A stretch of 48,184 nucleotides of DNA from positions 1-48,184 of the forward strand of contig DASSOM010000190.1 of NCBI GenBank assembly GCA_035700625.1, written 5' to 3'. The number at the start of each line of letters is the position of its first letter. The stretch's first letter is position 1. The DNA is from Vicinamibacterales bacterium (GTDB lineage: Bacteria; Acidobacteriota; Vicinamibacteria; Vicinamibacterales; 2-12-FULL-66-21). The notes beneath the pieces are model-generated. The model had not been told where the DNA came from, ran no database searches, and saw only the letters and a program-made list of their open reading frames with translations. The translations under genes and the position numbers were made by a program. This document shows, piece after piece, positions 1-48,184 of the stretch.

Positions 1-386
1 CCCATGTGCGCCCAGAACCCGCCGTCGCGCGGGCTGTGCGGATCGCCGTCGTGGTCCGACAACTGATGATGCTGACGATGCGTCGCCACCCAGAAGATCG
101 GCCCCCCCTCCAGCGTCAGCGTCCCGCACAGCGCCAGGAAGTACTCGAAGGCCTTCGACGTCTTGAAGCCACGATGGGTATGCAGCCGGTGATACCCGAG
201 GCTGATGCCGAAGCCGACCGCCAGCCAGTGCAAGCCGACGGCGACGGCGAGGTTGGTCCACGAGAACGACCAGAAGGCCGCGATGGCGAACACATGGAAC
301 AAGACCATGAAGAACGCCGTGACCCAGTTGAGCGTGGTGAGGGAATAGGCCGTCCGGACGGCTGCGCGAATCGTCGTCAACGTCAC
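1..386 (-). CDS. Membrane fatty-acid (delta-9 type acyl-CoA/acyl-lipid) desaturase, N-terminal ~128 codons; the rest runs off the window
   Basis: Absent from the ORF track because no stop lies in the window. My minus-strand translation from GTG 386 (or TTG 380, with AGGAG just upstream) is stop-free down to base 3. It reads VTLTTIRAAVRTAYSLTTLNWVTAFFMVLFHVFAIAAFWSFSWTNLAVAVGLHWLAVGFGISLGYHRLHTHRGFKTSKAFEYFLALCGTLTLEGGPIFWVATHRQHHQLSDHDGDPHSPRDGGFWAHMG. Histidine boxes HRLHTH and HRQHH plus DPHSP are the desaturase hallmarks. Confidence 0.85.
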   Translation of the reverse strand, partial: MTLTTIRAAVRTAYSLTTLNWVTAFFMVLFHVFAIAAFWSFSWTNLAVAVGLHWLAVGFGISLGYHRLHTHRGFKTSKAFEYFLALCGTLTLEGGPIFWVATHRQHHQLSDHDGDPHSPRDGGFWAHM

Positions 387-481
387 TCCTGTATGGGGAC
401 TGCTGCACGACAAAATAGCAGGTCCGGACGGACCGGATTGTAAGAGTTCTGTAAGCGGAAAACTCCTTCAGACGCAGGAAC

Positions 482-1576
482 TTAGCCGTTCTTCCGCTCG
501 AACTCCCGCATGAAATCGACGAGCGCGTCCACGCCCGCCTCGGGGAACGCGTTGTAGATCGAGGCGCGCATGCCGCCGACCGAGCGATGCCCTTTCAGGC
601 CGTCGAGTCCCGCCGCGGTGGCCTCCTTCGCGAACGTCTTCTCCAGGTCCTCGCTCGGCAGCCGGAACGTGACGTTCATCCGCGACCGGCTGTCCTTCTG
701 AGCATGTCCGCGGTAGAACCCGCTGCGATCGATCTCGGCGTACAGCTTGTCCGCCTTGCGGATGTTCACCTTCTCGATCGCGGCCAGCCCGCCCTGCGCG
801 CGCAGCCACTTCATGACGAGCCGCATGACGTAGATCGTGAACACGGGCGGCGTGTTGTAGAGCGATTTCGCCTCCACGTGCGTTCCATAGTTCAGCATCG
901 TCGGGAGCGTGGAGGGGGAGCGCTTCACCATGTCGTCGCGGATGATGACGATCGTCACACCCGCCGGGGCGAGGTTCTTCTGCGCGCCCGCGTAGATGAG
1001 CGCGTACTTCGCCACGTCGATGGGACCGCTGAACATGTCCGACGAGGTGTCGCACACGAGCGGCACGCCGCCGACGTCTGGCAGGTAGTGCCACTCTGTC
1101 CCGAAGATCGTGTTGTTCGACGTCATGTGCACATACGCGGCGTTCGGATCGATCGAGATGTCCTGCTGCGCGGGGACGCGCGTGAACTTGTCCCCTTCGG
1201 TCGACGCCGCGATCCGCACGCCCGCCACGCGCTTCGCCTCCTTCACGGCCTTCTGCGACCAGGCGCCGGTGACGATGTAGTCGGCGCTGCCGCCCGCCGG
1301 CAGCAGATTCATCGGCACCATCGAGAACTGCAGGCTGGCGCCCCCCTGCAGAAACAGCACGTGGTAGTTGTCCGGGATGCCGGCGAGCGCGCGCATGTCG
1401 GCCTCGCACCCCTGGATGATCTCGTCGAACGTCTTCGAGCGGTGGCTGATCTCGAGCACCGACATGCCGACGCCGGGCAGCGCGATCAAATCGCGCTGCG
1501 CTTCCTCGAGCACCTCGACCGGCAGCACCGCCGGTCCCGCCGCAAAATTGAAAATCCGCGTTGTCGTCGTCGCCAT
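482..1576 (-). CDS. serC: Phosphoserine aminotransferase
   Basis: Track ORF 482..1633. The translation is SerC-like throughout (RIFNFAAGPAVLPVEVLEEA, EISHRSKTF, FLQGGASLQF, YAGAQKNLAPAGVTIVIIR). Start moved to ATG 1576 (MATTTTRIFNF), which has GGAGAGG just upstream. The 19 extra upstream codons lie in a heptad repeat. Confidence 0.93.
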   Translation of the reverse strand: MATTTTRIFNFAAGPAVLPVEVLEEAQRDLIALPGVGMSVLEISHRSKTFDEIIQGCEADMRALAGIPDNYHVLFLQGGASLQFSMVPMNLLPAGGSADYIVTGAWSQKAVKEAKRVAGVRIAASTEGDKFTRVPAQQDISIDPNAAYVHMTSNNTIFGTEWHYLPDVGGVPLVCDTSSDMFSGPIDVAKYALIYAGAQKNLAPAGVTIVIIRDDMVKRSPSTLPTMLNYGTHVEAKSLYNTPPVFTIYVMRLVMKWLRAQGGLAAIEKVNIRKADKLYAEIDRSGFYRGHAQKDSRSRMNVTFRLPSEDLEKTFAKEATAAGLDGLKGHRSVGGMRASIYNAFPEAGVDALVDFMREFERKNG

Positions 1577-1583
1577 TGAACCT

Positions 1584-1632
1584 CTCCAGCCTCCAGCTGC
1601 CAGCTGCCAGCTTTCAGCATTCAGCATTGACA
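1584..1632. repeat. Heptanucleotide-periodic tract (NNNCAGC)x6-7 in the serA-serC junction
   Basis: Read directly: ctccagc ctccagc tgccagc tgccagc tttcagc attcagc attgaca. The period is exactly 7 nt and the tract fills most of the 60-nt gap between the serA stop (1637) and the serC start (1576). Confidence 0.9.
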
Positions 1633-1636
1633 CGCG

Positions 1637-2887
1637 TCAGAGGGCCACCACCTGCAGGTCGAGGACGTCCGCGTTCTCGTCCTTGATCGTCCGGCAGACG
1701 TCCGCGCCGGGCGCCCCGTCCAGATTGATCCGCGCGACGGCGGCCTGCGCCCCCTCGAACACGATGTTCTCGGTTTCCTGCACGTTCAAGTTCGCGCGGC
1801 GCAGGTGCGTGAACACGTGCGCGAGCACGCCCGGACGATCCCGGTGCCGGACGACGAGCATGTGGGTCGCCGGCGTGCGCCGCGCGAGGTTCACGACGTT
1901 CGGCACGCGGCCGGTCTCCTTGTAGCTCCGGACGATCCGCACCGTCTCGGCGGCAATCGCTTCCTGCGCCTGATCGGTGGACGCGCCGATGTGGTGCGTC
2001 CCGTAGACGCCGGGCAGCGCCGCCATGTCGTCCCTGAATTCGGCCGCACCCGCGGACGGCTCCTTCGCGTAGACATCGAGGCCGACGCGGAGGCCGCGCG
2101 CCTTCACCGCCGCCGCGAGCGCCTGGTAGTCGACGACTTCGCCACGGGCCGTGTTGATCAGGAACGCGCCGGGCCGGAGGCGCGCAAGGAGCGCCGCGTT
2201 CACGAGCCCTTTCGTGCCCTCTCCGAGCGCGACATGGATGCTGAGGATGTCGGCGGCCGCCGCCGCGTCGCCGGGCGTCGGCGCGAGCGTGACGTGCACC
2301 GTACGCGCGGCCTCCTCGATGCCGAGATCGCGCAGTTCGTCGTCCGTCAGCGCGCCCTGTCGTCCGTCGAACCGGCGGCTCCAGAGCACGACGTCGAGTC
2401 CGAACGCCGCCGCGCGTCGGATCATCTCCCGGCCGATGCTGCCGACGCCGAGGAGCCCGAGTGTGCGTCCGTAGAGCCCCTGCGCCTTCGAGAACTCCTT
2501 CTTGTTCCACTGGCCGGCGCGCAGGGCCGCCACGTTGTCGGGGATGCGTCGATCGAGCGAGAGGATCAGGCCGAAGGCGAGCTCGGCGACGGCAATGGCG
2601 TTCTTGCCGGGACAGTTCGACACGTAGATGCCGCGCGCCGACGCCGCCGCGACGTCGATGGTGTTGTAGCCGGCGCCCGCCCGCACGATGAGCGACAGAC
2701 GCCCCGCGTCGAGCATCGGCTCGGTCACCTTCGTGCTGCGGACGATCAACACGTCCGCCTGCGTCCGCCCGATCGCCTCGCGCAGCGTGTCATCGGCGAG
2801 ATCCGGTTCGAAGACGACGTCGCACCCGGCGGCTTTCAGTCCGTCGATGCCGGATTTCTCGAATTTGTCGGCGATCAGTATTTTCAT
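1637..2887 (-). CDS. serA: D-3-phosphoglycerate dehydrogenase (2-hydroxyacid dehydrogenase fold plus C-terminal ACT-like domain)
   Basis: 416-aa ORF. It has MKILIADKF, a GVGSIGREM Rossmann motif and the catalytic region HIGASTDQAQE. The C-terminal ~70 aa (HMLVVRHRDRPGVLAHVFTHLRRANLNVQE) look like an ACT domain. It lies directly upstream of serC on the same strand. Confidence 0.92.
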   Translation of the reverse strand: MKILIADKFEKSGIDGLKAAGCDVVFEPDLADDTLREAIGRTQADVLIVRSTKVTEPMLDAGRLSLIVRAGAGYNTIDVAAASARGIYVSNCPGKNAIAVAELAFGLILSLDRRIPDNVAALRAGQWNKKEFSKAQGLYGRTLGLLGVGSIGREMIRRAAAFGLDVVLWSRRFDGRQGALTDDELRDLGIEEAARTVHVTLAPTPGDAAAAADILSIHVALGEGTKGLVNAALLARLRPGAFLINTARGEVVDYQALAAAVKARGLRVGLDVYAKEPSAGAAEFRDDMAALPGVYGTHHIGASTDQAQEAIAAETVRIVRSYKETGRVPNVVNLARRTPATHMLVVRHRDRPGVLAHVFTHLRRANLNVQETENIVFEGAQAAVARINLDGAPGADVCRTIKDENADVLDLQVVAL

Positions 2888-2914
2888 GGCGGAGTTCAGG
2901 ATTCAGTCCACCGA

Positions 2915-4144
2915 TCAGATTACATGAACCAACAGGCCGTCGCGCAGCTTGGGCTCGAACCACGTCGACTTCGGCGGCATGATGCCTCCCTCGTCGGCGA
3001 TCGCGATCAGATCGCCAATCGTCACCGGGAACATCGAGAACGCGACGGCGGCGCGTCCCTCGTCGACGGCCTGCTCGAGCGCGGCGGTGCCGCGGGCGCC
3101 GCCGACGAAATCGATCCGCTTGTCCGTCCGGACGTCGCCGATCGCGAGCAGCGGTTCGAGCACGTGCTGCTGCAGCCGCGCAACGTCGAGCGCGGCGGCA
3201 CGCGAGCCGTCCACCGGCTTCGCGGACGACAGATCGACGACATGCCAGGCGCCGGCGAGATACATCGACACCTGACCGCGTGACGGCGGCTGCGACGGGC
3301 CGGCCGACACGGGAAACCGCTCGCGCAGCGCGGCCAGGAATGCCTCGGGCGTCCGGCCCGCCAGATCCTTCACCAGCCGGTTGTACGGGAGGATCTGCAT
3401 CTGATTGTCCGGGAACGCCACGGCGATGAACGTATCCACCTCGCCCGCGCCGCCCGGCACCGACGACCGCTGCTTCAACTCCGCGCGGGCGCGCGCCGCG
3501 CTCGCGGCGCGGTGATGCCCGTCCGCGATGTACAGCGCCGGCACGCGCGCGAACGCCTGGACGAGTTTGCGCGTCGCCGCCGCGTCCGCCCGCCAGACGG
3601 TGTGACGGATGCCGTCCTCCGCCGTGAACGCATAAAGAGGCCGGCCGGCCGCGACCTCCTGCGCGATCGCGTCGATGTCGCGAACCGCGCGATAGGTCAG
3701 AAATACGACGCCCGTCTGCGCGCGCGTTTCGATGATGTGCCGCGTGCGATCGTCCTCCTTGTCGCGCCGCGTCCGCTCGTGCTTCTTGATCGCGTCGCGC
3801 TCGTACTCGTCGAGCGAAAAGCACGCGGCCACGCCTGTCTGCTCGTGCTCCCCCATCCGCAGCCGGTACAGATAGATCGACGGTTCGTCGTCCGTAATCA
3901 GCGGCGCGCGCCGCGTCAGCGTGTCGAGATTCTCGCGCGCCTTCGCGTACACCGCCGGCGCATACGGATCCGTCTCCGGCGGCAGATCGATTTCCGATCG
4001 GGTGACATGAAGGAAGCTGAGAGGATTGCCGCCGGCGATCTGGCGCGCTTCGTCGGCGCTGACGACGTCGTAGGGGACCGAGGAGACGGCCGACGCCTGG
4101 TCCGCCGCCGGCCGCAAGGCGCGGAACGGGTGGAGCGTGGACAT
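2915..4144 (-). CDS. DUF1015 (COG4198) family protein
   Basis: 409-aa ORF beginning MSTLHPFRALRPAADQASAVSSVPYDVVS, with later FLHVTRSEIDLP and IADGHHR. I recognise these as the DUF1015 signature. It is co-directional with serA, 27 nt upstream of it. Confidence 0.8.
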   Translation of the reverse strand: MSTLHPFRALRPAADQASAVSSVPYDVVSADEARQIAGGNPLSFLHVTRSEIDLPPETDPYAPAVYAKARENLDTLTRRAPLITDDEPSIYLYRLRMGEHEQTGVAACFSLDEYERDAIKKHERTRRDKEDDRTRHIIETRAQTGVVFLTYRAVRDIDAIAQEVAAGRPLYAFTAEDGIRHTVWRADAAATRKLVQAFARVPALYIADGHHRAASAARARAELKQRSSVPGGAGEVDTFIAVAFPDNQMQILPYNRLVKDLAGRTPEAFLAALRERFPVSAGPSQPPSRGQVSMYLAGAWHVVDLSSAKPVDGSRAAALDVARLQQHVLEPLLAIGDVRTDKRIDFVGGARGTAALEQAVDEGRAAVAFSMFPVTIGDLIAIADEGGIMPPKSTWFEPKLRDGLLVHVI

Positions 4145-4165
4145 CCGGTTATTCTATGCCGCCGG

Positions 4166-4343
4166 ATGTCAGGGCTAAAGCCCTGACCCACACAGGCGCA
4201 CCATGTCAGGGCTAAAGCCCTGACCCACGCAGGCGCACCATGTCAGGGCTACAGCCCTGACCCACACAGCACGCGAGGAACTGCGGTCAGCCCTGACACA
4301 GGGAGTGCAATGAGAAATGTGGGTCAGCCCTTTATGGGCTGAC
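4166..4343. repeat. REP-like hairpin array: three 37-nt tandem units plus two further hairpins
   Basis: Units start at 4166, 4203 and 4240 (ATGTCAGGGCTAAAGCCCTGACCCACACAGGCGCACC). Each carries the stem GTCAGGGC/GCCCTGAC. Further hairpins are GTCAG-CC-CTGAC at 4286-4297 and GTCAGCCC-TTTAT-GGGCTGAC at 4323-4343. The last one sits 3 nt past the M23 stop codon, so it may act as a terminator. Confidence 0.9.
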
Positions 4344-4346
4344 TGT

Positions 4347-5621
4347 CTAGTGCTGGATCGCCTTCACTGCATCGGGGCGGCCGGTGGTGGTGTCTTCGGC
4401 CAGCAGCGTCGGCGGCAGCTTCTTCAGGATCGCATCCCGCTCGGTCTTGAAATCCGCGAGCAGGACGGACGGAATCGGATCGCCGGGCGGCATGCGCCGG
4501 TGCTCCACGAGGGGATTGACGAACACGCCGTTCTTCTTCAGCCGGTAGTCGAGATGCGGGCCGGTCGCCGCGCCGGTCGATCCGACGTAACCGATCACCT
4601 GTCCCTGATCGACGCGCACGCCGGGGTGAATCCCTCTGGCGTAGCGCGACAGGTGCAGGTAGTACGTCTCGTAACCTTTCGCGTGGCGAATCCGGACGAG
4701 ATTGCCGTTCGCCCCCTTGTAGTGCGCGTAAATCACGACACCGCTCGCCGCGGCGACGACCGGCGATCCGGTAGGCGCGCCGTAGTCGATGCCAAGGTGC
4801 GCGCGATAGGTGCGATAGACGGGATGCAGCCGGTGACGCGAGAAGCCGGACGTGATCCGCGGCGTGAACTTCAGCGGCGTCCGCAGGAAGAACCGCTTCA
4901 GCGATCGGCCGTCCGCGTCGTAATACCCCGACTTCCCCGTCTTCGGATTCGTCCAGCGGAAGGCTTCGTGCGTGTCGCCGTCGACGCGCATCGACGCGCC
5001 GAGGATCGCGCCATACCCGGAGAACTGTCCGTCGTGGCTCGTCTTTTCGAACAGCACGCGGAACTCGTCGCCCAGCTGCAGGTCGCTGTCGAAGTCGATT
5101 TGTCCGCCGAAGATCTCCGCGAGCGCGAGCGCGAGCTGGACGTTCTCGCCCGTTTCATCGATCGCCGCGATGAGCGACGGATGGTCGTCGTCGACGTGCG
5201 CGTCGATGGAGGTGACCTCCACCTGTTTTTCGTACGGCAGCACCTCGGCCTCGAGCGTGTCCGGAGCCTGCCCCTCGCGATGGACGATGCGGAGGAAGCG
5301 ATCGGCGTCGATCTGATATTCGAACTCACGGAGCAGGCCGTCGACGGAGCGAACGAGCTTGTACGGGCGATCCGCCCGCAGGTCGCGCGGGTTGAACACG
5401 GCGCGCGCGGCATCGACCGCGGCGATCACGAGATTCGTCTGCAGATGATTGTCGCGCAGCAGGCCATCGAGCGTCGCGCGCGCCGGCACGCGGGCTTCGA
5501 TGGTTTCGATCTCGGGAATCAGCCGGACGTCGGGGTGTCGGTACGGCGCGTCGGGCGGAGGACTCGCGCAGGCGGCCACGGCAAGCGCGGTGAGAATCGC
5601 CGGTATCGCTCTCGCCATCAT
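4347..5621 (-). CDS. M23 family metallopeptidase (LytM/MepM-like), probable lipoprotein
   Basis: Track ORF 4347..5804. Start moved to ATG 5621 (MMARAIPAILTALAVAACASPP, which has a signal peptide and lipobox-like AAC). The upstream 61 codons lie in the repeat array. M23 motifs present: HLGIDYGAPTGSPV and GSTGAATGPHLDYRL. Confidence 0.9.
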   Translation of the reverse strand: MMARAIPAILTALAVAACASPPPDAPYRHPDVRLIPEIETIEARVPARATLDGLLRDNHLQTNLVIAAVDAARAVFNPRDLRADRPYKLVRSVDGLLREFEYQIDADRFLRIVHREGQAPDTLEAEVLPYEKQVEVTSIDAHVDDDHPSLIAAIDETGENVQLALALAEIFGGQIDFDSDLQLGDEFRVLFEKTSHDGQFSGYGAILGASMRVDGDTHEAFRWTNPKTGKSGYYDADGRSLKRFFLRTPLKFTPRITSGFSRHRLHPVYRTYRAHLGIDYGAPTGSPVVAAASGVVIYAHYKGANGNLVRIRHAKGYETYYLHLSRYARGIHPGVRVDQGQVIGYVGSTGAATGPHLDYRLKKNGVFVNPLVEHRRMPPGDPIPSVLLADFKTERDAILKKLPPTLLAEDTTTGRPDAVKAIQH

Positions 5622-5746
5622 GAGATGGACGAAGAGCTTACCACACCCTACCGGGAGCGAGTATCGCGATCGGATGTGCGCGCGATGCAGAGACGCGCAG
5701 TGGCCGGCAGCGGCGTGCAGCCCGCCTTCGCGGCGGCAGGACCCGG

Positions 5747-5864
5747 ATGTCAGCCCATAAAGGGCTGACCCACATGGTCGGTGTGGTTCACGGCTGACCC
5801 ACATGGTTGGTGTGGGTCAGGGCTGAGCCACATGGTTGGTGTGGGTCAGGGCTTTAGCCCTGAC
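5747..5864. repeat. REP-like hairpin array, in inverted orientation relative to 4166-4343
   Basis: Contains GTCAGCCCATAAAGGGCTGACCCACAT (5749-5775), two degenerate units each ending CCACATGG, and GTGTGGGTCAGGGCTTTAGCCCTGAC (5839-5864). It ends 3 nt before the stop codon of the next gene (5867). Confidence 0.9.
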
Positions 5865-5866
5865 GA

Positions 5867-7717
5867 TCAGCGTGTCGACTGACGACCGCGCGTGCCGGCG
5901 GCCGTCAACGCCCACACGCCCCAGCCATCGAGGCGGGAGCTGTAGAACGCCACGCGATCGCCGTCAGGCGCCCACGTGTAGGCCTCGGCCCCGGGATCGT
6001 CCAGAGCCCGCCGCATGCGTCCCGAGTCCACGTCCATCAGCCACGCGCCATCGTCCTTCACCTGAAAGATGATGTGCGTGCCATCCGGCGAGACCGACGG
6101 ACCTCGCACCGCGTGCCCGGGGACGGGCGTGCGGAACGTGCGCGGCGTGTCGGAGGCGAGATCGAGAATGACGAGGCGATCGCTGTGCCCGTACGCGAGA
6201 CGGCTGCCATCCGGAAACCAGGAGGCGCCCCACAGCTGGCCCGTGGCGAAGGACGTGCGGCGCGTCAGCATGCCGGTGGCGAGATCGACGGTCCACAGGT
6301 TCCACACGTCGGGATTGTCTGATTCCCCCTTGACGAACGCCAGGCGATCGCCGCGCGGCGACCACGACGGCAGCGCCGCGAATCCGTCGCCGCTGACGAG
6401 GCGGACGTGCTGCCCGTCCGCGTCGGCGACGTAAACGCCGCGTTCGCCATCGCGATCGGAATCGAAGGCGACGCGCGATCCGTCCGCCGAGACCTGCGCA
6501 TGCAGGTTCGTGGCGCCGTCGTCGGCAATCCGGGTGACCTGCAGGAGCGGCGGCGCGGTGGCGCCGCCCCCGTCGGTCGGTGCGTGATAGAACACCGCCG
6601 TGCCGATGTTGGCGAACGAGGGCGCGTACGTGACGCGGCGCACCTGCATTGCCGGCGCTGCCGGCGCGGACACCGCAGATTGCACGTCTTCGGTCACGCT
6701 CGCGATCGATGAGGGCAACGCCGGGATAAAGCGATCGAGCGAAGACGGGCCGAATGCCTGCTCGAGGCGCCACGCGGCCGGAATCAACCCGAGCAGCAGC
6801 GCGGCCACCGCCACCGCGGCCAGCCATCCGCGCGATCGCCGCGGCGTCGCGGCCGTCGAGGGAAAGACGAGCGGCTCGGGCGCCAGCGGGATTTCCTCGG
6901 TCGTGACGATCGGTCCGGGCGGGTCGAGCGGCACCAGCGCCTCGATGCTCTGCTCGGCCGGCACCTGCACCAGCGACGTTCCCGCGCGGGTGGCGCTCGC
7001 CTCATCGAGCATCGGCTCGACGACGCGCAGCACCATCTCGTCGTCCAGTCCGGCGGCGCGGGCGTATCGAATCACCTGCGCACGGGCGTATCGGCCGTCG
7101 GGCCAGTTGCGCAGGTATCCCCACTCGAGCTCGCGCAGCAGCGCGGCGGGGATGCGGCTGCGATCCGAAATGTCGTCGAGCGTGAGGCCCGTGGCGCGCC
7201 GTGCGCGTCTGACGTCGGAAATCGTCAGCTCGCGCGCCGCCTCGACCCTGTCGTCCGTTTCGACGGGAGCGGGCACGGCTGCGGGGTGAGATACGCCTTC
7301 CCATGCCTTGAAGAGCTCGCGGGCGACCGTCGGCAGATCCGGCGCCGCGAAGCGCTCGACGGATGCGGCAAACTCGTCCAGCGATCCGAACGGCGGCAGG
7401 TCCATCTGACGCAGACCGCGCGCCAGCGCCAGCCGGAGACCGCCCGGCATCCGGAATTCCGGAGGCGCGTCGCGATCACGGACGAGACCGTCGAGCAGCT
7501 GAGCGGCGCATTCGATCACCGGTCCGTCCGCATTGACGGGCCCCTCAGCCGTGACGCGGCCATCTTCCGAGATGCGAATGACATGCGCCGAAGGGATCCC
7601 GCGCAATCGGCCGTCTGCCTGCTGCCGGCAGACGTCGGACACGATCGCGGCTGCCTCGGCCGGTGTGAGCCGTACCCCCGCGGCAATGAGTTCCGTGAGC
7701 GACACGCGCCTGGACAT
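5867..7717 (-). CDS. Membrane protein with a RodZ-like HTH (cytoplasmic), one TM segment and a TolB-like (PD40/WD40-like) beta-propeller
   Basis: Track ORF 5867..7771, which uses a TTG start. I prefer ATG 7717 (MSRRVSLTEL), but the start is uncertain. The HTH region is GLTLDDISDRSRIPAALLRELEWGYLRNWP. The TM segment is WLAAVAVAALLLGLIPAAW. The C-terminus has repeated DGSRVAF / SPRGDRLAF / PDGSRLAY / SPDGTHIIF / APDGDRVAF motifs typical of TolB-type propellers. Confidence 0.75.
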   Translation of the reverse strand: MSRRVSLTELIAAGVRLTPAEAAAIVSDVCRQQADGRLRGIPSAHVIRISEDGRVTAEGPVNADGPVIECAAQLLDGLVRDRDAPPEFRMPGGLRLALARGLRQMDLPPFGSLDEFAASVERFAAPDLPTVARELFKAWEGVSHPAAVPAPVETDDRVEAARELTISDVRRARRATGLTLDDISDRSRIPAALLRELEWGYLRNWPDGRYARAQVIRYARAAGLDDEMVLRVVEPMLDEASATRAGTSLVQVPAEQSIEALVPLDPPGPIVTTEEIPLAPEPLVFPSTAATPRRSRGWLAAVAVAALLLGLIPAAWRLEQAFGPSSLDRFIPALPSSIASVTEDVQSAVSAPAAPAMQVRRVTYAPSFANIGTAVFYHAPTDGGGATAPPLLQVTRIADDGATNLHAQVSADGSRVAFDSDRDGERGVYVADADGQHVRLVSGDGFAALPSWSPRGDRLAFVKGESDNPDVWNLWTVDLATGMLTRRTSFATGQLWGASWFPDGSRLAYGHSDRLVILDLASDTPRTFRTPVPGHAVRGPSVSPDGTHIIFQVKDDGAWLMDVDSGRMRRALDDPGAEAYTWAPDGDRVAFYSSRLDGWGVWALTAAGTRGRQSTR

Positions 7718-7879
7718 GGCCGTCGCGTTTGCCACTTTCCTGCCAGCATGCCCGCGGGCGATCCGCGGCAATCACGCCGATTTTTCCGGATGAGGCGCAG
7801 CGCTGTCGGGCAGGAACGTCACGGTCGTGTCACCTGCGCGACACGCGCGGCCGCGAAGGCTGAGCTGCGGCCGGGCGGC

Positions 7880-8782
7880 TCAGTTGCGGGTCAGGTTGAT
7901 TTGAATCAGCTTGCGGAACTTGACCGGCGTACCGTTCAAGGTGGCCGGACGATACCGCCAGTCGCGCGCCGCATTGAGGAGCAGCGAATCGTAGAGCGGA
8001 TGCATCGATTCGCGCACCGTCGCGGACATCACGCGGCCGCGCTCGTCGACGATGATCTCGAGCAGCCCGCGATCTCGCGCCTGCGTCCGAAGCGCGGCGG
8101 GCAATTGCGGGACCTCCTGCTTGATCGGCTGCGGCGCGATGATCCCGTCTTCCTCGGTGACGTAGATACGGTTGGGGTCTGGACGCGGCGTGGGCGCGGG
8201 AGCCGGCGGCTCGGGCTTCTCCGGCTCGGGCGGCGGCGCCGCGGCGGCCGCGGCGAGGTCGAGGAACCCGGCGGCCAGTGTCCGCAGGTCGGCGAGACGG
8301 CCGCCCATGTCCGGGTCGTCCAGCAGACGGATCACCTGGTCGAACTGCGCGGCCGCCTGTTTGAAATCCTTGCGATCGAACGTCGCCTTCGCGGCGGTGT
8401 AGCGCGCCCGCGCGATGTCGGGCAGCAGCCGCTGGCGCACTTCCGAGAAGGCGGCGCGCACGCGCGGCGACGCTTCCGCTTCGCTCGGCTGATAGGTCGG
8501 ATCGGTCGTCACGACCGCGGCAATGGCGTTTTCCGCTTCCGCGCCGCGGCCGAGCGCGAGCAGGCACAACGAGCGGTACTGCTCGATGGCGCGCCGCTCC
8601 TCCGCCGACTTCGCCGCCTCGGGACGGAGATCGTCCAGCACGGCGAGCGCTTCGTCGTATCTCGCCGACGCGTACAGCTCGCGCGCGGATGCCAGCGGCG
8701 TCACGGCAGGGCCGTTTTGCGCGAAGGCCGGACGGGCCATCGATGCGGCCAGCAGGAGCGGTACGAGGATGCGGTATCTCAT
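7880..8782 (-). CDS. Secreted TPR-like protein with a Pro-rich linker and a TonB C-terminal-like domain
   Basis: Track ORF 7880..8962. Start moved to ATG 8782 (MRYRILVPLLLAASMARPAFAQ, a signal peptide). The linker is PPPEPEKPEPPAPAPTPRP. The C-terminus (LLEIIVDERGRVMSATVRESMHPLYDSLLLNAARDWRYRPATLNGTPV) resembles TonB_C. The stop of the upstream gene lies 5 nt before this start. Confidence 0.75.
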   Translation of the reverse strand: MRYRILVPLLLAASMARPAFAQNGPAVTPLASARELYASARYDEALAVLDDLRPEAAKSAEERRAIEQYRSLCLLALGRGAEAENAIAAVVTTDPTYQPSEAEASPRVRAAFSEVRQRLLPDIARARYTAAKATFDRKDFKQAAAQFDQVIRLLDDPDMGGRLADLRTLAAGFLDLAAAAAAPPPEPEKPEPPAPAPTPRPDPNRIYVTEEDGIIAPQPIKQEVPQLPAALRTQARDRGLLEIIVDERGRVMSATVRESMHPLYDSLLLNAARDWRYRPATLNGTPVKFRKLIQINLTRN

Positions 8783-8787
8783 GACGG

Positions 8788-11145
8788 CTACTTCATGTTG
8801 ACGCTGAGGCGCACCGGCGCTTTCGTCGTCACCGACACGGCCTCGCGCTTCTCGCCGAACTGCGGATTGCGGAAGACGACTTCGTGCGGGCCGATCGTCA
8901 CGGCGAGATTGCCGATGGGCGTTTCGCCGACGCGCACGCCGTCGATCCAGACTTCGGCCCACGGCGACGCGTTCAGGTTCACGATGCCCTGCGGCAGGTC
9001 GATCGTCAGCGGCAGCACCTTGCCGGGCGGCACGACGACGGTGCGCGTCGTGTTGTACCCGAGCGTCTCGTTCACCAGCTCGAGCTGGTGGCGTCCGGCG
9101 GCCATCATGATCCGATCGGCGTTCGTGGTGCCGAGCAGCCGTCCGTTCTCGTGGATCTCAATCGTGACCGGCGACTTGAACGTCATCCAGCCCGAGACCG
9201 GGCCCGGCGCTTCGGTCGTGACCGGCGCGAGAACCGATGCGGTCACGCCCGGCTGAATGACGACGCGCTGCGTGACCGGCTCGCCGGCGCCCTGCAGGAC
9301 GACTTCGTGTTCCCCCGGCTCGAGGCCGTCGACGCTCACCGGCGCGACGCCGCGTTCGACGCCGTCGATGGTGACCTTGGCGCCCGCCGGCGTCGACTGC
9401 ACGAGCAGACTGCCCGTCGTCGGCGTCTGCGGCATCTCGAGGTACTGCGACACCTCGGCGCCCGGCGTCACCGTGATCGGAATCACGCGCGGCACCCCGC
9501 GTCCGCGGAGTTCGACGATGTGCGAACCGCCGCTGAGGGACAGCCGCGCGGGCGTGAGCCCGTGCGCGACGCCGTCGACGAAGACCTGCACCCCGGGCGG
9601 ATTCGTCTGGACCGAAAGCGTGCCGGTCGACGGCGCGGCCGCGCCCGGCTGCCGCCAGACGCGAGCGTAGTACCACCCGCCCCCCGCGACCGCGAGCAGC
9701 AGCAGGGCGACACCGAGCAGACGTCCGCTGCCGCGCTTCTTTCCGGGCGCCGCGGCGGCGGGCGCGGGGTCGCGCCGATCCGTGGACGTGCGATCGCCGG
9801 TGAACAGCTGATCGCGCTCGCGATCCGCCGGCGTGATGCCGTCGAAATCGTCGAGCAGGTCTCTCAGATCGCGGGCCGGCGGAACGGATTCGGCGACGCT
9901 GGCGGCGATCGGCGTGACGACGGGCGCGGACGAGGGCGTGGCCGTCGGTGCGGGCGTGGCCGTCGGCGCCGGCGAGCGCTCGACGCGCGGCGTGACGACG
10001 GTCGGCGCGGGCGCAGGTGGACGCGGCGTGACGACCGTGGGCGCGGGCGCGGCCTGGCGCGGCGTGGGTACCGTCGGCGCAGGAGGCGGCGGCGTCTGCG
10101 TGCGCGCGGTCGCCTGCGGCGGCACCGCGGGAGTCGGCACCGCGGAGGTCGCCGCCAGCACCGGCGACGGCGTTTCGAGGAACGCGGCCTTCGAGACCGG
10201 CACGGGCGTCGGCGCCGGAGCCGGAGCCGGCGCGGCCGGCGTCGGCGGCTCGAGCAGCGCGGCCACGTAGCGCGACAGGAACGTCTCGAGCGCGACGGGC
10301 GCGGCGACGAATCCCGTGTCTTCCGCCAGCACGTCCTCGAGCGCGCTCAACGCCTCGGTCGCGGACGCAAACGCGCGGCGGAGATCGAGCTGCAGTGCAC
10401 CGGCGAGCCATCCGCGCAGCGACGGCGGCAGCGGCTGCTCCTCGCCGAGCGCGGACTTGGCGCGCACCTCGTGCAGCAGCATCGGCAGGCGGTGCGGGAA
10501 CTCGTCCGCGCGCAGCGGACGCCCGAGCATCAGCGCGAGCGAAATCAGGCCGAGGCCCATGACGTCGGCACGATGGTCGAAGCGCGGCGCGCCGGCGCTC
10601 TGCGGCACGGCGACGCGCAGCTCCTGCCAGAGCCGCTCGCGGCCGAACTGCAGCTGTTCGACCGCCGACCCGAGCACGTGCTCCGCGATCACGAGCCGCG
10701 CGTGCGGCGTGACGATGAGCCGCTCGGGCGCGAGCAGGCCGTGCGCGACGTCGCGCGCATTCTCGTGCAGCAGCGCAATGGCCGGCACGAGCTGCCGAAT
10801 GAGGCACAGCGCGGCGTTGATGTCCAGGTTCAGGCCGCGTTCGGCGGTGACGCGCAGAATCTCCGAGAGCCGCGTCCCCTCGACGTGATCCGCCACGATC
10901 GCGAGCCCCGCGGGATGGCGATCGACGCGCCGCACGCGCGCGTAGTAGGCGTGGCGGAAATTGGCGAGGCGCGCCGTGCGTTCGCGCAGCGCAAACTCGA
11001 ACGACGGCACCGCGAGGAGTGCGGGACGGAGGCGCAGAATCTGCAGCAGGTCCCCGGTGGCGCCGTCGACCGCGACCACGCGCTCGCCGAGGCCGTCGGT
11101 GAAGAGAGGCGCTTCGGCGCGGTCGGATGTCACGGGGACCGTCAT
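8788..11145 (-). CDS. Degenerate Ser/Thr kinase-like (pseudokinase) membrane protein with a Pro-rich region, one TM segment and three PEGA-type domains
   Basis: 785-aa ORF. The N-terminal ~260 aa have a kinase-fold flavour (ADVMGLGLISLALMLGRPL resembles subdomain IX). The catalytic motifs are replaced: there is no GxGxxG loop, AHGLLAPERLIV stands in place of HRDLKPxN, and AEHVLG in place of DFG. The TM segment is LLGVALLLLAVAGGGWYYA. PEGA-like repeats are LSVQTNPPGVQVFVDGV, LLVQSTPAGAKVTIDGV and NLNASPWAEVWIDGV. Confidence 0.8.
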   Translation of the reverse strand: MTVPVTSDRAEAPLFTDGLGERVVAVDGATGDLLQILRLRPALLAVPSFEFALRERTARLANFRHAYYARVRRVDRHPAGLAIVADHVEGTRLSEILRVTAERGLNLDINAALCLIRQLVPAIALLHENARDVAHGLLAPERLIVTPHARLVIAEHVLGSAVEQLQFGRERLWQELRVAVPQSAGAPRFDHRADVMGLGLISLALMLGRPLRADEFPHRLPMLLHEVRAKSALGEEQPLPPSLRGWLAGALQLDLRRAFASATEALSALEDVLAEDTGFVAAPVALETFLSRYVAALLEPPTPAAPAPAPAPTPVPVSKAAFLETPSPVLAATSAVPTPAVPPQATARTQTPPPPAPTVPTPRQAAPAPTVVTPRPPAPAPTVVTPRVERSPAPTATPAPTATPSSAPVVTPIAASVAESVPPARDLRDLLDDFDGITPADRERDQLFTGDRTSTDRRDPAPAAAAPGKKRGSGRLLGVALLLLAVAGGGWYYARVWRQPGAAAPSTGTLSVQTNPPGVQVFVDGVAHGLTPARLSLSGGSHIVELRGRGVPRVIPITVTPGAEVSQYLEMPQTPTTGSLLVQSTPAGAKVTIDGVERGVAPVSVDGLEPGEHEVVLQGAGEPVTQRVVIQPGVTASVLAPVTTEAPGPVSGWMTFKSPVTIEIHENGRLLGTTNADRIMMAAGRHQLELVNETLGYNTTRTVVVPPGKVLPLTIDLPQGIVNLNASPWAEVWIDGVRVGETPIGNLAVTIGPHEVVFRNPQFGEKREAVSVTTKAPVRLSVNMK

Positions 11146-11393
11146 TTGACTGTTGCTCCGCGGGCGCGTGGAAGCAACGGCCGGACCAGCCGCACGCTCG
11201 TTCGGCGGCGCCGCCGCAACCGTCAGCGTAGGTGGGACTTGCGGGCGCTCACTCGCGCGTCGGGCGGACGCAGGCGTTCACAGGTTTCGTGGGTCGTTTG
11301 CGGTTTTGTGATCGGCATCGGCGACGGACGAAGCCGACATTCAAGATCGCATGCCAGGCCGCAGCTCTTGGATCGGATGCGCGACGGGTCGTC

Positions 11394-11612
11394 CTAGATG
11401 ATCGCGTTGTCGCCACGAACCGGCCACGGGCTGACGGCAACGAACCAGAGCAGCAACACGTTCGCGATCGGGATGACGGCCAGCACGCCGAGCCAGGGCG
11501 AAAATCCGATCCGCCGGCAGATCCGCCCAGCCGGCCAGATCACGACGGACAGCATCGCGACCGTCACGGCGAGCACCATCGTCGTTTCGAACCAGCCCAG
11601 TGAGGGAGTCAT
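11394..11612 (-). CDS. Small two-TM membrane protein (72 aa), function unknown
   Basis: The translation MTPSLGWFETTMVLAVTVAMLSVVIWPAGRICRRIGFSPWLGVLAVIPIANVLLLWFVAVSPWP has two hydrophobic helices flanking a basic loop. GGAGG lies 6-7 nt upstream of the ATG. Confidence 0.6.
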   Translation of the reverse strand: MTPSLGWFETTMVLAVTVAMLSVVIWPAGRICRRIGFSPWLGVLAVIPIANVLLLWFVAVSPWPVRGDNAII

Positions 11613-11621
11613 CGCTTACCT

Positions 11622-11697
11622 CCAGCACCCAGCACCGCACCTGGCACACAGCACCGAGCACCGCACCCAGCACTTGAGCACCGAGCACCCGGCACCC
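11622..11697. repeat. Degenerate heptad tract (GCACCNN)n in a divergent intergenic region
   Basis: GCAC recurs at 11625, 11632, 11637, 11644, 11651, 11658, 11663, 11670, 11678, 11685 and 11692, so spacing is mostly 7 nt. The tract lies between the small membrane gene start (11612) and the M28 start (11765). Confidence 0.8.
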
Positions 11698-11764
11698 ATT
11701 GTATGGGTATATGCTGTCGGCGCCCGGCTCCGTCCGGGCGTTCAACAAACAGGGTGAGGGAATC

Positions 11765-13354
11765 ATGAACAGCTTCAGAACGCTGGCGGCGGCCACCGGG
11801 GCCGCGGCCCTTCTGCTCGTGCCGGTCGCCGCGCAGCAGACGCAGAATCGCCTCGACTACGAGGGCATCTACAAGATCAAGGACGAGGGCCTGCAGCGAT
11901 CGCAGGTCATGGAGATCACGAGCTGGCTGACCGACGTCTACGGACCGCGGCTCACCAACTCGCCGAACTTCCGGAAGGCCGGCGACTGGGCCGTCAAGGA
12001 GCTCACGAGCTGGGGGATGGCCAACGTGAAGCTCGAACCGTGGGGGCCGTTCGGGCGCGGGTGGCAAAACGACAAGTTCTACGCGCAGGCGCTGACGCCG
12101 ACCCCGTTCCCCATCCTCGGCTACCCGAAGGCGTGGTCCGCCGGCACGAAAGGGCCCATCTCCGCCGAAGCGACGATCCTCGAGGCGGAGAACGAAGAGG
12201 ATCTCGCGAAATATGCCGGCAAGCTGAAAGGCAAGATCGTCTTCACGTCGGCGCTGCGGGACGTCGAGCCGCACTTCACGGCCGATGCGCATCGCTACAC
12301 CGCCGATGAACTCACGGAGATGCAGCAGGAGACCGACACGCAGCCGCGCCGCAGCCGCTTCGGCGGCCCCGGCCGTCCGGACTTCCGCCAGATCCGCGAG
12401 TTCCAGCGCAAGGTTGCCGAGTTCATTCAGAAGGAAGGCGCGGTCGCGATCGTCGATCAGGCGCGCGGCGACGACGGCACCGTCTTCGTGCAGAGCGCCT
12501 CGGGCGTCTCGCGGGATCTCAACGCCGATCCCGGCCTGCCGCAGATCTCCTTCGCCGCGGAACACTACGGCCGCCTGTACCGCGCGATGCAGAAGGGCGT
12601 ACCCGTGAAGATCGAGCTGGACGTGAAGAACTCGTTCTACGACCAGGATGCGAACAGCTTCAACGTGATCGCGGAGATCCCGGGCACCGACAAGGCGGAC
12701 GAGATCGTCATGCTCGGCGCGCACTTCGACTCGTGGCACTCGGGCACCGGGGCGACCGACAACGCGGCCGGCTCCGCGGTGATGATGGAGGCGCTCCGCA
12801 TCCTGAAGCAGAGCGGCGTGAAGATGCGGCGCACCGTGCGCCTCGCGCTGTGGGGCGGCGAGGAAGAAGGGCTGCTCGGCTCGCGCGCCTACGTGAAAGC
12901 GCACTTCGCGGATCCCGAAACCATGCAGCTGCAGCCGGAACACGCGAAGCTGGCCGGCTACTTCAACGTCGACAACGGCACGGGCGCGATTCGCGGCGTG
13001 TACCTGCAGGGCAACGAGATGGTGGCGCCGATCTTCGAGGAGTGGATGACGCCGTTCCACAACCTCGACATGAAGACGCTCACGATCCGCGACACCGGCG
13101 GCACGGACCATCTCGCGTTCGACGCGGTCGGTCTGCCCGGCTTCCAGTTCATCCAGGATCCGATGGACTACGGCTCCCGCACGCACCACTCGAACATGGA
13201 CACCTACGAGCGCGTGCAGGAAGCCGACATGAAGCAGAACGCGATCATCGTCGCGACGTTCGTCTACAACACCGCGAACCGCGATGAGATGCTGCCGCGG
13301 AAGCCGCTGCCGAAGCCTCGGCCGTCGCGGACGACCACGACCGCGGGACGCTGA
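11765..13354 (+). CDS. M28 family aminopeptidase with PA-type insert, secreted
   Basis: Track ORF 11699..13354. Start moved to ATG 11765 (MNSFRTLAAATGAAALLLVPVAAQ, a signal peptide; GGTGAGGGA lies upstream). M28 metal-ligand context: LGAHFDSWHSGTGATDNAAGSAVMMEA and LWGGEEEGLLGSRAYV. Confidence 0.88.
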   Translation: MNSFRTLAAATGAAALLLVPVAAQQTQNRLDYEGIYKIKDEGLQRSQVMEITSWLTDVYGPRLTNSPNFRKAGDWAVKELTSWGMANVKLEPWGPFGRGWQNDKFYAQALTPTPFPILGYPKAWSAGTKGPISAEATILEAENEEDLAKYAGKLKGKIVFTSALRDVEPHFTADAHRYTADELTEMQQETDTQPRRSRFGGPGRPDFRQIREFQRKVAEFIQKEGAVAIVDQARGDDGTVFVQSASGVSRDLNADPGLPQISFAAEHYGRLYRAMQKGVPVKIELDVKNSFYDQDANSFNVIAEIPGTDKADEIVMLGAHFDSWHSGTGATDNAAGSAVMMEALRILKQSGVKMRRTVRLALWGGEEEGLLGSRAYVKAHFADPETMQLQPEHAKLAGYFNVDNGTGAIRGVYLQGNEMVAPIFEEWMTPFHNLDMKTLTIRDTGGTDHLAFDAVGLPGFQFIQDPMDYGSRTHHSNMDTYERVQEADMKQNAIIVATFVYNTANRDEMLPRKPLPKPRPSRTTTTAGR

Positions 13355-13357
13355 AAA

Positions 13358-14692
13358 TTACTGGCCCGCCGTCTCCTGCAAGGCTTCGAACAGGATCTGC
13401 ACCGCGGGGCCGATTGAATCGACGGGCACGAACTCCGCGTCGCCGTGCATCGACAGCACGGCGGCCGCGGGCACGATACCCGTGAAGAAGCCGTAAGCCT
13501 TCACACCTTGCGGACGGTAGCCGTTGCCGTCCGTGCCGTACGGCACCACCATCGGCGTGACGATCGCGCCGGGGTGGTGCCGCTTCACCGCGGCCTCGAG
13601 CGCGCGATAGAACGTCGTGTCCTGCGTCGTGACGACGGGATTTTCCGACTCGTTAATCACTTCCACGCTAATCGTCGGATCGTCCAGCCGGCGTTTGATC
13701 TCCGCCAGCCACGCCTCCCCCGTCGTCCCCGGCATGACGCGGCAGTCGATCAGCGCTTCCGCGACGGACGGAATGACATTGATCTTCGGCGGTTCGCCGA
13801 CGCCCGAGCGCAGACTCGTGACCGAGATCGTCGAGCGCTGGATCGCGTTGTTGAACTTGTTGTCGGCGAGTGTCCCGATGCGCGTCTTCATCGTGTCGAT
13901 GACGGAGAACTGAGCGCCGGGCATCGGCTCGGCGAGCAGCCGGTTGAGCGCGCGCAGCAGGTGGTCGTTCGGATTCTTCGGGTGCGGCTGCGATCCGTGG
14001 CCCGCCACGCCTTCGGCGCGCAGCTTCAGCCACATGATCTTCTTCTCCGCGACGGAGATTCCGAACACCAGCTTCCCCGGCGCGAAGAGATCGCGGCTGC
14101 CGAACCCTCCTTCGTCGAGCACGAATTCCGGATCGAGTTCGTCGTAGTGGTGCTCGCGCATCCACGCCGCACCGAGTCCGCCGCCGACTTCCTCGTCCGG
14201 CACGGCCATCAGGATCACGTCGCGCGTCAGCGGCACCTTCAGCCGCTTCAGCATGATGAACGCGTAGAGCTGCGACACGCCGATGCCCTTCATGTCCATC
14301 GACCCGCGGCCGAGGACGTGGCCATCGACGACGTCGCCGCTGAACGGATCGCGATCCCACCGGCTCGCATCGGCGGGGACGACGTCCATGTGGTGCTCGA
14401 GGAGGATGGCCTTCCCGCCGGTGCCGTCTCCCTTCAGGCGCGCGAGCACGATCACGCGCCCCGGCGCGGACTGATAGCGCTTCACGGGGATGCCTTCCTT
14501 CTCCAGAATCTGCGTGAGAAAGTCGGCCGCCTTCGTGACGTCGCCGGGCGGGTTCGACGTGTTGACGCGGACGTACGCCTGCAGCGTCTGCAGCGCCTCC
14601 GCATCGATCCCTTTCCAGGGATCCGGCTGTTGCGCAGCGACCGGCGTCGAGAGAAGACAGGTGAGCGTCGCGAGCGCGAGTGCGTAGCGCAT
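13358..14692 (-). CDS. M20 family metallopeptidase (ArgE/DapE/CPG2-like), secreted
   Basis: Track ORF 13358..14893. Start moved to ATG 14692 (MRYALALATLTCLLSTPVAAQ). The extra upstream codons run through a tandem repeat. Motifs: LLEHHMDVVPAD, GRGSMDMKG and VPDEEVGG. Confidence 0.88.
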   Translation of the reverse strand: MRYALALATLTCLLSTPVAAQQPDPWKGIDAEALQTLQAYVRVNTSNPPGDVTKAADFLTQILEKEGIPVKRYQSAPGRVIVLARLKGDGTGGKAILLEHHMDVVPADASRWDRDPFSGDVVDGHVLGRGSMDMKGIGVSQLYAFIMLKRLKVPLTRDVILMAVPDEEVGGGLGAAWMREHHYDELDPEFVLDEGGFGSRDLFAPGKLVFGISVAEKKIMWLKLRAEGVAGHGSQPHPKNPNDHLLRALNRLLAEPMPGAQFSVIDTMKTRIGTLADNKFNNAIQRSTISVTSLRSGVGEPPKINVIPSVAEALIDCRVMPGTTGEAWLAEIKRRLDDPTISVEVINESENPVVTTQDTTFYRALEAAVKRHHPGAIVTPMVVPYGTDGNGYRPQGVKAYGFFTGIVPAAAVLSMHGDAEFVPVDSIGPAVQILFEALQETAGQ

Positions 14693-14711
14693 GGGCGCGC
14701 ATGTTACCACC

Positions 14712-14790
14712 CTCCTTCGCGGCTGCGCCGCTACGGAGGGCAAGCCCGTGAGACTCCTTCGCGGCTGCGCCGCGACGAAGGGCAAGCCCG
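14712..14790. repeat. Two tandem 37-nt hairpin units (period 42 nt)
   Basis: CTCCTTCGCGGCTGCGCCGCTACGGAGGGCAAGCCCG (14712-14748) and CTCCTTCGCGGCTGCGCCGCGACGAAGGGCAAGCCCG (14754-14790). Each has CCTTCG..CGGC-TGC-GCCG..CGAAGG stem potential and a GGGC-AA-GCCC mini-palindrome. The second unit abuts the malQ stop codon (14791). Confidence 0.85.
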
Positions 14791-16368
14791 CTACAACCGC
14801 CGGAACTCCTCCGCCAATCCGCGCAGGAAGCGCGCGCGCTCCTGCGCCTCGGCCTCCGTCAGCAATCCTTCGACGGGCCACGGCAGGCGCCACGTCCAGT
14901 TCTCATCGCTCACGCTGCCCGGCGTGTTGATCCGGTCGCGCCATCCGAAGACGTCCACGATGGGCAGCAGGAGCATCGACGATCCGGACGCGAACAGCGC
15001 GCGGAGGACGGCGTCGCGAAGGCGATCGTCGAACGCCGCCGCTGGATCGCAGCCCGCGTCGCGCAGCATCGGGATCGCCGTTGCCGCGCGCTTCTCGTCG
15101 TAGGGCGCCGAGTCCCACCATTCCGCGAGCGTCTCGGTATCGTGCGTGCCGCTCGTCGCGACGGACAGCGCGGGATATCCGCGCGGATCCCTGAACGGGT
15201 GTCCGTCCGTATTCCAGTCGCGCTCCCAGCGCAGCACCTTGTACCCCGGCACGCCGAGGCGCGCGAGCGACTCGCGCACGAAATCTGGGACGACGCCGAG
15301 GTCCTCGGCGATGATCCACGTCCCGGGCTCGCGGAAGAGATTCAGAATCTGCTCACCCTGCCGGAGCTGGGCGGGTTCGTGCGCCGGCATGAACGACGCC
15401 GAGCCGTCCGCCTCGCGCGCGTACGTCCGGTAGAAGCCGACGAGATGGTCCACGCGATACCCGGCGTACAGCTCCGCGCTGCGCCGCGCCCGCGCGGCGA
15501 GCCATTGATACCCTCCCGCCGCGATCTCCGGCCAGCGATACGCTGGAAATCCCCAATCCTGCCCGGTCGCGGAAAACGCATCCGGCGGTACGCCGACGGA
15601 CGCGTCGAACCGGAATTCGTCCTGCCGCGCCCACACGTCGGCGCTGTCGGCGCTGACCATGAACGGAAAGTCGCCGAACAGCCCCACGTCGCCGCACGCC
15701 GCGCGCGCATGCTCCCACTGCACGGCCGCGAGCCACTGCACGTACTGATAAAAGAGGATGTCGCGCGCCAGTTCGCGGCGCGCCTCCGCAAGCGCGGCGG
15801 GATCGCGATCCCGCAGCGCCGGATCCCACTCGCGCCAGGATCGCCCCTGCCCGCGCGCGTGCAGCGCCCGGTACAAAACGTAGTCGTCCAGCCACCATCC
15901 CTCGTCGCGCACGAACGCCTTCAGTTCGGCCGCCCGGGGTGTACGCCGATCCCACTCTGCCGACACGAAACGATGGAAGGCCGCGCGCAGAATCGTGGTC
16001 TTCAAGGCGCGGACGACGTCGTACTGGATGGAAGACGCGCCGCGGGCCGCCGCGAGCCGGCCGCGATCGTCGTCGGAAAGCGCGTGCTCCCCGCCGAGCG
16101 CCGCGATGTCCTCCACCTCACCGGGCGCGATGAAGATCGGATCGATGGCCATCGCGCTCAAAGCGGAGTACGGCGACTTCTGCCCGTCCGACATCTCGTT
16201 GATCGGCAGCAGCTGGAGGACGTCGAAGCCGCCGGCACGCAGCCACGCGGCGAGACGCGGCAGGTCGGCAATCTCCCCAATCCCCCAGCTCGTATCCGAG
16301 GCGATCGAGAACAGCGGAACGAGGACGCCGGCGTGGCGGCCTGTGGCGTAGTTACGCGGCACCGGCAT
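14791..16368 (-). CDS. malQ: 4-alpha-glucanotransferase (amylomaltase, GH77)
   Basis: 525-aa ORF with RHAGVLVPLFSIASDTSWGIGEIADL, LQLLPINEMSDGQKSPYSALSAMAIDPIF, YRVDHLVGF and SGTHDTETL. These are typical GH77 motifs. Confidence 0.92.
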   Translation of the reverse strand: MPVPRNYATGRHAGVLVPLFSIASDTSWGIGEIADLPRLAAWLRAGGFDVLQLLPINEMSDGQKSPYSALSAMAIDPIFIAPGEVEDIAALGGEHALSDDDRGRLAAARGASSIQYDVVRALKTTILRAAFHRFVSAEWDRRTPRAAELKAFVRDEGWWLDDYVLYRALHARGQGRSWREWDPALRDRDPAALAEARRELARDILFYQYVQWLAAVQWEHARAACGDVGLFGDFPFMVSADSADVWARQDEFRFDASVGVPPDAFSATGQDWGFPAYRWPEIAAGGYQWLAARARRSAELYAGYRVDHLVGFYRTYAREADGSASFMPAHEPAQLRQGEQILNLFREPGTWIIAEDLGVVPDFVRESLARLGVPGYKVLRWERDWNTDGHPFRDPRGYPALSVATSGTHDTETLAEWWDSAPYDEKRAATAIPMLRDAGCDPAAAFDDRLRDAVLRALFASGSSMLLLPIVDVFGWRDRINTPGSVSDENWTWRLPWPVEGLLTEAEAQERARFLRGLAEEFRRL

Positions 16369-17524
16369 GCTCCAGCACGAGCGCGGCGCCGCGCGCGAAC
16401 GTCTCCGGCTCGGGCAGCAGGCTCAGGACGAGAAACGCCTCGTTCGGGAAATCGAAGAAGAAGCCGGGATGCACCAGCACGCCGTGCCGTTCGAGCAGTT
16501 CAATCGCGAGCGCCTCCTCACCGATGGTCGCAGGCACGCGGAGGACGGCCGACCATCCGGCATCGGCGTGCAGCAGCGTCACCGCCGGGTAGCCCGCCGC
16601 GAGCGCGGCGAGCACGCGATAGTTCCCGCGCACGCGATCGAGCATCTGCGCGCGCGTGCCGGCGCCGGCGTCGATCAGCGCGGGTGCCGCAAGCTGCACC
16701 GGCGTCGAGACCGACAGGTAGGTGTCGGCGATCAGCTCGAGCCGATCGAGCGCTTCGGCGACGAGCGCGTCCGGGCCGTCCACCGCGATCCAGCCCAGCT
16801 TCACCTGCGGCAGCCCCGCCGATTTCGAAAGTCCGCCGAGACGGAACAGCAGGCACGCCGGACGCCGCAACGCCTCCGGCTGCGTCAGGGTCCCGTCGTG
16901 CAGCGGGTAATCGCAGAAGACCTCGTCGAGGATGAGCGCGGCGTCCCGCGCCGCGCACCGATCCGCCAGCGCACGCGCGTCCGCCTCGTCCAGCACGGAG
17001 CCGGTGGGATTGTTGGGACTGACCGCCAGAACGGCGCGCGTCGCGGACGTCCAGCACCGATCGAGGCTGGCGGGATCGATCGACCAGCGACCGTGGTACT
17101 CGAGCCGGTACGGCCGCTGGCTGAGGCCGTCGAGCGCCGTCAGATGATCGAACAGGGGATAGCTCGGGACCGGCGACAGCACATCGGCGCCCGGATCGCA
17201 CAGCAGCTTGAACAGCAGCGAGTAGGCGTCGCTGGTACTGGCCGTCAGCACGACCCGCTCGGGTGCGAAATCGATGCCGCGGCGGCCGTAGTCGCGCGCC
17301 ACCGCCGCACGCGCCGCGGGCAATCCCATCGGCGACGGCTGGTACCCCAGGGCGGCATCGGCGCCAAGTGGCGCCAGCGTCCCGGCACCGTAGCGAATTC
17401 CGACGCGCGTCGGGTTCGACACGGTCAGATCGAGCAGCGGCGCCCCTCCGCCGCGCGCCGCGGCAACCGCCCGCGCGAATGCGTTGGGACGACGGTCGGC
17501 CGGCACGCGACGGGAGAACATCAT
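16352..17524 (-). CDS. Class I/II PLP-dependent aminotransferase
   Basis: 390-aa ORF with LDLTVSNPT, YQPSPMGLPAARAAVARDY, SPVPSYPLFDHL, VLAVSPNNPTGSV and RLGGLSKSAGLPQVKLGW (the PLP lysine context). Its 3' end overlaps the malQ start by 17 nt. Confidence 0.88.
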   Translation of the reverse strand: MMFSRRVPADRRPNAFARAVAAARGGGAPLLDLTVSNPTRVGIRYGAGTLAPLGADAALGYQPSPMGLPAARAAVARDYGRRGIDFAPERVVLTASTSDAYSLLFKLLCDPGADVLSPVPSYPLFDHLTALDGLSQRPYRLEYHGRWSIDPASLDRCWTSATRAVLAVSPNNPTGSVLDEADARALADRCAARDAALILDEVFCDYPLHDGTLTQPEALRRPACLLFRLGGLSKSAGLPQVKLGWIAVDGPDALVAEALDRLELIADTYLSVSTPVQLAAPALIDAGAGTRAQMLDRVRGNYRVLAALAAGYPAVTLLHADAGWSAVLRVPATIGEEALAIELLERHGVLVHPGFFFDFPNEAFLVLSLLPEPETFARGAALVLEHAGAA

Positions 17525-17557
17525 CCAAGAGTATTAGAATCAGCGGTCGAGGATGTG

Positions 17558-18928
17558 ATGGTGATTCCGGTTCTTTTGTCACTGCTGCTGACCGGCGCGC
17601 CGCAGCCGCCGCCGGCTCCGGCCGCCGCGGCGCCGCGGCTGACCGTCTCCTACACGCAATTCACCCTGCCGAACGGCCTGCACGTCATCCTGCACGAAGA
17701 TCACACGGTCCCGCTGGTCACGGTGAATGTCTGGTACCACGTGGGCTCCGCGCGCGAGAAGCCCGGCCGCACCGGGTTCGCACACCTGTTCGAGCATCTG
17801 ATGTTCGAAGGATCCGGTCACGTCAAGGAAGGCCAGTTCGACCAGTGGCTCGAAGCCGTCGGCGGCACGAATAACGCGTCGACCGGCGCCGACCGGACGA
17901 ACTACTACATCGACGTGCCGTCGAACGCGCTCGACCTGGCGTTGTTCCTCGAATCGGACCGCATGGGCTATCTGCTCGACGCGATGTCCCCCAAAACTGT
18001 CGACGGCCAGCGCGACGTCGTGAAGAACGAGCGGCGGCAGGGGGTCGAGAACGCCCCCTACGGCATGGCGTCGATCGAGATCGCGAAGATGCTCTACCCC
18101 GCCGAGCATCCGTATCACTGGCCCACGATCGGCTACATGGAGGATCTCACCGCCGCGAGTTACGAGGACGTCGTCGAATTCTTCAAGACGTACTACCAGC
18201 CGTCAAACGCGACGCTCGTGATCGCCGGCGATCTCGATCCGGCGCAGGCGCGCGCGAAGGTCGAGAAGTGGTTCGCCGACGTGAAGCCTGGCGCCGCGCC
18301 GGTGCGGCCGATCGACTATCCGCACGCGATGCTCACCGGTGTGAGCCGGAAGACGATCCAGGATCGCGTGCAGCTGCCGCGTCTGTATCTCGACTGGATC
18401 ACCCCTCGGCAGTACGCGCCCGGCGACGCCGAACTGGACGTCGTCGCGCGGCTGCTCGCCGACGGCAAGAACTCGCGGCTCTACAAACGGCTCGTGTACG
18501 AGCTGCAGATCGCGCAGGACGTCTTCGCGTACCAGGCCTCGCAGGCCCTCGACTCGCAGTTCGAGATCGTCGTCACCGCGAAGCCGCCGGCCGAAGGACA
18601 GACGGTCGCGTCGGTGGTCGATCGGATTCGCGGCATCGTGGACGAAGAAGTCCGGAAGCTGCAGCGGACGCCGCCTGACGCGCACGAGTTTCAACGCGCG
18701 ATCAATCAGATCGAGGCCTCCTTCTACGATCGCATGGAGCGCGTCGGCGGATTCGGAGGCGTCGGGGACCAGATGAACGCGTACTACGTCAACACCGGGA
18801 ACCCGGATTACTTCAACGAGGATCTCTCCCGCTACCGTTCGCTCGCGCCAGACGACGTGCAGGCGGCGGCCGCTGCGCTGCTTCCGCTCGATCGGCGCGT
18901 CGAGCTCGTCGTGGAGCCGGTGAAGTGA
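17558..18928 (+). CDS. M16 (pitrilysin/insulinase) family zinc peptidase, catalytic subunit
   Basis: Only the last 456 codons of track ORF 16367..18928 are real. The upstream part is antisense to the aminotransferase. The start is ATG 17558 (MVIPVLLSLLLTG). The inverted zinc motif HxxEH is present (GFAHLFEHLMFEG). Confidence 0.9.
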   Translation: MVIPVLLSLLLTGAPQPPPAPAAAAPRLTVSYTQFTLPNGLHVILHEDHTVPLVTVNVWYHVGSAREKPGRTGFAHLFEHLMFEGSGHVKEGQFDQWLEAVGGTNNASTGADRTNYYIDVPSNALDLALFLESDRMGYLLDAMSPKTVDGQRDVVKNERRQGVENAPYGMASIEIAKMLYPAEHPYHWPTIGYMEDLTAASYEDVVEFFKTYYQPSNATLVIAGDLDPAQARAKVEKWFADVKPGAAPVRPIDYPHAMLTGVSRKTIQDRVQLPRLYLDWITPRQYAPGDAELDVVARLLADGKNSRLYKRLVYELQIAQDVFAYQASQALDSQFEIVVTAKPPAEGQTVASVVDRIRGIVDEEVRKLQRTPPDAHEFQRAINQIEASFYDRMERVGGFGGVGDQMNAYYVNTGNPDYFNEDLSRYRSLAPDDVQAAAAALLPLDRRVELVVEPVK

Positions 18929-20376
18929 CGCGCGCGCACCTGTCGATCGTCACCGGTCTTCTCGTCGCGGCACTGTCGACACCTGCCGCCGCGCAACAGC
19001 CGCCGCAGGCGCCCGACCGGACGCATCCGCCCGCGGCCGGCCCGGCGCCAACGCTGCACGTGCCGCCGGTCGAGCGGCGCACGCTGTCCAACGGCTTGCC
19101 GGTGTGGATCGTCGAGTCGCATGACGTGCCGGTCGTGCAGGTCGAACTGGCGGTCCGCGCGGGCAGCGCGGCCGATCCGGCGCGGAAGTTCGGCCTCGCG
19201 AGCCTGACGGCCGACATGCTCGACGAAGGCGCGGGCACGCGGAGCGCGCTGGAGCTGGCGGACGCGGTCGACTTCCTGGGCGCGAGCCTGAATACCGACA
19301 GCAGCTTCGATGCGTCCACGGTCACGCTCCACGTGCCAGCCGCGCGGCTGGCTGACGCGCTGCCGTTGATGGCGGACGTCGTCCTCCATCCGACGTTTCC
19401 CGAGAAGGAACTGCAGCGCATCCGCGAGGAAGATCTCACGCAGCTGATTCAGGCGCAGGACGATCCCGAGGCGCTCGTGCGCATTGCGTTCCCCCGCCTG
19501 GTCTACGGAGCGGCGCACCGCTACGGCACGCCGTCGATCGGCACGGCCGCATCGCTGCACGGCTTCACGGTCGACGATTTGAAGCAGTTTCACGCGGCGA
19601 TGTACCGGCCGTCCAACGCCGTGCTGCTCGTCGTCGGCGACGTGACCGCCGCGACGGCGCTGCCGCTGGTCGAGCAGGCGTTCGGCGCATGGCCGAAGGC
19701 GTCCGCTCCCGAGCCCCCCGCGCTGCCGTCGGCGCCGCAGCTGCGTGAGCGCCACGTGTACCTGATCGATAAACCGGGCGCGGCGCAGTCGCAGATTCAG
19801 ATCGGCTGGATCGGCGTCCCGCGCTCGACGCCGGACTATTTCGCGCTGCGCGTGCTGAACACGATCCTCGGCGGCGCCTTCACGTCGCGGCTCAACACCA
19901 ACCTGCGCGAGGAGCACGGGTACTCGTACGGCGCCGGATCGGCGTTCGACATGCGCGTCGGCGCGGGTCCGTTCTACGCCGCGGCCGGCGTTCAGACCGA
20001 CAAGACCGCGGAAGCGCTGACCGAGTTCTTCAACGAGCTGCGGCGCATTCACGATCCGATCGGCGATGCCGAGCTGAAGAAGGCGAAGAACTACCTCGCG
20101 CTGCTGCTGCCGCGCAGCTTCGAGACGACGAGGAGCCTCGCCTCGTCGCTCGCGCAGATCTTCGTGTACGAACTGCCGGAAGACTTCTACGCCACCTACG
20201 CCGCGCGCGTCGAAGCCGTCACGTCCGCCGATTTGAAGCGCGCCGCCGACCAGTACATCCAGCCCGACAAGTTCGCCGTAGTCGTCGTCGGCGACCGTCA
20301 GAAGATCGAAGCCGGCATCAAGGCCCTGAACCTCGGCCCGGTCACGCTCGTGACACCGGATGAGGTGATGAAGTGA
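18925..20376 (+). CDS. M16 family peptidase-like protein, non-catalytic partner (lacks HxxEH)
   Basis: 483-aa ORF. Its GTG start overlaps the upstream stop (GTGA). It has a signal peptide and an M16 fold-like sequence, but LASLTADMLDEGAG replaces the HxxEH motif. Confidence 0.85.
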   Translation: MTRAHLSIVTGLLVAALSTPAAAQQPPQAPDRTHPPAAGPAPTLHVPPVERRTLSNGLPVWIVESHDVPVVQVELAVRAGSAADPARKFGLASLTADMLDEGAGTRSALELADAVDFLGASLNTDSSFDASTVTLHVPAARLADALPLMADVVLHPTFPEKELQRIREEDLTQLIQAQDDPEALVRIAFPRLVYGAAHRYGTPSIGTAASLHGFTVDDLKQFHAAMYRPSNAVLLVVGDVTAATALPLVEQAFGAWPKASAPEPPALPSAPQLRERHVYLIDKPGAAQSQIQIGWIGVPRSTPDYFALRVLNTILGGAFTSRLNTNLREEHGYSYGAGSAFDMRVGAGPFYAAAGVQTDKTAEALTEFFNELRRIHDPIGDAELKKAKNYLALLLPRSFETTRSLASSLAQIFVYELPEDFYATYAARVEAVTSADLKRAADQYIQPDKFAVVVVGDRQKIEAGIKALNLGPVTLVTPDEVMK

Positions 20377-20873
20377 GCTTGACGATTTCTTTTGACGAGC
20401 TGCTTCGGTACTCCAATGAGGAGCGCGAGAAATGGCGAGAGTGGTTCGTCGCACACCCGGACGCGATGGCGGCTCCGGTGCAGCCCGCCGACTCGCGCCA
20501 TCAAAGCGTCGGCGGGGTGATCGACCACATCTTCCTCGTCGAACGCCGACACCTGCAACGGCTCACGCACACCGCAGTCGACTCGCAGACCGGATTGAGC
20601 GGCCGCCACGCGCCGCCGCTGTTCGATTACGGTGCGTCTGTGCGCCGTGAGCTCGAGCAGTTCGCGTCCGATCTCGATCCGGACGTCGCCGACGAGCCGT
20701 TCTCGGTGACCGTTGCCAGCGGCGGCCAGTTCAACATCAGCCCGCGCAAGCTGCTCTTCCACTGTCTGCTGCACGAGGTGCGGCATTGGGCGCAGATCGC
20801 GCTCGCCGTGCGCCTCGCGGGGTTCGCGCCGCCGGGCAACCACGACCTCTTCTACAGCCGCGCGTTCCGCTGA
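20373..20873 (+). CDS. DinB-family (four-helix bundle, metal-binding) protein
   Basis: 166-aa ORF. Its start overlaps the upstream stop by 4 nt. DinB-like His positions are present (VIDHIFLVERRHL, LLHEVRHWAQIAL). Confidence 0.7.
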   Translation: MSLTISFDELLRYSNEEREKWREWFVAHPDAMAAPVQPADSRHQSVGGVIDHIFLVERRHLQRLTHTAVDSQTGLSGRHAPPLFDYGASVRRELEQFASDLDPDVADEPFSVTVASGGQFNISPRKLLFHCLLHEVRHWAQIALAVRLAGFAPPGNHDLFYSRAFR

Positions 20874-20879
20874 TCCCGC

Positions 20880-21060
20880 GCCAAGAGATCTCACGCCAAG
20901 CCGCCAAGGAGCCAAGGGATCTCACGCGCAAGGAGCCGCGGTGCGAAGGGATCTCACGCCAAGCCGCCAAGGAGCCAAGGGATCTCACGCGAAAGAGCCG
21001 CGGCGCGAAGGGATCTCACGCCAAGGCGCCAAGGAGCCAAGGGATCTCACGCGAAGGCAG
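20880..21060. repeat. Tandem array: core GATCTCACGC six times at 31-32-nt spacing, in two alternating 31-nt variants (about 62-nt super-unit, about 2.9 copies)
   Basis: Core occurrences are at 20887, 20918, 20950, 20981, 21012 and 21043. Variant A is AAGGGATCTCACGCCAAGCCGCCAAGGAGCC. Variant B is AAGGGATCTCACGCGAAAGAGCCGCGGCGCG. The array lies in the 240-nt gap between the DinB-family gene and the PadR gene. Confidence 0.9.
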
Positions 21061-21112
21061 GGAACCAAAGCTGGCCTTGTTTCGTCTAGGCCTAGAGTGA
21101 AATAGTGTGGTC

Positions 21113-21460
21113 ATGAAGATGGGCCGAAGGGACCTGTTTGCGGGGGCGCTCGAGATGATGATCCTGCAGGTGCTCGCGCGGCAGCCGCTGCACGGGTATG
21201 CGCTCGTGCAGCACATCCAGCGCGCGTCGCGCGACCTGCTGGCGGTCGAGGAAGGATCGCTCTACCCGGCGCTCCAGCGGCTGCTCAAAGCCGGATCCGT
21301 CAAAGCCCAGTGGCGGATGTCGTCGACCGGGCGCCGGGTCCGCACCTATGAGATCACGGCGGCGGGGCGCCGTCACCTCGGGCGCGAAGTGTCGCAGTTC
21401 GAGCGGATGCTCGAGGGCATTCGCCTCGTGCTCGGGCCGGTGGATCCGGCGACGGAATGA
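21113..21460 (+). CDS. PadR family transcriptional regulator
   Basis: The translation MKMGRRDLFAGALEMMILQVLARQPLHGYALVQHIQRASRDLLAVEEGSLYPALQRLLKAGSVKAQW is a canonical PadR winged helix. The track starts it at GTG 21107; ATG 21113 or 21119 is equally possible. Confidence 0.9.
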   Translation: MKMGRRDLFAGALEMMILQVLARQPLHGYALVQHIQRASRDLLAVEEGSLYPALQRLLKAGSVKAQWRMSSTGRRVRTYEITAAGRRHLGREVSQFERMLEGIRLVLGPVDPATE

Positions 21461-24129
21461 GCTGGTTCGGCCGGCGCGACGAGGATCTGGCGGAGGAAAT
21501 CAGCCAGCACCTCGACGAGGCGGTCGAAGACCTGGTCGAGCGGGGCGTCCCGCGGGACGAGGCGATGTCGATGGCGCGGCGGCAGTTCGGCAACGTGACG
21601 CTCATCGCCGAACGCAGCCGGGAGGTCTGGCGCTGGCGGCTCGTCGAGGAGACGTGGGCTGATCTGCGCTACGCGGCGCGGCAGCTGCGCCGCGCGCCGT
21701 CGTTCGCGGCCGCCGCGATCGCCACGCTCGCGATCGGGATCGGGGCCACCGCCGCGATCTTCAGCATCGCGGACGCGGCGCTCCTGAACCCGCTGCCTTT
21801 CCCCAACCCGGATCGTCTAGTGACGATCAACGAGATCGTGCCGCTCGTCGGCAATCGTCCCATCAGGCTGACCGCCCCGGATCTCCTCGATTACGCCGCG
21901 CAGAACCGCACGTTCGACGCCATCGCGGGCTGGACGCCGCGAACCTTCGAGCTCTCGGGCGTGCGTGAGTCGGAGCGCGTGCAGGCCGTCCGCGCGACCG
22001 CACCGTTTTTCGACGTCCTCGGCGTACACCCGTCGCGTGGACGCATCTTCACGAACGAAGAGGATGCCGGCAGCGCAGCCGTCTGCGTGATCAGCCACGG
22101 GCTGTGGCAGCGATGGTTCGGCGGCGACCCGCGCGTGCTCGATCGGACGATCGATCTCGATCGGATCCCGTACCGCGTGATCGGCGTCATGCCACGCGGG
22201 TTCGAATTTCCGCTGCGCGGAACCGACGCCCGCGACGCGACCGACGTGTGGGTGCCGATGTCGCTCACGCCGCGCGAACGCGACGCGCGCGGCGACAACT
22301 GGGACTACAACGGCATCGGACGCATGAAGCCGGGCGTCACCGTCGCGCAGGCGAGCGCCGACGTGAACGCCATCGCGCAGCACATCGTGAAGGACGTGCT
22401 GCCGGCGGACCGCCCCGCCTCCTTTACCTTCAGCGCGATCGCGCAACCCCTGGCGCCGCAGGTCTCCGGCAGTGTGCGGCCGCTGGTGCTCGCGCTGGCA
22501 GGGGCCGTCGCGTGCGTCCTCTTGATCGCCTGCGTGAACGTCGCGAATCTGCTGCTCGCGCGCGGCGCGCACCGGCGGCGGGAGATGGCGGTCCGCGCGG
22601 CGCTCGGCGCCGGACGCGCACGGATCCTGCGCCAGCTCATGGCGGAAACGCTCCTCTTCTCGGTCGTCGCGGCCGTGATTGGCGCGCTGCTGGCGTGGTG
22701 GAGCACGGCGGCGCTCGCGCGCATCGTCCCCGATCGCTTTGCCATCTTCGGCATCGCGCGCGTCAACTGGACCGTCCTGGCCTTCATCGCCGGCGTCGCG
22801 ATCGCCGCCGCCGTGCTCGCGGGGCTCGCGCCGGGGCTCACAGCCGGTTCGCGCGGCTTCGACGGCATGAACCAACGCGCCGGCTCCGGCGGTGCGGGGC
22901 ATCGCCGCCTTCGCGCGGTGCTCGTCGTCGCCGAGATGGCACTCGCGCTCGTGCTGCTCGTCGGCGCGGGACTGTTCGTCCGCACGTTCCAGACGCTGCT
23001 GCAGACGAACGCGGGCTTCCGCCCGGAAGGGGCGGTGAGCGCATTCATCAGCCTGCCCGAAACGGATTACACCGACGCGGCACGTGAGCGGCAGCTCTAT
23101 CGCAGCCTGATCGAGCGTCTTCACGCGCGGCCGGGCGTGGCGCAGGCGGGCATCGGCTCGACGCTTCCGCTCAACGGTCTGCGATCCGAGCGTACGTTCT
23201 GGCCCGAGCACTACGTGCCGCAGCCGAACGCCGGCTTCAACATCGCCGCGATGAGCGCCACGAGCCCCGAGTACTTGCAGGCGGTCGGCGCGACGCTGCT
23301 GCGCGGACGTCTGTTCACGCCGCAGGACGATGGCGTCGGCTCGCCGGTGGCAATCGTGACGGAATCACTCGCCCGGCAATACTGGCCGGACGCCGACGCC
23401 GTGGGCAAGCGGCTGAAGTGGGGCACCCGGGAATCGTCCAGGCCGTGGCTGACGATCGTGGGCGTGGTGGCCGATGTGAAGCAGGAGGCGCTCGACGAGC
23501 CCGGCGCACCGCAGGTTTACGTCCCCGCGGATCAGCTCGAACGCGCGGTCGGGCCTGACCTCGCCTCGGCCATCGTGTCGGGTCACCTCCGCTCCATGTA
23601 TGTCGTCGTGCGCGGCAGCGCACCCGAGGAGGCGCTCGCTGCCGCGCTCCGCGAGTCGGTGCAGGAGCTGGACGGCCGTCTGGCCGTCGCGAAGCTTGCG
23701 CCCCTGACGGACGCCGTCTCGACGTCCGCGGCGCCGCAGCGCTTCAACATGGCGCTGATGTCGGGGTTTGCCGCGATTGCGGTCCTGCTGGCCGCCGTCG
23801 GCTTGTACGGGCTGCTCGCCTACTCGGTCGCGCAGCGCACACGCGAGATCGGCATTCGAATGGCGATGGGCGCGGCCGCCGGCGCGGTGGTCCGCATGAT
23901 CCTGCGCGAGGGCCTCATGCTGGCTGCGATCGGCATCCTGCTGGGCGCGGGCGCGGCCGCCCTGCTCGCGCCGGCGCTGCGCAGCCTCCTCTTCGGCGTC
24001 GAGCCGCTCGACCCGCCGACGTTCCTGGCGGTCGCCGCACTCCTGCTCGTCGTCGCCGCCGTTGCCACGTGGGTCCCCGCCCGCCGCGCGACACTGGTGG
24101 ATCCGACCACCGCGCTGCGCGCGGAGTAA
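21457..24129 (+). CDS. Duplicated orphan FtsX/MacB-type ABC permease (ADOP family)
   Basis: 890-aa ORF overlapping the padR stop by 4 nt. The N-terminal helix (EEISQHLDEAVEDLVERG), then RYAARQLRRAPSFAAAAIATLAIGIGA, and two MacB-periplasmic/FtsX halves are the architecture I know as the acidobacterial duplicated orphan permease. That family is typically paired with PadR. Confidence 0.88.
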   Translation: MSWFGRRDEDLAEEISQHLDEAVEDLVERGVPRDEAMSMARRQFGNVTLIAERSREVWRWRLVEETWADLRYAARQLRRAPSFAAAAIATLAIGIGATAAIFSIADAALLNPLPFPNPDRLVTINEIVPLVGNRPIRLTAPDLLDYAAQNRTFDAIAGWTPRTFELSGVRESERVQAVRATAPFFDVLGVHPSRGRIFTNEEDAGSAAVCVISHGLWQRWFGGDPRVLDRTIDLDRIPYRVIGVMPRGFEFPLRGTDARDATDVWVPMSLTPRERDARGDNWDYNGIGRMKPGVTVAQASADVNAIAQHIVKDVLPADRPASFTFSAIAQPLAPQVSGSVRPLVLALAGAVACVLLIACVNVANLLLARGAHRRREMAVRAALGAGRARILRQLMAETLLFSVVAAVIGALLAWWSTAALARIVPDRFAIFGIARVNWTVLAFIAGVAIAAAVLAGLAPGLTAGSRGFDGMNQRAGSGGAGHRRLRAVLVVAEMALALVLLVGAGLFVRTFQTLLQTNAGFRPEGAVSAFISLPETDYTDAARERQLYRSLIERLHARPGVAQAGIGSTLPLNGLRSERTFWPEHYVPQPNAGFNIAAMSATSPEYLQAVGATLLRGRLFTPQDDGVGSPVAIVTESLARQYWPDADAVGKRLKWGTRESSRPWLTIVGVVADVKQEALDEPGAPQVYVPADQLERAVGPDLASAIVSGHLRSMYVVVRGSAPEEALAAALRESVQELDGRLAVAKLAPLTDAVSTSAAPQRFNMALMSGFAAIAVLLAAVGLYGLLAYSVAQRTREIGIRMAMGAAAGAVVRMILREGLMLAAIGILLGAGAAALLAPALRSLLFGVEPLDPPTFLAVAALLLVVAAVATWVPARRATLVDPTTALRAE

Positions 24130-24144
24130 ACCCTACGGGATCCG

Positions 24145-25629
24145 TTAGCGGCGCTCTTCGTAGAGGCGGCGTCCTGCGCGAACGATCATGTCGACGGCGG
24201 CTTCGATGTCCGCCGCGGTCGTGTGGAAGTTGACGATGCAGGCGCGCAGCACGTACCGGCCGCGGATTACGGCATTCGACACGAACACCTCCCCGCCGCG
24301 CTGGAGTCGATCGAGAAGTTCGCGATTGAGCGCGTCGAGCTCCCGTTCGACGCGCTCGGTGCCGATCCCCGGCCGGAGGTCGCGCGGCACGTAGCGGAAT
24401 GTCGTGATGCTCAGTGCCTGCGTGAACAGCTCGAGCTCCGGCGACTGGCTGACGAGTGCCGCCATTGCCCGCGAGAGCTGGATATCCTCCACGATCATGC
24501 GGCGGTATCCGTCCGCGCCGGCATGCTGCAGCGCGAGCCACACCTTGAGCGCGCGAAACCCGCGCGAGTTCTGCGGTCCGTAGTCGACGTAGTTCGTCGC
24601 GCGCTCTTCGAAGTGGTAGTACGGCGGGTGATATGCGAACGCGGCGCGGAGCGCGTCCGGATCGCGCACCAGCGCGCATCCCGCTTCGAGCGGGGCATAC
24701 AGCCATTTGTGCGGGTCGATCGCGACGGAATCCGCCGCGGAGAGCTCACGCAGATCGTCCGGCGAGTCGGACACCGCCGCGGCAAATCCGCCATACGCCC
24801 CGTCGACGTGAAACCACACGCCGTGCTCTTTGCACACCTGATGAATGTCGGGCAGCGGGTCGACCGCGCCGGTGCTCACGGAGCCACCGGTGCCGACGAC
24901 CATGAACGGGACGTCGCCGGCCGCCTTGTCGGCTTCGATCTGACGGCGCAGCGCGGCGACATTCATCCGGAGATCGCCGCCGGTCGGAATCCAGCGGATC
25001 GCACTCGTGCCGATGCCGCTGATGTCGGCGGCTTTGTGGATCCACGTATGCGTTTCCTCGGAGCCGTACACGCGCAGCGGGCGCGCACCCGCGAGGCCCT
25101 GTTCGCGGATGTCCCACCCGGCTTTCGCCGCGCGTGCCGCAAGGAAGCACACGATGTTGGCCATGTTGCCGCCGCTCACGAACAGGCCGCCGCAGTCGAC
25201 GGGATAGCCGATGAACTCGGCGATCCACCGTACGGTCTGCGATTCGATTTCCGTGGCGGCCGGCGACAGCATCCAGCCGCCGACGTTGGCGTTCACCGCC
25301 GATGCCACGAAGTCGCCCAGGATGCCGATCGGCGCGGGCGCGGCCGTGATGTACCCGAAAAATCGCGGGTGCCCGTTGAACAGGGAATGCTCGAACAGTC
25401 GCCGCGCGGCGTCGGTGAGCAGTGTGGCCGGATCGGCACCGCGTTGCGGCAGCGGCGCCAGCGTGTTCAGCGCCTGCCGCACGGCCGACGGCGATTCGTC
25501 GCGCGTGACGGGTCCGTGCGGCACCGCCTCGAGCGCGTCGGCGAGCTGATCGACGAGCCGATGCCCCGCGTCGCGGAAATCCGCCGCGCTCATCGCGAGC
25601 GGCGCCTGACGTTCCGTTCGAACGGTCAT
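24145..25629 (-). CDS. Group II PLP-dependent amino-acid decarboxylase (aromatic-L-amino-acid/Glu/Tyr decarboxylase family)
   Basis: 494-aa ORF with HPRFFGYITAAPAP, SGGNMANIVCFLAAR, FHVDGAYGG and AIDPHKWLYAPLEAG (the PLP-lysine motif). Confidence 0.88.
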   Translation of the reverse strand: MTVRTERQAPLAMSAADFRDAGHRLVDQLADALEAVPHGPVTRDESPSAVRQALNTLAPLPQRGADPATLLTDAARRLFEHSLFNGHPRFFGYITAAPAPIGILGDFVASAVNANVGGWMLSPAATEIESQTVRWIAEFIGYPVDCGGLFVSGGNMANIVCFLAARAAKAGWDIREQGLAGARPLRVYGSEETHTWIHKAADISGIGTSAIRWIPTGGDLRMNVAALRRQIEADKAAGDVPFMVVGTGGSVSTGAVDPLPDIHQVCKEHGVWFHVDGAYGGFAAAVSDSPDDLRELSAADSVAIDPHKWLYAPLEAGCALVRDPDALRAAFAYHPPYYHFEERATNYVDYGPQNSRGFRALKVWLALQHAGADGYRRMIVEDIQLSRAMAALVSQSPELELFTQALSITTFRYVPRDLRPGIGTERVERELDALNRELLDRLQRGGEVFVSNAVIRGRYVLRACIVNFHTTAADIEAAVDMIVRAGRRLYEERR

Positions 25630-25676
25630 CGATCGAGTCCCTCAAAAAGGTCCACGGCGCCCTCCTCTTCACGGCG

Positions 25677-26519
25677 TCACTTCGTGACGACTGCCTCGAG
25701 ATACTCGCCGGGCACCAGCAGCCCGACGCCTTCGCCCGCATCATAAGATCGAAGGAGCGAAATCAGATCGGCTTCGAGGCGCGCCTGCGCTTCTGCGTCG
25801 ATCGCGTTGAACGCCATGTGCGTCGGACCGTAGAAGTTCCGGAACATGTCCACCCAGTGCTCGGCGGACTTGTAGCGGAACATGAAGAACCGCGGCTGGA
25901 CCGCGAGGTGCGCGGCGCGCGGGAACAGCCGGCGCAGGTAGTCCTCGGTCCCCCACAGCGTCGACGGCTGAACGCCCGCCGGCGGCGGCGTGTACCTGGT
26001 GACCGCCTTCAGCAGTTCGCCTACAAACCCCGTCGGCGTCCAGCAGGCCAGGCCGATTCGCCCTCCCGGCTTGCAGACGCGCGTCATCTCGGAAGCGGCA
26101 CGCGCGTGGTCCGGCGCGAACATGACGCCGAACGTCGACAGCACGACGTCAAAGCTGTTGTCAGCATACGGCAGCGCCTCGACGTCGGCGATTTCGAAGC
26201 GGATGTTGCCGAACCCGTCCGCCTCCGCCCGCTGGCGCCCGCGAGCGAGCAGCGCGGGCACGTAGTCGGTGGACGTGACGTCGGCGAAGCGCCGCGCGGC
26301 CGCGAGCGTGGCGTTGCCGTTTCCCGCCGCGACGTCGAGCACGCTGTGCACTGAACGGATGTCCGCCGCTTCGGCCAGCTGCTCGCCGACGATCTGAAGC
26401 GTCGCGCCGATGACCGCGTAATCCCCGGATGCCCAGGTCGCCTGCTGCCGCGCCTTGATGGCGCGAAGGCGGTCGGCCGGAACGGCGGTTTCACATGACG
26501 TGGACGTGACTTCTACCAT
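25677..26519 (-). CDS. Class I SAM-dependent methyltransferase
   Basis: 280-aa ORF. SAM motif I is VLDVAAGNGNATL. The acidic post-I residue (TSTDY) and motif II (FDVVLSTFGVMF) are present. Confidence 0.85.
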   Translation of the reverse strand: MVEVTSTSCETAVPADRLRAIKARQQATWASGDYAVIGATLQIVGEQLAEAADIRSVHSVLDVAAGNGNATLAAARRFADVTSTDYVPALLARGRQRAEADGFGNIRFEIADVEALPYADNSFDVVLSTFGVMFAPDHARAASEMTRVCKPGGRIGLACWTPTGFVGELLKAVTRYTPPPAGVQPSTLWGTEDYLRRLFPRAAHLAVQPRFFMFRYKSAEHWVDMFRNFYGPTHMAFNAIDAEAQARLEADLISLLRSYDAGEGVGLLVPGEYLEAVVTK

Positions 26520-26651
26520 GGGTCCTCCTTGTCCAGAGCTGCACTGGCAGTTCCGCGAGCGCCGCGCGACATGCGCGACTTCTTCACGTTACGTGGGGTA
26601 TCGTGGGTGCAGGAATGCGCGAGCGTCCGGTTTGCGTTGCGGATCGTCCGA

Positions 26652-27707
26652 ATGGCTGACGAATCTGCTCCAACGTCCGACGTGGATGTCCAGGCGTCCG
26701 GAATGCCTGCCGCGGGCCACGCGGCCGACGTGCTGTCGGACGTGCTTCAGTCAGTGCGCCTGACCGGCGCCGTCTATTTCGACTTCGACCTCAGCTCGCC
26801 GTGGGTGGCGGAGGCGCCGCCGTCGCACGAGATCGCCCGAATCGTCATGCCGGGCGCGCAGCGAGTGATCGAGTACCACCTGATCGCGCGCGGCGCGTGC
26901 TGGGGGCACGCCGTCGGCGATCCGCCGCTGCGGCTGGTCGAGGGAGACCTGATTCTGTTTCCGCAGGGAGACCCGCACGTCCTCTCCAGCGCGCCCGGAC
27001 TGCGGGGTGACGGGCCGGACCTATCGATATTCGTTCGCAAGTCCCAGGCGCTGCCGATCGTCTTCGAGCAGGGGGGCGGCGGGCCCGATCGTGCGCGGAT
27101 CGTGTGCTGCTTTCTGGGGCTCGACGAACGTCCGTTCAATCCGCTGCTGAAGGCGCTTCCGCGCACGATTCACCTGAACCGCGCCGGGTACGAGGCGGCT
27201 GGCGGGTGGATCGCGACGCTGCTGAACATCGCGGTGCGCGAATCAGGCTCGGCGCGCGCGGGGCGCGACAATATCCTGGCGCGCATGTCGGAGTTGATGT
27301 TCGTCGAGGCGATCCGCCGGTACATCGAGACGCTGCCGGCATCGCACACGGGATGGCTTGCCGGCCTGCGCGATCCGTTGGTCGGCCAGGCGCTCGCCGC
27401 GCTTCACGGCGAGCCCGCCGCGCCCTGGACGGTGGAGTCGCTGGCGCGAGCGGTTGGCGCGTCGCGGTCCGTGCTCGCGGACCGCTTCACGGAACTCGTC
27501 GGCGAACCGCCGATGCAGTATCTCGCGCTCTGGCGCATGCAGCTCGCGTCGCGGCGGCTGCTGGACGGAGACGGCGTCGCGGAGACGGCGGCCGCCGTCG
27601 GCTACGAGTCGCAGGCCGCGTTCAGCCGCGCGTTCAAGCGGCTCGTCGGCGAGGCGCCCGGCACCTGGCGCGCGAGCGCCACGCGCTCCTCGTCATCGGT
27701 ACGCTGA
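26652..27707 (+). CDS. AraC family transcriptional regulator with N-terminal cupin-type sensor domain
   Basis: Track ORF 26529..27707. Start moved to ATG 26652 (MADESAP), though it is uncertain. The cupin-like N-terminus is LTGAVYFDFDLSSPW...GDLILFPQGDPHVL. The C-terminal AraC HTH pair is LARAVGASRSVLADRFTELVGEPPMQYL...AAAVGYESQAAFSRAFKRLVG. Confidence 0.85.
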   Translation: MADESAPTSDVDVQASGMPAAGHAADVLSDVLQSVRLTGAVYFDFDLSSPWVAEAPPSHEIARIVMPGAQRVIEYHLIARGACWGHAVGDPPLRLVEGDLILFPQGDPHVLSSAPGLRGDGPDLSIFVRKSQALPIVFEQGGGGPDRARIVCCFLGLDERPFNPLLKALPRTIHLNRAGYEAAGGWIATLLNIAVRESGSARAGRDNILARMSELMFVEAIRRYIETLPASHTGWLAGLRDPLVGQALAALHGEPAAPWTVESLARAVGASRSVLADRFTELVGEPPMQYLALWRMQLASRRLLDGDGVAETAAAVGYESQAAFSRAFKRLVGEAPGTWRASATRSSSSVR

Positions 27708-27943
27708 GGCGCGGCCGAGCCTGACGGCTCCGCTCCTCGCGCGTCGCCCGGCTGCCGCGCCTGCGCGAAGTGCACCTCGATGCTCTGCCGGGCGTGACGC
27801 TGCACGGCACGCGCGTGTTCCCGCCGCACGTCCGCGTGAAGTACTCGACGTGAGGCCGAGGCGGGTCTGACCGCCTCCGCCGAGGCTACGGTGATCCGCC
27901 GAAGCGCGCGCGCGAAGGCGGAAGACCCGCCCTACGTACGTCG

Positions 27944-27978
27944 CCTCCGACCTCCAACTTCCAACATCCAACACCGTT
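27944..27978. repeat. Short heptad tract (CNTCCAA)x4-5 in the cstA leader
   Basis: Reads cctccga cctccaa cttccaa catccaa caccgtt, with an exact 7-nt period. It ends 39 nt upstream of the cstA ATG. Confidence 0.8.
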
Positions 27979-28016
27979 GCTGCTAAGATCGGTTCCGGCC
28001 CATTAGACGAGCCCCG

Positions 28017-29783
28017 ATGAACATCCTGATCCCACTCGGCGTCGCGGCGATCCTCTTCCTGGTGGCGTTCCGGTACTATCCTCCGTACATCGCGCGCGTG
28101 TTCAAGGAGGACGACCGGAATCCGCCGCCATCGCAGCGGTACGCCGACGGCCGCGATTACGTGAAGAGCCGATCGCACGTCGTCTTCGCGCAGCACTTCG
28201 CGACGATTGCCGGAGCAGGCCCGATCGTCGGGCCGACGCTGGCGCTGGCGTTCGGATGGCAGCCCGTGTGGCTGTGGGTCGTGTTCGGCGGCATCTTCTT
28301 CGGCGCCGTGCACGACATGTCGTCGATGTTCGCAAGCGTGCGCGAAGGGGGGCGGACGATCGGCGAGATCGCGCGGCGCGCGCTCGGGCCCGTCGGCTAC
28401 GTGCTCACGCTCGTCGTCTTCATCTTCGTCCTGACGATCGTCAACGCCATCTTCCTCAACCTGTCCGTCGTCGCGCTGACATCGCTGTATCCGCTCGACG
28501 CGCTGGATCTGCCGTCGACGCAGACGCTGCTCGGCACGGTCGTCGACGGCGGCGTGGTCAAGGCGCACATCGGCGGCATCGCGACCACGTCGGTCTTCAT
28601 CATCACGGGGTTCGCGCCGATGCTGGGATGGCTGATCCGCCGCGATCGCATCTCGACGCGGCTGGCCTACGTCGTGGCGTTCGCGATCGCCGTCGCGAGC
28701 GTGGTGCTCGGTTTCCTCTGGCCGGTCACCATTTCGGGCGGCGCCTGGCGCTACATCATGACGGGGTACATCCTGCTCGCATGTGCGCTGCCCGTCTGGC
28801 TGATTCTGCAGCCGCGCGACTTCACCAACGTGCAGATCCTCTACGGCGGAATCGCGCTGCTGTTCGTTTCGGCGTTGATTGCCGGCTTCTCGGGCGTGCA
28901 TCTCTCCGCGCCGTCCATAGATCTCGCCGCGGGCGAGGAGGCCGCGAAAGGAGCGGTGTGGCCGATCCTCTTCATCACCGTGGCGTGCGGCGCGATTAGC
29001 GGCTTTCACAGCCTCGTCTCGAGCGGCACGACCGTGAAGCAGATTCCGCGCGAGAGCGACTGCCGCCGGATCGGCTACGGCGCCATGCTCGTCGAAAGCT
29101 TTCTGGCGCTGCTGGTGCTGATGGCCGTCGCGTCGATGATGCCGCAGCAGGAGTACTTGCGGCTGGTGTATCCGACGGGCAGCACCGCGTCCAACCCGGT
29201 GCTCGCCTTCGCGCTGAGCGGCGGCCGCCTCATGCACCTGGCGCTGCCGTTCGTGCCCGTTGCGATTGCGACGGTGTTCGGCATCCTCATGATCGAAGGA
29301 TTCGTCGTCACCACACTCGACACCTCGGTGCGGCTCTGCCGGTACCTCTTCGACGAATTCTGGGTGTTCGCGTTTGCCGGCCATCCGCCGGCGCTGATGC
29401 GCAACCCGGTGTTCGACACCGTGCTGGCCGTCGGACTGATGCTGTTCTTCGCGCTCAGCTCGACCGTTCGGCAGATGTGGCCGGTCTTTGGCGCGGGCAA
29501 CCAGTTGATAGGCGCGCTGGCCCTGACGACGGTGAGCGTCTGGCTCATCCAGCGCGGCCGCCGCTACCGGTTTGCCCTCGTCCCCGCGATTTTCATGGTC
29601 GCGACGACGCTCGCGGCGCTCTGGCTGCTGGTACGATCCAATCTGGCCAGCGGCAACGGCATCCTCGCGCTGACAGCGGGCAGCCTGATGTTCCTCAGCA
29701 TCGGCGTCGTCATCGTCGGGGTTGCGCGGTTCGCACAGGCGTTGCAGTCGCCGGCGAAGCCGATGGAAGTGGCCACGCCGTAG
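28017..29783 (+). CDS. cstA: Carbon starvation protein A (peptide/pyruvate transporter family)
   Basis: 588-aa polytopic ORF. The conserved CstA N-terminal block is VVFAQHFATIAGAGPIVGPTLALAFGWQP...GAVHDMSSMF. Confidence 0.9.
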   Translation: MNILIPLGVAAILFLVAFRYYPPYIARVFKEDDRNPPPSQRYADGRDYVKSRSHVVFAQHFATIAGAGPIVGPTLALAFGWQPVWLWVVFGGIFFGAVHDMSSMFASVREGGRTIGEIARRALGPVGYVLTLVVFIFVLTIVNAIFLNLSVVALTSLYPLDALDLPSTQTLLGTVVDGGVVKAHIGGIATTSVFIITGFAPMLGWLIRRDRISTRLAYVVAFAIAVASVVLGFLWPVTISGGAWRYIMTGYILLACALPVWLILQPRDFTNVQILYGGIALLFVSALIAGFSGVHLSAPSIDLAAGEEAAKGAVWPILFITVACGAISGFHSLVSSGTTVKQIPRESDCRRIGYGAMLVESFLALLVLMAVASMMPQQEYLRLVYPTGSTASNPVLAFALSGGRLMHLALPFVPVAIATVFGILMIEGFVVTTLDTSVRLCRYLFDEFWVFAFAGHPPALMRNPVFDTVLAVGLMLFFALSSTVRQMWPVFGAGNQLIGALALTTVSVWLIQRGRRYRFALVPAIFMVATTLAALWLLVRSNLASGNGILALTAGSLMFLSIGVVIVGVARFAQALQSPAKPMEVATP

Positions 29784-29813
29784 CCGTCGCTTTAATCGGA
29801 AGGCTTTATATAA

Positions 29814-30719
29814 ATGACGACCACACACAGCGTCGCTTCATTCGCCGCGCTCGTTTCCATCTCCCTGATCGCGGCGCCGGCCGCGGCGCAGAAGATCCGC
29901 GTGACGACCGAGTCGGTCCCTGTCTATGTGACGGTGACGGATACGCAGAAGCGTCTCGTCCCCGGCCTGACGCGGGAGGACTTCCAAATCTTCGACAACG
30001 GAAAGCCCCAGGAGATTACGGTCTTCGAGAACCGGTCGACGCCGATCACGGCGGTCGTCATGCTCGACACCAGCGGCAGCATGACGATGAACCTGGACCT
30101 GGTGAAGCAGGCGGCCGAGCAGTTTCTGATTCGCCTGCTTCCGGAAGACCAGGCGCGCGTCGGCGCGTTCAACGACAAGATCGAGTTCCATCCGGACTCG
30201 GCGTTCACGAGCGACCGTGACGAGCTCGTGCAGTCGCTGCGCGAACTCGACTTCGGCTATCCGACCCGGCTCTACGACGCGATCGATCAGAGCATCGACA
30301 AGCTCGAGCTGATCGACGGACGCAAAGTCGTCGTCGTCTTCACGGACGGTGAAGACACCGCGAGCCAGTCAGGGCTGGGGGACGTGATGGACCGCGCGCG
30401 CCAGACGGAGACGATGGTGTACGCGATCGGGCTCGAGAGCAACTACTTCAACGGCCAGCAGCACGTCCGCACGCGTCCCGACCGCGGTCTGAAGAAGCTC
30501 GCCGAGGAAACCGGCGGCGGGTATTTCGAGCTGAAGAAGTCCGACGAACTGAACGAGACGTTCACGCGCGTCGCCGAAGAGCTGCACAGTCAGTACGTCC
30601 TCGGCTTCACCCCGCAGCAGCAGGACGGCAAGGTACACAAGCTCGAAGTTCGCGTGAAGCAGCCGGGAACGACGGCGCGCGCGCGAAAGAGCTACATCGC
30701 CGCGCGTCCGTCCGAGTAG
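29814..30719 (+). CDS. Secreted VWA-domain protein (acidobacterial VWFA-related type)
   Basis: 301-aa ORF with a signal peptide. The N-terminal module is VPVYVTVTDTQKRLVPGLTREDFQIFDNGKPQEI. The MIDAS-like motif is VMLDTSGSM. The C-terminus is HSQYVLGFTP...HKLEVRVK. I know this layout from the Acidobacteria-specific VWFA family. Confidence 0.85.
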   Translation: MTTTHSVASFAALVSISLIAAPAAAQKIRVTTESVPVYVTVTDTQKRLVPGLTREDFQIFDNGKPQEITVFENRSTPITAVVMLDTSGSMTMNLDLVKQAAEQFLIRLLPEDQARVGAFNDKIEFHPDSAFTSDRDELVQSLRELDFGYPTRLYDAIDQSIDKLELIDGRKVVVVFTDGEDTASQSGLGDVMDRARQTETMVYAIGLESNYFNGQQHVRTRPDRGLKKLAEETGGGYFELKKSDELNETFTRVAEELHSQYVLGFTPQQQDGKVHKLEVRVKQPGTTARARKSYIAARPSE

Positions 30720-30759
30720 CAGCCGGGGGACCGGCCGTGTGATGGGTGGGGCGTGCCTG

Positions 30760-30855
30760 CTAAACGCGGCCGACGAACGCGACGAGAATCACCGCCGCCG
30801 CGAGCAGGATGGCCACGAGCGCATCCGCGTTGCTGGAGAAATTCCATTCCCGCAT
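30760..30855 (-). CDS. Possible 31-aa single-TM micropeptide (not in the ORF track)
   Basis: My translation is MREWNFSSNADALVAILLAAAVILVAFVGRV followed by TAG. GGGAG lies about 9 nt upstream of the ATG. There is no other support. Confidence 0.3.
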   Translation of the reverse strand: MREWNFSSNADALVAILLAAAVILVAFVGRV

Positions 30856-30915
30856 GGTCGTTCACTCCCTTTCCAATGCTTAGACGAACGCCGGTGGCGT
30901 TCGGTTTAGTCGGAC

Positions 30916-31081
<166 letters not shown>

Positions 31082-31093
31082 AATGTTGACCCT

Positions 31094-32791
31094 ATGTCAC
31101 GCCTCCCCCCTCTCCTCACCGCGATGGTTCTGATGACCGCTCCCCAACACCCCGGCGACCGCCCCGCTCCGAACGCACACTCCACCCGTTCCGTCGTGAT
31201 GGCCCGTCACGGCGCGATTGCGACGAGCCAGCCGCTGGCCACCGCCGCGGGCCTTCACGTGCTGCAGTCCGGCGGCAATGCGATCGACGCCGCGGTGACC
31301 GCGGCCGCCGTCCTCTCGGTCGTCGAACCAACGATGAACGGGATCGGCGGCGACCTCTTCGCGATCGTCTACGACGCGAAGACGAAGACCACCCACGGGC
31401 TCAATGCGAGCGGACGTGCGCCGCGCGCGGCCACGCCCGAGGAGTTCGCGCGGCGCGGGCTGAAGGACATTCCCTATCGCGGACCGCTGTCGGTCACGGT
31501 GCCCGGCGTGATCGACGGCTGGAACGAGCTGCTGACGAAGTACGGCACGCGTCCGCTCGCGAAGGCGCTGGAGCCGGCGATCGGCTACGCGCGCGACGGG
31601 TTTGCGGTCAGCGAAATCATCGACTGGCAGTGGAAGGAGGCGGCGGGCGTGCTCGCGCGCGACCCCGCGGCCGCGAAGGTGTTCCTGCCGAACGGCGCGG
31701 CGCCCGAGCCCGGAGACGTCTTCCGCAATCCGGCGCTCGCCGCATCGCTCGAAACGATCGCGCGCGACGGGCGCGACGCGTTCTACAAGGGATCCATCGC
31801 CCGCGCGATTGCCGCGGACATGCAGAAGCGCGGCGGCCTGATCACCGAGGCGGACCTCGCCGCGCACCACGCCGACTGGGTGGATCCGCTGTCGACCGAC
31901 TATCGCGGCTACCAGGTCCTCGAGCTGCCGCCGAATACGCAGGGGATCGCGGCCCTCGAGATGCTGAACATTCTCGAAGGCTACGACGTGAAGGCGCTGG
32001 GGCACAACACGGCGCCCTACCTGCATCTGCTCGTCGAGGCCAAGCGCATCGCCTACGCGGATCGCGACGCGTGGATCGGCGCCCCCGAGACAACGCCGTC
32101 AGCCGCGGTGCAGATCATGCTCTCGAAGGATTACGCGGCCCAGCGCCGGAAGGACATCGATCCGGACCACGCCGCGCGCGAAGTGGTGCCGCTGGCGCTG
32201 GCCGGCACGGCGACGCCGCCGCGCGGCGCGCACCCGATGGCGATGGGAGACACCGTCTATCTGACCGCCGCCGACGATCAGGGCAACGTGGTCTCGCTGA
32301 TCCAGTCGCTCTACGAAGTGTTCGGCGCCGGCATCGTGGCCGGCGACACGGGCATTACGCTGCAGAACCGCGGCAGCCTGTTCACGCTGGAGGAGCACCA
32401 CCCGAACCGCATCGCGCCCGGCAAGCGTCCGTTCCACACGCTGATTCCCGCGATGGTGCTGAAAGACGGCCGCCCCTGGCTCTCGTTCGGCGTCATGGGC
32501 GGCGACATGCAGGCGCAGGCGCACGTGCAGGTGCTGCTCAACCTGATCGACTTCGGCATGAACGTGCAGGAAGCGGGCGAGGCGGCGCGTTTCCGTCACA
32601 TGGCGGGGGGCGTCGCGCTCGAATCCGCGATCGACAGCGACGCGCGATTCGGCCTGAGCGCGCGCGGCCATCGCCTGCTCGACGCGCCCGGCGCGTTCGG
32701 CGGATTCCAGGGCATCCTCATCGATCCGCGCACCGGCGTCCTCCTGGCCGGTTCGGATCCGAGGAAGGACGGCATGGCGGCGGGATACTGA
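31094..32791 (+). CDS. ggt: Gamma-glutamyltransferase
   Basis: 565-aa ORF with HGAIATSQPLATAAGLHVLQSGGNAIDAAV, EPTMNGIGGDLF, the autoprocessing-site context GDTVYLTAADDQGN, and GGDMQAQAHVQVL. Confidence 0.92.
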   Translation: MSRLPPLLTAMVLMTAPQHPGDRPAPNAHSTRSVVMARHGAIATSQPLATAAGLHVLQSGGNAIDAAVTAAAVLSVVEPTMNGIGGDLFAIVYDAKTKTTHGLNASGRAPRAATPEEFARRGLKDIPYRGPLSVTVPGVIDGWNELLTKYGTRPLAKALEPAIGYARDGFAVSEIIDWQWKEAAGVLARDPAAAKVFLPNGAAPEPGDVFRNPALAASLETIARDGRDAFYKGSIARAIAADMQKRGGLITEADLAAHHADWVDPLSTDYRGYQVLELPPNTQGIAALEMLNILEGYDVKALGHNTAPYLHLLVEAKRIAYADRDAWIGAPETTPSAAVQIMLSKDYAAQRRKDIDPDHAAREVVPLALAGTATPPRGAHPMAMGDTVYLTAADDQGNVVSLIQSLYEVFGAGIVAGDTGITLQNRGSLFTLEEHHPNRIAPGKRPFHTLIPAMVLKDGRPWLSFGVMGGDMQAQAHVQVLLNLIDFGMNVQEAGEAARFRHMAGGVALESAIDSDARFGLSARGHRLLDAPGAFGGFQGILIDPRTGVLLAGSDPRKDGMAAGY

Positions 32792-32800
32792 CGCGCCGGC

Positions 32801-34390
32801 CTAGACGATCTCGAACGCCTCGATTTCGCCGTGGCGGCCGCGGAGCGACACCGCGCCCAGAGGGCGCGTCTCGACGGGGCGCGCGAGCCGCTCGAGCGTC
32901 GCGCGCGAGATGACGATCTGACCGGGGCGCGCGACAGACGACTCCAGCCGTGAGGCGATGTTCACCACGTCGCCGAGGACGGTGAACTCGCGGCGGCGCG
33001 GCGACCCGATGTCGCCGGTCAGCGCGCGCCCGCTGTTGATCGCGATCCGGACTTCGAGCGGACGCGGCTGGCTGCGGTTCATCTCCGCGAGCGAGCGGCG
33101 CATGGCGACCGCCGCCTGCACGGCGCGGTCGGCGTGATCCCGCTGGGCGAACGGCGCCCCGAAGACGGCCAGGATCGCGTCGCCGATGAACTTGTCGAGC
33201 GTGCCCTCCAGCTCGAAGATCTCGTCCGCCATGCGCGTGAAGTGCTGGTTCAGCAGCTGCGCGACGTCCACAGCGGACATCCCCTCGCACATCGTCGTGA
33301 ACGACACGAGGTCGCAGAACATCACCGTGACGTCGCGCTCCTGCGCGAGAAACGGCGCGTCGATCCCGGAACCTCCCTGCAGAATCCGGTTGACGACCCC
33401 CGGCGAGTGATAGCGCTGCAGCCGCTCGCGGCGTCGCGTCTCCTGCAGCAGCTGCTCCGACGTCCGCGCCTGTTCGATCGCCACCGCGGCGTAGTTGCAC
33501 AACGCGGTGAACACTTCCAGATCGTTCGGCACGAACTTCTTCGATCGCGGGTTGTCGGCGTAGAGCACGCCGATCACTTCGTTCCGGTTCCACAACGGCG
33601 CGCACACGAACGACCGGACGTTCAGCGCCTGGATGCTGCCGGCCGTGTCGAGGCGCGGATCGTACAGCGCGTCGGCGGCGAGCATCGCGACCCGCTCGCG
33701 CATGACGTGGTTGATCACCGTCCGGCTGAGCGTCGTCTGCTCCGGCGCCGACCCGTCGCGGTTGCGCAGCACGCGCGCCGTCAGCGCCTCGTGCGCCGAA
33801 TCGCGCAGCAGCAGGAACACGCGCTCCGCCGGCACGACGTCGAACACGAGATCGACGACGCGCGTCAGCACCTGCGTGAGCGGCTGGACGGTGACGAGCG
33901 TCTTGCCGATCTCCGTCAGCAGCCGGAGCAGGCGCGACTGCCGGCGCTCGCGGCCGCTGCGGCGATTCCGGCTCGCGAACGGCCGATCCGTCTTCCTCCG
34001 ATCCGACCCGCTGCGGCGCTCCTTCGCCGGGGACGCGGCCACGACGTCGCCGGTGGGTGCCTCGTCGGCGTCGCTGTCGATCTTGCGGACGAGCGTCCCC
34101 GAGTCCTCGAGGAGCTGATGCTCCTCCGAGAGCAGCGTCCCGGCGTCGAGCCGCTGCTCGAGCGCGAGCGTGATCTGGCCGCACTGGATGACGTCCCCCG
34201 CCGTCAGCGCAACGTCCCGCGCCACCGGCTGGCCATTGAGAAGGGTTCCGTAGCGGCTGCCCGCGTCCGAGAGCACGCAGCGGCCGTCCGCAAGCGACAG
34301 CCTCGCGTGCTGGCGCGAGATGCCGGGCGCGTTCAGGACGATGTCGCAGGACGGGGCGCGGCCGATGAGCGTGGTGCCCGGCGCGAGCAC
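32801..34390 (-). CDS. FHA - GAF - class III adenylate/guanylate cyclase
   Basis: 529-aa ORF from GTG 34390. The FHA domain is TLIGRAPSCDIVLNAPGISRQHARL...GSRYGTLLNGQPV. The GAF region includes VFLLLRD...SFVCAPLWNRNEVIGVLYADN. The cyclase domain is VTVMFCDLVSFT...DKFIGDAILAVFGAP...INSGRALTGDIGS...FTVLGDVVNIASRLES. The true 5' end is uncertain: FHA-like sequence continues for 17 codons upstream, right up to the kinase stop codon (see findings). Confidence 0.88.
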   Translation of the reverse strand: MLAPGTTLIGRAPSCDIVLNAPGISRQHARLSLADGRCVLSDAGSRYGTLLNGQPVARDVALTAGDVIQCGQITLALEQRLDAGTLLSEEHQLLEDSGTLVRKIDSDADEAPTGDVVAASPAKERRSGSDRRKTDRPFASRNRRSGRERRQSRLLRLLTEIGKTLVTVQPLTQVLTRVVDLVFDVVPAERVFLLLRDSAHEALTARVLRNRDGSAPEQTTLSRTVINHVMRERVAMLAADALYDPRLDTAGSIQALNVRSFVCAPLWNRNEVIGVLYADNPRSKKFVPNDLEVFTALCNYAAVAIEQARTSEQLLQETRRRERLQRYHSPGVVNRILQGGSGIDAPFLAQERDVTVMFCDLVSFTTMCEGMSAVDVAQLLNQHFTRMADEIFELEGTLDKFIGDAILAVFGAPFAQRDHADRAVQAAVAMRRSLAEMNRSQPRPLEVRIAINSGRALTGDIGSPRRREFTVLGDVVNIASRLESSVARPGQIVISRATLERLARPVETRPLGAVSLRGRHGEIEAFEIV

Positions 34391-34441
34391 GACACGGCGC
34401 GCCAGACCGGTGAAGTCGGTGAAGGTCAGAAGGTACAGAGC

Positions 34442-36103
<1,662 letters not shown>

Positions 36104-36148
36104 TTCGGGAATCCGGATGGACGCGACAGTATAGCAGTCACACGAACC

Positions 36149-37129
36149 ATGCCCCTGCTGCTCCGTGAAACCGATGTCCGCGCCGTGCTGCCGATGACCG
36201 ATCTCATCGCGGAGATGGAAGTCGCGCTCGCGCAGTTCTCTGCCGGGGCCGTGCAGCAGCCGCTGCGCACCGTGCTGGAAGTCGGCAGCGAACACGCGTT
36301 CTTCGGCGTGATGCCGGCGGCGTTGCGCGATCCCGACGCGGTCGGGACGAAGCTGGTCACGGTCTTTCACTCGAACGCGAGCCGCGGGCTGCCGTCGCAC
36401 CTGGCGACGATCGTGCTGTTCGATCCGCACACGGGTGCGCTCGTCGCCATCCTCGACGGCCGCTACATCACGGAAGCGCGGACGGCCGCGGTGTCGGCGG
36501 TCTCGACGAAGCATCTCGCGCGCGAAGGCGCGCGGTCGCTGGCGATTCTCGGATCCGGCGTCCAGGCGCGCAGCCATCTGGAAGCGCTCGGCTGCGTGCG
36601 CACGTTCGAGGAGGTGCGCGTGTGGAGCCCGACGCGCGCGCACGCGGACGCCTTCGCCCGCGATCATCAGGCGGGAACGCCCGCGCGCATCAGCGTCGCG
36701 GCGTCACCCGAAGCCGCGGTCGCGGGCGCGGACGTCGTCGCGCTCGTAACGGCGTCGCGCGAACCGGTGGTGCGTGACGAATGGATCGCGCCGGGCGCCC
36801 ACATCTGCGCGGTGGGAGCGTGCCGTCCGGATCAGCGCGAGGTGGACACCGCGCTCGCCGTCCGCGCGCGCGTGTTCGTCGATTCGCGCGTCGCCGCGCT
36901 GGCGGAAGCGGGGGACCTCGTCATCCCCATGAAGGAGGGAGCCATCGGCCCCTCACATATCGTCGGCGAGCTCGGCGACGTCGTCGCAGGCCGGGTTCAG
37001 GGACGCCTGGGCGATACCGACGTGACGATGTTCGAGTCGCTGGGGATGGCGGTGGAGGATGTGTCGGCCGCGCGCCTTGCCTGGGAACGGGCGCTGGAGC
37101 GCGGCCTGGGGACCAAGATCACGCTGTAG
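36149..37129 (+). CDS. Ornithine cyclodeaminase / mu-crystallin family protein
   Basis: Only the last 326 codons of track ORF 35624..37129 are real. The start is ATG 36149 (MPLLLRETDVRAVLPM). Family blocks are GVMPAAL...GTKLVTVF, ITEARTAAVSAVSTKHLAR, LAILGSGVQA and HICAVGA. Confidence 0.88.
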   Translation: MPLLLRETDVRAVLPMTDLIAEMEVALAQFSAGAVQQPLRTVLEVGSEHAFFGVMPAALRDPDAVGTKLVTVFHSNASRGLPSHLATIVLFDPHTGALVAILDGRYITEARTAAVSAVSTKHLAREGARSLAILGSGVQARSHLEALGCVRTFEEVRVWSPTRAHADAFARDHQAGTPARISVAASPEAAVAGADVVALVTASREPVVRDEWIAPGAHICAVGACRPDQREVDTALAVRARVFVDSRVAALAEAGDLVIPMKEGAIGPSHIVGELGDVVAGRVQGRLGDTDVTMFESLGMAVEDVSAARLAWERALERGLGTKITL

Positions 37130-37148
37130 CGCAGACCTTCAGGCCTGC

Positions 37149-37469
37149 CTACTTCGCGGCCTTCTTCCGCTCCGCCCAGCGCTTCTTCATCATGTCGGAG
37201 ATGCGCTTGCGGGCTTCAGGTGACATTCGCCGGCGGCGACGGCGCGTGCCCGCGGCCGGCCCGCCCTGATCGGATGCCGCGTCCGTCGCGGCGCCACGTC
37301 CGCGCGCGCCGATGGACGCGCGCAGCTTGCTCGCCTGCGCGGTCAGTGTGGCCAGGCGCTGCTTCGTCTCGGCGATCTCGCGCTCCAGTCCGCCGAGCGC
37401 CCATCCGATCACTTCGGCGGATTTCACCAACATGTCGCTTCTGTTCTTACGTGGTCGCCCACGGGGCAT
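37149..37469 (-). CDS. Small basic coiled-coil protein with an N-terminal AT-hook-like RGRP motif (106 aa)
   Basis: Track ORF 37149..37556. Start moved to ATG 37469, which has GAGGAGG about 5 nt upstream. The sequence is MPRGRPRKNRSDMLVKSAEVIGWALGGLEREIAETKQRLATLTAQASKLRA...RRRRRRMSPEARKRISDMMKKRWAERKKAAK. Confidence 0.65.
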   Translation of the reverse strand: MPRGRPRKNRSDMLVKSAEVIGWALGGLEREIAETKQRLATLTAQASKLRASIGARGRGAATDAASDQGGPAAGTRRRRRRMSPEARKRISDMMKKRWAERKKAAK

Positions 37470-37599
37470 GCAATCCTCCTCTGCGGGTCGCGTGACCCGT
37501 CCAACCGTCGGGCCGGCCGCTCCGCCGATCCGGCGAAGACCAAAGGGGCCGCCCAACCTTCCCCAGCGTCGCAGCGCTGACCGGCTATCATAGTCCGAA

Positions 37600-38769
37600 A
37601 TGCGCGCGACGGCCCTGGCGTTGGCCGCCCTGCTGACCGCCGCACCCGTCCCGGATCTCCAGCCCTCCCAGGCGGCCCGTCTGCAGGCGTCGCTCCTGGC
37701 CTACAACCTGGATCACGACGAGGCGCTGCGGCGATTCCGCGAGCTGGTCGCGGCGAATCCGGACGACTCGGCCGCGCACCGGGCGCTTGCCTCGACGTTG
37801 TGGATGAACCTGCTCTTCCGTCGCGGCGCCGTGACGGTCGACTCGTACCTGGGCGGCTTCACGAAGCCGAAGGTGGACCTCGGGCAGCCGCCGCCGGAGG
37901 TCGCCGCCGAGTTCCGGCGCGAGATCACGCGCGCGATCGGGCTGGCGCAGGGGCGCGTCGACCGCAACCCGCGCGACGCCGAGGCACGCTACGAACTGGG
38001 GGCGGCGCTCGGCGTGGAGGCGTCGTATACGGCCACCATCGAAGGGCGGCTCCTTGCCGGCTTCAAGGCCGCCCGCCGCGCCTTCGACGAGCAGGAAGCC
38101 GTGCTGCGGCTCGATCCCGCGCGCGCCGACGCGGCGCTGATCGTCGGCACCTACCGCTACGTGGTCTCGACCCTGTCGTTCCCGATGCGCTGGATGGCGT
38201 ACGTCGCCGGCTTTGGGGGAGGCAAGGATCGCGGCATCCGCCTGATCGAGGAGGCGGCCGCGCGAGGCACCGAACTGAGAACCGACGCGCGGTTCGCCCT
38301 CGTATTGATCTACAACCGGGAAAGGCGGTACGACGAGGCTCTGGGCGTGCTTCGCGAGCTCGAGCGGACGCTGCCGCGGAACCGTCTGGTCAGGCTCGAA
38401 TCGGGCGCCACCGCGCTGCGCGCCGGTCGCGCGGCGGATGCGGAACGGATGCTGTCGGCCGGGTTCGCAATGTTCCAGCGGGACGATCGGCCGAAAATAC
38501 CTGGCGAGGCCGCGCTGTGGCAGTACAAGCTCGGCGCCGCCCGTGCCCGGCTCGGCCGGACGGATGCGGCGGCCGCGGACCTGAACGCAGCGCTCACGCA
38601 GAAGGACGCGCCGGCGTGGATTCTCGGCCGGACGCACGTCGAGCTCGCGAGGCTGGCCGCCGGCCGCGGCGACCGCGAGGCGGCGCGCCGCGAAGCGCGT
38701 CAGGCCGCGGTGCTGTGCGAGCAGGGAAACGACCCTGCGTGCGTCGACGCCGCGAAACGGATACGCTGA
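37600..38769 (+). CDS. Secreted all-helical TPR-like protein (possibly DUF3808/TTC39-like)
   Basis: 389-aa ORF with a signal-like N-terminus (MRATALALAALLTAAP). The block IVGTYRYVVSTLSFPMRWMAYVAGFGGGKDRGIRLIEEAA reminds me of the Iml2/TTC39 family. That family call is tentative. Confidence 0.65.
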   Translation: MRATALALAALLTAAPVPDLQPSQAARLQASLLAYNLDHDEALRRFRELVAANPDDSAAHRALASTLWMNLLFRRGAVTVDSYLGGFTKPKVDLGQPPPEVAAEFRREITRAIGLAQGRVDRNPRDAEARYELGAALGVEASYTATIEGRLLAGFKAARRAFDEQEAVLRLDPARADAALIVGTYRYVVSTLSFPMRWMAYVAGFGGGKDRGIRLIEEAAARGTELRTDARFALVLIYNRERRYDEALGVLRELERTLPRNRLVRLESGATALRAGRAADAERMLSAGFAMFQRDDRPKIPGEAALWQYKLGAARARLGRTDAAAADLNAALTQKDAPAWILGRTHVELARLAAGRGDREAARREARQAAVLCEQGNDPACVDAAKRIR

Positions 38770-38773
38770 CGCG

Positions 38774-39268
38774 ATGGCTAAGGTCAAAACGTGGGTCTGG
38801 GTCGTCGTCGGCGTGTTCGCCGTCTGCGTCCTGGGTGTGGTCGCCCTGGCGGCTGCCGGCATCTGGTTCGCGCGGTCGCACATCGACATCCAAAGCACGA
38901 CGCCGACGGCGGCGACCGACGACTTCCAGCGTGTGCGCGAGCGGTTCGCCGGCCAGCAGCCGCTCATCGAACTCGACGAGCGCGGCCACGTCGTCCGTGC
39001 GCATACCGATCGGCCGATGAGCGATCAGCGTCCGGAGTCGCTTCACGTGATGGCGTTCGATCCGGACGATGGCCGGATCGTGCGGTTGACGATCCCGTTC
39101 TGGCTGCTGCGGCTGAAGATGCGCGGCACGCGGATCGATGTCGGCGGCGACAACATCGACCTCGAGGACTTGAAGATGACGGTCGAAGACCTCGAGCGGT
39201 ACGGACCCACGCTCATCGTCGATCACAAGGGGGAGGATGGGGAGCATGTCCTCGTCTGGTCGCAGTAG
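38774..39268 (+). CDS. Membrane-anchored hypothetical protein (164 aa)
   Basis: The N-terminal TM segment is WVWVVVGVFAVCVLGVVALAAAGIW, followed by a soluble domain. The gene starts 4 nt after the upstream stop, so it is probably co-transcribed. I recognise no family. Confidence 0.6.
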   Translation: MAKVKTWVWVVVGVFAVCVLGVVALAAAGIWFARSHIDIQSTTPTAATDDFQRVRERFAGQQPLIELDERGHVVRAHTDRPMSDQRPESLHVMAFDPDDGRIVRLTIPFWLLRLKMRGTRIDVGGDNIDLEDLKMTVEDLERYGPTLIVDHKGEDGEHVLVWSQ

Positions 39269-39270
39269 CT

Positions 39271-39408
39271 GAATCCCGAATCCCTGATCACGAATCCCTC
39301 ATCCCTGATCGTCGAATCCCGGATCCCTATCCCGGATCCCTGATCGCGGATCCCCAATCCCGCATCCCGAATCTCGCATCCCGCATCCCGCATCCCGCGC
39401 CCCGGATC
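39271..39408 (-). repeat. Dispersed heptad-built element, copy B (ATCCC orientation)
   Basis: Reads gaatccc gaatccc tgatcac gaatccc tcatccc tgatcgtc gaatccc ggatccc ... gcatccc x3. It starts 2 nt after the stop of the 38774..39268 gene. Its reverse complement aligns to copies A and D. Confidence 0.9.
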
Positions 39409-39550
39409 GTGTCCTCGTCTGGTTTCAGCCGCTGTCCACGCGAACGAGCGTTGCCGTTTCCGGTTGAGCGAATTGCTCCGAAAAGTCAGCAATCGCGGCC
39501 GGAACTCATCTTGCTCGTGGGGCAGTGCAGCCGCGCCGAGGAGAGTTCCC

Positions 39551-39949
39551 ATGCGACACCTGTTCACGGCCGCCGCGTCGGCGGTGTTTACCATCGCGCT
39601 GGCCGCGCCGGCGGCGGCGCAGTTCAACGGCTGGATTCCGTCCGCCCGCCCGGGCTACGAGGATCAGTACCGGTCCTCGTACTACCAGGCCCGGCGCCTC
39701 GCGTACGACAACGGCTTCCGCGAGGGACTGGACGAAGGCCGCAAGGCCGCCCGCAAGCGTGATGCCTTCGAGCCGCGGCGTGAGAAGGACTACCGCAAGG
39801 CGACGAAGGGTTATCGCCGCGATTACGGCAACAAGGATCGGTACCGCGACGTGTTCCGTGCGGGGTTCCTCGATGGGTATCGGCAAGGGTACGGCCGCTT
39901 TAGCGATCGGCGGGAGTTTCGACGGTACCGTGGCTGGCCGAATCGCTGA
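39551..39949 (+). CDS. Small secreted, highly basic Arg/Tyr/Asp-rich protein (132 aa), unknown function
   Basis: Track ORF 39464..39949. Start moved to ATG 39551 (GAGGAGAG upstream; MRHLFTAAASAVFTIALAAPAAAQ is a signal peptide). The mature part has internally repeated GFREGLDEG / GFLDGYRQGYG motifs. Confidence 0.6.
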   Translation: MRHLFTAAASAVFTIALAAPAAAQFNGWIPSARPGYEDQYRSSYYQARRLAYDNGFREGLDEGRKAARKRDAFEPRREKDYRKATKGYRRDYGNKDRYRDVFRAGFLDGYRQGYGRFSDRREFRRYRGWPNR

Positions 39950-40154
39950 TCACGAATCCCTAGTCCCTGATCCATGGATCCCTGATCCGTATCCCGCATC
40001 GCTGATCGCGCATCACTGATCCCGCATCAGACTCGGGATAGAGAGGATCGGAGATTCGGGATCCGCGATCAGGGATCCGGGATCAGCGATCCGGGATACG
40101 GATCAGGGATTCGACGATGAGGGATGAGGGATTCGTGATCGGGGATTCGGGATT
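39945..40154. repeat. Copies C (ATCCC orientation, 39945-40028) and D (GGGAT orientation, 40034-40154) of the heptad element, forming an imperfect palindrome of about 210 bp
   Basis: Copy C begins at the stop codon of the plus-strand gene. Copy D ends 6 nt before the stop codon of the minus-strand MscS gene. The reverse complement of D (aatcccgaatccccgatcacgaatccctcatccctcatcgtcgaatccc...) nearly matches copy B. The pair fills the whole convergent intergenic gap and could act as a bidirectional terminator. Confidence 0.88.
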
Positions 40155-40160
40155 AAAGAT

Positions 40161-41603
40161 TCAGATCCGGAGGCGAAGGAACCGCTTCATCCTCGCCACG
40201 AGACTATTCGTCTCGAGTGCAACCCCACTCCCCGCCGCCGCGCGGACCTGGTCGAGCTCCGCGCGGCGCGCAGCCGCCGCGACGCCAATCCGCTCGACGG
40301 CGGCCGCGTCGCCCGCGCCGAGCTCCCGGAACAAGTCGGCCCCGAGTTCGATGACGGCGACGTCGCCGCGAGCCACCACCGTCGCGGACCGCGGCTCCCC
40401 CGTCAACAGCGACATCTCCCCGAAATAGCCGCCGGCGTCGATCTCGGCCACCTGGCGCCCATCCGGTTCGACGACCACCGCCACCTTGCCGCTGCACAGC
40501 ACGAACATCGACTCGCCGGGTTCTCCCTGGCGCACGAGCGCTTCACCGTTGCCGAACGTCCGCATGGTGGTCGCCGCGGCAATCGCGGCGCGCTGCTCCG
40601 TCGTCAAACCCGCGAACAGGTCGATGCGTGCGAGCGCCGCTTCGCGCTCGAGGCGTCTGGTGTTGTCGTCCGGCTCCGGCCACTCGCGCGAATAGCCGAC
40701 CTCGATCGGCCACGGAATCTCGATGTTGTGGCGCGCGAACACGTAGTAGATTGCCGTGCGCACCTCGTCGCGCGCCTCGTCGTCGAACTCGTAGTCGGCG
40801 ACCCAGAAGCGCGCTTGATAGTTAATCGCCGACCCGTCGAACGAGAGCAGCAGCGCATCGGGCGCCGGCGACGCCAGGGCGCGCGGCACCTGGCGAATCG
40901 CCTCGAGAATCGCGGCCTTGACCGTGTTGGGCGGCACGAGGTAGCTCGCGCCGACCTCCACCGTCAACCGCGTGGGAATCACCGGCTCCGAGTAGTTGGT
41001 GACCGGTTCCTTCGCGACGAAGTTGTTGGGCAGGATGATGAAGGTGTTCGCGCGCGTGCGCAGCTTCGTCGCGCGCCAGGTCACTTCCGTGACCTGCCCT
41101 TCCAGATCGCCGACGCGGATCCACTGGCCGACGTGGAACGGCTTCTCGCTCTGCAGCGCGAGGCCGGCGAACGCATTGCCGAGCGTGTCCTGGAGCGCGA
41201 AGCCGAGCACCACGGCGCTGACCGCGGACGTCGTGACCAGCTCCTCGCTGAGGAACATCGCCGCCACGAGGACGCCGCCGATGACGAAGGCGTCCTGCAG
41301 GATCGCGGGGAACCGGTCCGGAACGCGGTTCTCGCGCAGCGGGTTGATGACGGTGATGACGACGAGATTGATGAGCGCGGCGGCGAGCGCGAGCGCTTCG
41401 AAGTCGCGGAGGTGCGCTTCCGCCCCCGCGGTGGCCGCGGGACGCAGCAGCACGAACAGGTTGACGGCAATGTAGCCGGCGAGCAGGACGAACGAGAGGC
41501 GCAGCTTGCGCCTCACGAGCCGGTTCGTGCTGATGCTGAAGACGCCGAACGTGACGGCCAGCGCCGTCACGCCCAGCATCAGATGCCCGGGGTAGTGCGG
41601 CAT
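40161..41603 (-). CDS. MscS-family mechanosensitive channel with C-terminal cyclic-nucleotide-binding domain (bCNG-type)
   Basis: 480-aa ORF. After the N-terminal TM helices comes the MscS core, LGNAFAGLALQSEKPFHVGQWIRVGDLEGQVTEVTWRATKLRTRANTFIILPNN. The CNB domain is FAGLTTEQRAAIAAA...GEALVRQGEPGESMFVLCSGKV...GGYFGEMSLLTGEPRSATVVA. Confidence 0.9.
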   Translation of the reverse strand: MPHYPGHLMLGVTALAVTFGVFSISTNRLVRRKLRLSFVLLAGYIAVNLFVLLRPAATAGAEAHLRDFEALALAAALINLVVITVINPLRENRVPDRFPAILQDAFVIGGVLVAAMFLSEELVTTSAVSAVVLGFALQDTLGNAFAGLALQSEKPFHVGQWIRVGDLEGQVTEVTWRATKLRTRANTFIILPNNFVAKEPVTNYSEPVIPTRLTVEVGASYLVPPNTVKAAILEAIRQVPRALASPAPDALLLSFDGSAINYQARFWVADYEFDDEARDEVRTAIYYVFARHNIEIPWPIEVGYSREWPEPDDNTRRLEREAALARIDLFAGLTTEQRAAIAAATTMRTFGNGEALVRQGEPGESMFVLCSGKVAVVVEPDGRQVAEIDAGGYFGEMSLLTGEPRSATVVARGDVAVIELGADLFRELGAGDAAAVERIGVAAAARRAELDQVRAAAGSGVALETNSLVARMKRFLRLRI

Positions 41604-41610
41604 CCGGGGC

Positions 41611-42762
41611 TCAGCCCGCGATCCCTTTCCGGAACGTTTCGAGTTCCGCCGGCGTGATCGTCACCTGAACGGCGTTCTTGTTCGCGCCGCCGGTTGCCAG
41701 CGTGTCCGGGCCGATGGCGCGACCGCCGGCCGACGCCACCGTCTGCGACGACTGCGCCTGCTGTCCGCTCGACAGGCCGAACTTGCCGAGGAGACCACCC
41801 TTCTTCTTCGGCTCCGCGGGTTTTTCCTCTTTTCCATCCGTCTTCTCGGCGGCCGACGAGCCGCCGCCCGCGAGGCCTCGCGATCCGGGCGCGACCGTCG
41901 CGATGTCCGTCACCGGCTTCGCCTCGAACGTGATGTGTTCCTTGTAGCGGGCGGCGACGGTCGCCGTCGCATGCAGCTTCTCCTGCGCGATCAGCTTCGT
42001 GAGCGCGTCGATTCTGGCCTTCGTGTCGGGATGAGAGGCGAACAGCCCGTTCGGCGCGTCGCTGCCCTTGTTGCGATCCGAGAGCAGCGTCAGCGCCTCC
42101 ACCAGCCCGGACGGCGCGTAGCCGACCTGATTCGCGAGCCGCACGCCGACCTTGTCCGATTCCATCTCGTCGCCGCGGTCGAACTGGTTCTCGAGCACCA
42201 TGTGGTACGCCTGCTCGGCGATCCGGCTGACGATCTCGGACGTCAGCGTTCCGGTCCGCGACTGCTCGGCGCCGAGCGACACCACTTTGCTCTTTTGAAT
42301 CGCATGGACGGTGTGCTTCGCGGTGACGTGCGTGATCTCGTGGCCGAGCACACCCGCCAGCTGCGCTTCGTTCTGCATCAGGCCGAGCAGCCCGCGTGTG
42401 ACGTGCACGATGCCGCCGGGCGCGGCGAACGCGTTGACGCCGTCCGTGTCGAGCACGATGAACGTCCAGTTCAGGTTCGGGCGCGAGCTGGCCTGCGCGA
42501 GCACCGTCCCGACGATCGCCACGTACTTCGTGACCTCGGCATCCTGATACACGCCGAAGGTGTCGCGAAGACGGCGGCTGACGTCCTCGCCGATCTTCCG
42601 CTCATCCTGTTCGGAGATGTTGAGGTCCGCGACCTTCTTCGCCGCGTCCTCAGCTTTCTTGGCCTTGCCGAGAATGCCGCTCAGCTGCGCGGACGCTGGT
42701 GCGGCGAGCACGAGCGTCATGACGCACGACAGGACGAACGCCGCTGGAGTCGATCTGGTCAT
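41611..42762 (-). CDS. Secreted M48 family zinc metallopeptidase
   Basis: 383-aa ORF with a signal peptide (VLSCVMTLVLAAPASAQ). The HExxH motif occurs in VLGHEITHV, and NAFAAPGGIVHVTRGLL is also present. The C-terminus is low-complexity and Gly/Lys-rich. The start overlaps the upstream cyclase stop (ATGA). Confidence 0.88.
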   Translation of the reverse strand: MTRSTPAAFVLSCVMTLVLAAPASAQLSGILGKAKKAEDAAKKVADLNISEQDERKIGEDVSRRLRDTFGVYQDAEVTKYVAIVGTVLAQASSRPNLNWTFIVLDTDGVNAFAAPGGIVHVTRGLLGLMQNEAQLAGVLGHEITHVTAKHTVHAIQKSKVVSLGAEQSRTGTLTSEIVSRIAEQAYHMVLENQFDRGDEMESDKVGVRLANQVGYAPSGLVEALTLLSDRNKGSDAPNGLFASHPDTKARIDALTKLIAQEKLHATATVAARYKEHITFEAKPVTDIATVAPGSRGLAGGGSSAAEKTDGKEEKPAEPKKKGGLLGKFGLSSGQQAQSSQTVASAGGRAIGPDTLATGGANKNAVQVTITPAELETFRKGIAG

Positions 42763-44810
42763 AGGGCCTGTTCCTCCCGGCTCTGGATCGGCGACGGCAC
42801 ACGAACCTCGAAAATGGCCACCGGCTTCGTTTTACCCTTCACGACGACGTCGCCGAGGGGCCGGGTGTCGAACGCGCCGGTCAGGCGCGTCCGGGTTGCG
42901 TCGCTAATGATAATGCGGGTCCGGTATTCCTTGTTCAGGGATTCCAGCCGGGACCCGAGGTTCACGTTGTCGCCGATCACCGTGTAGCTCATGATCGACG
43001 AGGACCCGATGTTGCCGGCGATCATGTCCCCCGAGTTCACGCCGATGCCGATATCGAGCCGGGCCTTCCCTTCCGCGGCCCAGCGTGCATTGAGGACGGC
43101 CAGCTCGCCAACCATGTCCACCGCCGTCCGCACCGCGTGCTCGGCGTGGTCCGGATCGTCCACCGGCGCGCCGAACAGCGCCATCACCATGTCGCCGACG
43201 AACTTGTCGACGGTGCCGCCGTGGCGGAAGACGACCTCGACCATCTTCGAGAAGTACTCGTTCAACTGGCTGACGATCTCCTCGGGGTTGCCGCGCTCGG
43301 TCACGCTCGTGAACCCGCGGATATCCGAGAAGAGGACGCTCATGTCGCGCCGCGTGCCGCCGAGCTCGGCCATCTCAGGATGCGCGATCAGCTGCGCGTG
43401 CACGTCCTTCGACACGTACCGGCCGAACAGCCGCGACACGACGCGCTTCTCGCGTCCTTCGACGAAGTACTGATAGGCCGTCCCCGCGAACAGCGCGATC
43501 GCGGCTGCGGCGAGCGGCTGCGCGAGATTCAGCCACAGCCCGCCGCGGAACGCACCGATCGTCAACCACGTCCATCCCCCGGCGATCGCGGCGGCCGACA
43601 CGCCTGCCGCCGCAAAGGGCAGGAACGCCGACAGCAGTCCCACGCCCGCCGCGGCAATCGCGACCGCGGCCACGCGCGACGCGTTCGACGCGGGACGGAT
43701 GAAGCGTCCCGACAGGACGCTGTCGGTCATGCTCGCGTGGAGTTGAATCCCCGGCATCGTCCCGCGCGGCCCGAACGGCGTGGGGAACACGTCCATCAAC
43801 CCGGACGCCGTCAGCCCGACGAAGACGATCTTGTTCTTGAAGACGGCGGGATCCACCAGCGGTTTCTCGCCCGCGAGGATCTGCTGCTCCGAGAACAGCA
43901 GGTGCCGCAGCTCGTACGACGGATACGGGCGCTTGCCGTCCACGAGCGCCGGCGCCCGATAGTTCACCAGCATCGTCCACTGCTGATGCGTCTTCGACGC
44001 GTCGTACGCGCTGCGCACCGTCACCGGCACGAGCGGAATACGGCGGCTCCCCGCGACGATGGCGTCGCCGTCCAGCGTCACGTCGCGCGGCGCGATGCCG
44101 GCAGCACGCAGTGCCACGGCCAGGCCCAGCGACGGCAATGCGTGCTGCCCCTGACGGATGAAGGGCGCCATGCGCCGCGCCGGGCCGTCCGGATCGAGCG
44201 CGAGAAAGTTGTGGCCGAGCCCGGCGGCGGCGTCCGTCAAGGCCGGCACCGGCGGGAGGACGACCGGCCGTTCTTCGATCGCCGGACCGAGGCGATATCC
44301 GGGATCGCGCCAGGCCGGTGCAGACGAGGACTGCGTGCCGTTCGTCACCCCTTCGTTCACGGCGTCCGCGAGCAGGATCACGTTGCCCGATGCCTTCACC
44401 GAATCGGCGAGTGCCTGATCGCTTTCCGCTCCACTGATCGTCTGGCCGTTGAGGTCGTACTGCTGCACGACGTCCGGTTCGGTGAACAGCAGGTCGAGTG
44501 CGACGACGCGCGCGGGGGCGCGCTGAAGATAGTCGAGCAGGATCGAAAAGGCGACGCGCGGCCAGGGCCAGTGACCCAGCACCGGCGCGAGATCGCGAAT
44601 CGTCGTGTCGTTGATCTCGACGAGGACGATGTCCCGGTTGACCGACGCGGGATTGGCGGCGAGGCGAACGCGCCAGTCGTACGCCTTCAGTTCGGCGGTC
44701 TCGAAGGCGCCCGCTGCCGCCAGCAGCAGCACGAGCGCGGCGGTTCCGCCCCCGAGCGCCAGGCCGGCCAGGAGCTTGCGCCCCGCGCGCCGGCGTTCGT
44801 CCCTGGTCAT
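42759..44810 (-). CDS. CHASE2 sensor domain - class III adenylate/guanylate cyclase
   Basis: Track ORF 42759..44945. Start moved to ATG 44810 (MTRDERRRAGRKLLAGLALGG). The CHASE2-like extracytoplasmic region is AYDWRVRL...IVLVEINDTTI...WPWPRVAFSILLDYL...VVALDLLFTEPD. After the TM cluster the cyclase domain is MSVLFSDIRGFTS...DKFVGDMVMALFGAP...VNSGDMIAGNIGS...YTVIGDNVNLGSRLES. Confidence 0.9.
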   Translation of the reverse strand: MTRDERRRAGRKLLAGLALGGGTAALVLLLAAAGAFETAELKAYDWRVRLAANPASVNRDIVLVEINDTTIRDLAPVLGHWPWPRVAFSILLDYLQRAPARVVALDLLFTEPDVVQQYDLNGQTISGAESDQALADSVKASGNVILLADAVNEGVTNGTQSSSAPAWRDPGYRLGPAIEERPVVLPPVPALTDAAAGLGHNFLALDPDGPARRMAPFIRQGQHALPSLGLAVALRAAGIAPRDVTLDGDAIVAGSRRIPLVPVTVRSAYDASKTHQQWTMLVNYRAPALVDGKRPYPSYELRHLLFSEQQILAGEKPLVDPAVFKNKIVFVGLTASGLMDVFPTPFGPRGTMPGIQLHASMTDSVLSGRFIRPASNASRVAAVAIAAAGVGLLSAFLPFAAAGVSAAAIAGGWTWLTIGAFRGGLWLNLAQPLAAAAIALFAGTAYQYFVEGREKRVVSRLFGRYVSKDVHAQLIAHPEMAELGGTRRDMSVLFSDIRGFTSVTERGNPEEIVSQLNEYFSKMVEVVFRHGGTVDKFVGDMVMALFGAPVDDPDHAEHAVRTAVDMVGELAVLNARWAAEGKARLDIGIGVNSGDMIAGNIGSSSIMSYTVIGDNVNLGSRLESLNKEYRTRIIISDATRTRLTGAFDTRPLGDVVVKGKTKPVAIFEVRVPSPIQSREEQAL

Positions 44811-45049
44811 GTGAGCCCACAGGATAGCGCAGGCCGTACATCCAGACAGCGCGCGTCCAGCGGATGTGCTAAGCTCCCCCGCGCGCCTGGGCCCTTCTGG
44901 GTCCGCGAGCCGCTCCCCAGTATGCCCCCCGGCTTGCGTCGGCACGGCGGCATGAGGGCCTGTCCCTCGCCACGCGGCTGTTCCCTCGCCTGCGCCCCGG
45001 CCACACCTCCTTCGAGTTGCCGCGCCTTCTGACAGGCCGTCAGGATCCC

Positions 45050-48000
45050 ATGCCTCCCGATCTGTCGACGAAGCTGGTCTCGCTGGCGCAGCTGATGGCG
45101 TATGCGGCGGAAGCCGACGGACGCGTCACGCCCGAAGAGTTGTCGACGCTCCACGAATTCCTCGGACGCCAGTACTCCGGAACCGCGCGGTCCGAGTTCT
45201 TCGACCTGTTCAGGCAGGCGCTCCGGAACCGTCCGGATATCGAGCGGATCGTCCAGGCGATCCACGAGGGCCTGCCTGACTACCTGGAGCGCCTGGACGT
45301 CTACGCGACGATCCAGACGCTGCTTGCGGCAACCGGGATGACCCCGGAGGAATCGTACGGGCTCGGCAAGGTCGCATCGCTCCTCGACATCGAGCCGGCG
45401 GACGCGGATCTCCTGGCCAACGTCACCGCGCCGGTCCCCGAGTTCCGGTACCCCTCGAACCGCGAGCGGTTGCTGCGCATCGGCGCGGACGTGCCTGACG
45501 GCTTCGCCGCCGCACGGGATCTGCGCGTGACGGCGCTGTCGCTGGCGGGAACCTTCGCCCTGGCGAGCGAACGCGTCGAACTGTTCGTGGACGGCGTCGG
45601 ACATCCGCCGGGAGACATCGTGTTCCTGCGCCCCGGCGATCAGGTGTGGACCTCTGGCACCTCGATCGGATTTGCCGATGTGTCGCGGCTGTTCGACCTG
45701 GCGAAGAAGCGCGTGATCCACGTCTGCCGGCTCGCGGTCGACGGCGCGCGGCTGATCGCCGTCGGGGAGACCGGCGCGTGCGCGTTCGAACTGCGCATCC
45801 AGGACACCGGACTGTTGTTCGTGAGGCGCGATGGGAAGGCGCCCGTGCGGCTGAACGGCGAACCTGTCGACTCCGGCGTGGTTCTTCTGCCGGCTGATGT
45901 GCTGCACTTCGGGTCCGGCGAGGTGCGCGTGTCGCAGATCCTCGACTCGCTCGACCGCGCGGCGTGGCCGCTGACCGAGTCGGCAGAGGCCTCCTTCAAA
46001 TACGTCATCTCCGATCGACCCGGCGTCGCGGCCAGCGTCGTCGCCGACGTCGGCGGACCGGTGTCGATCACCATTGCCGAATCCGGCGACAGCGCGGCCC
46101 CCTTGACCGTCGCCTGCGATGAATGCCAGACGGACGTGCCGGTCAGCCTTGCGGATGCGCCCGTGGTCCCCGGAACGCTCGTGCCGCTCTCGTCGAACGC
46201 GGTGCTTCGCATCGGCCATCACTGGTTCGCGATCGATCCGCACACGCTGAAAGTGGAGTACTCGAAACGCGTCGTCGAGCGGTTCGAGGCGCGCGACGTG
46301 CGCTACCGGTTCCGGAACGCCGTCGGGCTGGACGGCATCAGCCTGACGGCGCGATCCGGCGAGCTGGTGGGCATCATGGGCGGCAGCGGCGCGGGCAAGT
46401 CCACGCTGCTCGGCGTGCTGCTCGGCATCCTGGAGCCCCACGAGGGAGCGGTCCTGCTGAACGGCGAGGACCTGCGCGGCCAGCTGCGCCGCTGCCGCTC
46501 GATCCTCGGCTACGTCCCTCAGGACGACCTGGTCATGGACAGCCTCACCGTCGAGGAGAACCTGCTGTATGCCGGGCGGATTCGCCTCCCGGGTCTGCCC
46601 GACGCGGAGCTTCAGCAGCGAGTCGCGCGCGTCCTCCGCGACATCGGGTTATTCGAGCGAAGGCATCTGCGCGTCGGCAATCCCGTCGAGAAAGTGCTGT
46701 CGGGCGGCCAGCGGAAGCGTCTGAACATCGGGATCGAGCTGCTCGCGGATCCGGAGCTGTTCTTTCTGGACGAACCCACGTCGGGGCTTTCGTCGCAGGA
46801 CTCGACGACCATCATGGGACTGCTGCGGCAGCTGACGCACCGCGGCAAGCTCGTGTTCGTCGTCATTCATCAGCCGAGCTCTGACATCTACAAGATGTTC
46901 GACCAGGTGCTGATCCTCGATACCGGCGGCGTGCTCGTCTGGTACGGGCCGGCGCGCGACGCGGTGGGGCACTTCAAGGCGTTCCTGCCGCACCATCGCG
47001 ATTTCGTCGAGTGTCCGGCGTGCGGCTCCATCAACCCCGAGACCATCCTCAACGCGATCGAGCAGCCCCCGTCGGTGCTGCGGACGCCGGCGGACGCGCC
47101 GACGAGGAAGTTCGATCCGCAGTTCTGGAGGAACGCCTACGTCCTCAGGCAGCGGACAGAGCCGGCCGAGGCGGGGCCGCCGCTGCTGCTGCCGCGGGCG
47201 CCGTCCGCGGGACTCCGCGGCAACGTTCGCGCGCTGCGCGCGTCGATCGCGCGGGCCTTCGTGGATCGCGCCCGGAACCGCACGAACATCGTCATGAGCG
47301 TCGCCGCCCCGTTGTTGCTGGCGCTGGTGATGGCCGCCATGCTGCGCGGCCCCGATGAGCCGTACACCTACTCCGGCAACACCGCGCTCGGGAAGTTCTT
47401 CTTCCTCTCGACGATCGTGTTCGTCTTCTTCGGCTTGATGGGCAGCGTCAACGAAGTGATTCGCGAGGTGGCGCTGATCCGCCGCGAGCGCGTCGCCGGC
47501 TTCAAGCCGAGGCAGTACATCGCCGCCAAGACGGTGGCGTTCCTGCCGTTCGCGCTGCTGCAGGTGGGCATCTACACCGTCATCGCCAGCCTCGTGCTGC
47601 AGTTTCCCTATCGCGCGCCGGGCTACAGCCCCGTGCAGCCGGTCGTACCGTTCCCCTGGTACTTCGCCCTCGTGCTGTTCCTCACCGGGCAGGCCGCGTT
47701 CGCGCTCGGGCTGCTGCTCTCCTCGTGCCTTCGCACCCAGGCCGCGGCGTTCAACTGGATTCCACTCGTCATCGTTCCGCAGATTCTGCTCGGCGGCGTG
47801 TTCGTCCAGTTCTCGGAGATGCCGACGCTGGTGAACCGCGTCGTTCCCGAGTATGCGGAGCTGGCATTTTCGCGGTGGGGCTACGAGGCGCTGCTGGCGG
47901 GCGAAAAGAATTTCAATCCGTCCGATCACTTCAACGCCGACGCGATCCTCGCGCTGCAGGCCTCGCACCTCGCGCGCGGCGAGCGCTTCGACATGAACGC

Positions 48001-48184
48001 GCTCGTCCAGGTGCCGAAGGACCGGTGGCGAGGCGAGCCCGGCATGCGGCTGCCTCCACCGCGCCTGTCGTCGAAGTTGCTGCACGAGACGCTGCTGGAG
48101 CGGCTTCGCGTGTACGACCGCACGGCCGAAGCGGAGATGCTCGAAGACGCCTATCAGCGCGTGGACCGCCGGTCGTACACGCTC
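45050..48184 (+). CDS. Large fusion protein (over 1045 aa, 3' end off the window): TerB-like N-domain, beta-rich FHA-like modules, ABCG-type ATPase, ABC-2 type permease and a C-terminal extension
   Basis: Absent from the ORF track because no stop lies in the window. My plus-strand translation from ATG 45050 is stop-free to 48184 (1045 codons).
- N-terminus: MPPDLSTKLVSLAQLMAYAAEADGRVTPEELSTLHEFL (TerB/DjlA-N-like).
- FHA-like strand pattern: VRLNGEPVDSGVVLLPADVLHFGSGEVRV.
- Walker A: GIMGGSGAGKSTLL (~46378).
- ABC signature: LSGGQRKRLNIG (~46696).
- Walker B: LFFLDEPTSGL.
- ABCG-type motif: VIHQPSSDIY.
- Hydrophobic ABC-2 membrane segments span about 47270-47870. Confidence 0.85.
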   Translation, partial: MPPDLSTKLVSLAQLMAYAAEADGRVTPEELSTLHEFLGRQYSGTARSEFFDLFRQALRNRPDIERIVQAIHEGLPDYLERLDVYATIQTLLAATGMTPEESYGLGKVASLLDIEPADADLLANVTAPVPEFRYPSNRERLLRIGADVPDGFAAARDLRVTALSLAGTFALASERVELFVDGVGHPPGDIVFLRPGDQVWTSGTSIGFADVSRLFDLAKKRVIHVCRLAVDGARLIAVGETGACAFELRIQDTGLLFVRRDGKAPVRLNGEPVDSGVVLLPADVLHFGSGEVRVSQILDSLDRAAWPLTESAEASFKYVISDRPGVAASVVADVGGPVSITIAESGDSAAPLTVACDECQTDVPVSLADAPVVPGTLVPLSSNAVLRIGHHWFAIDPHTLKVEYSKRVVERFEARDVRYRFRNAVGLDGISLTARSGELVGIMGGSGAGKSTLLGVLLGILEPHEGAVLLNGEDLRGQLRRCRSILGYVPQDDLVMDSLTVEENLLYAGRIRLPGLPDAELQQRVARVLRDIGLFERRHLRVGNPVEKVLSGGQRKRLNIGIELLADPELFFLDEPTSGLSSQDSTTIMGLLRQLTHRGKLVFVVIHQPSSDIYKMFDQVLILDTGGVLVWYGPARDAVGHFKAFLPHHRDFVECPACGSINPETILNAIEQPPSVLRTPADAPTRKFDPQFWRNAYVLRQRTEPAEAGPPLLLPRAPSAGLRGNVRALRASIARAFVDRARNRTNIVMSVAAPLLLALVMAAMLRGPDEPYTYSGNTALGKFFFLSTIVFVFFGLMGSVNEVIREVALIRRERVAGFKPRQYIAAKTVAFLPFALLQVGIYTVIASLVLQFPYRAPGYSPVQPVVPFPWYFALVLFLTGQAAFALGLLLSSCLRTQAAAFNWIPLVIVPQILLGGVFVQFSEMPTLVNRVVPEYAELAFSRWGYEALLAGEKNFNPSDHFNADAILALQASHLARGERFDMNALVQVPKDRWRGEPGMRLPPPRLSSKLLHETLLERLRVYDRTAEAEMLEDAYQRVDRRSYTL

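Follow-up and report, generated by a model that had tools for sequence, protein, structure and literature searches.

The window analysed here, a stretch of 48,184 nucleotides with a GC content of 68%, carries three adjacent minus-strand genes, for a cyclase, an M48 protease and an MscS-type channel. The cyclase frame (42759-44810) encodes 683 aa and opens with the ATG at 44810; a longer, GTG-started frame extends to 44945, and the ATG was preferred because the orthologues measure 636-677 aa. It is followed by the M48 frame (41611-42762; 383 aa; stop codon TGA at 41611-41613) and by the channel frame (40161-41603, ATG at 41603). As read from the sequence, the ATG of the M48 gene overlaps the TGA of the cyclase gene in an ATGA at 42759-42762, an arrangement for translational coupling, and a spacer of 7 nt (gccccgg) separates the M48 stop from the channel ATG. 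The three genes are translationally coupled in this window. Third-position GC in all three frames (0.84-0.90) matches that of the other real genes of the window, and the GC content of the module equals that of its flanks. Among 77 related loci, 62 keep the 4-nt NTGA overlap of the cyclase and M48 genes, and the gaps between M48 and channel are mostly 0-35 nt. A preliminary description of this DNA had proposed three tightly packed minus-strand genes; the open reading frames, the overlap and the 7-nt gap were all borne out, as were its domain calls, Pfam returning CHASE2 and Guanylate_cyc, Peptidase_M48, and MS_channel_2nd, MS_channel_3rd and cNMP_binding, respectively.

Upstream of the cyclase, a divergent intergenic region of 239 bp (44811..45049) leads to a plus-strand gene for a TerB-ABC transporter (Pfam), and this region is presumed to hold the operon promoter. 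A scan of 39300-45400, which is uninformative for Acidobacteria, found neither a sigma-70-like site nor an internal promoter-like or minus-strand terminator-like site. The possibility of separate promoters raised in the preliminary description is weakly opposed by this result, and we infer a single transcript of the three genes. A k-mer survey of 69 regions upstream of the cyclase revealed no shared regulatory motif; the only recurrent 10-mers were the 3' end of a tRNA gene located there in about nine loci. Between the channel stop and a convergent gene (39464-39949) lies an inverted repeat of GATCCCN heptamers (39938..40150) with 91-nt arms that are 84% complementary, which may act as a bidirectional terminator. 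Scans for tRNA and Rfam families found no RNA genes in the window. In many Vicinamibacterales the synteny extends to downstream genes for a 164-aa protein, a TPR protein and an ornithine cyclodeaminase, and the window carries further cAMP-related genes.

The first gene (42759..44810, minus strand) encodes a predicted receptor adenylate cyclase with Pfam matches to CHASE2 (5e-54) and Guanylate_cyc (3e-26). Pfam and a hydropathy scan place an N-terminal transmembrane helix at residues 13-31 and a periplasmic CHASE2 domain at about 32-379, followed by an Ala/Gly-rich transmembrane cluster (about 380-450), probably of three helices, and a cytoplasmic class III catalytic domain (about 470-670). The CHASE2 model PF05226 scores 183.9 bits over residues 25-390 against a gathering cut-off of 26.3 bits, and the domain is bracketed by helix 13-31 and by the hydrophobic cluster from 380, the layout of a CHASE2 receptor. 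The nearest solved structures are Cya2/IlaC (2w01, 6fht) and Pseudomonas aeruginosa CyaB (3r5g), the latter aligning with the catalytic domain at 1e-34. The metal-binding Asp pair (D496, D540) and the transition-state Asn and Arg (N617, R621) align with Cya2/IlaC and CyaB and are kept in 78-80 of 80 sequences, while K536 and T610 are invariant (80/80). The position of Lys536 is occupied by Glu in the guanylate cyclase Cya2 (2w01) and by Lys in the engineered adenylate cyclase 6fht. ATP is specified by Lys together with Asp or Thr, guanylate cyclases having Glu with Cys, Gly or Ala instead, and the Lys/Thr pair is the signature of class IIIb adenylate cyclases in the classification of Linder and Schultz. 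From the Lys536/Thr610 signature, the enzyme is predicted to make cAMP specifically. The earlier proposal of a CHASE2-bearing cyclic-nucleotide producer therefore agrees with the domains and is sharpened to a predicted cAMP producer. In Sinorhizobium meliloti, CyaD1 without its CHASE2 domain is constitutively active (PMC5498481), so CHASE2 can serve as an inhibitory module.

The second gene (41611..42762, minus strand) encodes an exported zinc metalloprotease of family M48 (Pfam Peptidase_M48, PF01435, 2e-30, 106 bits). A signal peptide with an AXA site (...APASA/Q) precedes a BepA-like protease core (about 48-260), and toward the C-terminus follow a linker rich in K, E and D (about 292-349), which is disordered, and a conserved segment (about 350-383). 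The AF2 model is confident for the core and for residues 351-383, setting the 30 conserved C-terminal residues against the core, and shows 292-349 as disordered; the motifs of the tail are conserved in the subfamily alignment. H141, E142 and H145 of the HExxH motif and the third zinc ligand, E199, are invariant in 81 of 81 sequences, and H244, the counterpart of the conserved "His switch" residue of BepA, is likewise conserved (site residues overall, 79-81 of 81). PDB matches by sequence and by fold were 3c37 and BepA (6sar/6ait); a fold search with the model retrieved M48 proteases alone and was uninformative about the C-terminal tail. The alignment contains no conserved Cys that could form a lipobox, and the signal peptide ends at a conserved AxA-Q site. 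The Sec signal peptide and its AXA site predict a periplasmic protein. Of the "secreted HExxH protease" proposed earlier, the catalytic site stands, being intact in all 81 sequences, but the location is corrected from outside the cell to the periplasm. Judged by sequence, the protein is a member of a new, easily recognised M48 subfamily with its own conserved C-terminal tail, for which "CHASE2-cyclase-associated protease" is a candidate name.

The third gene (40161..41603, minus strand) encodes an MscS-type channel with a cyclic-nucleotide-binding (CNB) domain (Pfam MS_channel_2nd, MS_channel_3rd and cNMP_binding, the last at 6e-22). Four N-terminal hydrophobic helices are followed by a pore-lining helix, the beta and C-terminal MscS domains and the CNB domain at about 320-445; the helices are supported by the hydropathy scan. 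PF00924, PF21082 and PF00027 occur in that order, the architecture of the bCNG channels, bacterial cyclic-nucleotide-gated homologues of MscS (Caldwell et al., 2010, Malcolm et al., 2012, both as cited in the review PMC13591265). PDB matches were MscK, MscS and YnaI over residues 70-305 and the CNB domains of PKA-R, PKG and MloK1 over residues 318-446. In the phosphate-binding cassette, G395, E396, R405 and A407 are present in 69 of 69 orthologues and position 406 is Ser or Thr in 65 of 69, so the nucleotide-contacting residues, on whose conservation the preliminary description had made its case depend, are essentially invariant. The cassette reads RSA in the window channel and RTA in 41 of the 69 orthologues, and as far as its residues can be read it cannot tell cAMP from cGMP.

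Conservation of the trio was surveyed from the protease in 80 species-representative genomes of Acidobacteriota (M48 identity 38-66%). The cyclase gene lay directly upstream of M48 on the same strand in 73 of the 75 loci with room; the channel gene was downstream on the same strand in 57 of the 75, while a further 7 had it in convergent orientation and another 2 at a different place in the locus. A stricter set took in the 46 loci that extend 7 kb or more to either side: the cyclase was found in all of them (46/46) and the channel in 41/46, while the next-best neighbours reached 25/46, 22/46 and 18/46 and the upstream gene 0/46. The trio thus co-occurs far more tightly than any neighbouring gene. 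When metagenome loci were surveyed from the channel, M48 was directly upstream in 57 of 58, and M48 together with the cyclase was found in 33 of 34. With the exception of a few odd bin labels, every named record belonged to Acidobacteriota, and the contigs from metagenomes come without taxonomy; by the named records, the module occurs in Vicinamibacterales and in a Thermoanaerobaculia-like sister clade. Three apparent gene fusions were set aside as evidence of linkage: P0288 and P0315 result from frameshift artefacts and end in nonsense tails rich in Arg, and P0246 (962 aa, CHASE2-cyclase-M48), a clean in-frame fusion, was given no weight, coming from a single contig of 3.5x coverage.

In the sister clade, where identities are 32-61% (M48 36-42%, CHASE2 32-34%, MscS 32-43%), the genes are reordered or inverted yet still adjacent. 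In loci L093-L095, M48 precedes the cyclase and the channel is convergent; in L096 the cyclase is divergent and M48 is followed by the channel; L097 has a divergent cyclase and M48 only. Among the remotest full-length M48 representatives (31-37% identity), a class III cyclase gene still lies just upstream. The cyclase-M48 pair is the invariant core, and the channel, absent from about 11% of the 46 loci, is a frequent but dispensable third member; the cyclase must consequently have other outputs. The synteny called for in the preliminary description was found from both directions and through the rearrangements, and its three-gene module holds as a conserved trio, with the qualification that only cyclase and M48 are obligatory.

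As a whole, these observations are best explained by a module of three genes for cAMP signalling that Acidobacteriota inherit vertically, a reading that we consider probable. CHASE2, together with the periplasmic protease, would control the cyclase; the cAMP produced would bind the C-terminal domain of the channel and alter its gating, and an envelope or periplasmic cue would be converted into solute or ion flux without transcription. In the detailed version that we favour, the M48 protease would itself be held latent by a BepA-like His switch and a docked C-terminal tail. Once activated by an envelope cue, it would lift the CHASE2-mediated inhibition of the cyclase, either by cleaving the CHASE2 sensor domain or by producing or eliminating the ligand of that domain. 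The channel would be the usual but not the sole output, with the cyclase-protease pair as the obligatory core. We infer the role of the protease in the circuit. A more far-reaching proposal, that M48 is the input device of CHASE2, that CHASE2 receptors generally read the envelope via a dedicated periplasmic partner, and that stress-triggered proteolysis is relayed through cAMP to an MscS-type pore, is put forward tentatively, as possible rather than probable.

The alternative that survives best keeps the cyclase and channel as a cAMP circuit and makes M48 a separate quality-control protease of the BepA/LoiP type, co-expressed for a shared envelope or osmotic stress. Escherichia coli LoiP is an M48 protease induced at low osmolarity and MscS channels act in hypo-osmotic stress, which makes a common stress theme plausible, and the core, zinc ligands and His switch resemble those of BepA in sequence and fold. 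Nevertheless, Pfam found no TPR domain in the window protein, the BepA model NF052400 reaches 98 bits (cut-off 570) and aligns with the protease half only, and the LoiP model NF052399 scores 70.7 bits against 365. The C-terminal tail is specific to the subfamily and conserved; every examined member with room adjoins a CHASE2 or class III cyclase gene, down to 31% identity; and the pairing with the cyclase, with its conserved start/stop overlap, survives changes of gene order and is tighter than that with the channel. On this evidence an independent protease appears unlikely, though it is the one alternative of any weight.

Much less probable is a Pycsar-like anti-phage system, in which infection would raise a nucleotide signal and a cNMP-binding membrane effector would kill the cell. 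The logic of a cyclase with a CNB membrane effector is alike, and the PADLOC model of PycC matches the cyclase domain (5e-26) and a Pycsar effector model the CNB domain (6e-15), but these matches are at domain level only and M48 has none. Pycsar is defined by a cytosolic pyrimidine cyclase, a PycTM or PycTIR effector and patchy occurrence in defence islands. In the window, by contrast, the cyclase bears a sensor domain outside the cytoplasm together with the purine signature (Lys/Thr), and a complete MscS channel takes the effector's place; the module, near-universal within its clade, shows the GC content of its flanks, vertical inheritance and a partly conserved chromosomal context across the whole order. 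Passive synteny among close relatives without a functional link, for which the co-syntenic 164-aa protein, TPR protein and ornithine cyclodeaminase might speak, is hardly credible when the 46 loci retain the trio in 41-46 cases and no other neighbour in more than 25, upstream genes differ, adjacency persists through inversion and reordering in at least four arrangements, the association holds from both anchors (protease and channel), and identities of 31-66% exclude near-clonal sampling.

What CHASE2 domains sense is not known (PMC5192318), and the purpose of bCNG channels has been unclear since 2010, their role being poorly explored, with no structural data, according to a 2026 review (PMC13591265). 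The trio offers a portable test system for both: it supplies a candidate periplasmic partner or activator for CHASE2 and, for a bCNG channel, a defined cyclase to make the nucleotide by which the channel would be gated. It suggests that the abundant Acidobacteria of soil put cAMP to use in a fast membrane response and not only in transcription. If M48 is indeed the input of CHASE2, the module would constitute a complete transcription-free reflex from periplasm to channel and give bCNG channels their first physiological context.

CHASE2 cyclases and bCNG channels are each known, and no published description of a cyclase-M48-channel module was found in the literature, in line with the preliminary description, which called the cyclases and the channels each known and was aware of no account of the trio. 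The window channel resembles bCNG channels in its MscS pore helix and beta domain, its C-terminal cNMP-binding domain and its canonical phosphate-binding cassette, and differs in being tied genomically to one particular cyclase and protease. Described bCNG channels are mostly cyanobacterial, and the review names no partner genes or physiological role for them; in E. coli they gave no protection against downshock, and gating by nucleotides is without structural support (PMC13591265). A general link between bCNG channels and cyclases was considered and rejected, as the bCNG-like genes examined on proteobacterial replicons, those of Azospirillum and Mesorhizobium among them, have no cyclase or M48 neighbour.

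The window cyclase shares the succession of transmembrane helix, CHASE2, further transmembrane helices and class III domain with the CHASE2 adenylate cyclases CyaB (3r5g) and S. meliloti CyaD1, CyaD2 and CyaK, a likeness that extends to its Lys/Thr specificity residues. CyaB and the S. meliloti enzymes signal to transcription factors (Vfr, Clr), and the literature searched turned up no protease partner for them. With Pycsar, the locus has in common a class III-type cyclase and a membrane effector with a CNB domain; it differs in that its cyclase is a purine enzyme of receptor type, its effector is of the MscS kind, inheritance is vertical and a protease is present in addition. M48 shares with E. 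coli BepA (YfgC) and LoiP (YggG) the HExxH and Glu zinc site, the conserved His and the fold. It has neither a TPR domain nor a lipobox, scores far below the equivalog cut-offs, and carries two features specific to its subfamily, a linker that is disordered and a C-terminal segment of 30 conserved residues.

A general pairing of CHASE2 with M48 was also rejected. When 36 plasmid or chromid records with CHASE2 were compared with the 40 listed of 69 such records with M48, two were common to both among the matches listed, and the pairing is not general because their genes are more than 1 Mb apart. No FecR domain occurs in the genes of the window between 31 and 48 kb or in the Pfam-annotated related loci, while proteobacterial CHASE2 genes have a FecR-domain gene upstream in 3/3 loci examined, the Burkholderia "BiofilmReg" operon being a FecR-CHASE2 example (PMC5192318). 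These proteobacterial loci show that CHASE2 sensors are typically accompanied by a periplasmic partner (PMC5192318). In FecR-CHASE2 operons, as in the window, a CHASE2 membrane sensor stands beside an exported periplasmic partner, probably co-translated; their partner is a LysM/FecR protein and their output a histidine kinase or cyclase, whereas in the window the partner is an M48 protease that is catalytically intact by its residues, joined by a channel predicted to be gated by a second messenger. Should M48 prove to be the CHASE2 input, the dedicated partner would be of FecR type in Proteobacteria and a latent BepA-like protease in Acidobacteria.

The packed three-gene arrangement of the preliminary description was borne out in every detail, covering the ORFs, the Pfam domains, the overlap, and the gap. 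The three minus-strand ORFs (40161-44810) showed the high third-position GC typical of real genes, in a window with a GC content of about 68% throughout. The CHASE2-cyclase (42759-44810, -) is 683 aa long from the ATG at 44810 and matched the Pfam models for CHASE2 (5e-54) and the class III nucleotide-cyclase domain (3e-26). Its TGA overlaps the ATG of the 383-aa M48 protease (41611-42762, -; Peptidase_M48, 2e-30) as ATGA (42759-42762), so that the two genes are translationally coupled. After a 7-nt gap, the M48 stop is followed by the ATG of the 480-aa MscS-CNB channel (40161-41603, -), with the MscS beta and C-terminal domains and then a cNMP-binding domain (6e-22).

Upstream and divergent from the operon, a gene running off the window (45050-48184, +) encodes a protein whose TerB domain, at the N-terminus, is joined to an ABC ATPase and an ABC-2 permease; it adjoined the module in none of 46 related loci with 7 kb or more on each side. 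Downstream, a heptamer-repeat hairpin of about 210 bp with 91-nt arms (39938-40150) lies between the channel stop and a convergent small gene (39464-39949). Intergenic 7-nt arrays (GATCCCN and its complement) were found at 39272-39381, 39938-40150, and 30974-31070, with 14 matches against 0.55 expected, and form an inverted repeat with 110-nt arms (89% complementarity) flanking that small gene. These arrays resemble an intergenic repeat family specific to this genome and may be terminators or a mobile miniature element. The region 37600-39949 (+) encodes small exported or TPR proteins (a 389-aa TPR protein and proteins of 164 and 161 aa), none with an informative Pfam match; the 161-aa protein combines a signal peptide with a repetitive Arg/Tyr/Asp-rich sequence. 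These genes were partly co-conserved downstream of the module (18-25 of 46 loci). Immediately downstream of a gene for a Ser/Thr protein kinase (34442-36667, -) comes a gene for another cyclase (32801-34390, -), which combines FHA, GAF, and class III cyclase domains, a pairing that suggests phospho-threonine control of this cyclase; kinase and GAF-cyclase genes also occurred near the module in two related loci (L001 and L053).

M48 homologues with 55-63% identity were plentiful in MAGs of Acidobacteria/Vicinamibacterales, and four long contigs all kept the order cyclase, M48 (4-nt overlap), and MscS-CNB, with differing upstream genes. An M48 alignment scanned against GTDB, with a single genome for each species, gave at least 582 relatives, and the best 80 loci (38-66% identity; all Acidobacteriota save a few odd bin labels) were surveyed with M48 as the anchor, neighbors being counted by tblastn with the window proteins. 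Of these loci, 75 had room; in 73 of them the CHASE2-cyclase immediately preceded M48 in the same orientation, and in 57 the channel immediately followed M48, again in the same orientation. A further 7 had an adjacent channel in convergent orientation, and 2 others carried one at another position in the locus. The NTGA start/stop overlap between cyclase and M48 was retained in 62 of 77 loci. In the subset of 46 loci flanked by 7 kb or more on each side of M48, the cyclase was present in every case and the channel in 41; the next most conserved neighbors occurred in 25, 22, and 18. A reverse survey used metagenome contigs anchored on the channel (48-69% identity). Where the contig left 600 nt or more, M48 came immediately before the channel in 57 of 58 loci; where it left 2 kb or more, M48 and cyclase were both present in 33 of 34. 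The three genes are thus co-inherited. Since about 11% of the 46 full-context loci are without the channel, the cyclase-protease pair is the core of the module and must have other outputs besides it.

Individual loci showed further variation. At L082 (9103-10191, +), the channel position is taken by a second M48 gene in tandem, a paralogue that shares the signal-peptide and N-terminal motifs. In about 9 of the loci L013-L092 (e.g. L016), the cyclase gene is closely preceded by the 3' end of a tRNA gene (GGTTCGAATCCCCGTACCGG-like), which puts the module next to a tRNA gene in one subclade. At L098 (2081-4969), a single ORF encodes a 962-aa protein (P0246) in which the CHASE2-cyclase is fused in frame to M48 within the M48 signal peptide; the channel follows with an 8-nt overlap. 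This lone clean fusion may be an assembly artefact or real, and it was not used as evidence because of the low coverage of the contig (3.5x).

M48 begins with a signal peptide that closes with a conserved A-x-A/Q site, and the alignment contained no conserved lipobox cysteine. The core is BepA-like, with an intact active site (H141-E142-x-x-H145 and E199, invariant) and with H244, the counterpart of the BepA regulatory histidine. Unlike BepA, the protein is without a TPR domain, and it scored far under the NCBIfam cut-offs for both BepA and LoiP. A charged, variable, disordered linker separates the core from a conserved C-terminal segment carrying the motifs KKKGG-L/F, ASAGxR, and TPAELxxF-K/R-KGI. 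The AlphaFold model (residues 351-383 high confidence, 292-349 disordered) suggests that this tail docks on the core, and a fold search with the model returned M48 proteases only. An independent BepA/LoiP-like quality-control protease, merely co-regulated with its neighbors, is a less likely though plausible reading, against which stand the tail peculiar to this subfamily, the lack of a TPR domain, and a gene linkage that is closer with the cyclase than with the channel. We tentatively consider that a latent M48 may relieve CHASE2 inhibition of the cyclase, an idea made attractive by the constitutive activity of S. meliloti CyaD1 without CHASE2 (PMC5498481) and by the retained regulatory histidine and predicted docked tail.

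The cyclase begins with one N-terminal hydrophobic helix (13-31), followed by CHASE2 (about 350 residues), an Ala/Gly-rich hydrophobic cluster from residue 380, and the catalytic domain, which aligned best with Synechocystis Cya2 (2w01), its engineered adenylate-cyclase derivative (6fht), and P. aeruginosa CyaB (3r5g). The metal aspartates D496 and D540, the transition-state residues N617 and R621, and the specificity pair K536/T610 were all invariant (n = 80 sequences). Lys with Thr is the class IIIb adenylate-cyclase signature, and in the guanylate cyclase Cya2 this Lys is replaced by Glu; cAMP is therefore the predicted product. In the channel, four N-terminal hydrophobic helices precede the MscS pore helix, and a CNB domain completes what, judged by sequence, is the architecture of bCNG channels. 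Alignment of 69 orthologues showed the nucleotide-contacting phosphate-binding cassette (G395-E396 ... R405-S/T406-A407) to be essentially invariant; it reads RSA in the window and RTA in most orthologues, and sequence cannot decide nucleotide selectivity. A Pycsar-like defense system is very improbable: the PADLOC matches are at domain level only, and the receptor architecture and purine signature of the cyclase, vertical inheritance, and native GC content all argue against it.

An outward walk from the M48 of a Thermoanaerobaculia-labelled MAG led to a sister clade with versions of all three proteins at 32-61% identity to those of the window. Three loci (L093, L094, and L095) have M48 then cyclase (2-10 nt gap) and a convergent channel; in two others the cyclase is divergent from M48, with the channel after M48 (L096) or no channel (L097). 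At L097 (4010-4840, -), the gene adjoining the cyclase encodes an MBL-fold hydrolase matching the Anti-Pycsar Apyc1 family, possibly a cyclic-nucleotide phosphodiesterase that forms a pair with the cyclase. Even the most remote full-length M48 representatives (31-37% identity; 1.8-billion-protein library) had a class III cyclase as their immediate upstream neighbor. An adjacency that persists through inversion and reordering, and that is seen in both directions of the survey, is the classical signature of functional coupling; passive synteny, scarcely credible for this trio, is contradicted by the protease-anchored survey, the reverse test, and these rearrangements, and is thereby ruled out.

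We infer a periplasm-to-channel circuit via cAMP. CHASE2 together with M48 would read a periplasmic or envelope cue, the cued cyclase would make cAMP, and cAMP would bind the channel C-terminal domain and alter gating, giving a fast, local response. Full-text searches for CHASE2 with M48, protease terms, or mechanosensitive channels retrieved nothing relevant. The parts individually belong to known kinds; what appears undescribed in the literature searched is the conserved module of three parts and its dedicated M48 subfamily. The signal sensed by CHASE2 is described as unknown (PMC5192318), and a September 2026 review calls the physiological role of bCNG channels poorly explored, with no structures (PMC13591265). 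The module introduces no new principle; it turns two old open questions into one compact three-gene experiment.

Other contexts differed. At each of the three proteobacterial CHASE2 loci examined (plasmids/chromids), a FecR-domain gene directly preceded the CHASE2 gene and M48 was absent; a Burkholderia operon with this FecR-CHASE2 pairing has been described (PMC5192318). Among the matches listed, CHASE2 and M48 were more than 1 Mb apart in plasmid/chromid records with both, and the proteobacterial bCNG-like genes examined had neither a cyclase nor an M48 neighbor. One of them, on Azospirillum lipoferum 4B plasmid AZO_p2 (L007, 6144-13484), lies between a BLUF (blue-light sensor) gene and NAGGN osmoprotectant synthesis genes, which hints at a different, osmotic- or light-linked setting for this channel type. 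From the FecR pairing, the CHASE2/M48 distances, and the bCNG neighbors, it follows that CHASE2 sensors commonly have an exported partner, and that a protease partner with an attached channel is a distinct variant.

Follow-up and report, generated by a model that had tools for sequence, protein, structure and literature searches.

To our knowledge there is essentially one studied case of a bacterial ABCG-type exporter with a regulatory N-terminus, namely Rv1747 of Mycobacterium tuberculosis, and the substrate of this protein is still debated. Rv1747 has the arrangement FHA-FHA-ABCG and is activated when PknF phosphorylates it, an effect that is exerted via its FHA domains (PMC3138270). A second point of reference is the type VIIb protein EssC, whose tandem FHA domains are devoid of the residues that bind pThr. 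Without these domains no stable and functional EssC is produced, and no phosphopeptide-binding partner was found for them (PMC4925161).

The gene discussed here lies at the end of a contig from the NCBI metagenome-assembled genome of a Vicinamibacterales (Acidobacteriota) bacterium. The stretch of DNA that was analysed, referred to as the window, is this entire contig of 48,184 bp; coordinates are on the plus strand unless stated otherwise. The strand is open in frame 1 from the ATG at 45050 to the window end at 48184, i.e. for 1045 codons without a stop, as described in the initial annotation, and the product begins with a TerB domain, followed by three FHA-like modules (pseudo-FHA, M1 to M3) and an ABCG-type nucleotide-binding domain (NBD) and transmembrane domain (TMD). 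The gene runs past the contig end, so that the last 106 of its 1151 codons are absent from the window. Its 3' end was recovered from contigs L001 and L002, two independent Logan assemblies that carry a copy identical to that of the window and reach the stop codon, giving the full-length protein P0001 (1151 aa). Since ORFs that run off a contig end are omitted from ORF lists, the gene was missing from the list of this window, a warning that genes truncated in this manner are easily missed. The initial annotation had named Rv1747 as the nearest described analogue, which is a fair comparison, and had known of no characterised transporter with a TerB cap; a literature search likewise found no paper on a TerB-capped ABC transporter, and there is no specific NCBIfam model. 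The protein looks like an uncharacterised relative of Rv1747 that is regulated differently.

The NBD (residues ~411-645, 46280..46984) matches PF00005 (ABC_tran) with an E value of 2.3e-31, and its motifs are all where they had been placed before: Walker A at residues 444-452 (GGSGAGKST), the signature at 550-557 (LSGGQRKR), Walker B at 570-576 (LFFLDEP, in which Glu575 is the catalytic residue) and the H-loop at 607-610 (HQPS). A Q-loop is present too, and all of these motifs are invariant in 10 orthologues; intact as they are, they predict a catalytically intact ATPase. The best PDB sequence matches of the domain are CDR1, ABCG1 and ABCG2 (about 1e-45). Between the NBD and the TMD the family alignment reveals a CPACG (CxxCG) knuckle (residues 655-659, 47012..47026), one CxxC per protomer, which is found at a fixed distance from Walker A in 24 of the 28 family members and in none of 29 FHA-ABC fusions. 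The membrane domain is of the ABC-2/ABCG type, with TM1-TM5 (residues ~722-913, 47213..47788) delineated by PF01061 (ABC2_membrane, E 6e-28), hydropathy and model helices. The top 50 Foldseek matches in the PDB are all ABCG proteins (E 1e-24 to 1e-20, TM-score (target) 0.7-0.8), including ABCG2, ABCG5/8 and ABCG1 at E about 1e-24 and a TM-score (target) of 0.75, in agreement with the earlier reading as an ABCG-type half transporter. The score against TIGR00955, the NCBIfam model of the EPP/'white' ABCG subfamily, is 266 bits and its cutoff is 736, by which measure the protein is related to this subfamily and is not a member. A PADLOC search for defence systems returned generic ABC-ATPase matches only (mad3, mad8), and none for the two partner proteins described below.

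Hydropathy and the structural model agree on six TM segments in full-length P0001, the last of which (TM6, residues 1124-1149) lies beyond the window together with the stop codon. The TM5-TM6 loop (residues 926-1123) holds a mixed alpha/beta domain of ~195 aa, the start of which is encoded at 47825..48184. Because basic residues flank the N-terminal side of TM1 and the C-terminal side of TM6, and there are six hydrophobic segments, the loop is placed outside, and the domain is predicted to face the periplasm. It has no Pfam match in P0001 or in the 28 relatives. The loop domain, the C-terminal TM6 and the two partner genes are at or beyond the window edge and do not figure in the initial annotation.

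Downstream of the transporter are two genes whose products both carry signal peptides, a secreted helical putative lipoprotein of ~278 aa and a secreted beta protein of ~148 aa. Both are found beside every close orthologue with flanking DNA (L003, L004, L005), L001/L002 also contain the 278-aa partner, and two genes of matching size, compared by size only, follow the orthologue on the P0007 contig. The partners accompany more remote relatives as well: both are present in L013, where the N-terminus is only ~22% identical (E 5e-25; hhalign 99%), both occur in L007 in a rearranged, upstream position (E 2e-6 and 2e-12), and the helical partner stands alongside a short-form relative in L011 (E 1e-6). 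The transporter and the two secreted proteins are encoded by a conserved three-gene cassette. The partnership may not be obligatory in the wider family, because partner genes are not nearby in the distant relatives L008, L009 and L010.

We think that the cassette probably encodes a homodimeric, ABCG-fold envelope exporter or ATP-driven machine that is gated by its TerB/pseudo-FHA region and works with periplasmic partners. The half-size transporter (ABC-2, NBD-then-TMD) would reside in the inner membrane, most likely as a homodimer, which is assumed from the half-transporter layout and because the cassette contains no other ABC gene. As other ABCG/ABC-2 exporters do, it would use ATP hydrolysis to move an envelope-directed substrate outward, e.g. 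a lipid, a glycolipid or some other amphipathic compound; alternatively, hydrolysis would power conformational work in the loop domain on the periplasmic side. The two partner proteins of the periplasm would receive or assist the output of the transporter. The TerB/pseudo-FHA region might be a built-in regulatory and scaffolding module that gates or stabilises the NBD dimer. In such a module TerB would sense a cytoplasmic cue, either a metal ion or a membrane-stress signal, and the FHA-like modules would be phospho-independent domains for protein-protein interaction or assembly as in EssC, and not kinase readers of the Rv1747 kind.

It is worth asking whether any substrate crosses the membrane at all. 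By the logic of MacB and FtsEX, ATP would move the loop domain in order to activate or remodel the partners, and such mechanotransmission would suit the unusually large, predicted periplasmic loop domain (~195 aa), the two dedicated secreted partners that the cassette conserves, and the lack of conserved neighbour genes with an obvious role in the biosynthesis of an exported substrate. Nevertheless we regard this alternative as rather unlikely. The membrane domain has the ABCG/ABC-2 fold, from which the MacB/FtsX fold differs, and all characterised members of the ABCG/ABC-2 fold that we know of translocate or extrude substrates. Moreover, a large extracellular domain is also borne by lipid exporters of the same fold class (the ABCA family).

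Returning to the gated exporter, the modules that precede its NBD deserve a closer description. M1 (residues ~141-219, 45470..45706) is an FHA-homologous beta sandwich with a helix, M2 (~223-299, 45716..45946) an FHA-like beta sandwich that retains the structural 'LNG' turn alone, both delineated from the models and hhalign, and M3 (~305-406, 45962..46267), delineated from hhalign and invariant columns, is an FHA-homologous beta sandwich that ends, directly before the NBD, in the motif RIGHHxFAIDP, invariant in the orthologue alignment. In hhalign comparisons with true FHA profiles, i.e. those of the FHA domains of FHA-ABC fusions, M1 reached 96% (P 4.7e-9), M3 79% (P 1.6e-5) and M2 27% (P 6.8e-4), and the controls (reversed modules, TerB) gave P values of 0.1-0.9; the modules also resemble one another (M1 and M2, P 1.2e-4; M1 and M3, P 1e-7). 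At the level of sequence profiles M1 and M3 are homologous to FHA domains, and the relationship of M2 to them is only marginal. The AlphaFold model of the region is confident, with a pLDDT of 82.5 (81.2 for a second model), and FHA domains account for about 30 of its top 50 Foldseek PDB matches (probability 0.9-1.0, TM-score (target) 0.43-0.50, best E 0.015), although all E values are above 0.01 and there were no matches at E<=1e-3. The three beta-rich, degenerate FHA-like modules of the initial annotation are thus borne out for M1 and M3 by hhalign and marginally so for M2, and the FHA-dominated fold matches are compatible with them. At the level of Pfam models the earlier domain assignment stood in part: TerB, ABC_tran and ABC2_membrane were matched in P0001, but FHA (PF00498) and Yop-YscD_cpl (PF16697) gave no match at E<=1.

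The homology of M1 and M3 to FHA domains, and the finding that genuine FHA-ABC fusions are the ABC proteins most closely related to the family, raise the question of whether the protein is an exporter of the Rv1747 type, in which FHA modules read pThr written by a kinase and which is wired into the CHASE2-cyclase/cNMP cluster of the window. An exporter of this type is expected to share its operon with a cognate Ser/Thr kinase and to have phospho-acceptor threonines in a linker to which the FHA domains bind. Such control, which the initial annotation favoured, would parallel that of Rv1747, which PknF activates by a phosphorylation that acts via the FHA domains (PMC3138270). Kinases and FHA proteins are indeed nearby, as had been pointed out: 8-12 kb from the transporter are genes for a Ser/Thr kinase (at 34442-36667) and for an FHA-GAF-cyclase (at 32801-34390), and a gene for a CHASE2 plus class III cyclase (42759..44810, minus strand, identified by Pfam; 683 aa as called) is transcribed divergently. 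The gap to this gene (44811..45049), first given as 240 nt, is 239 nt with the 683-aa call, and in a sequence scan of it no sigma-70 promoter, no terminator and no Rfam element could be recognised. Against this reading, the canonical pThr-contacting residues (the Arg of GR, the Ser and His of SxxH and the Asn of NG) are missing from all three modules; the alignments show that in M1 GR is replaced by 'GA' and the SxxH loop is deleted, and that M2 and M3 have no equivalents. The silence of the Pfam FHA models extends to the family, as the 28 relatives together match 59 families, and the 25 of these that were listed include none of the FHA clan. The genomic surroundings point in the same direction. 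Only in the window, L001 and L002 is the transporter flanked by genes for the cyclase, M48 and MscS; the upstream neighbour is a different one in each of the four other orthologue contexts, and the cyclase falls outside the conserved unit. Within the window the nearest kinase gene is on the opposite strand at a distance of 8.4 kb, there is no kinase gene in or beside the cassette in any of 8 contexts, and the kinase of L003 has only the generic kinase domain in common. To judge from these residues and neighbourhoods, it is unlikely that the transporter is under kinase/pThr control as Rv1747 is, coupling to CHASE2-cyclase signalling is not supported, and we would give the combined explanation a low probability.

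The TerB domain of the proposed gated exporter (residues 12-120, 45083..45409) is predicted to be a seven-helix bundle (model helices at 5-124). Its PF05099 score in P0001 itself is modest, 29.9 bits against a cutoff of 24.4 over 111 of 118 model positions, and a weak DUF533 match is also seen. The TerB-like character that had been proposed for the first ~110 residues recurs in the family, as PF05099 is matched in 20 of the 28 relatives (best E 9e-15), with 55.7 bits in the orthologue fragment P0121. Acidic 'DGxxxxxE' motifs of TerB have been proposed as a ligand or metal site, and sensing of metal ions or membrane stress has been proposed for TerB domains generally. Column conservation shows that the first motif, 'ADGxVxxxE' (D23, G24, E30), is kept in most family members and that the second is degenerate, with G96, E100 and E101 only. 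The membrane protein TerC has TerB as a partner (PMC11003894). One might accordingly ask whether the transporter is a Ter-like efflux pump for metal or metalloid stress, in which TerB and the family-specific, conserved CxxCG knuckle bind metal and the pump exports the metal or a conjugate of it; the distant relative L008, which lies near a TerC gene, could be taken as a hint. We consider this improbable. Apart from that TerC gene, none of TerC, TerD and TerZ occurs in the window or in the other contexts (nor is TerA in the 48,184-nt window), and the second acidic motif, as noted, is degenerate. TerB is also found in non-metal settings such as DjlA, and ABCG-fold pumps are not known to us as transporters of metal ions.

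Finally, the coding nature of the frame needs to be considered. In the plus frame GC3 is 0.89 and GC2 0.45, similar to neighbour genes, an AGGA motif stands 5 nt 5' of the ATG at 45050, and the orthologues are 58-67% identical across their full length. The minus-strand ORFs 44807-46441 and 46649-48085, which had been dismissed as antisense shadows, both exist and have non-coding codon-position GC, a test that all real genes of the window pass. The notion of a pseudogene or a chance open frame, prompted by the ease with which spurious long ORFs arise in high-GC DNA and by the two on the opposite strand, is already effectively refuted by the strong domain matches, the coding-type codon-position GC, the identical full-length copies in independent assemblies and the full-length orthologues.

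As to the wider meaning, we tentatively speculate, well aware that this is a long shot, that the cassette might be an unrecognised class of envelope export or remodelling system of diderms such as Acidobacteriota, with a related short form in Bacteroidota-like lineages. A cytoplasmic cue (metal, redox or membrane stress) would switch systems of this class via TerB and an inter-protomer Cys4 site formed by two CxxCG knuckles, a phosphorylation-independent rewiring of the FHA-ABC design. Apart from this speculation, the family shows an Rv1747-type chassis that has been re-equipped: the FHA modules were kept as structural or interaction domains and lost their phosphopeptide binding, TerB was added, CxxCG was inserted, and the outer loop grew and was joined by two periplasmic proteins dedicated to it. 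This picture, if true, would offer a tractable case of ABC exporter gating by non-kinase cytoplasmic signals, provide a first molecular context for TerB outside Ter clusters, and mark out an envelope cassette conserved in soil phyla that have been little studied.

It is instructive to set the general features of this protein beside those of known systems. Like Rv1747, it combines cytoplasmic FHA-derived modules with a following NBD-then-TMD half-transporter of the ABC-2/ABCG type. Among ABC proteins outside the family it is most closely related to the widespread FHA-ABC fusions, which occur in Polyangia and other groups (31-34% identity). Many of these fusions also have three FHA modules, and it is to the FHA domains of the fusions that M1 and M3 are homologous at the profile level. 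The differences from Rv1747 and the FHA-ABC fusions are several. Firstly, there is a TerB domain at the N-terminus. Secondly, the pThr-binding residues have been lost, and the modules are invisible to Pfam FHA models. Thirdly, the CxxCG knuckle is present, which none of the 29 fusions has. In addition, the TM5-TM6 loop domain is much larger, and two conserved secreted partner genes belong to the locus. In EssC/YukB, as here, an ATPase embedded in the membrane begins on its cytoplasmic side with tandem FHA-fold domains that lack the pThr-binding residues, and the T7SSb core-unit structure 9qks is the second-ranked Foldseek match of the FHA-like region (238 columns). However, the ATPase of EssC is of the FtsK/SpoIIIE kind and not an ABC transporter, its FHA-fold modules number two instead of three, and it has no TerB domain. 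With TerB, DjlA-N and DUF533/YebE the protein has in common a helical bundle with a 'DGxxxxxE' motif and a PF05099 score above the cutoff, but in contrast to stand-alone TerB the domain is here one part of a transporter protein, and in contrast to the terZABCDE tellurite-resistance cluster it has no Ter genes nearby and a degenerate second acidic motif. In terms of fold and domain order, residues ~411-1151 are close to ABCG2, ABCG1, ABCG5/G8 and AtABCG25 (22-25% identity), and the half-transporter layout, common to the eukaryotic ABCG half-transporters, implies dimerisation. Compared with these proteins, this one is bacterial, carries a regulatory N-terminus of 410 aa, and has an expanded ECL3-equivalent loop of ~195 aa.

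The plus strand, described in the initial annotation as open from 45050 to 48184, translates there into 1045 codons with no stop. The two minus-strand ORFs lying opposite (44807-46441 and 46649-48085), which had been taken for antisense shadows, are both present, and codon-position GC analysis rejects both; the plus frame has a GC3 of 0.89 and a GC2 of 0.45, matching all other genes of the window (~68% GC). The gene was hidden from the ORF list because the contig end cuts it and such lists omit ORFs that run off an end, the window being one whole contig (48,184 bp) from an NCBI MAG that bears the label Vicinamibacterales bacterium (Acidobacteriota). The 3' end was recovered from two independent Logan assemblies (L001 and L002), in which the identical gene runs on to its stop codon and encodes a protein of 1151 aa (P0001). 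An AGGA motif is found 5 nt upstream of the ATG, and 239 nt separate the gene from the divergent CHASE2-cyclase gene. Promoter and terminator scans of the intergenic region (44700-45150) were negative, with no sigma-70 promoter and no terminator, and an Rfam scan of the entire window returned zero elements.

Pfam places a TerB domain over residues 12-120 (score 29.9 bits, above the cutoff of 24.4), as the initial annotation had suspected, followed by ABC_tran at residues 427-578 (E 2e-31) and ABC2_membrane at residues 729-951 (E 6e-28). The ABC motifs lie where they had been read and are invariant in ten orthologues. The full-length model (pLDDT 81.2, pTM 0.70) consists of a seven-helix TerB bundle, three beta modules, the NBD, five transmembrane helices, a mixed alpha/beta loop domain of ~195 aa (residues 926-1123) and a sixth transmembrane helix (residues 1124-1149), and hydropathy is consistent with this layout. 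Since basic residues precede TM1 and follow TM6, the positive-inside rule suggests that the loop domain faces outside the cytoplasm. The top 50 PDB fold matches of the transporter half are all ABCG proteins (ABCG2, ABCG5/8, ABCG1, AtABCG25 and ABCG16; E 1e-24 to 1e-20, TM-score (target) 0.7-0.8), and in sequence the nearest PDB entries are CDR1, ABCG1 and ABCG2, in agreement with the ABCG-type half transporter that had been proposed. Among NCBIfam models none passed, the best being the ABCG 'white' subfamily TIGR00955 (266 bits vs a cutoff of 736). Motifs and model together show that the ABC ATPase is intact and is joined to a membrane domain with the ABCG fold. Lying between NBD and membrane domain is a CPACG (CxxCG) knuckle (47012-47026, residues 655-659), with one CxxC per protomer, which 24 of 28 members of the family share and all of 29 FHA-ABC fusions lack; in a homodimer the two knuckles might together make up a Cys4 metal site between the protomers.

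The region between TerB and the NBD had been described as three degenerate FHA-like modules, here called M1 (residues ~141-219), M2 (~223-299) and M3 (~305-406). A Pfam search of the transporter relaxed to E<=1 still returned no FHA-clan family, and profile searches against PDB sequences gave chance-level matches only, both for the middle region and for the TerB part. In a confident AlphaFold model (pLDDT 82.5, pTM 0.71), for which ten orthologues were used, residues 126-421 form three beta modules with short helices between them. A Foldseek search of this model against the PDB gave nothing at E<=1e-3; of the 50 best matches, all above that threshold, about 30 are FHA domains (Ki67, Rv0020c, FhaA, GarA, OdhI, Rad53, RNF8 and the YscD-like 4d9v), and the second-ranked match is the B. 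subtilis T7SSb core unit. When a shallow orthologue alignment (A2) was compared by hhalign with three-FHA N-termini, the result was non-significant (P 0.011). Significant, controlled FHA matches came solely from a more diverse alignment (A5) of long-form relatives, i.e. those with TerB and three modules: M1 matches true FHA domains with 96% probability (P 4.7e-9), M3 with 79% (P 1.6e-5) and M2 with 27% (P 6.8e-4), while column-reversed modules and the TerB segment, used as controls, gave P values of 0.1-0.9. The modules also resemble one another (M1 and M3, P 1e-7; M1 and M2, P 1.2e-4; M2 and M3, P 3.6e-4). In the profile alignments the GR arginine of M1 is replaced and its SxxH loop deleted, the NG asparagine of FHA is not conserved, and M2 and M3 are without equivalents of the pThr residues. 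Given the profile matches to FHA together with the missing phosphothreonine machinery, the modules are, as judged from sequence, FHA-derived pseudo-FHA domains, which bears out the earlier description.

The whole architecture is retained in the close orthologues (P0002-P0010, 58-67% identity). One of them, P0010 (1015 aa; locus L005, 8001-11437), has a C-terminal tail that diverges beyond residue 905 or so, and between it and the downstream partner gene (see below) there is a gap of 390 nt; its shortness is probably due to a frameshift or an assembly error and does not reflect a genuinely shorter protein. A word-index homologue search with N-terminal-only queries gave zero matches and missed even the identical P0001 in the collection, hence we regard this null as an index artefact and not as evidence of rarity. 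An exhaustive phmmer search of residues 1-421 against 1.84 billion cluster representatives, used in its place, yielded only nine proteins, including five of 1146-1199 aa at 22-27% identity. Four of these five pair a TerB match with ABC domains (only two of the matches clear the Pfam cutoff), and the fifth, P0128, is without a TerB match. In a scan of genome contigs the close clade was present in only 1 of 185,579 species-representative genomes, a MAG already among those analysed here, and scans of metagenome contigs found no relatives. The wider family, in which 20 of 28 members have a TerB match, has a long form with an N-terminus of 386-462 aa and a short form in which it is mostly 233-254 aa, a length that we take to hold TerB and one module; for some short-form members the source names Bacteroidetes or Cytophagia. 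Beyond the family, true FHA-ABC fusions are the nearest ABC relatives; many of them come from Polyangia, and many have three FHA modules. We infer that an FHA-ABC ancestor lost pThr binding and gained TerB.

Downstream of the transporter two genes for secreted proteins are conserved: a helical partner of ~278 aa, whose signal peptide is accompanied by a lipobox-like Cys, and a beta-rich partner of ~148 aa, also with a signal peptide. They are 55-64% identical across three orthologous loci (L003, L004 and L005). Both accompany, in the same order, a relative whose N-terminus is only ~22% identical (L013; E 5e-25; hhalign 99%, P 3.8e-18), and in L007 both lie upstream of the ABC gene (E 2e-6 and 2e-12). 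The helical partner is found with a short-form relative, too (L011, E 1e-6); homology of the 148-aa protein of that locus to the small partner was not demonstrable (P 0.034). The partners are absent from the loci of the distant relatives L008, L009 and L010. Pfam and PDB sequence searches gave no family match for either protein, the small one having a sub-threshold PPC match (E 0.016). Near two distant relatives there are STAS-domain genes (L007, 2309-5594, with a HAMP-SpoIIE phosphatase as well; L010, 1837-2172), and TerC and FtsH genes adjoin the relative P0027 (L008, 3502-6810); these neighbours are possible regulatory or functional hints.

The upstream neighbour is different in each orthologue context, as tblastn confirms: a PG_binding-like gene in L003, NMT1_3 in L004, FMN_dh in L005 and a gene without identification on the contig of P0007. 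The CHASE2 cyclase adjoins the transporter only in the lineage of the window, and the tie to the divergent cyclase operon put forward in the initial annotation is therefore not a conserved link. In that lineage alone the transporter is flanked by a minus-strand trio (40161-44810) of CHASE2-cyclase, M48 peptidase (4-nt overlap, 42759-42762) and an MscS channel with a C-terminal cNMP-binding domain, which looks like a single cyclic-nucleotide signalling operon. The kinase and FHA genes said to be nearby do lie 8-12 kb away: a 741-aa Ser/Thr kinase and, directly downstream on the same minus strand (32801-36667), a protein with a canonical FHA domain (PF00498, 67 bits), a GAF and a class III cyclase domain, which look like a kinase-coupled cyclase pair. 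No Ter genes were found in the window. A PadR regulator followed by a tandem MacB_PCD/FtsX permease (21107-24129, plus strand) recurs just downstream of the three-gene cassette in L005 (12856-15830); the pair is common in Acidobacteriota, so the recurrence is probably a coincidence. Another gene of the window (8788-11145, minus strand) encodes a protein of 785 aa in which three PEGA domains (PF08308, E 2e-31) are the only recognisable ones.

No publication on a TerB-ABC transporter turned up in full-text literature searches, and among the curated NCBIfam models none covers this protein. The fusion itself is already on record in databases, where proteins of the same layout bear automatic TerB and ABC Pfam annotations, yet it is uncharacterised. 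What is new here is the FHA ancestry of the modules with the pThr site lost, the CxxCG signature, the expanded loop domain, the conserved three-gene cassette, and the absence of a conserved cyclase link.

A reading as a defence system was rejected, the PADLOC matches being to generic ABC only. We propose that the transporter works as a homodimeric exporter or an ATP-driven envelope machine whose output the periplasmic partners would take up. The cytoplasmic N-terminal region may gate or stabilise the NBDs on a cue sensed by TerB, for which a role in metal or stress sensing has been proposed, and the pseudo-FHA modules would, by analogy, act as phospho-independent interaction or assembly domains. 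The analogy to Rv1747 drawn earlier holds in that this is the closest characterised system, but its defining features, namely FHA domains that bind PknF-phosphorylated threonines and a kinase in the operon (PMC3138270), were looked for in the present system and not found. TerB has been reported as a partner of the membrane protein TerC (PMC11003894). A precedent for the modules is EssC, whose tandem FHA domains, like M1-M3, are missing the pThr residues, yet are needed for the protein to be stable and functional (PMC4925161).
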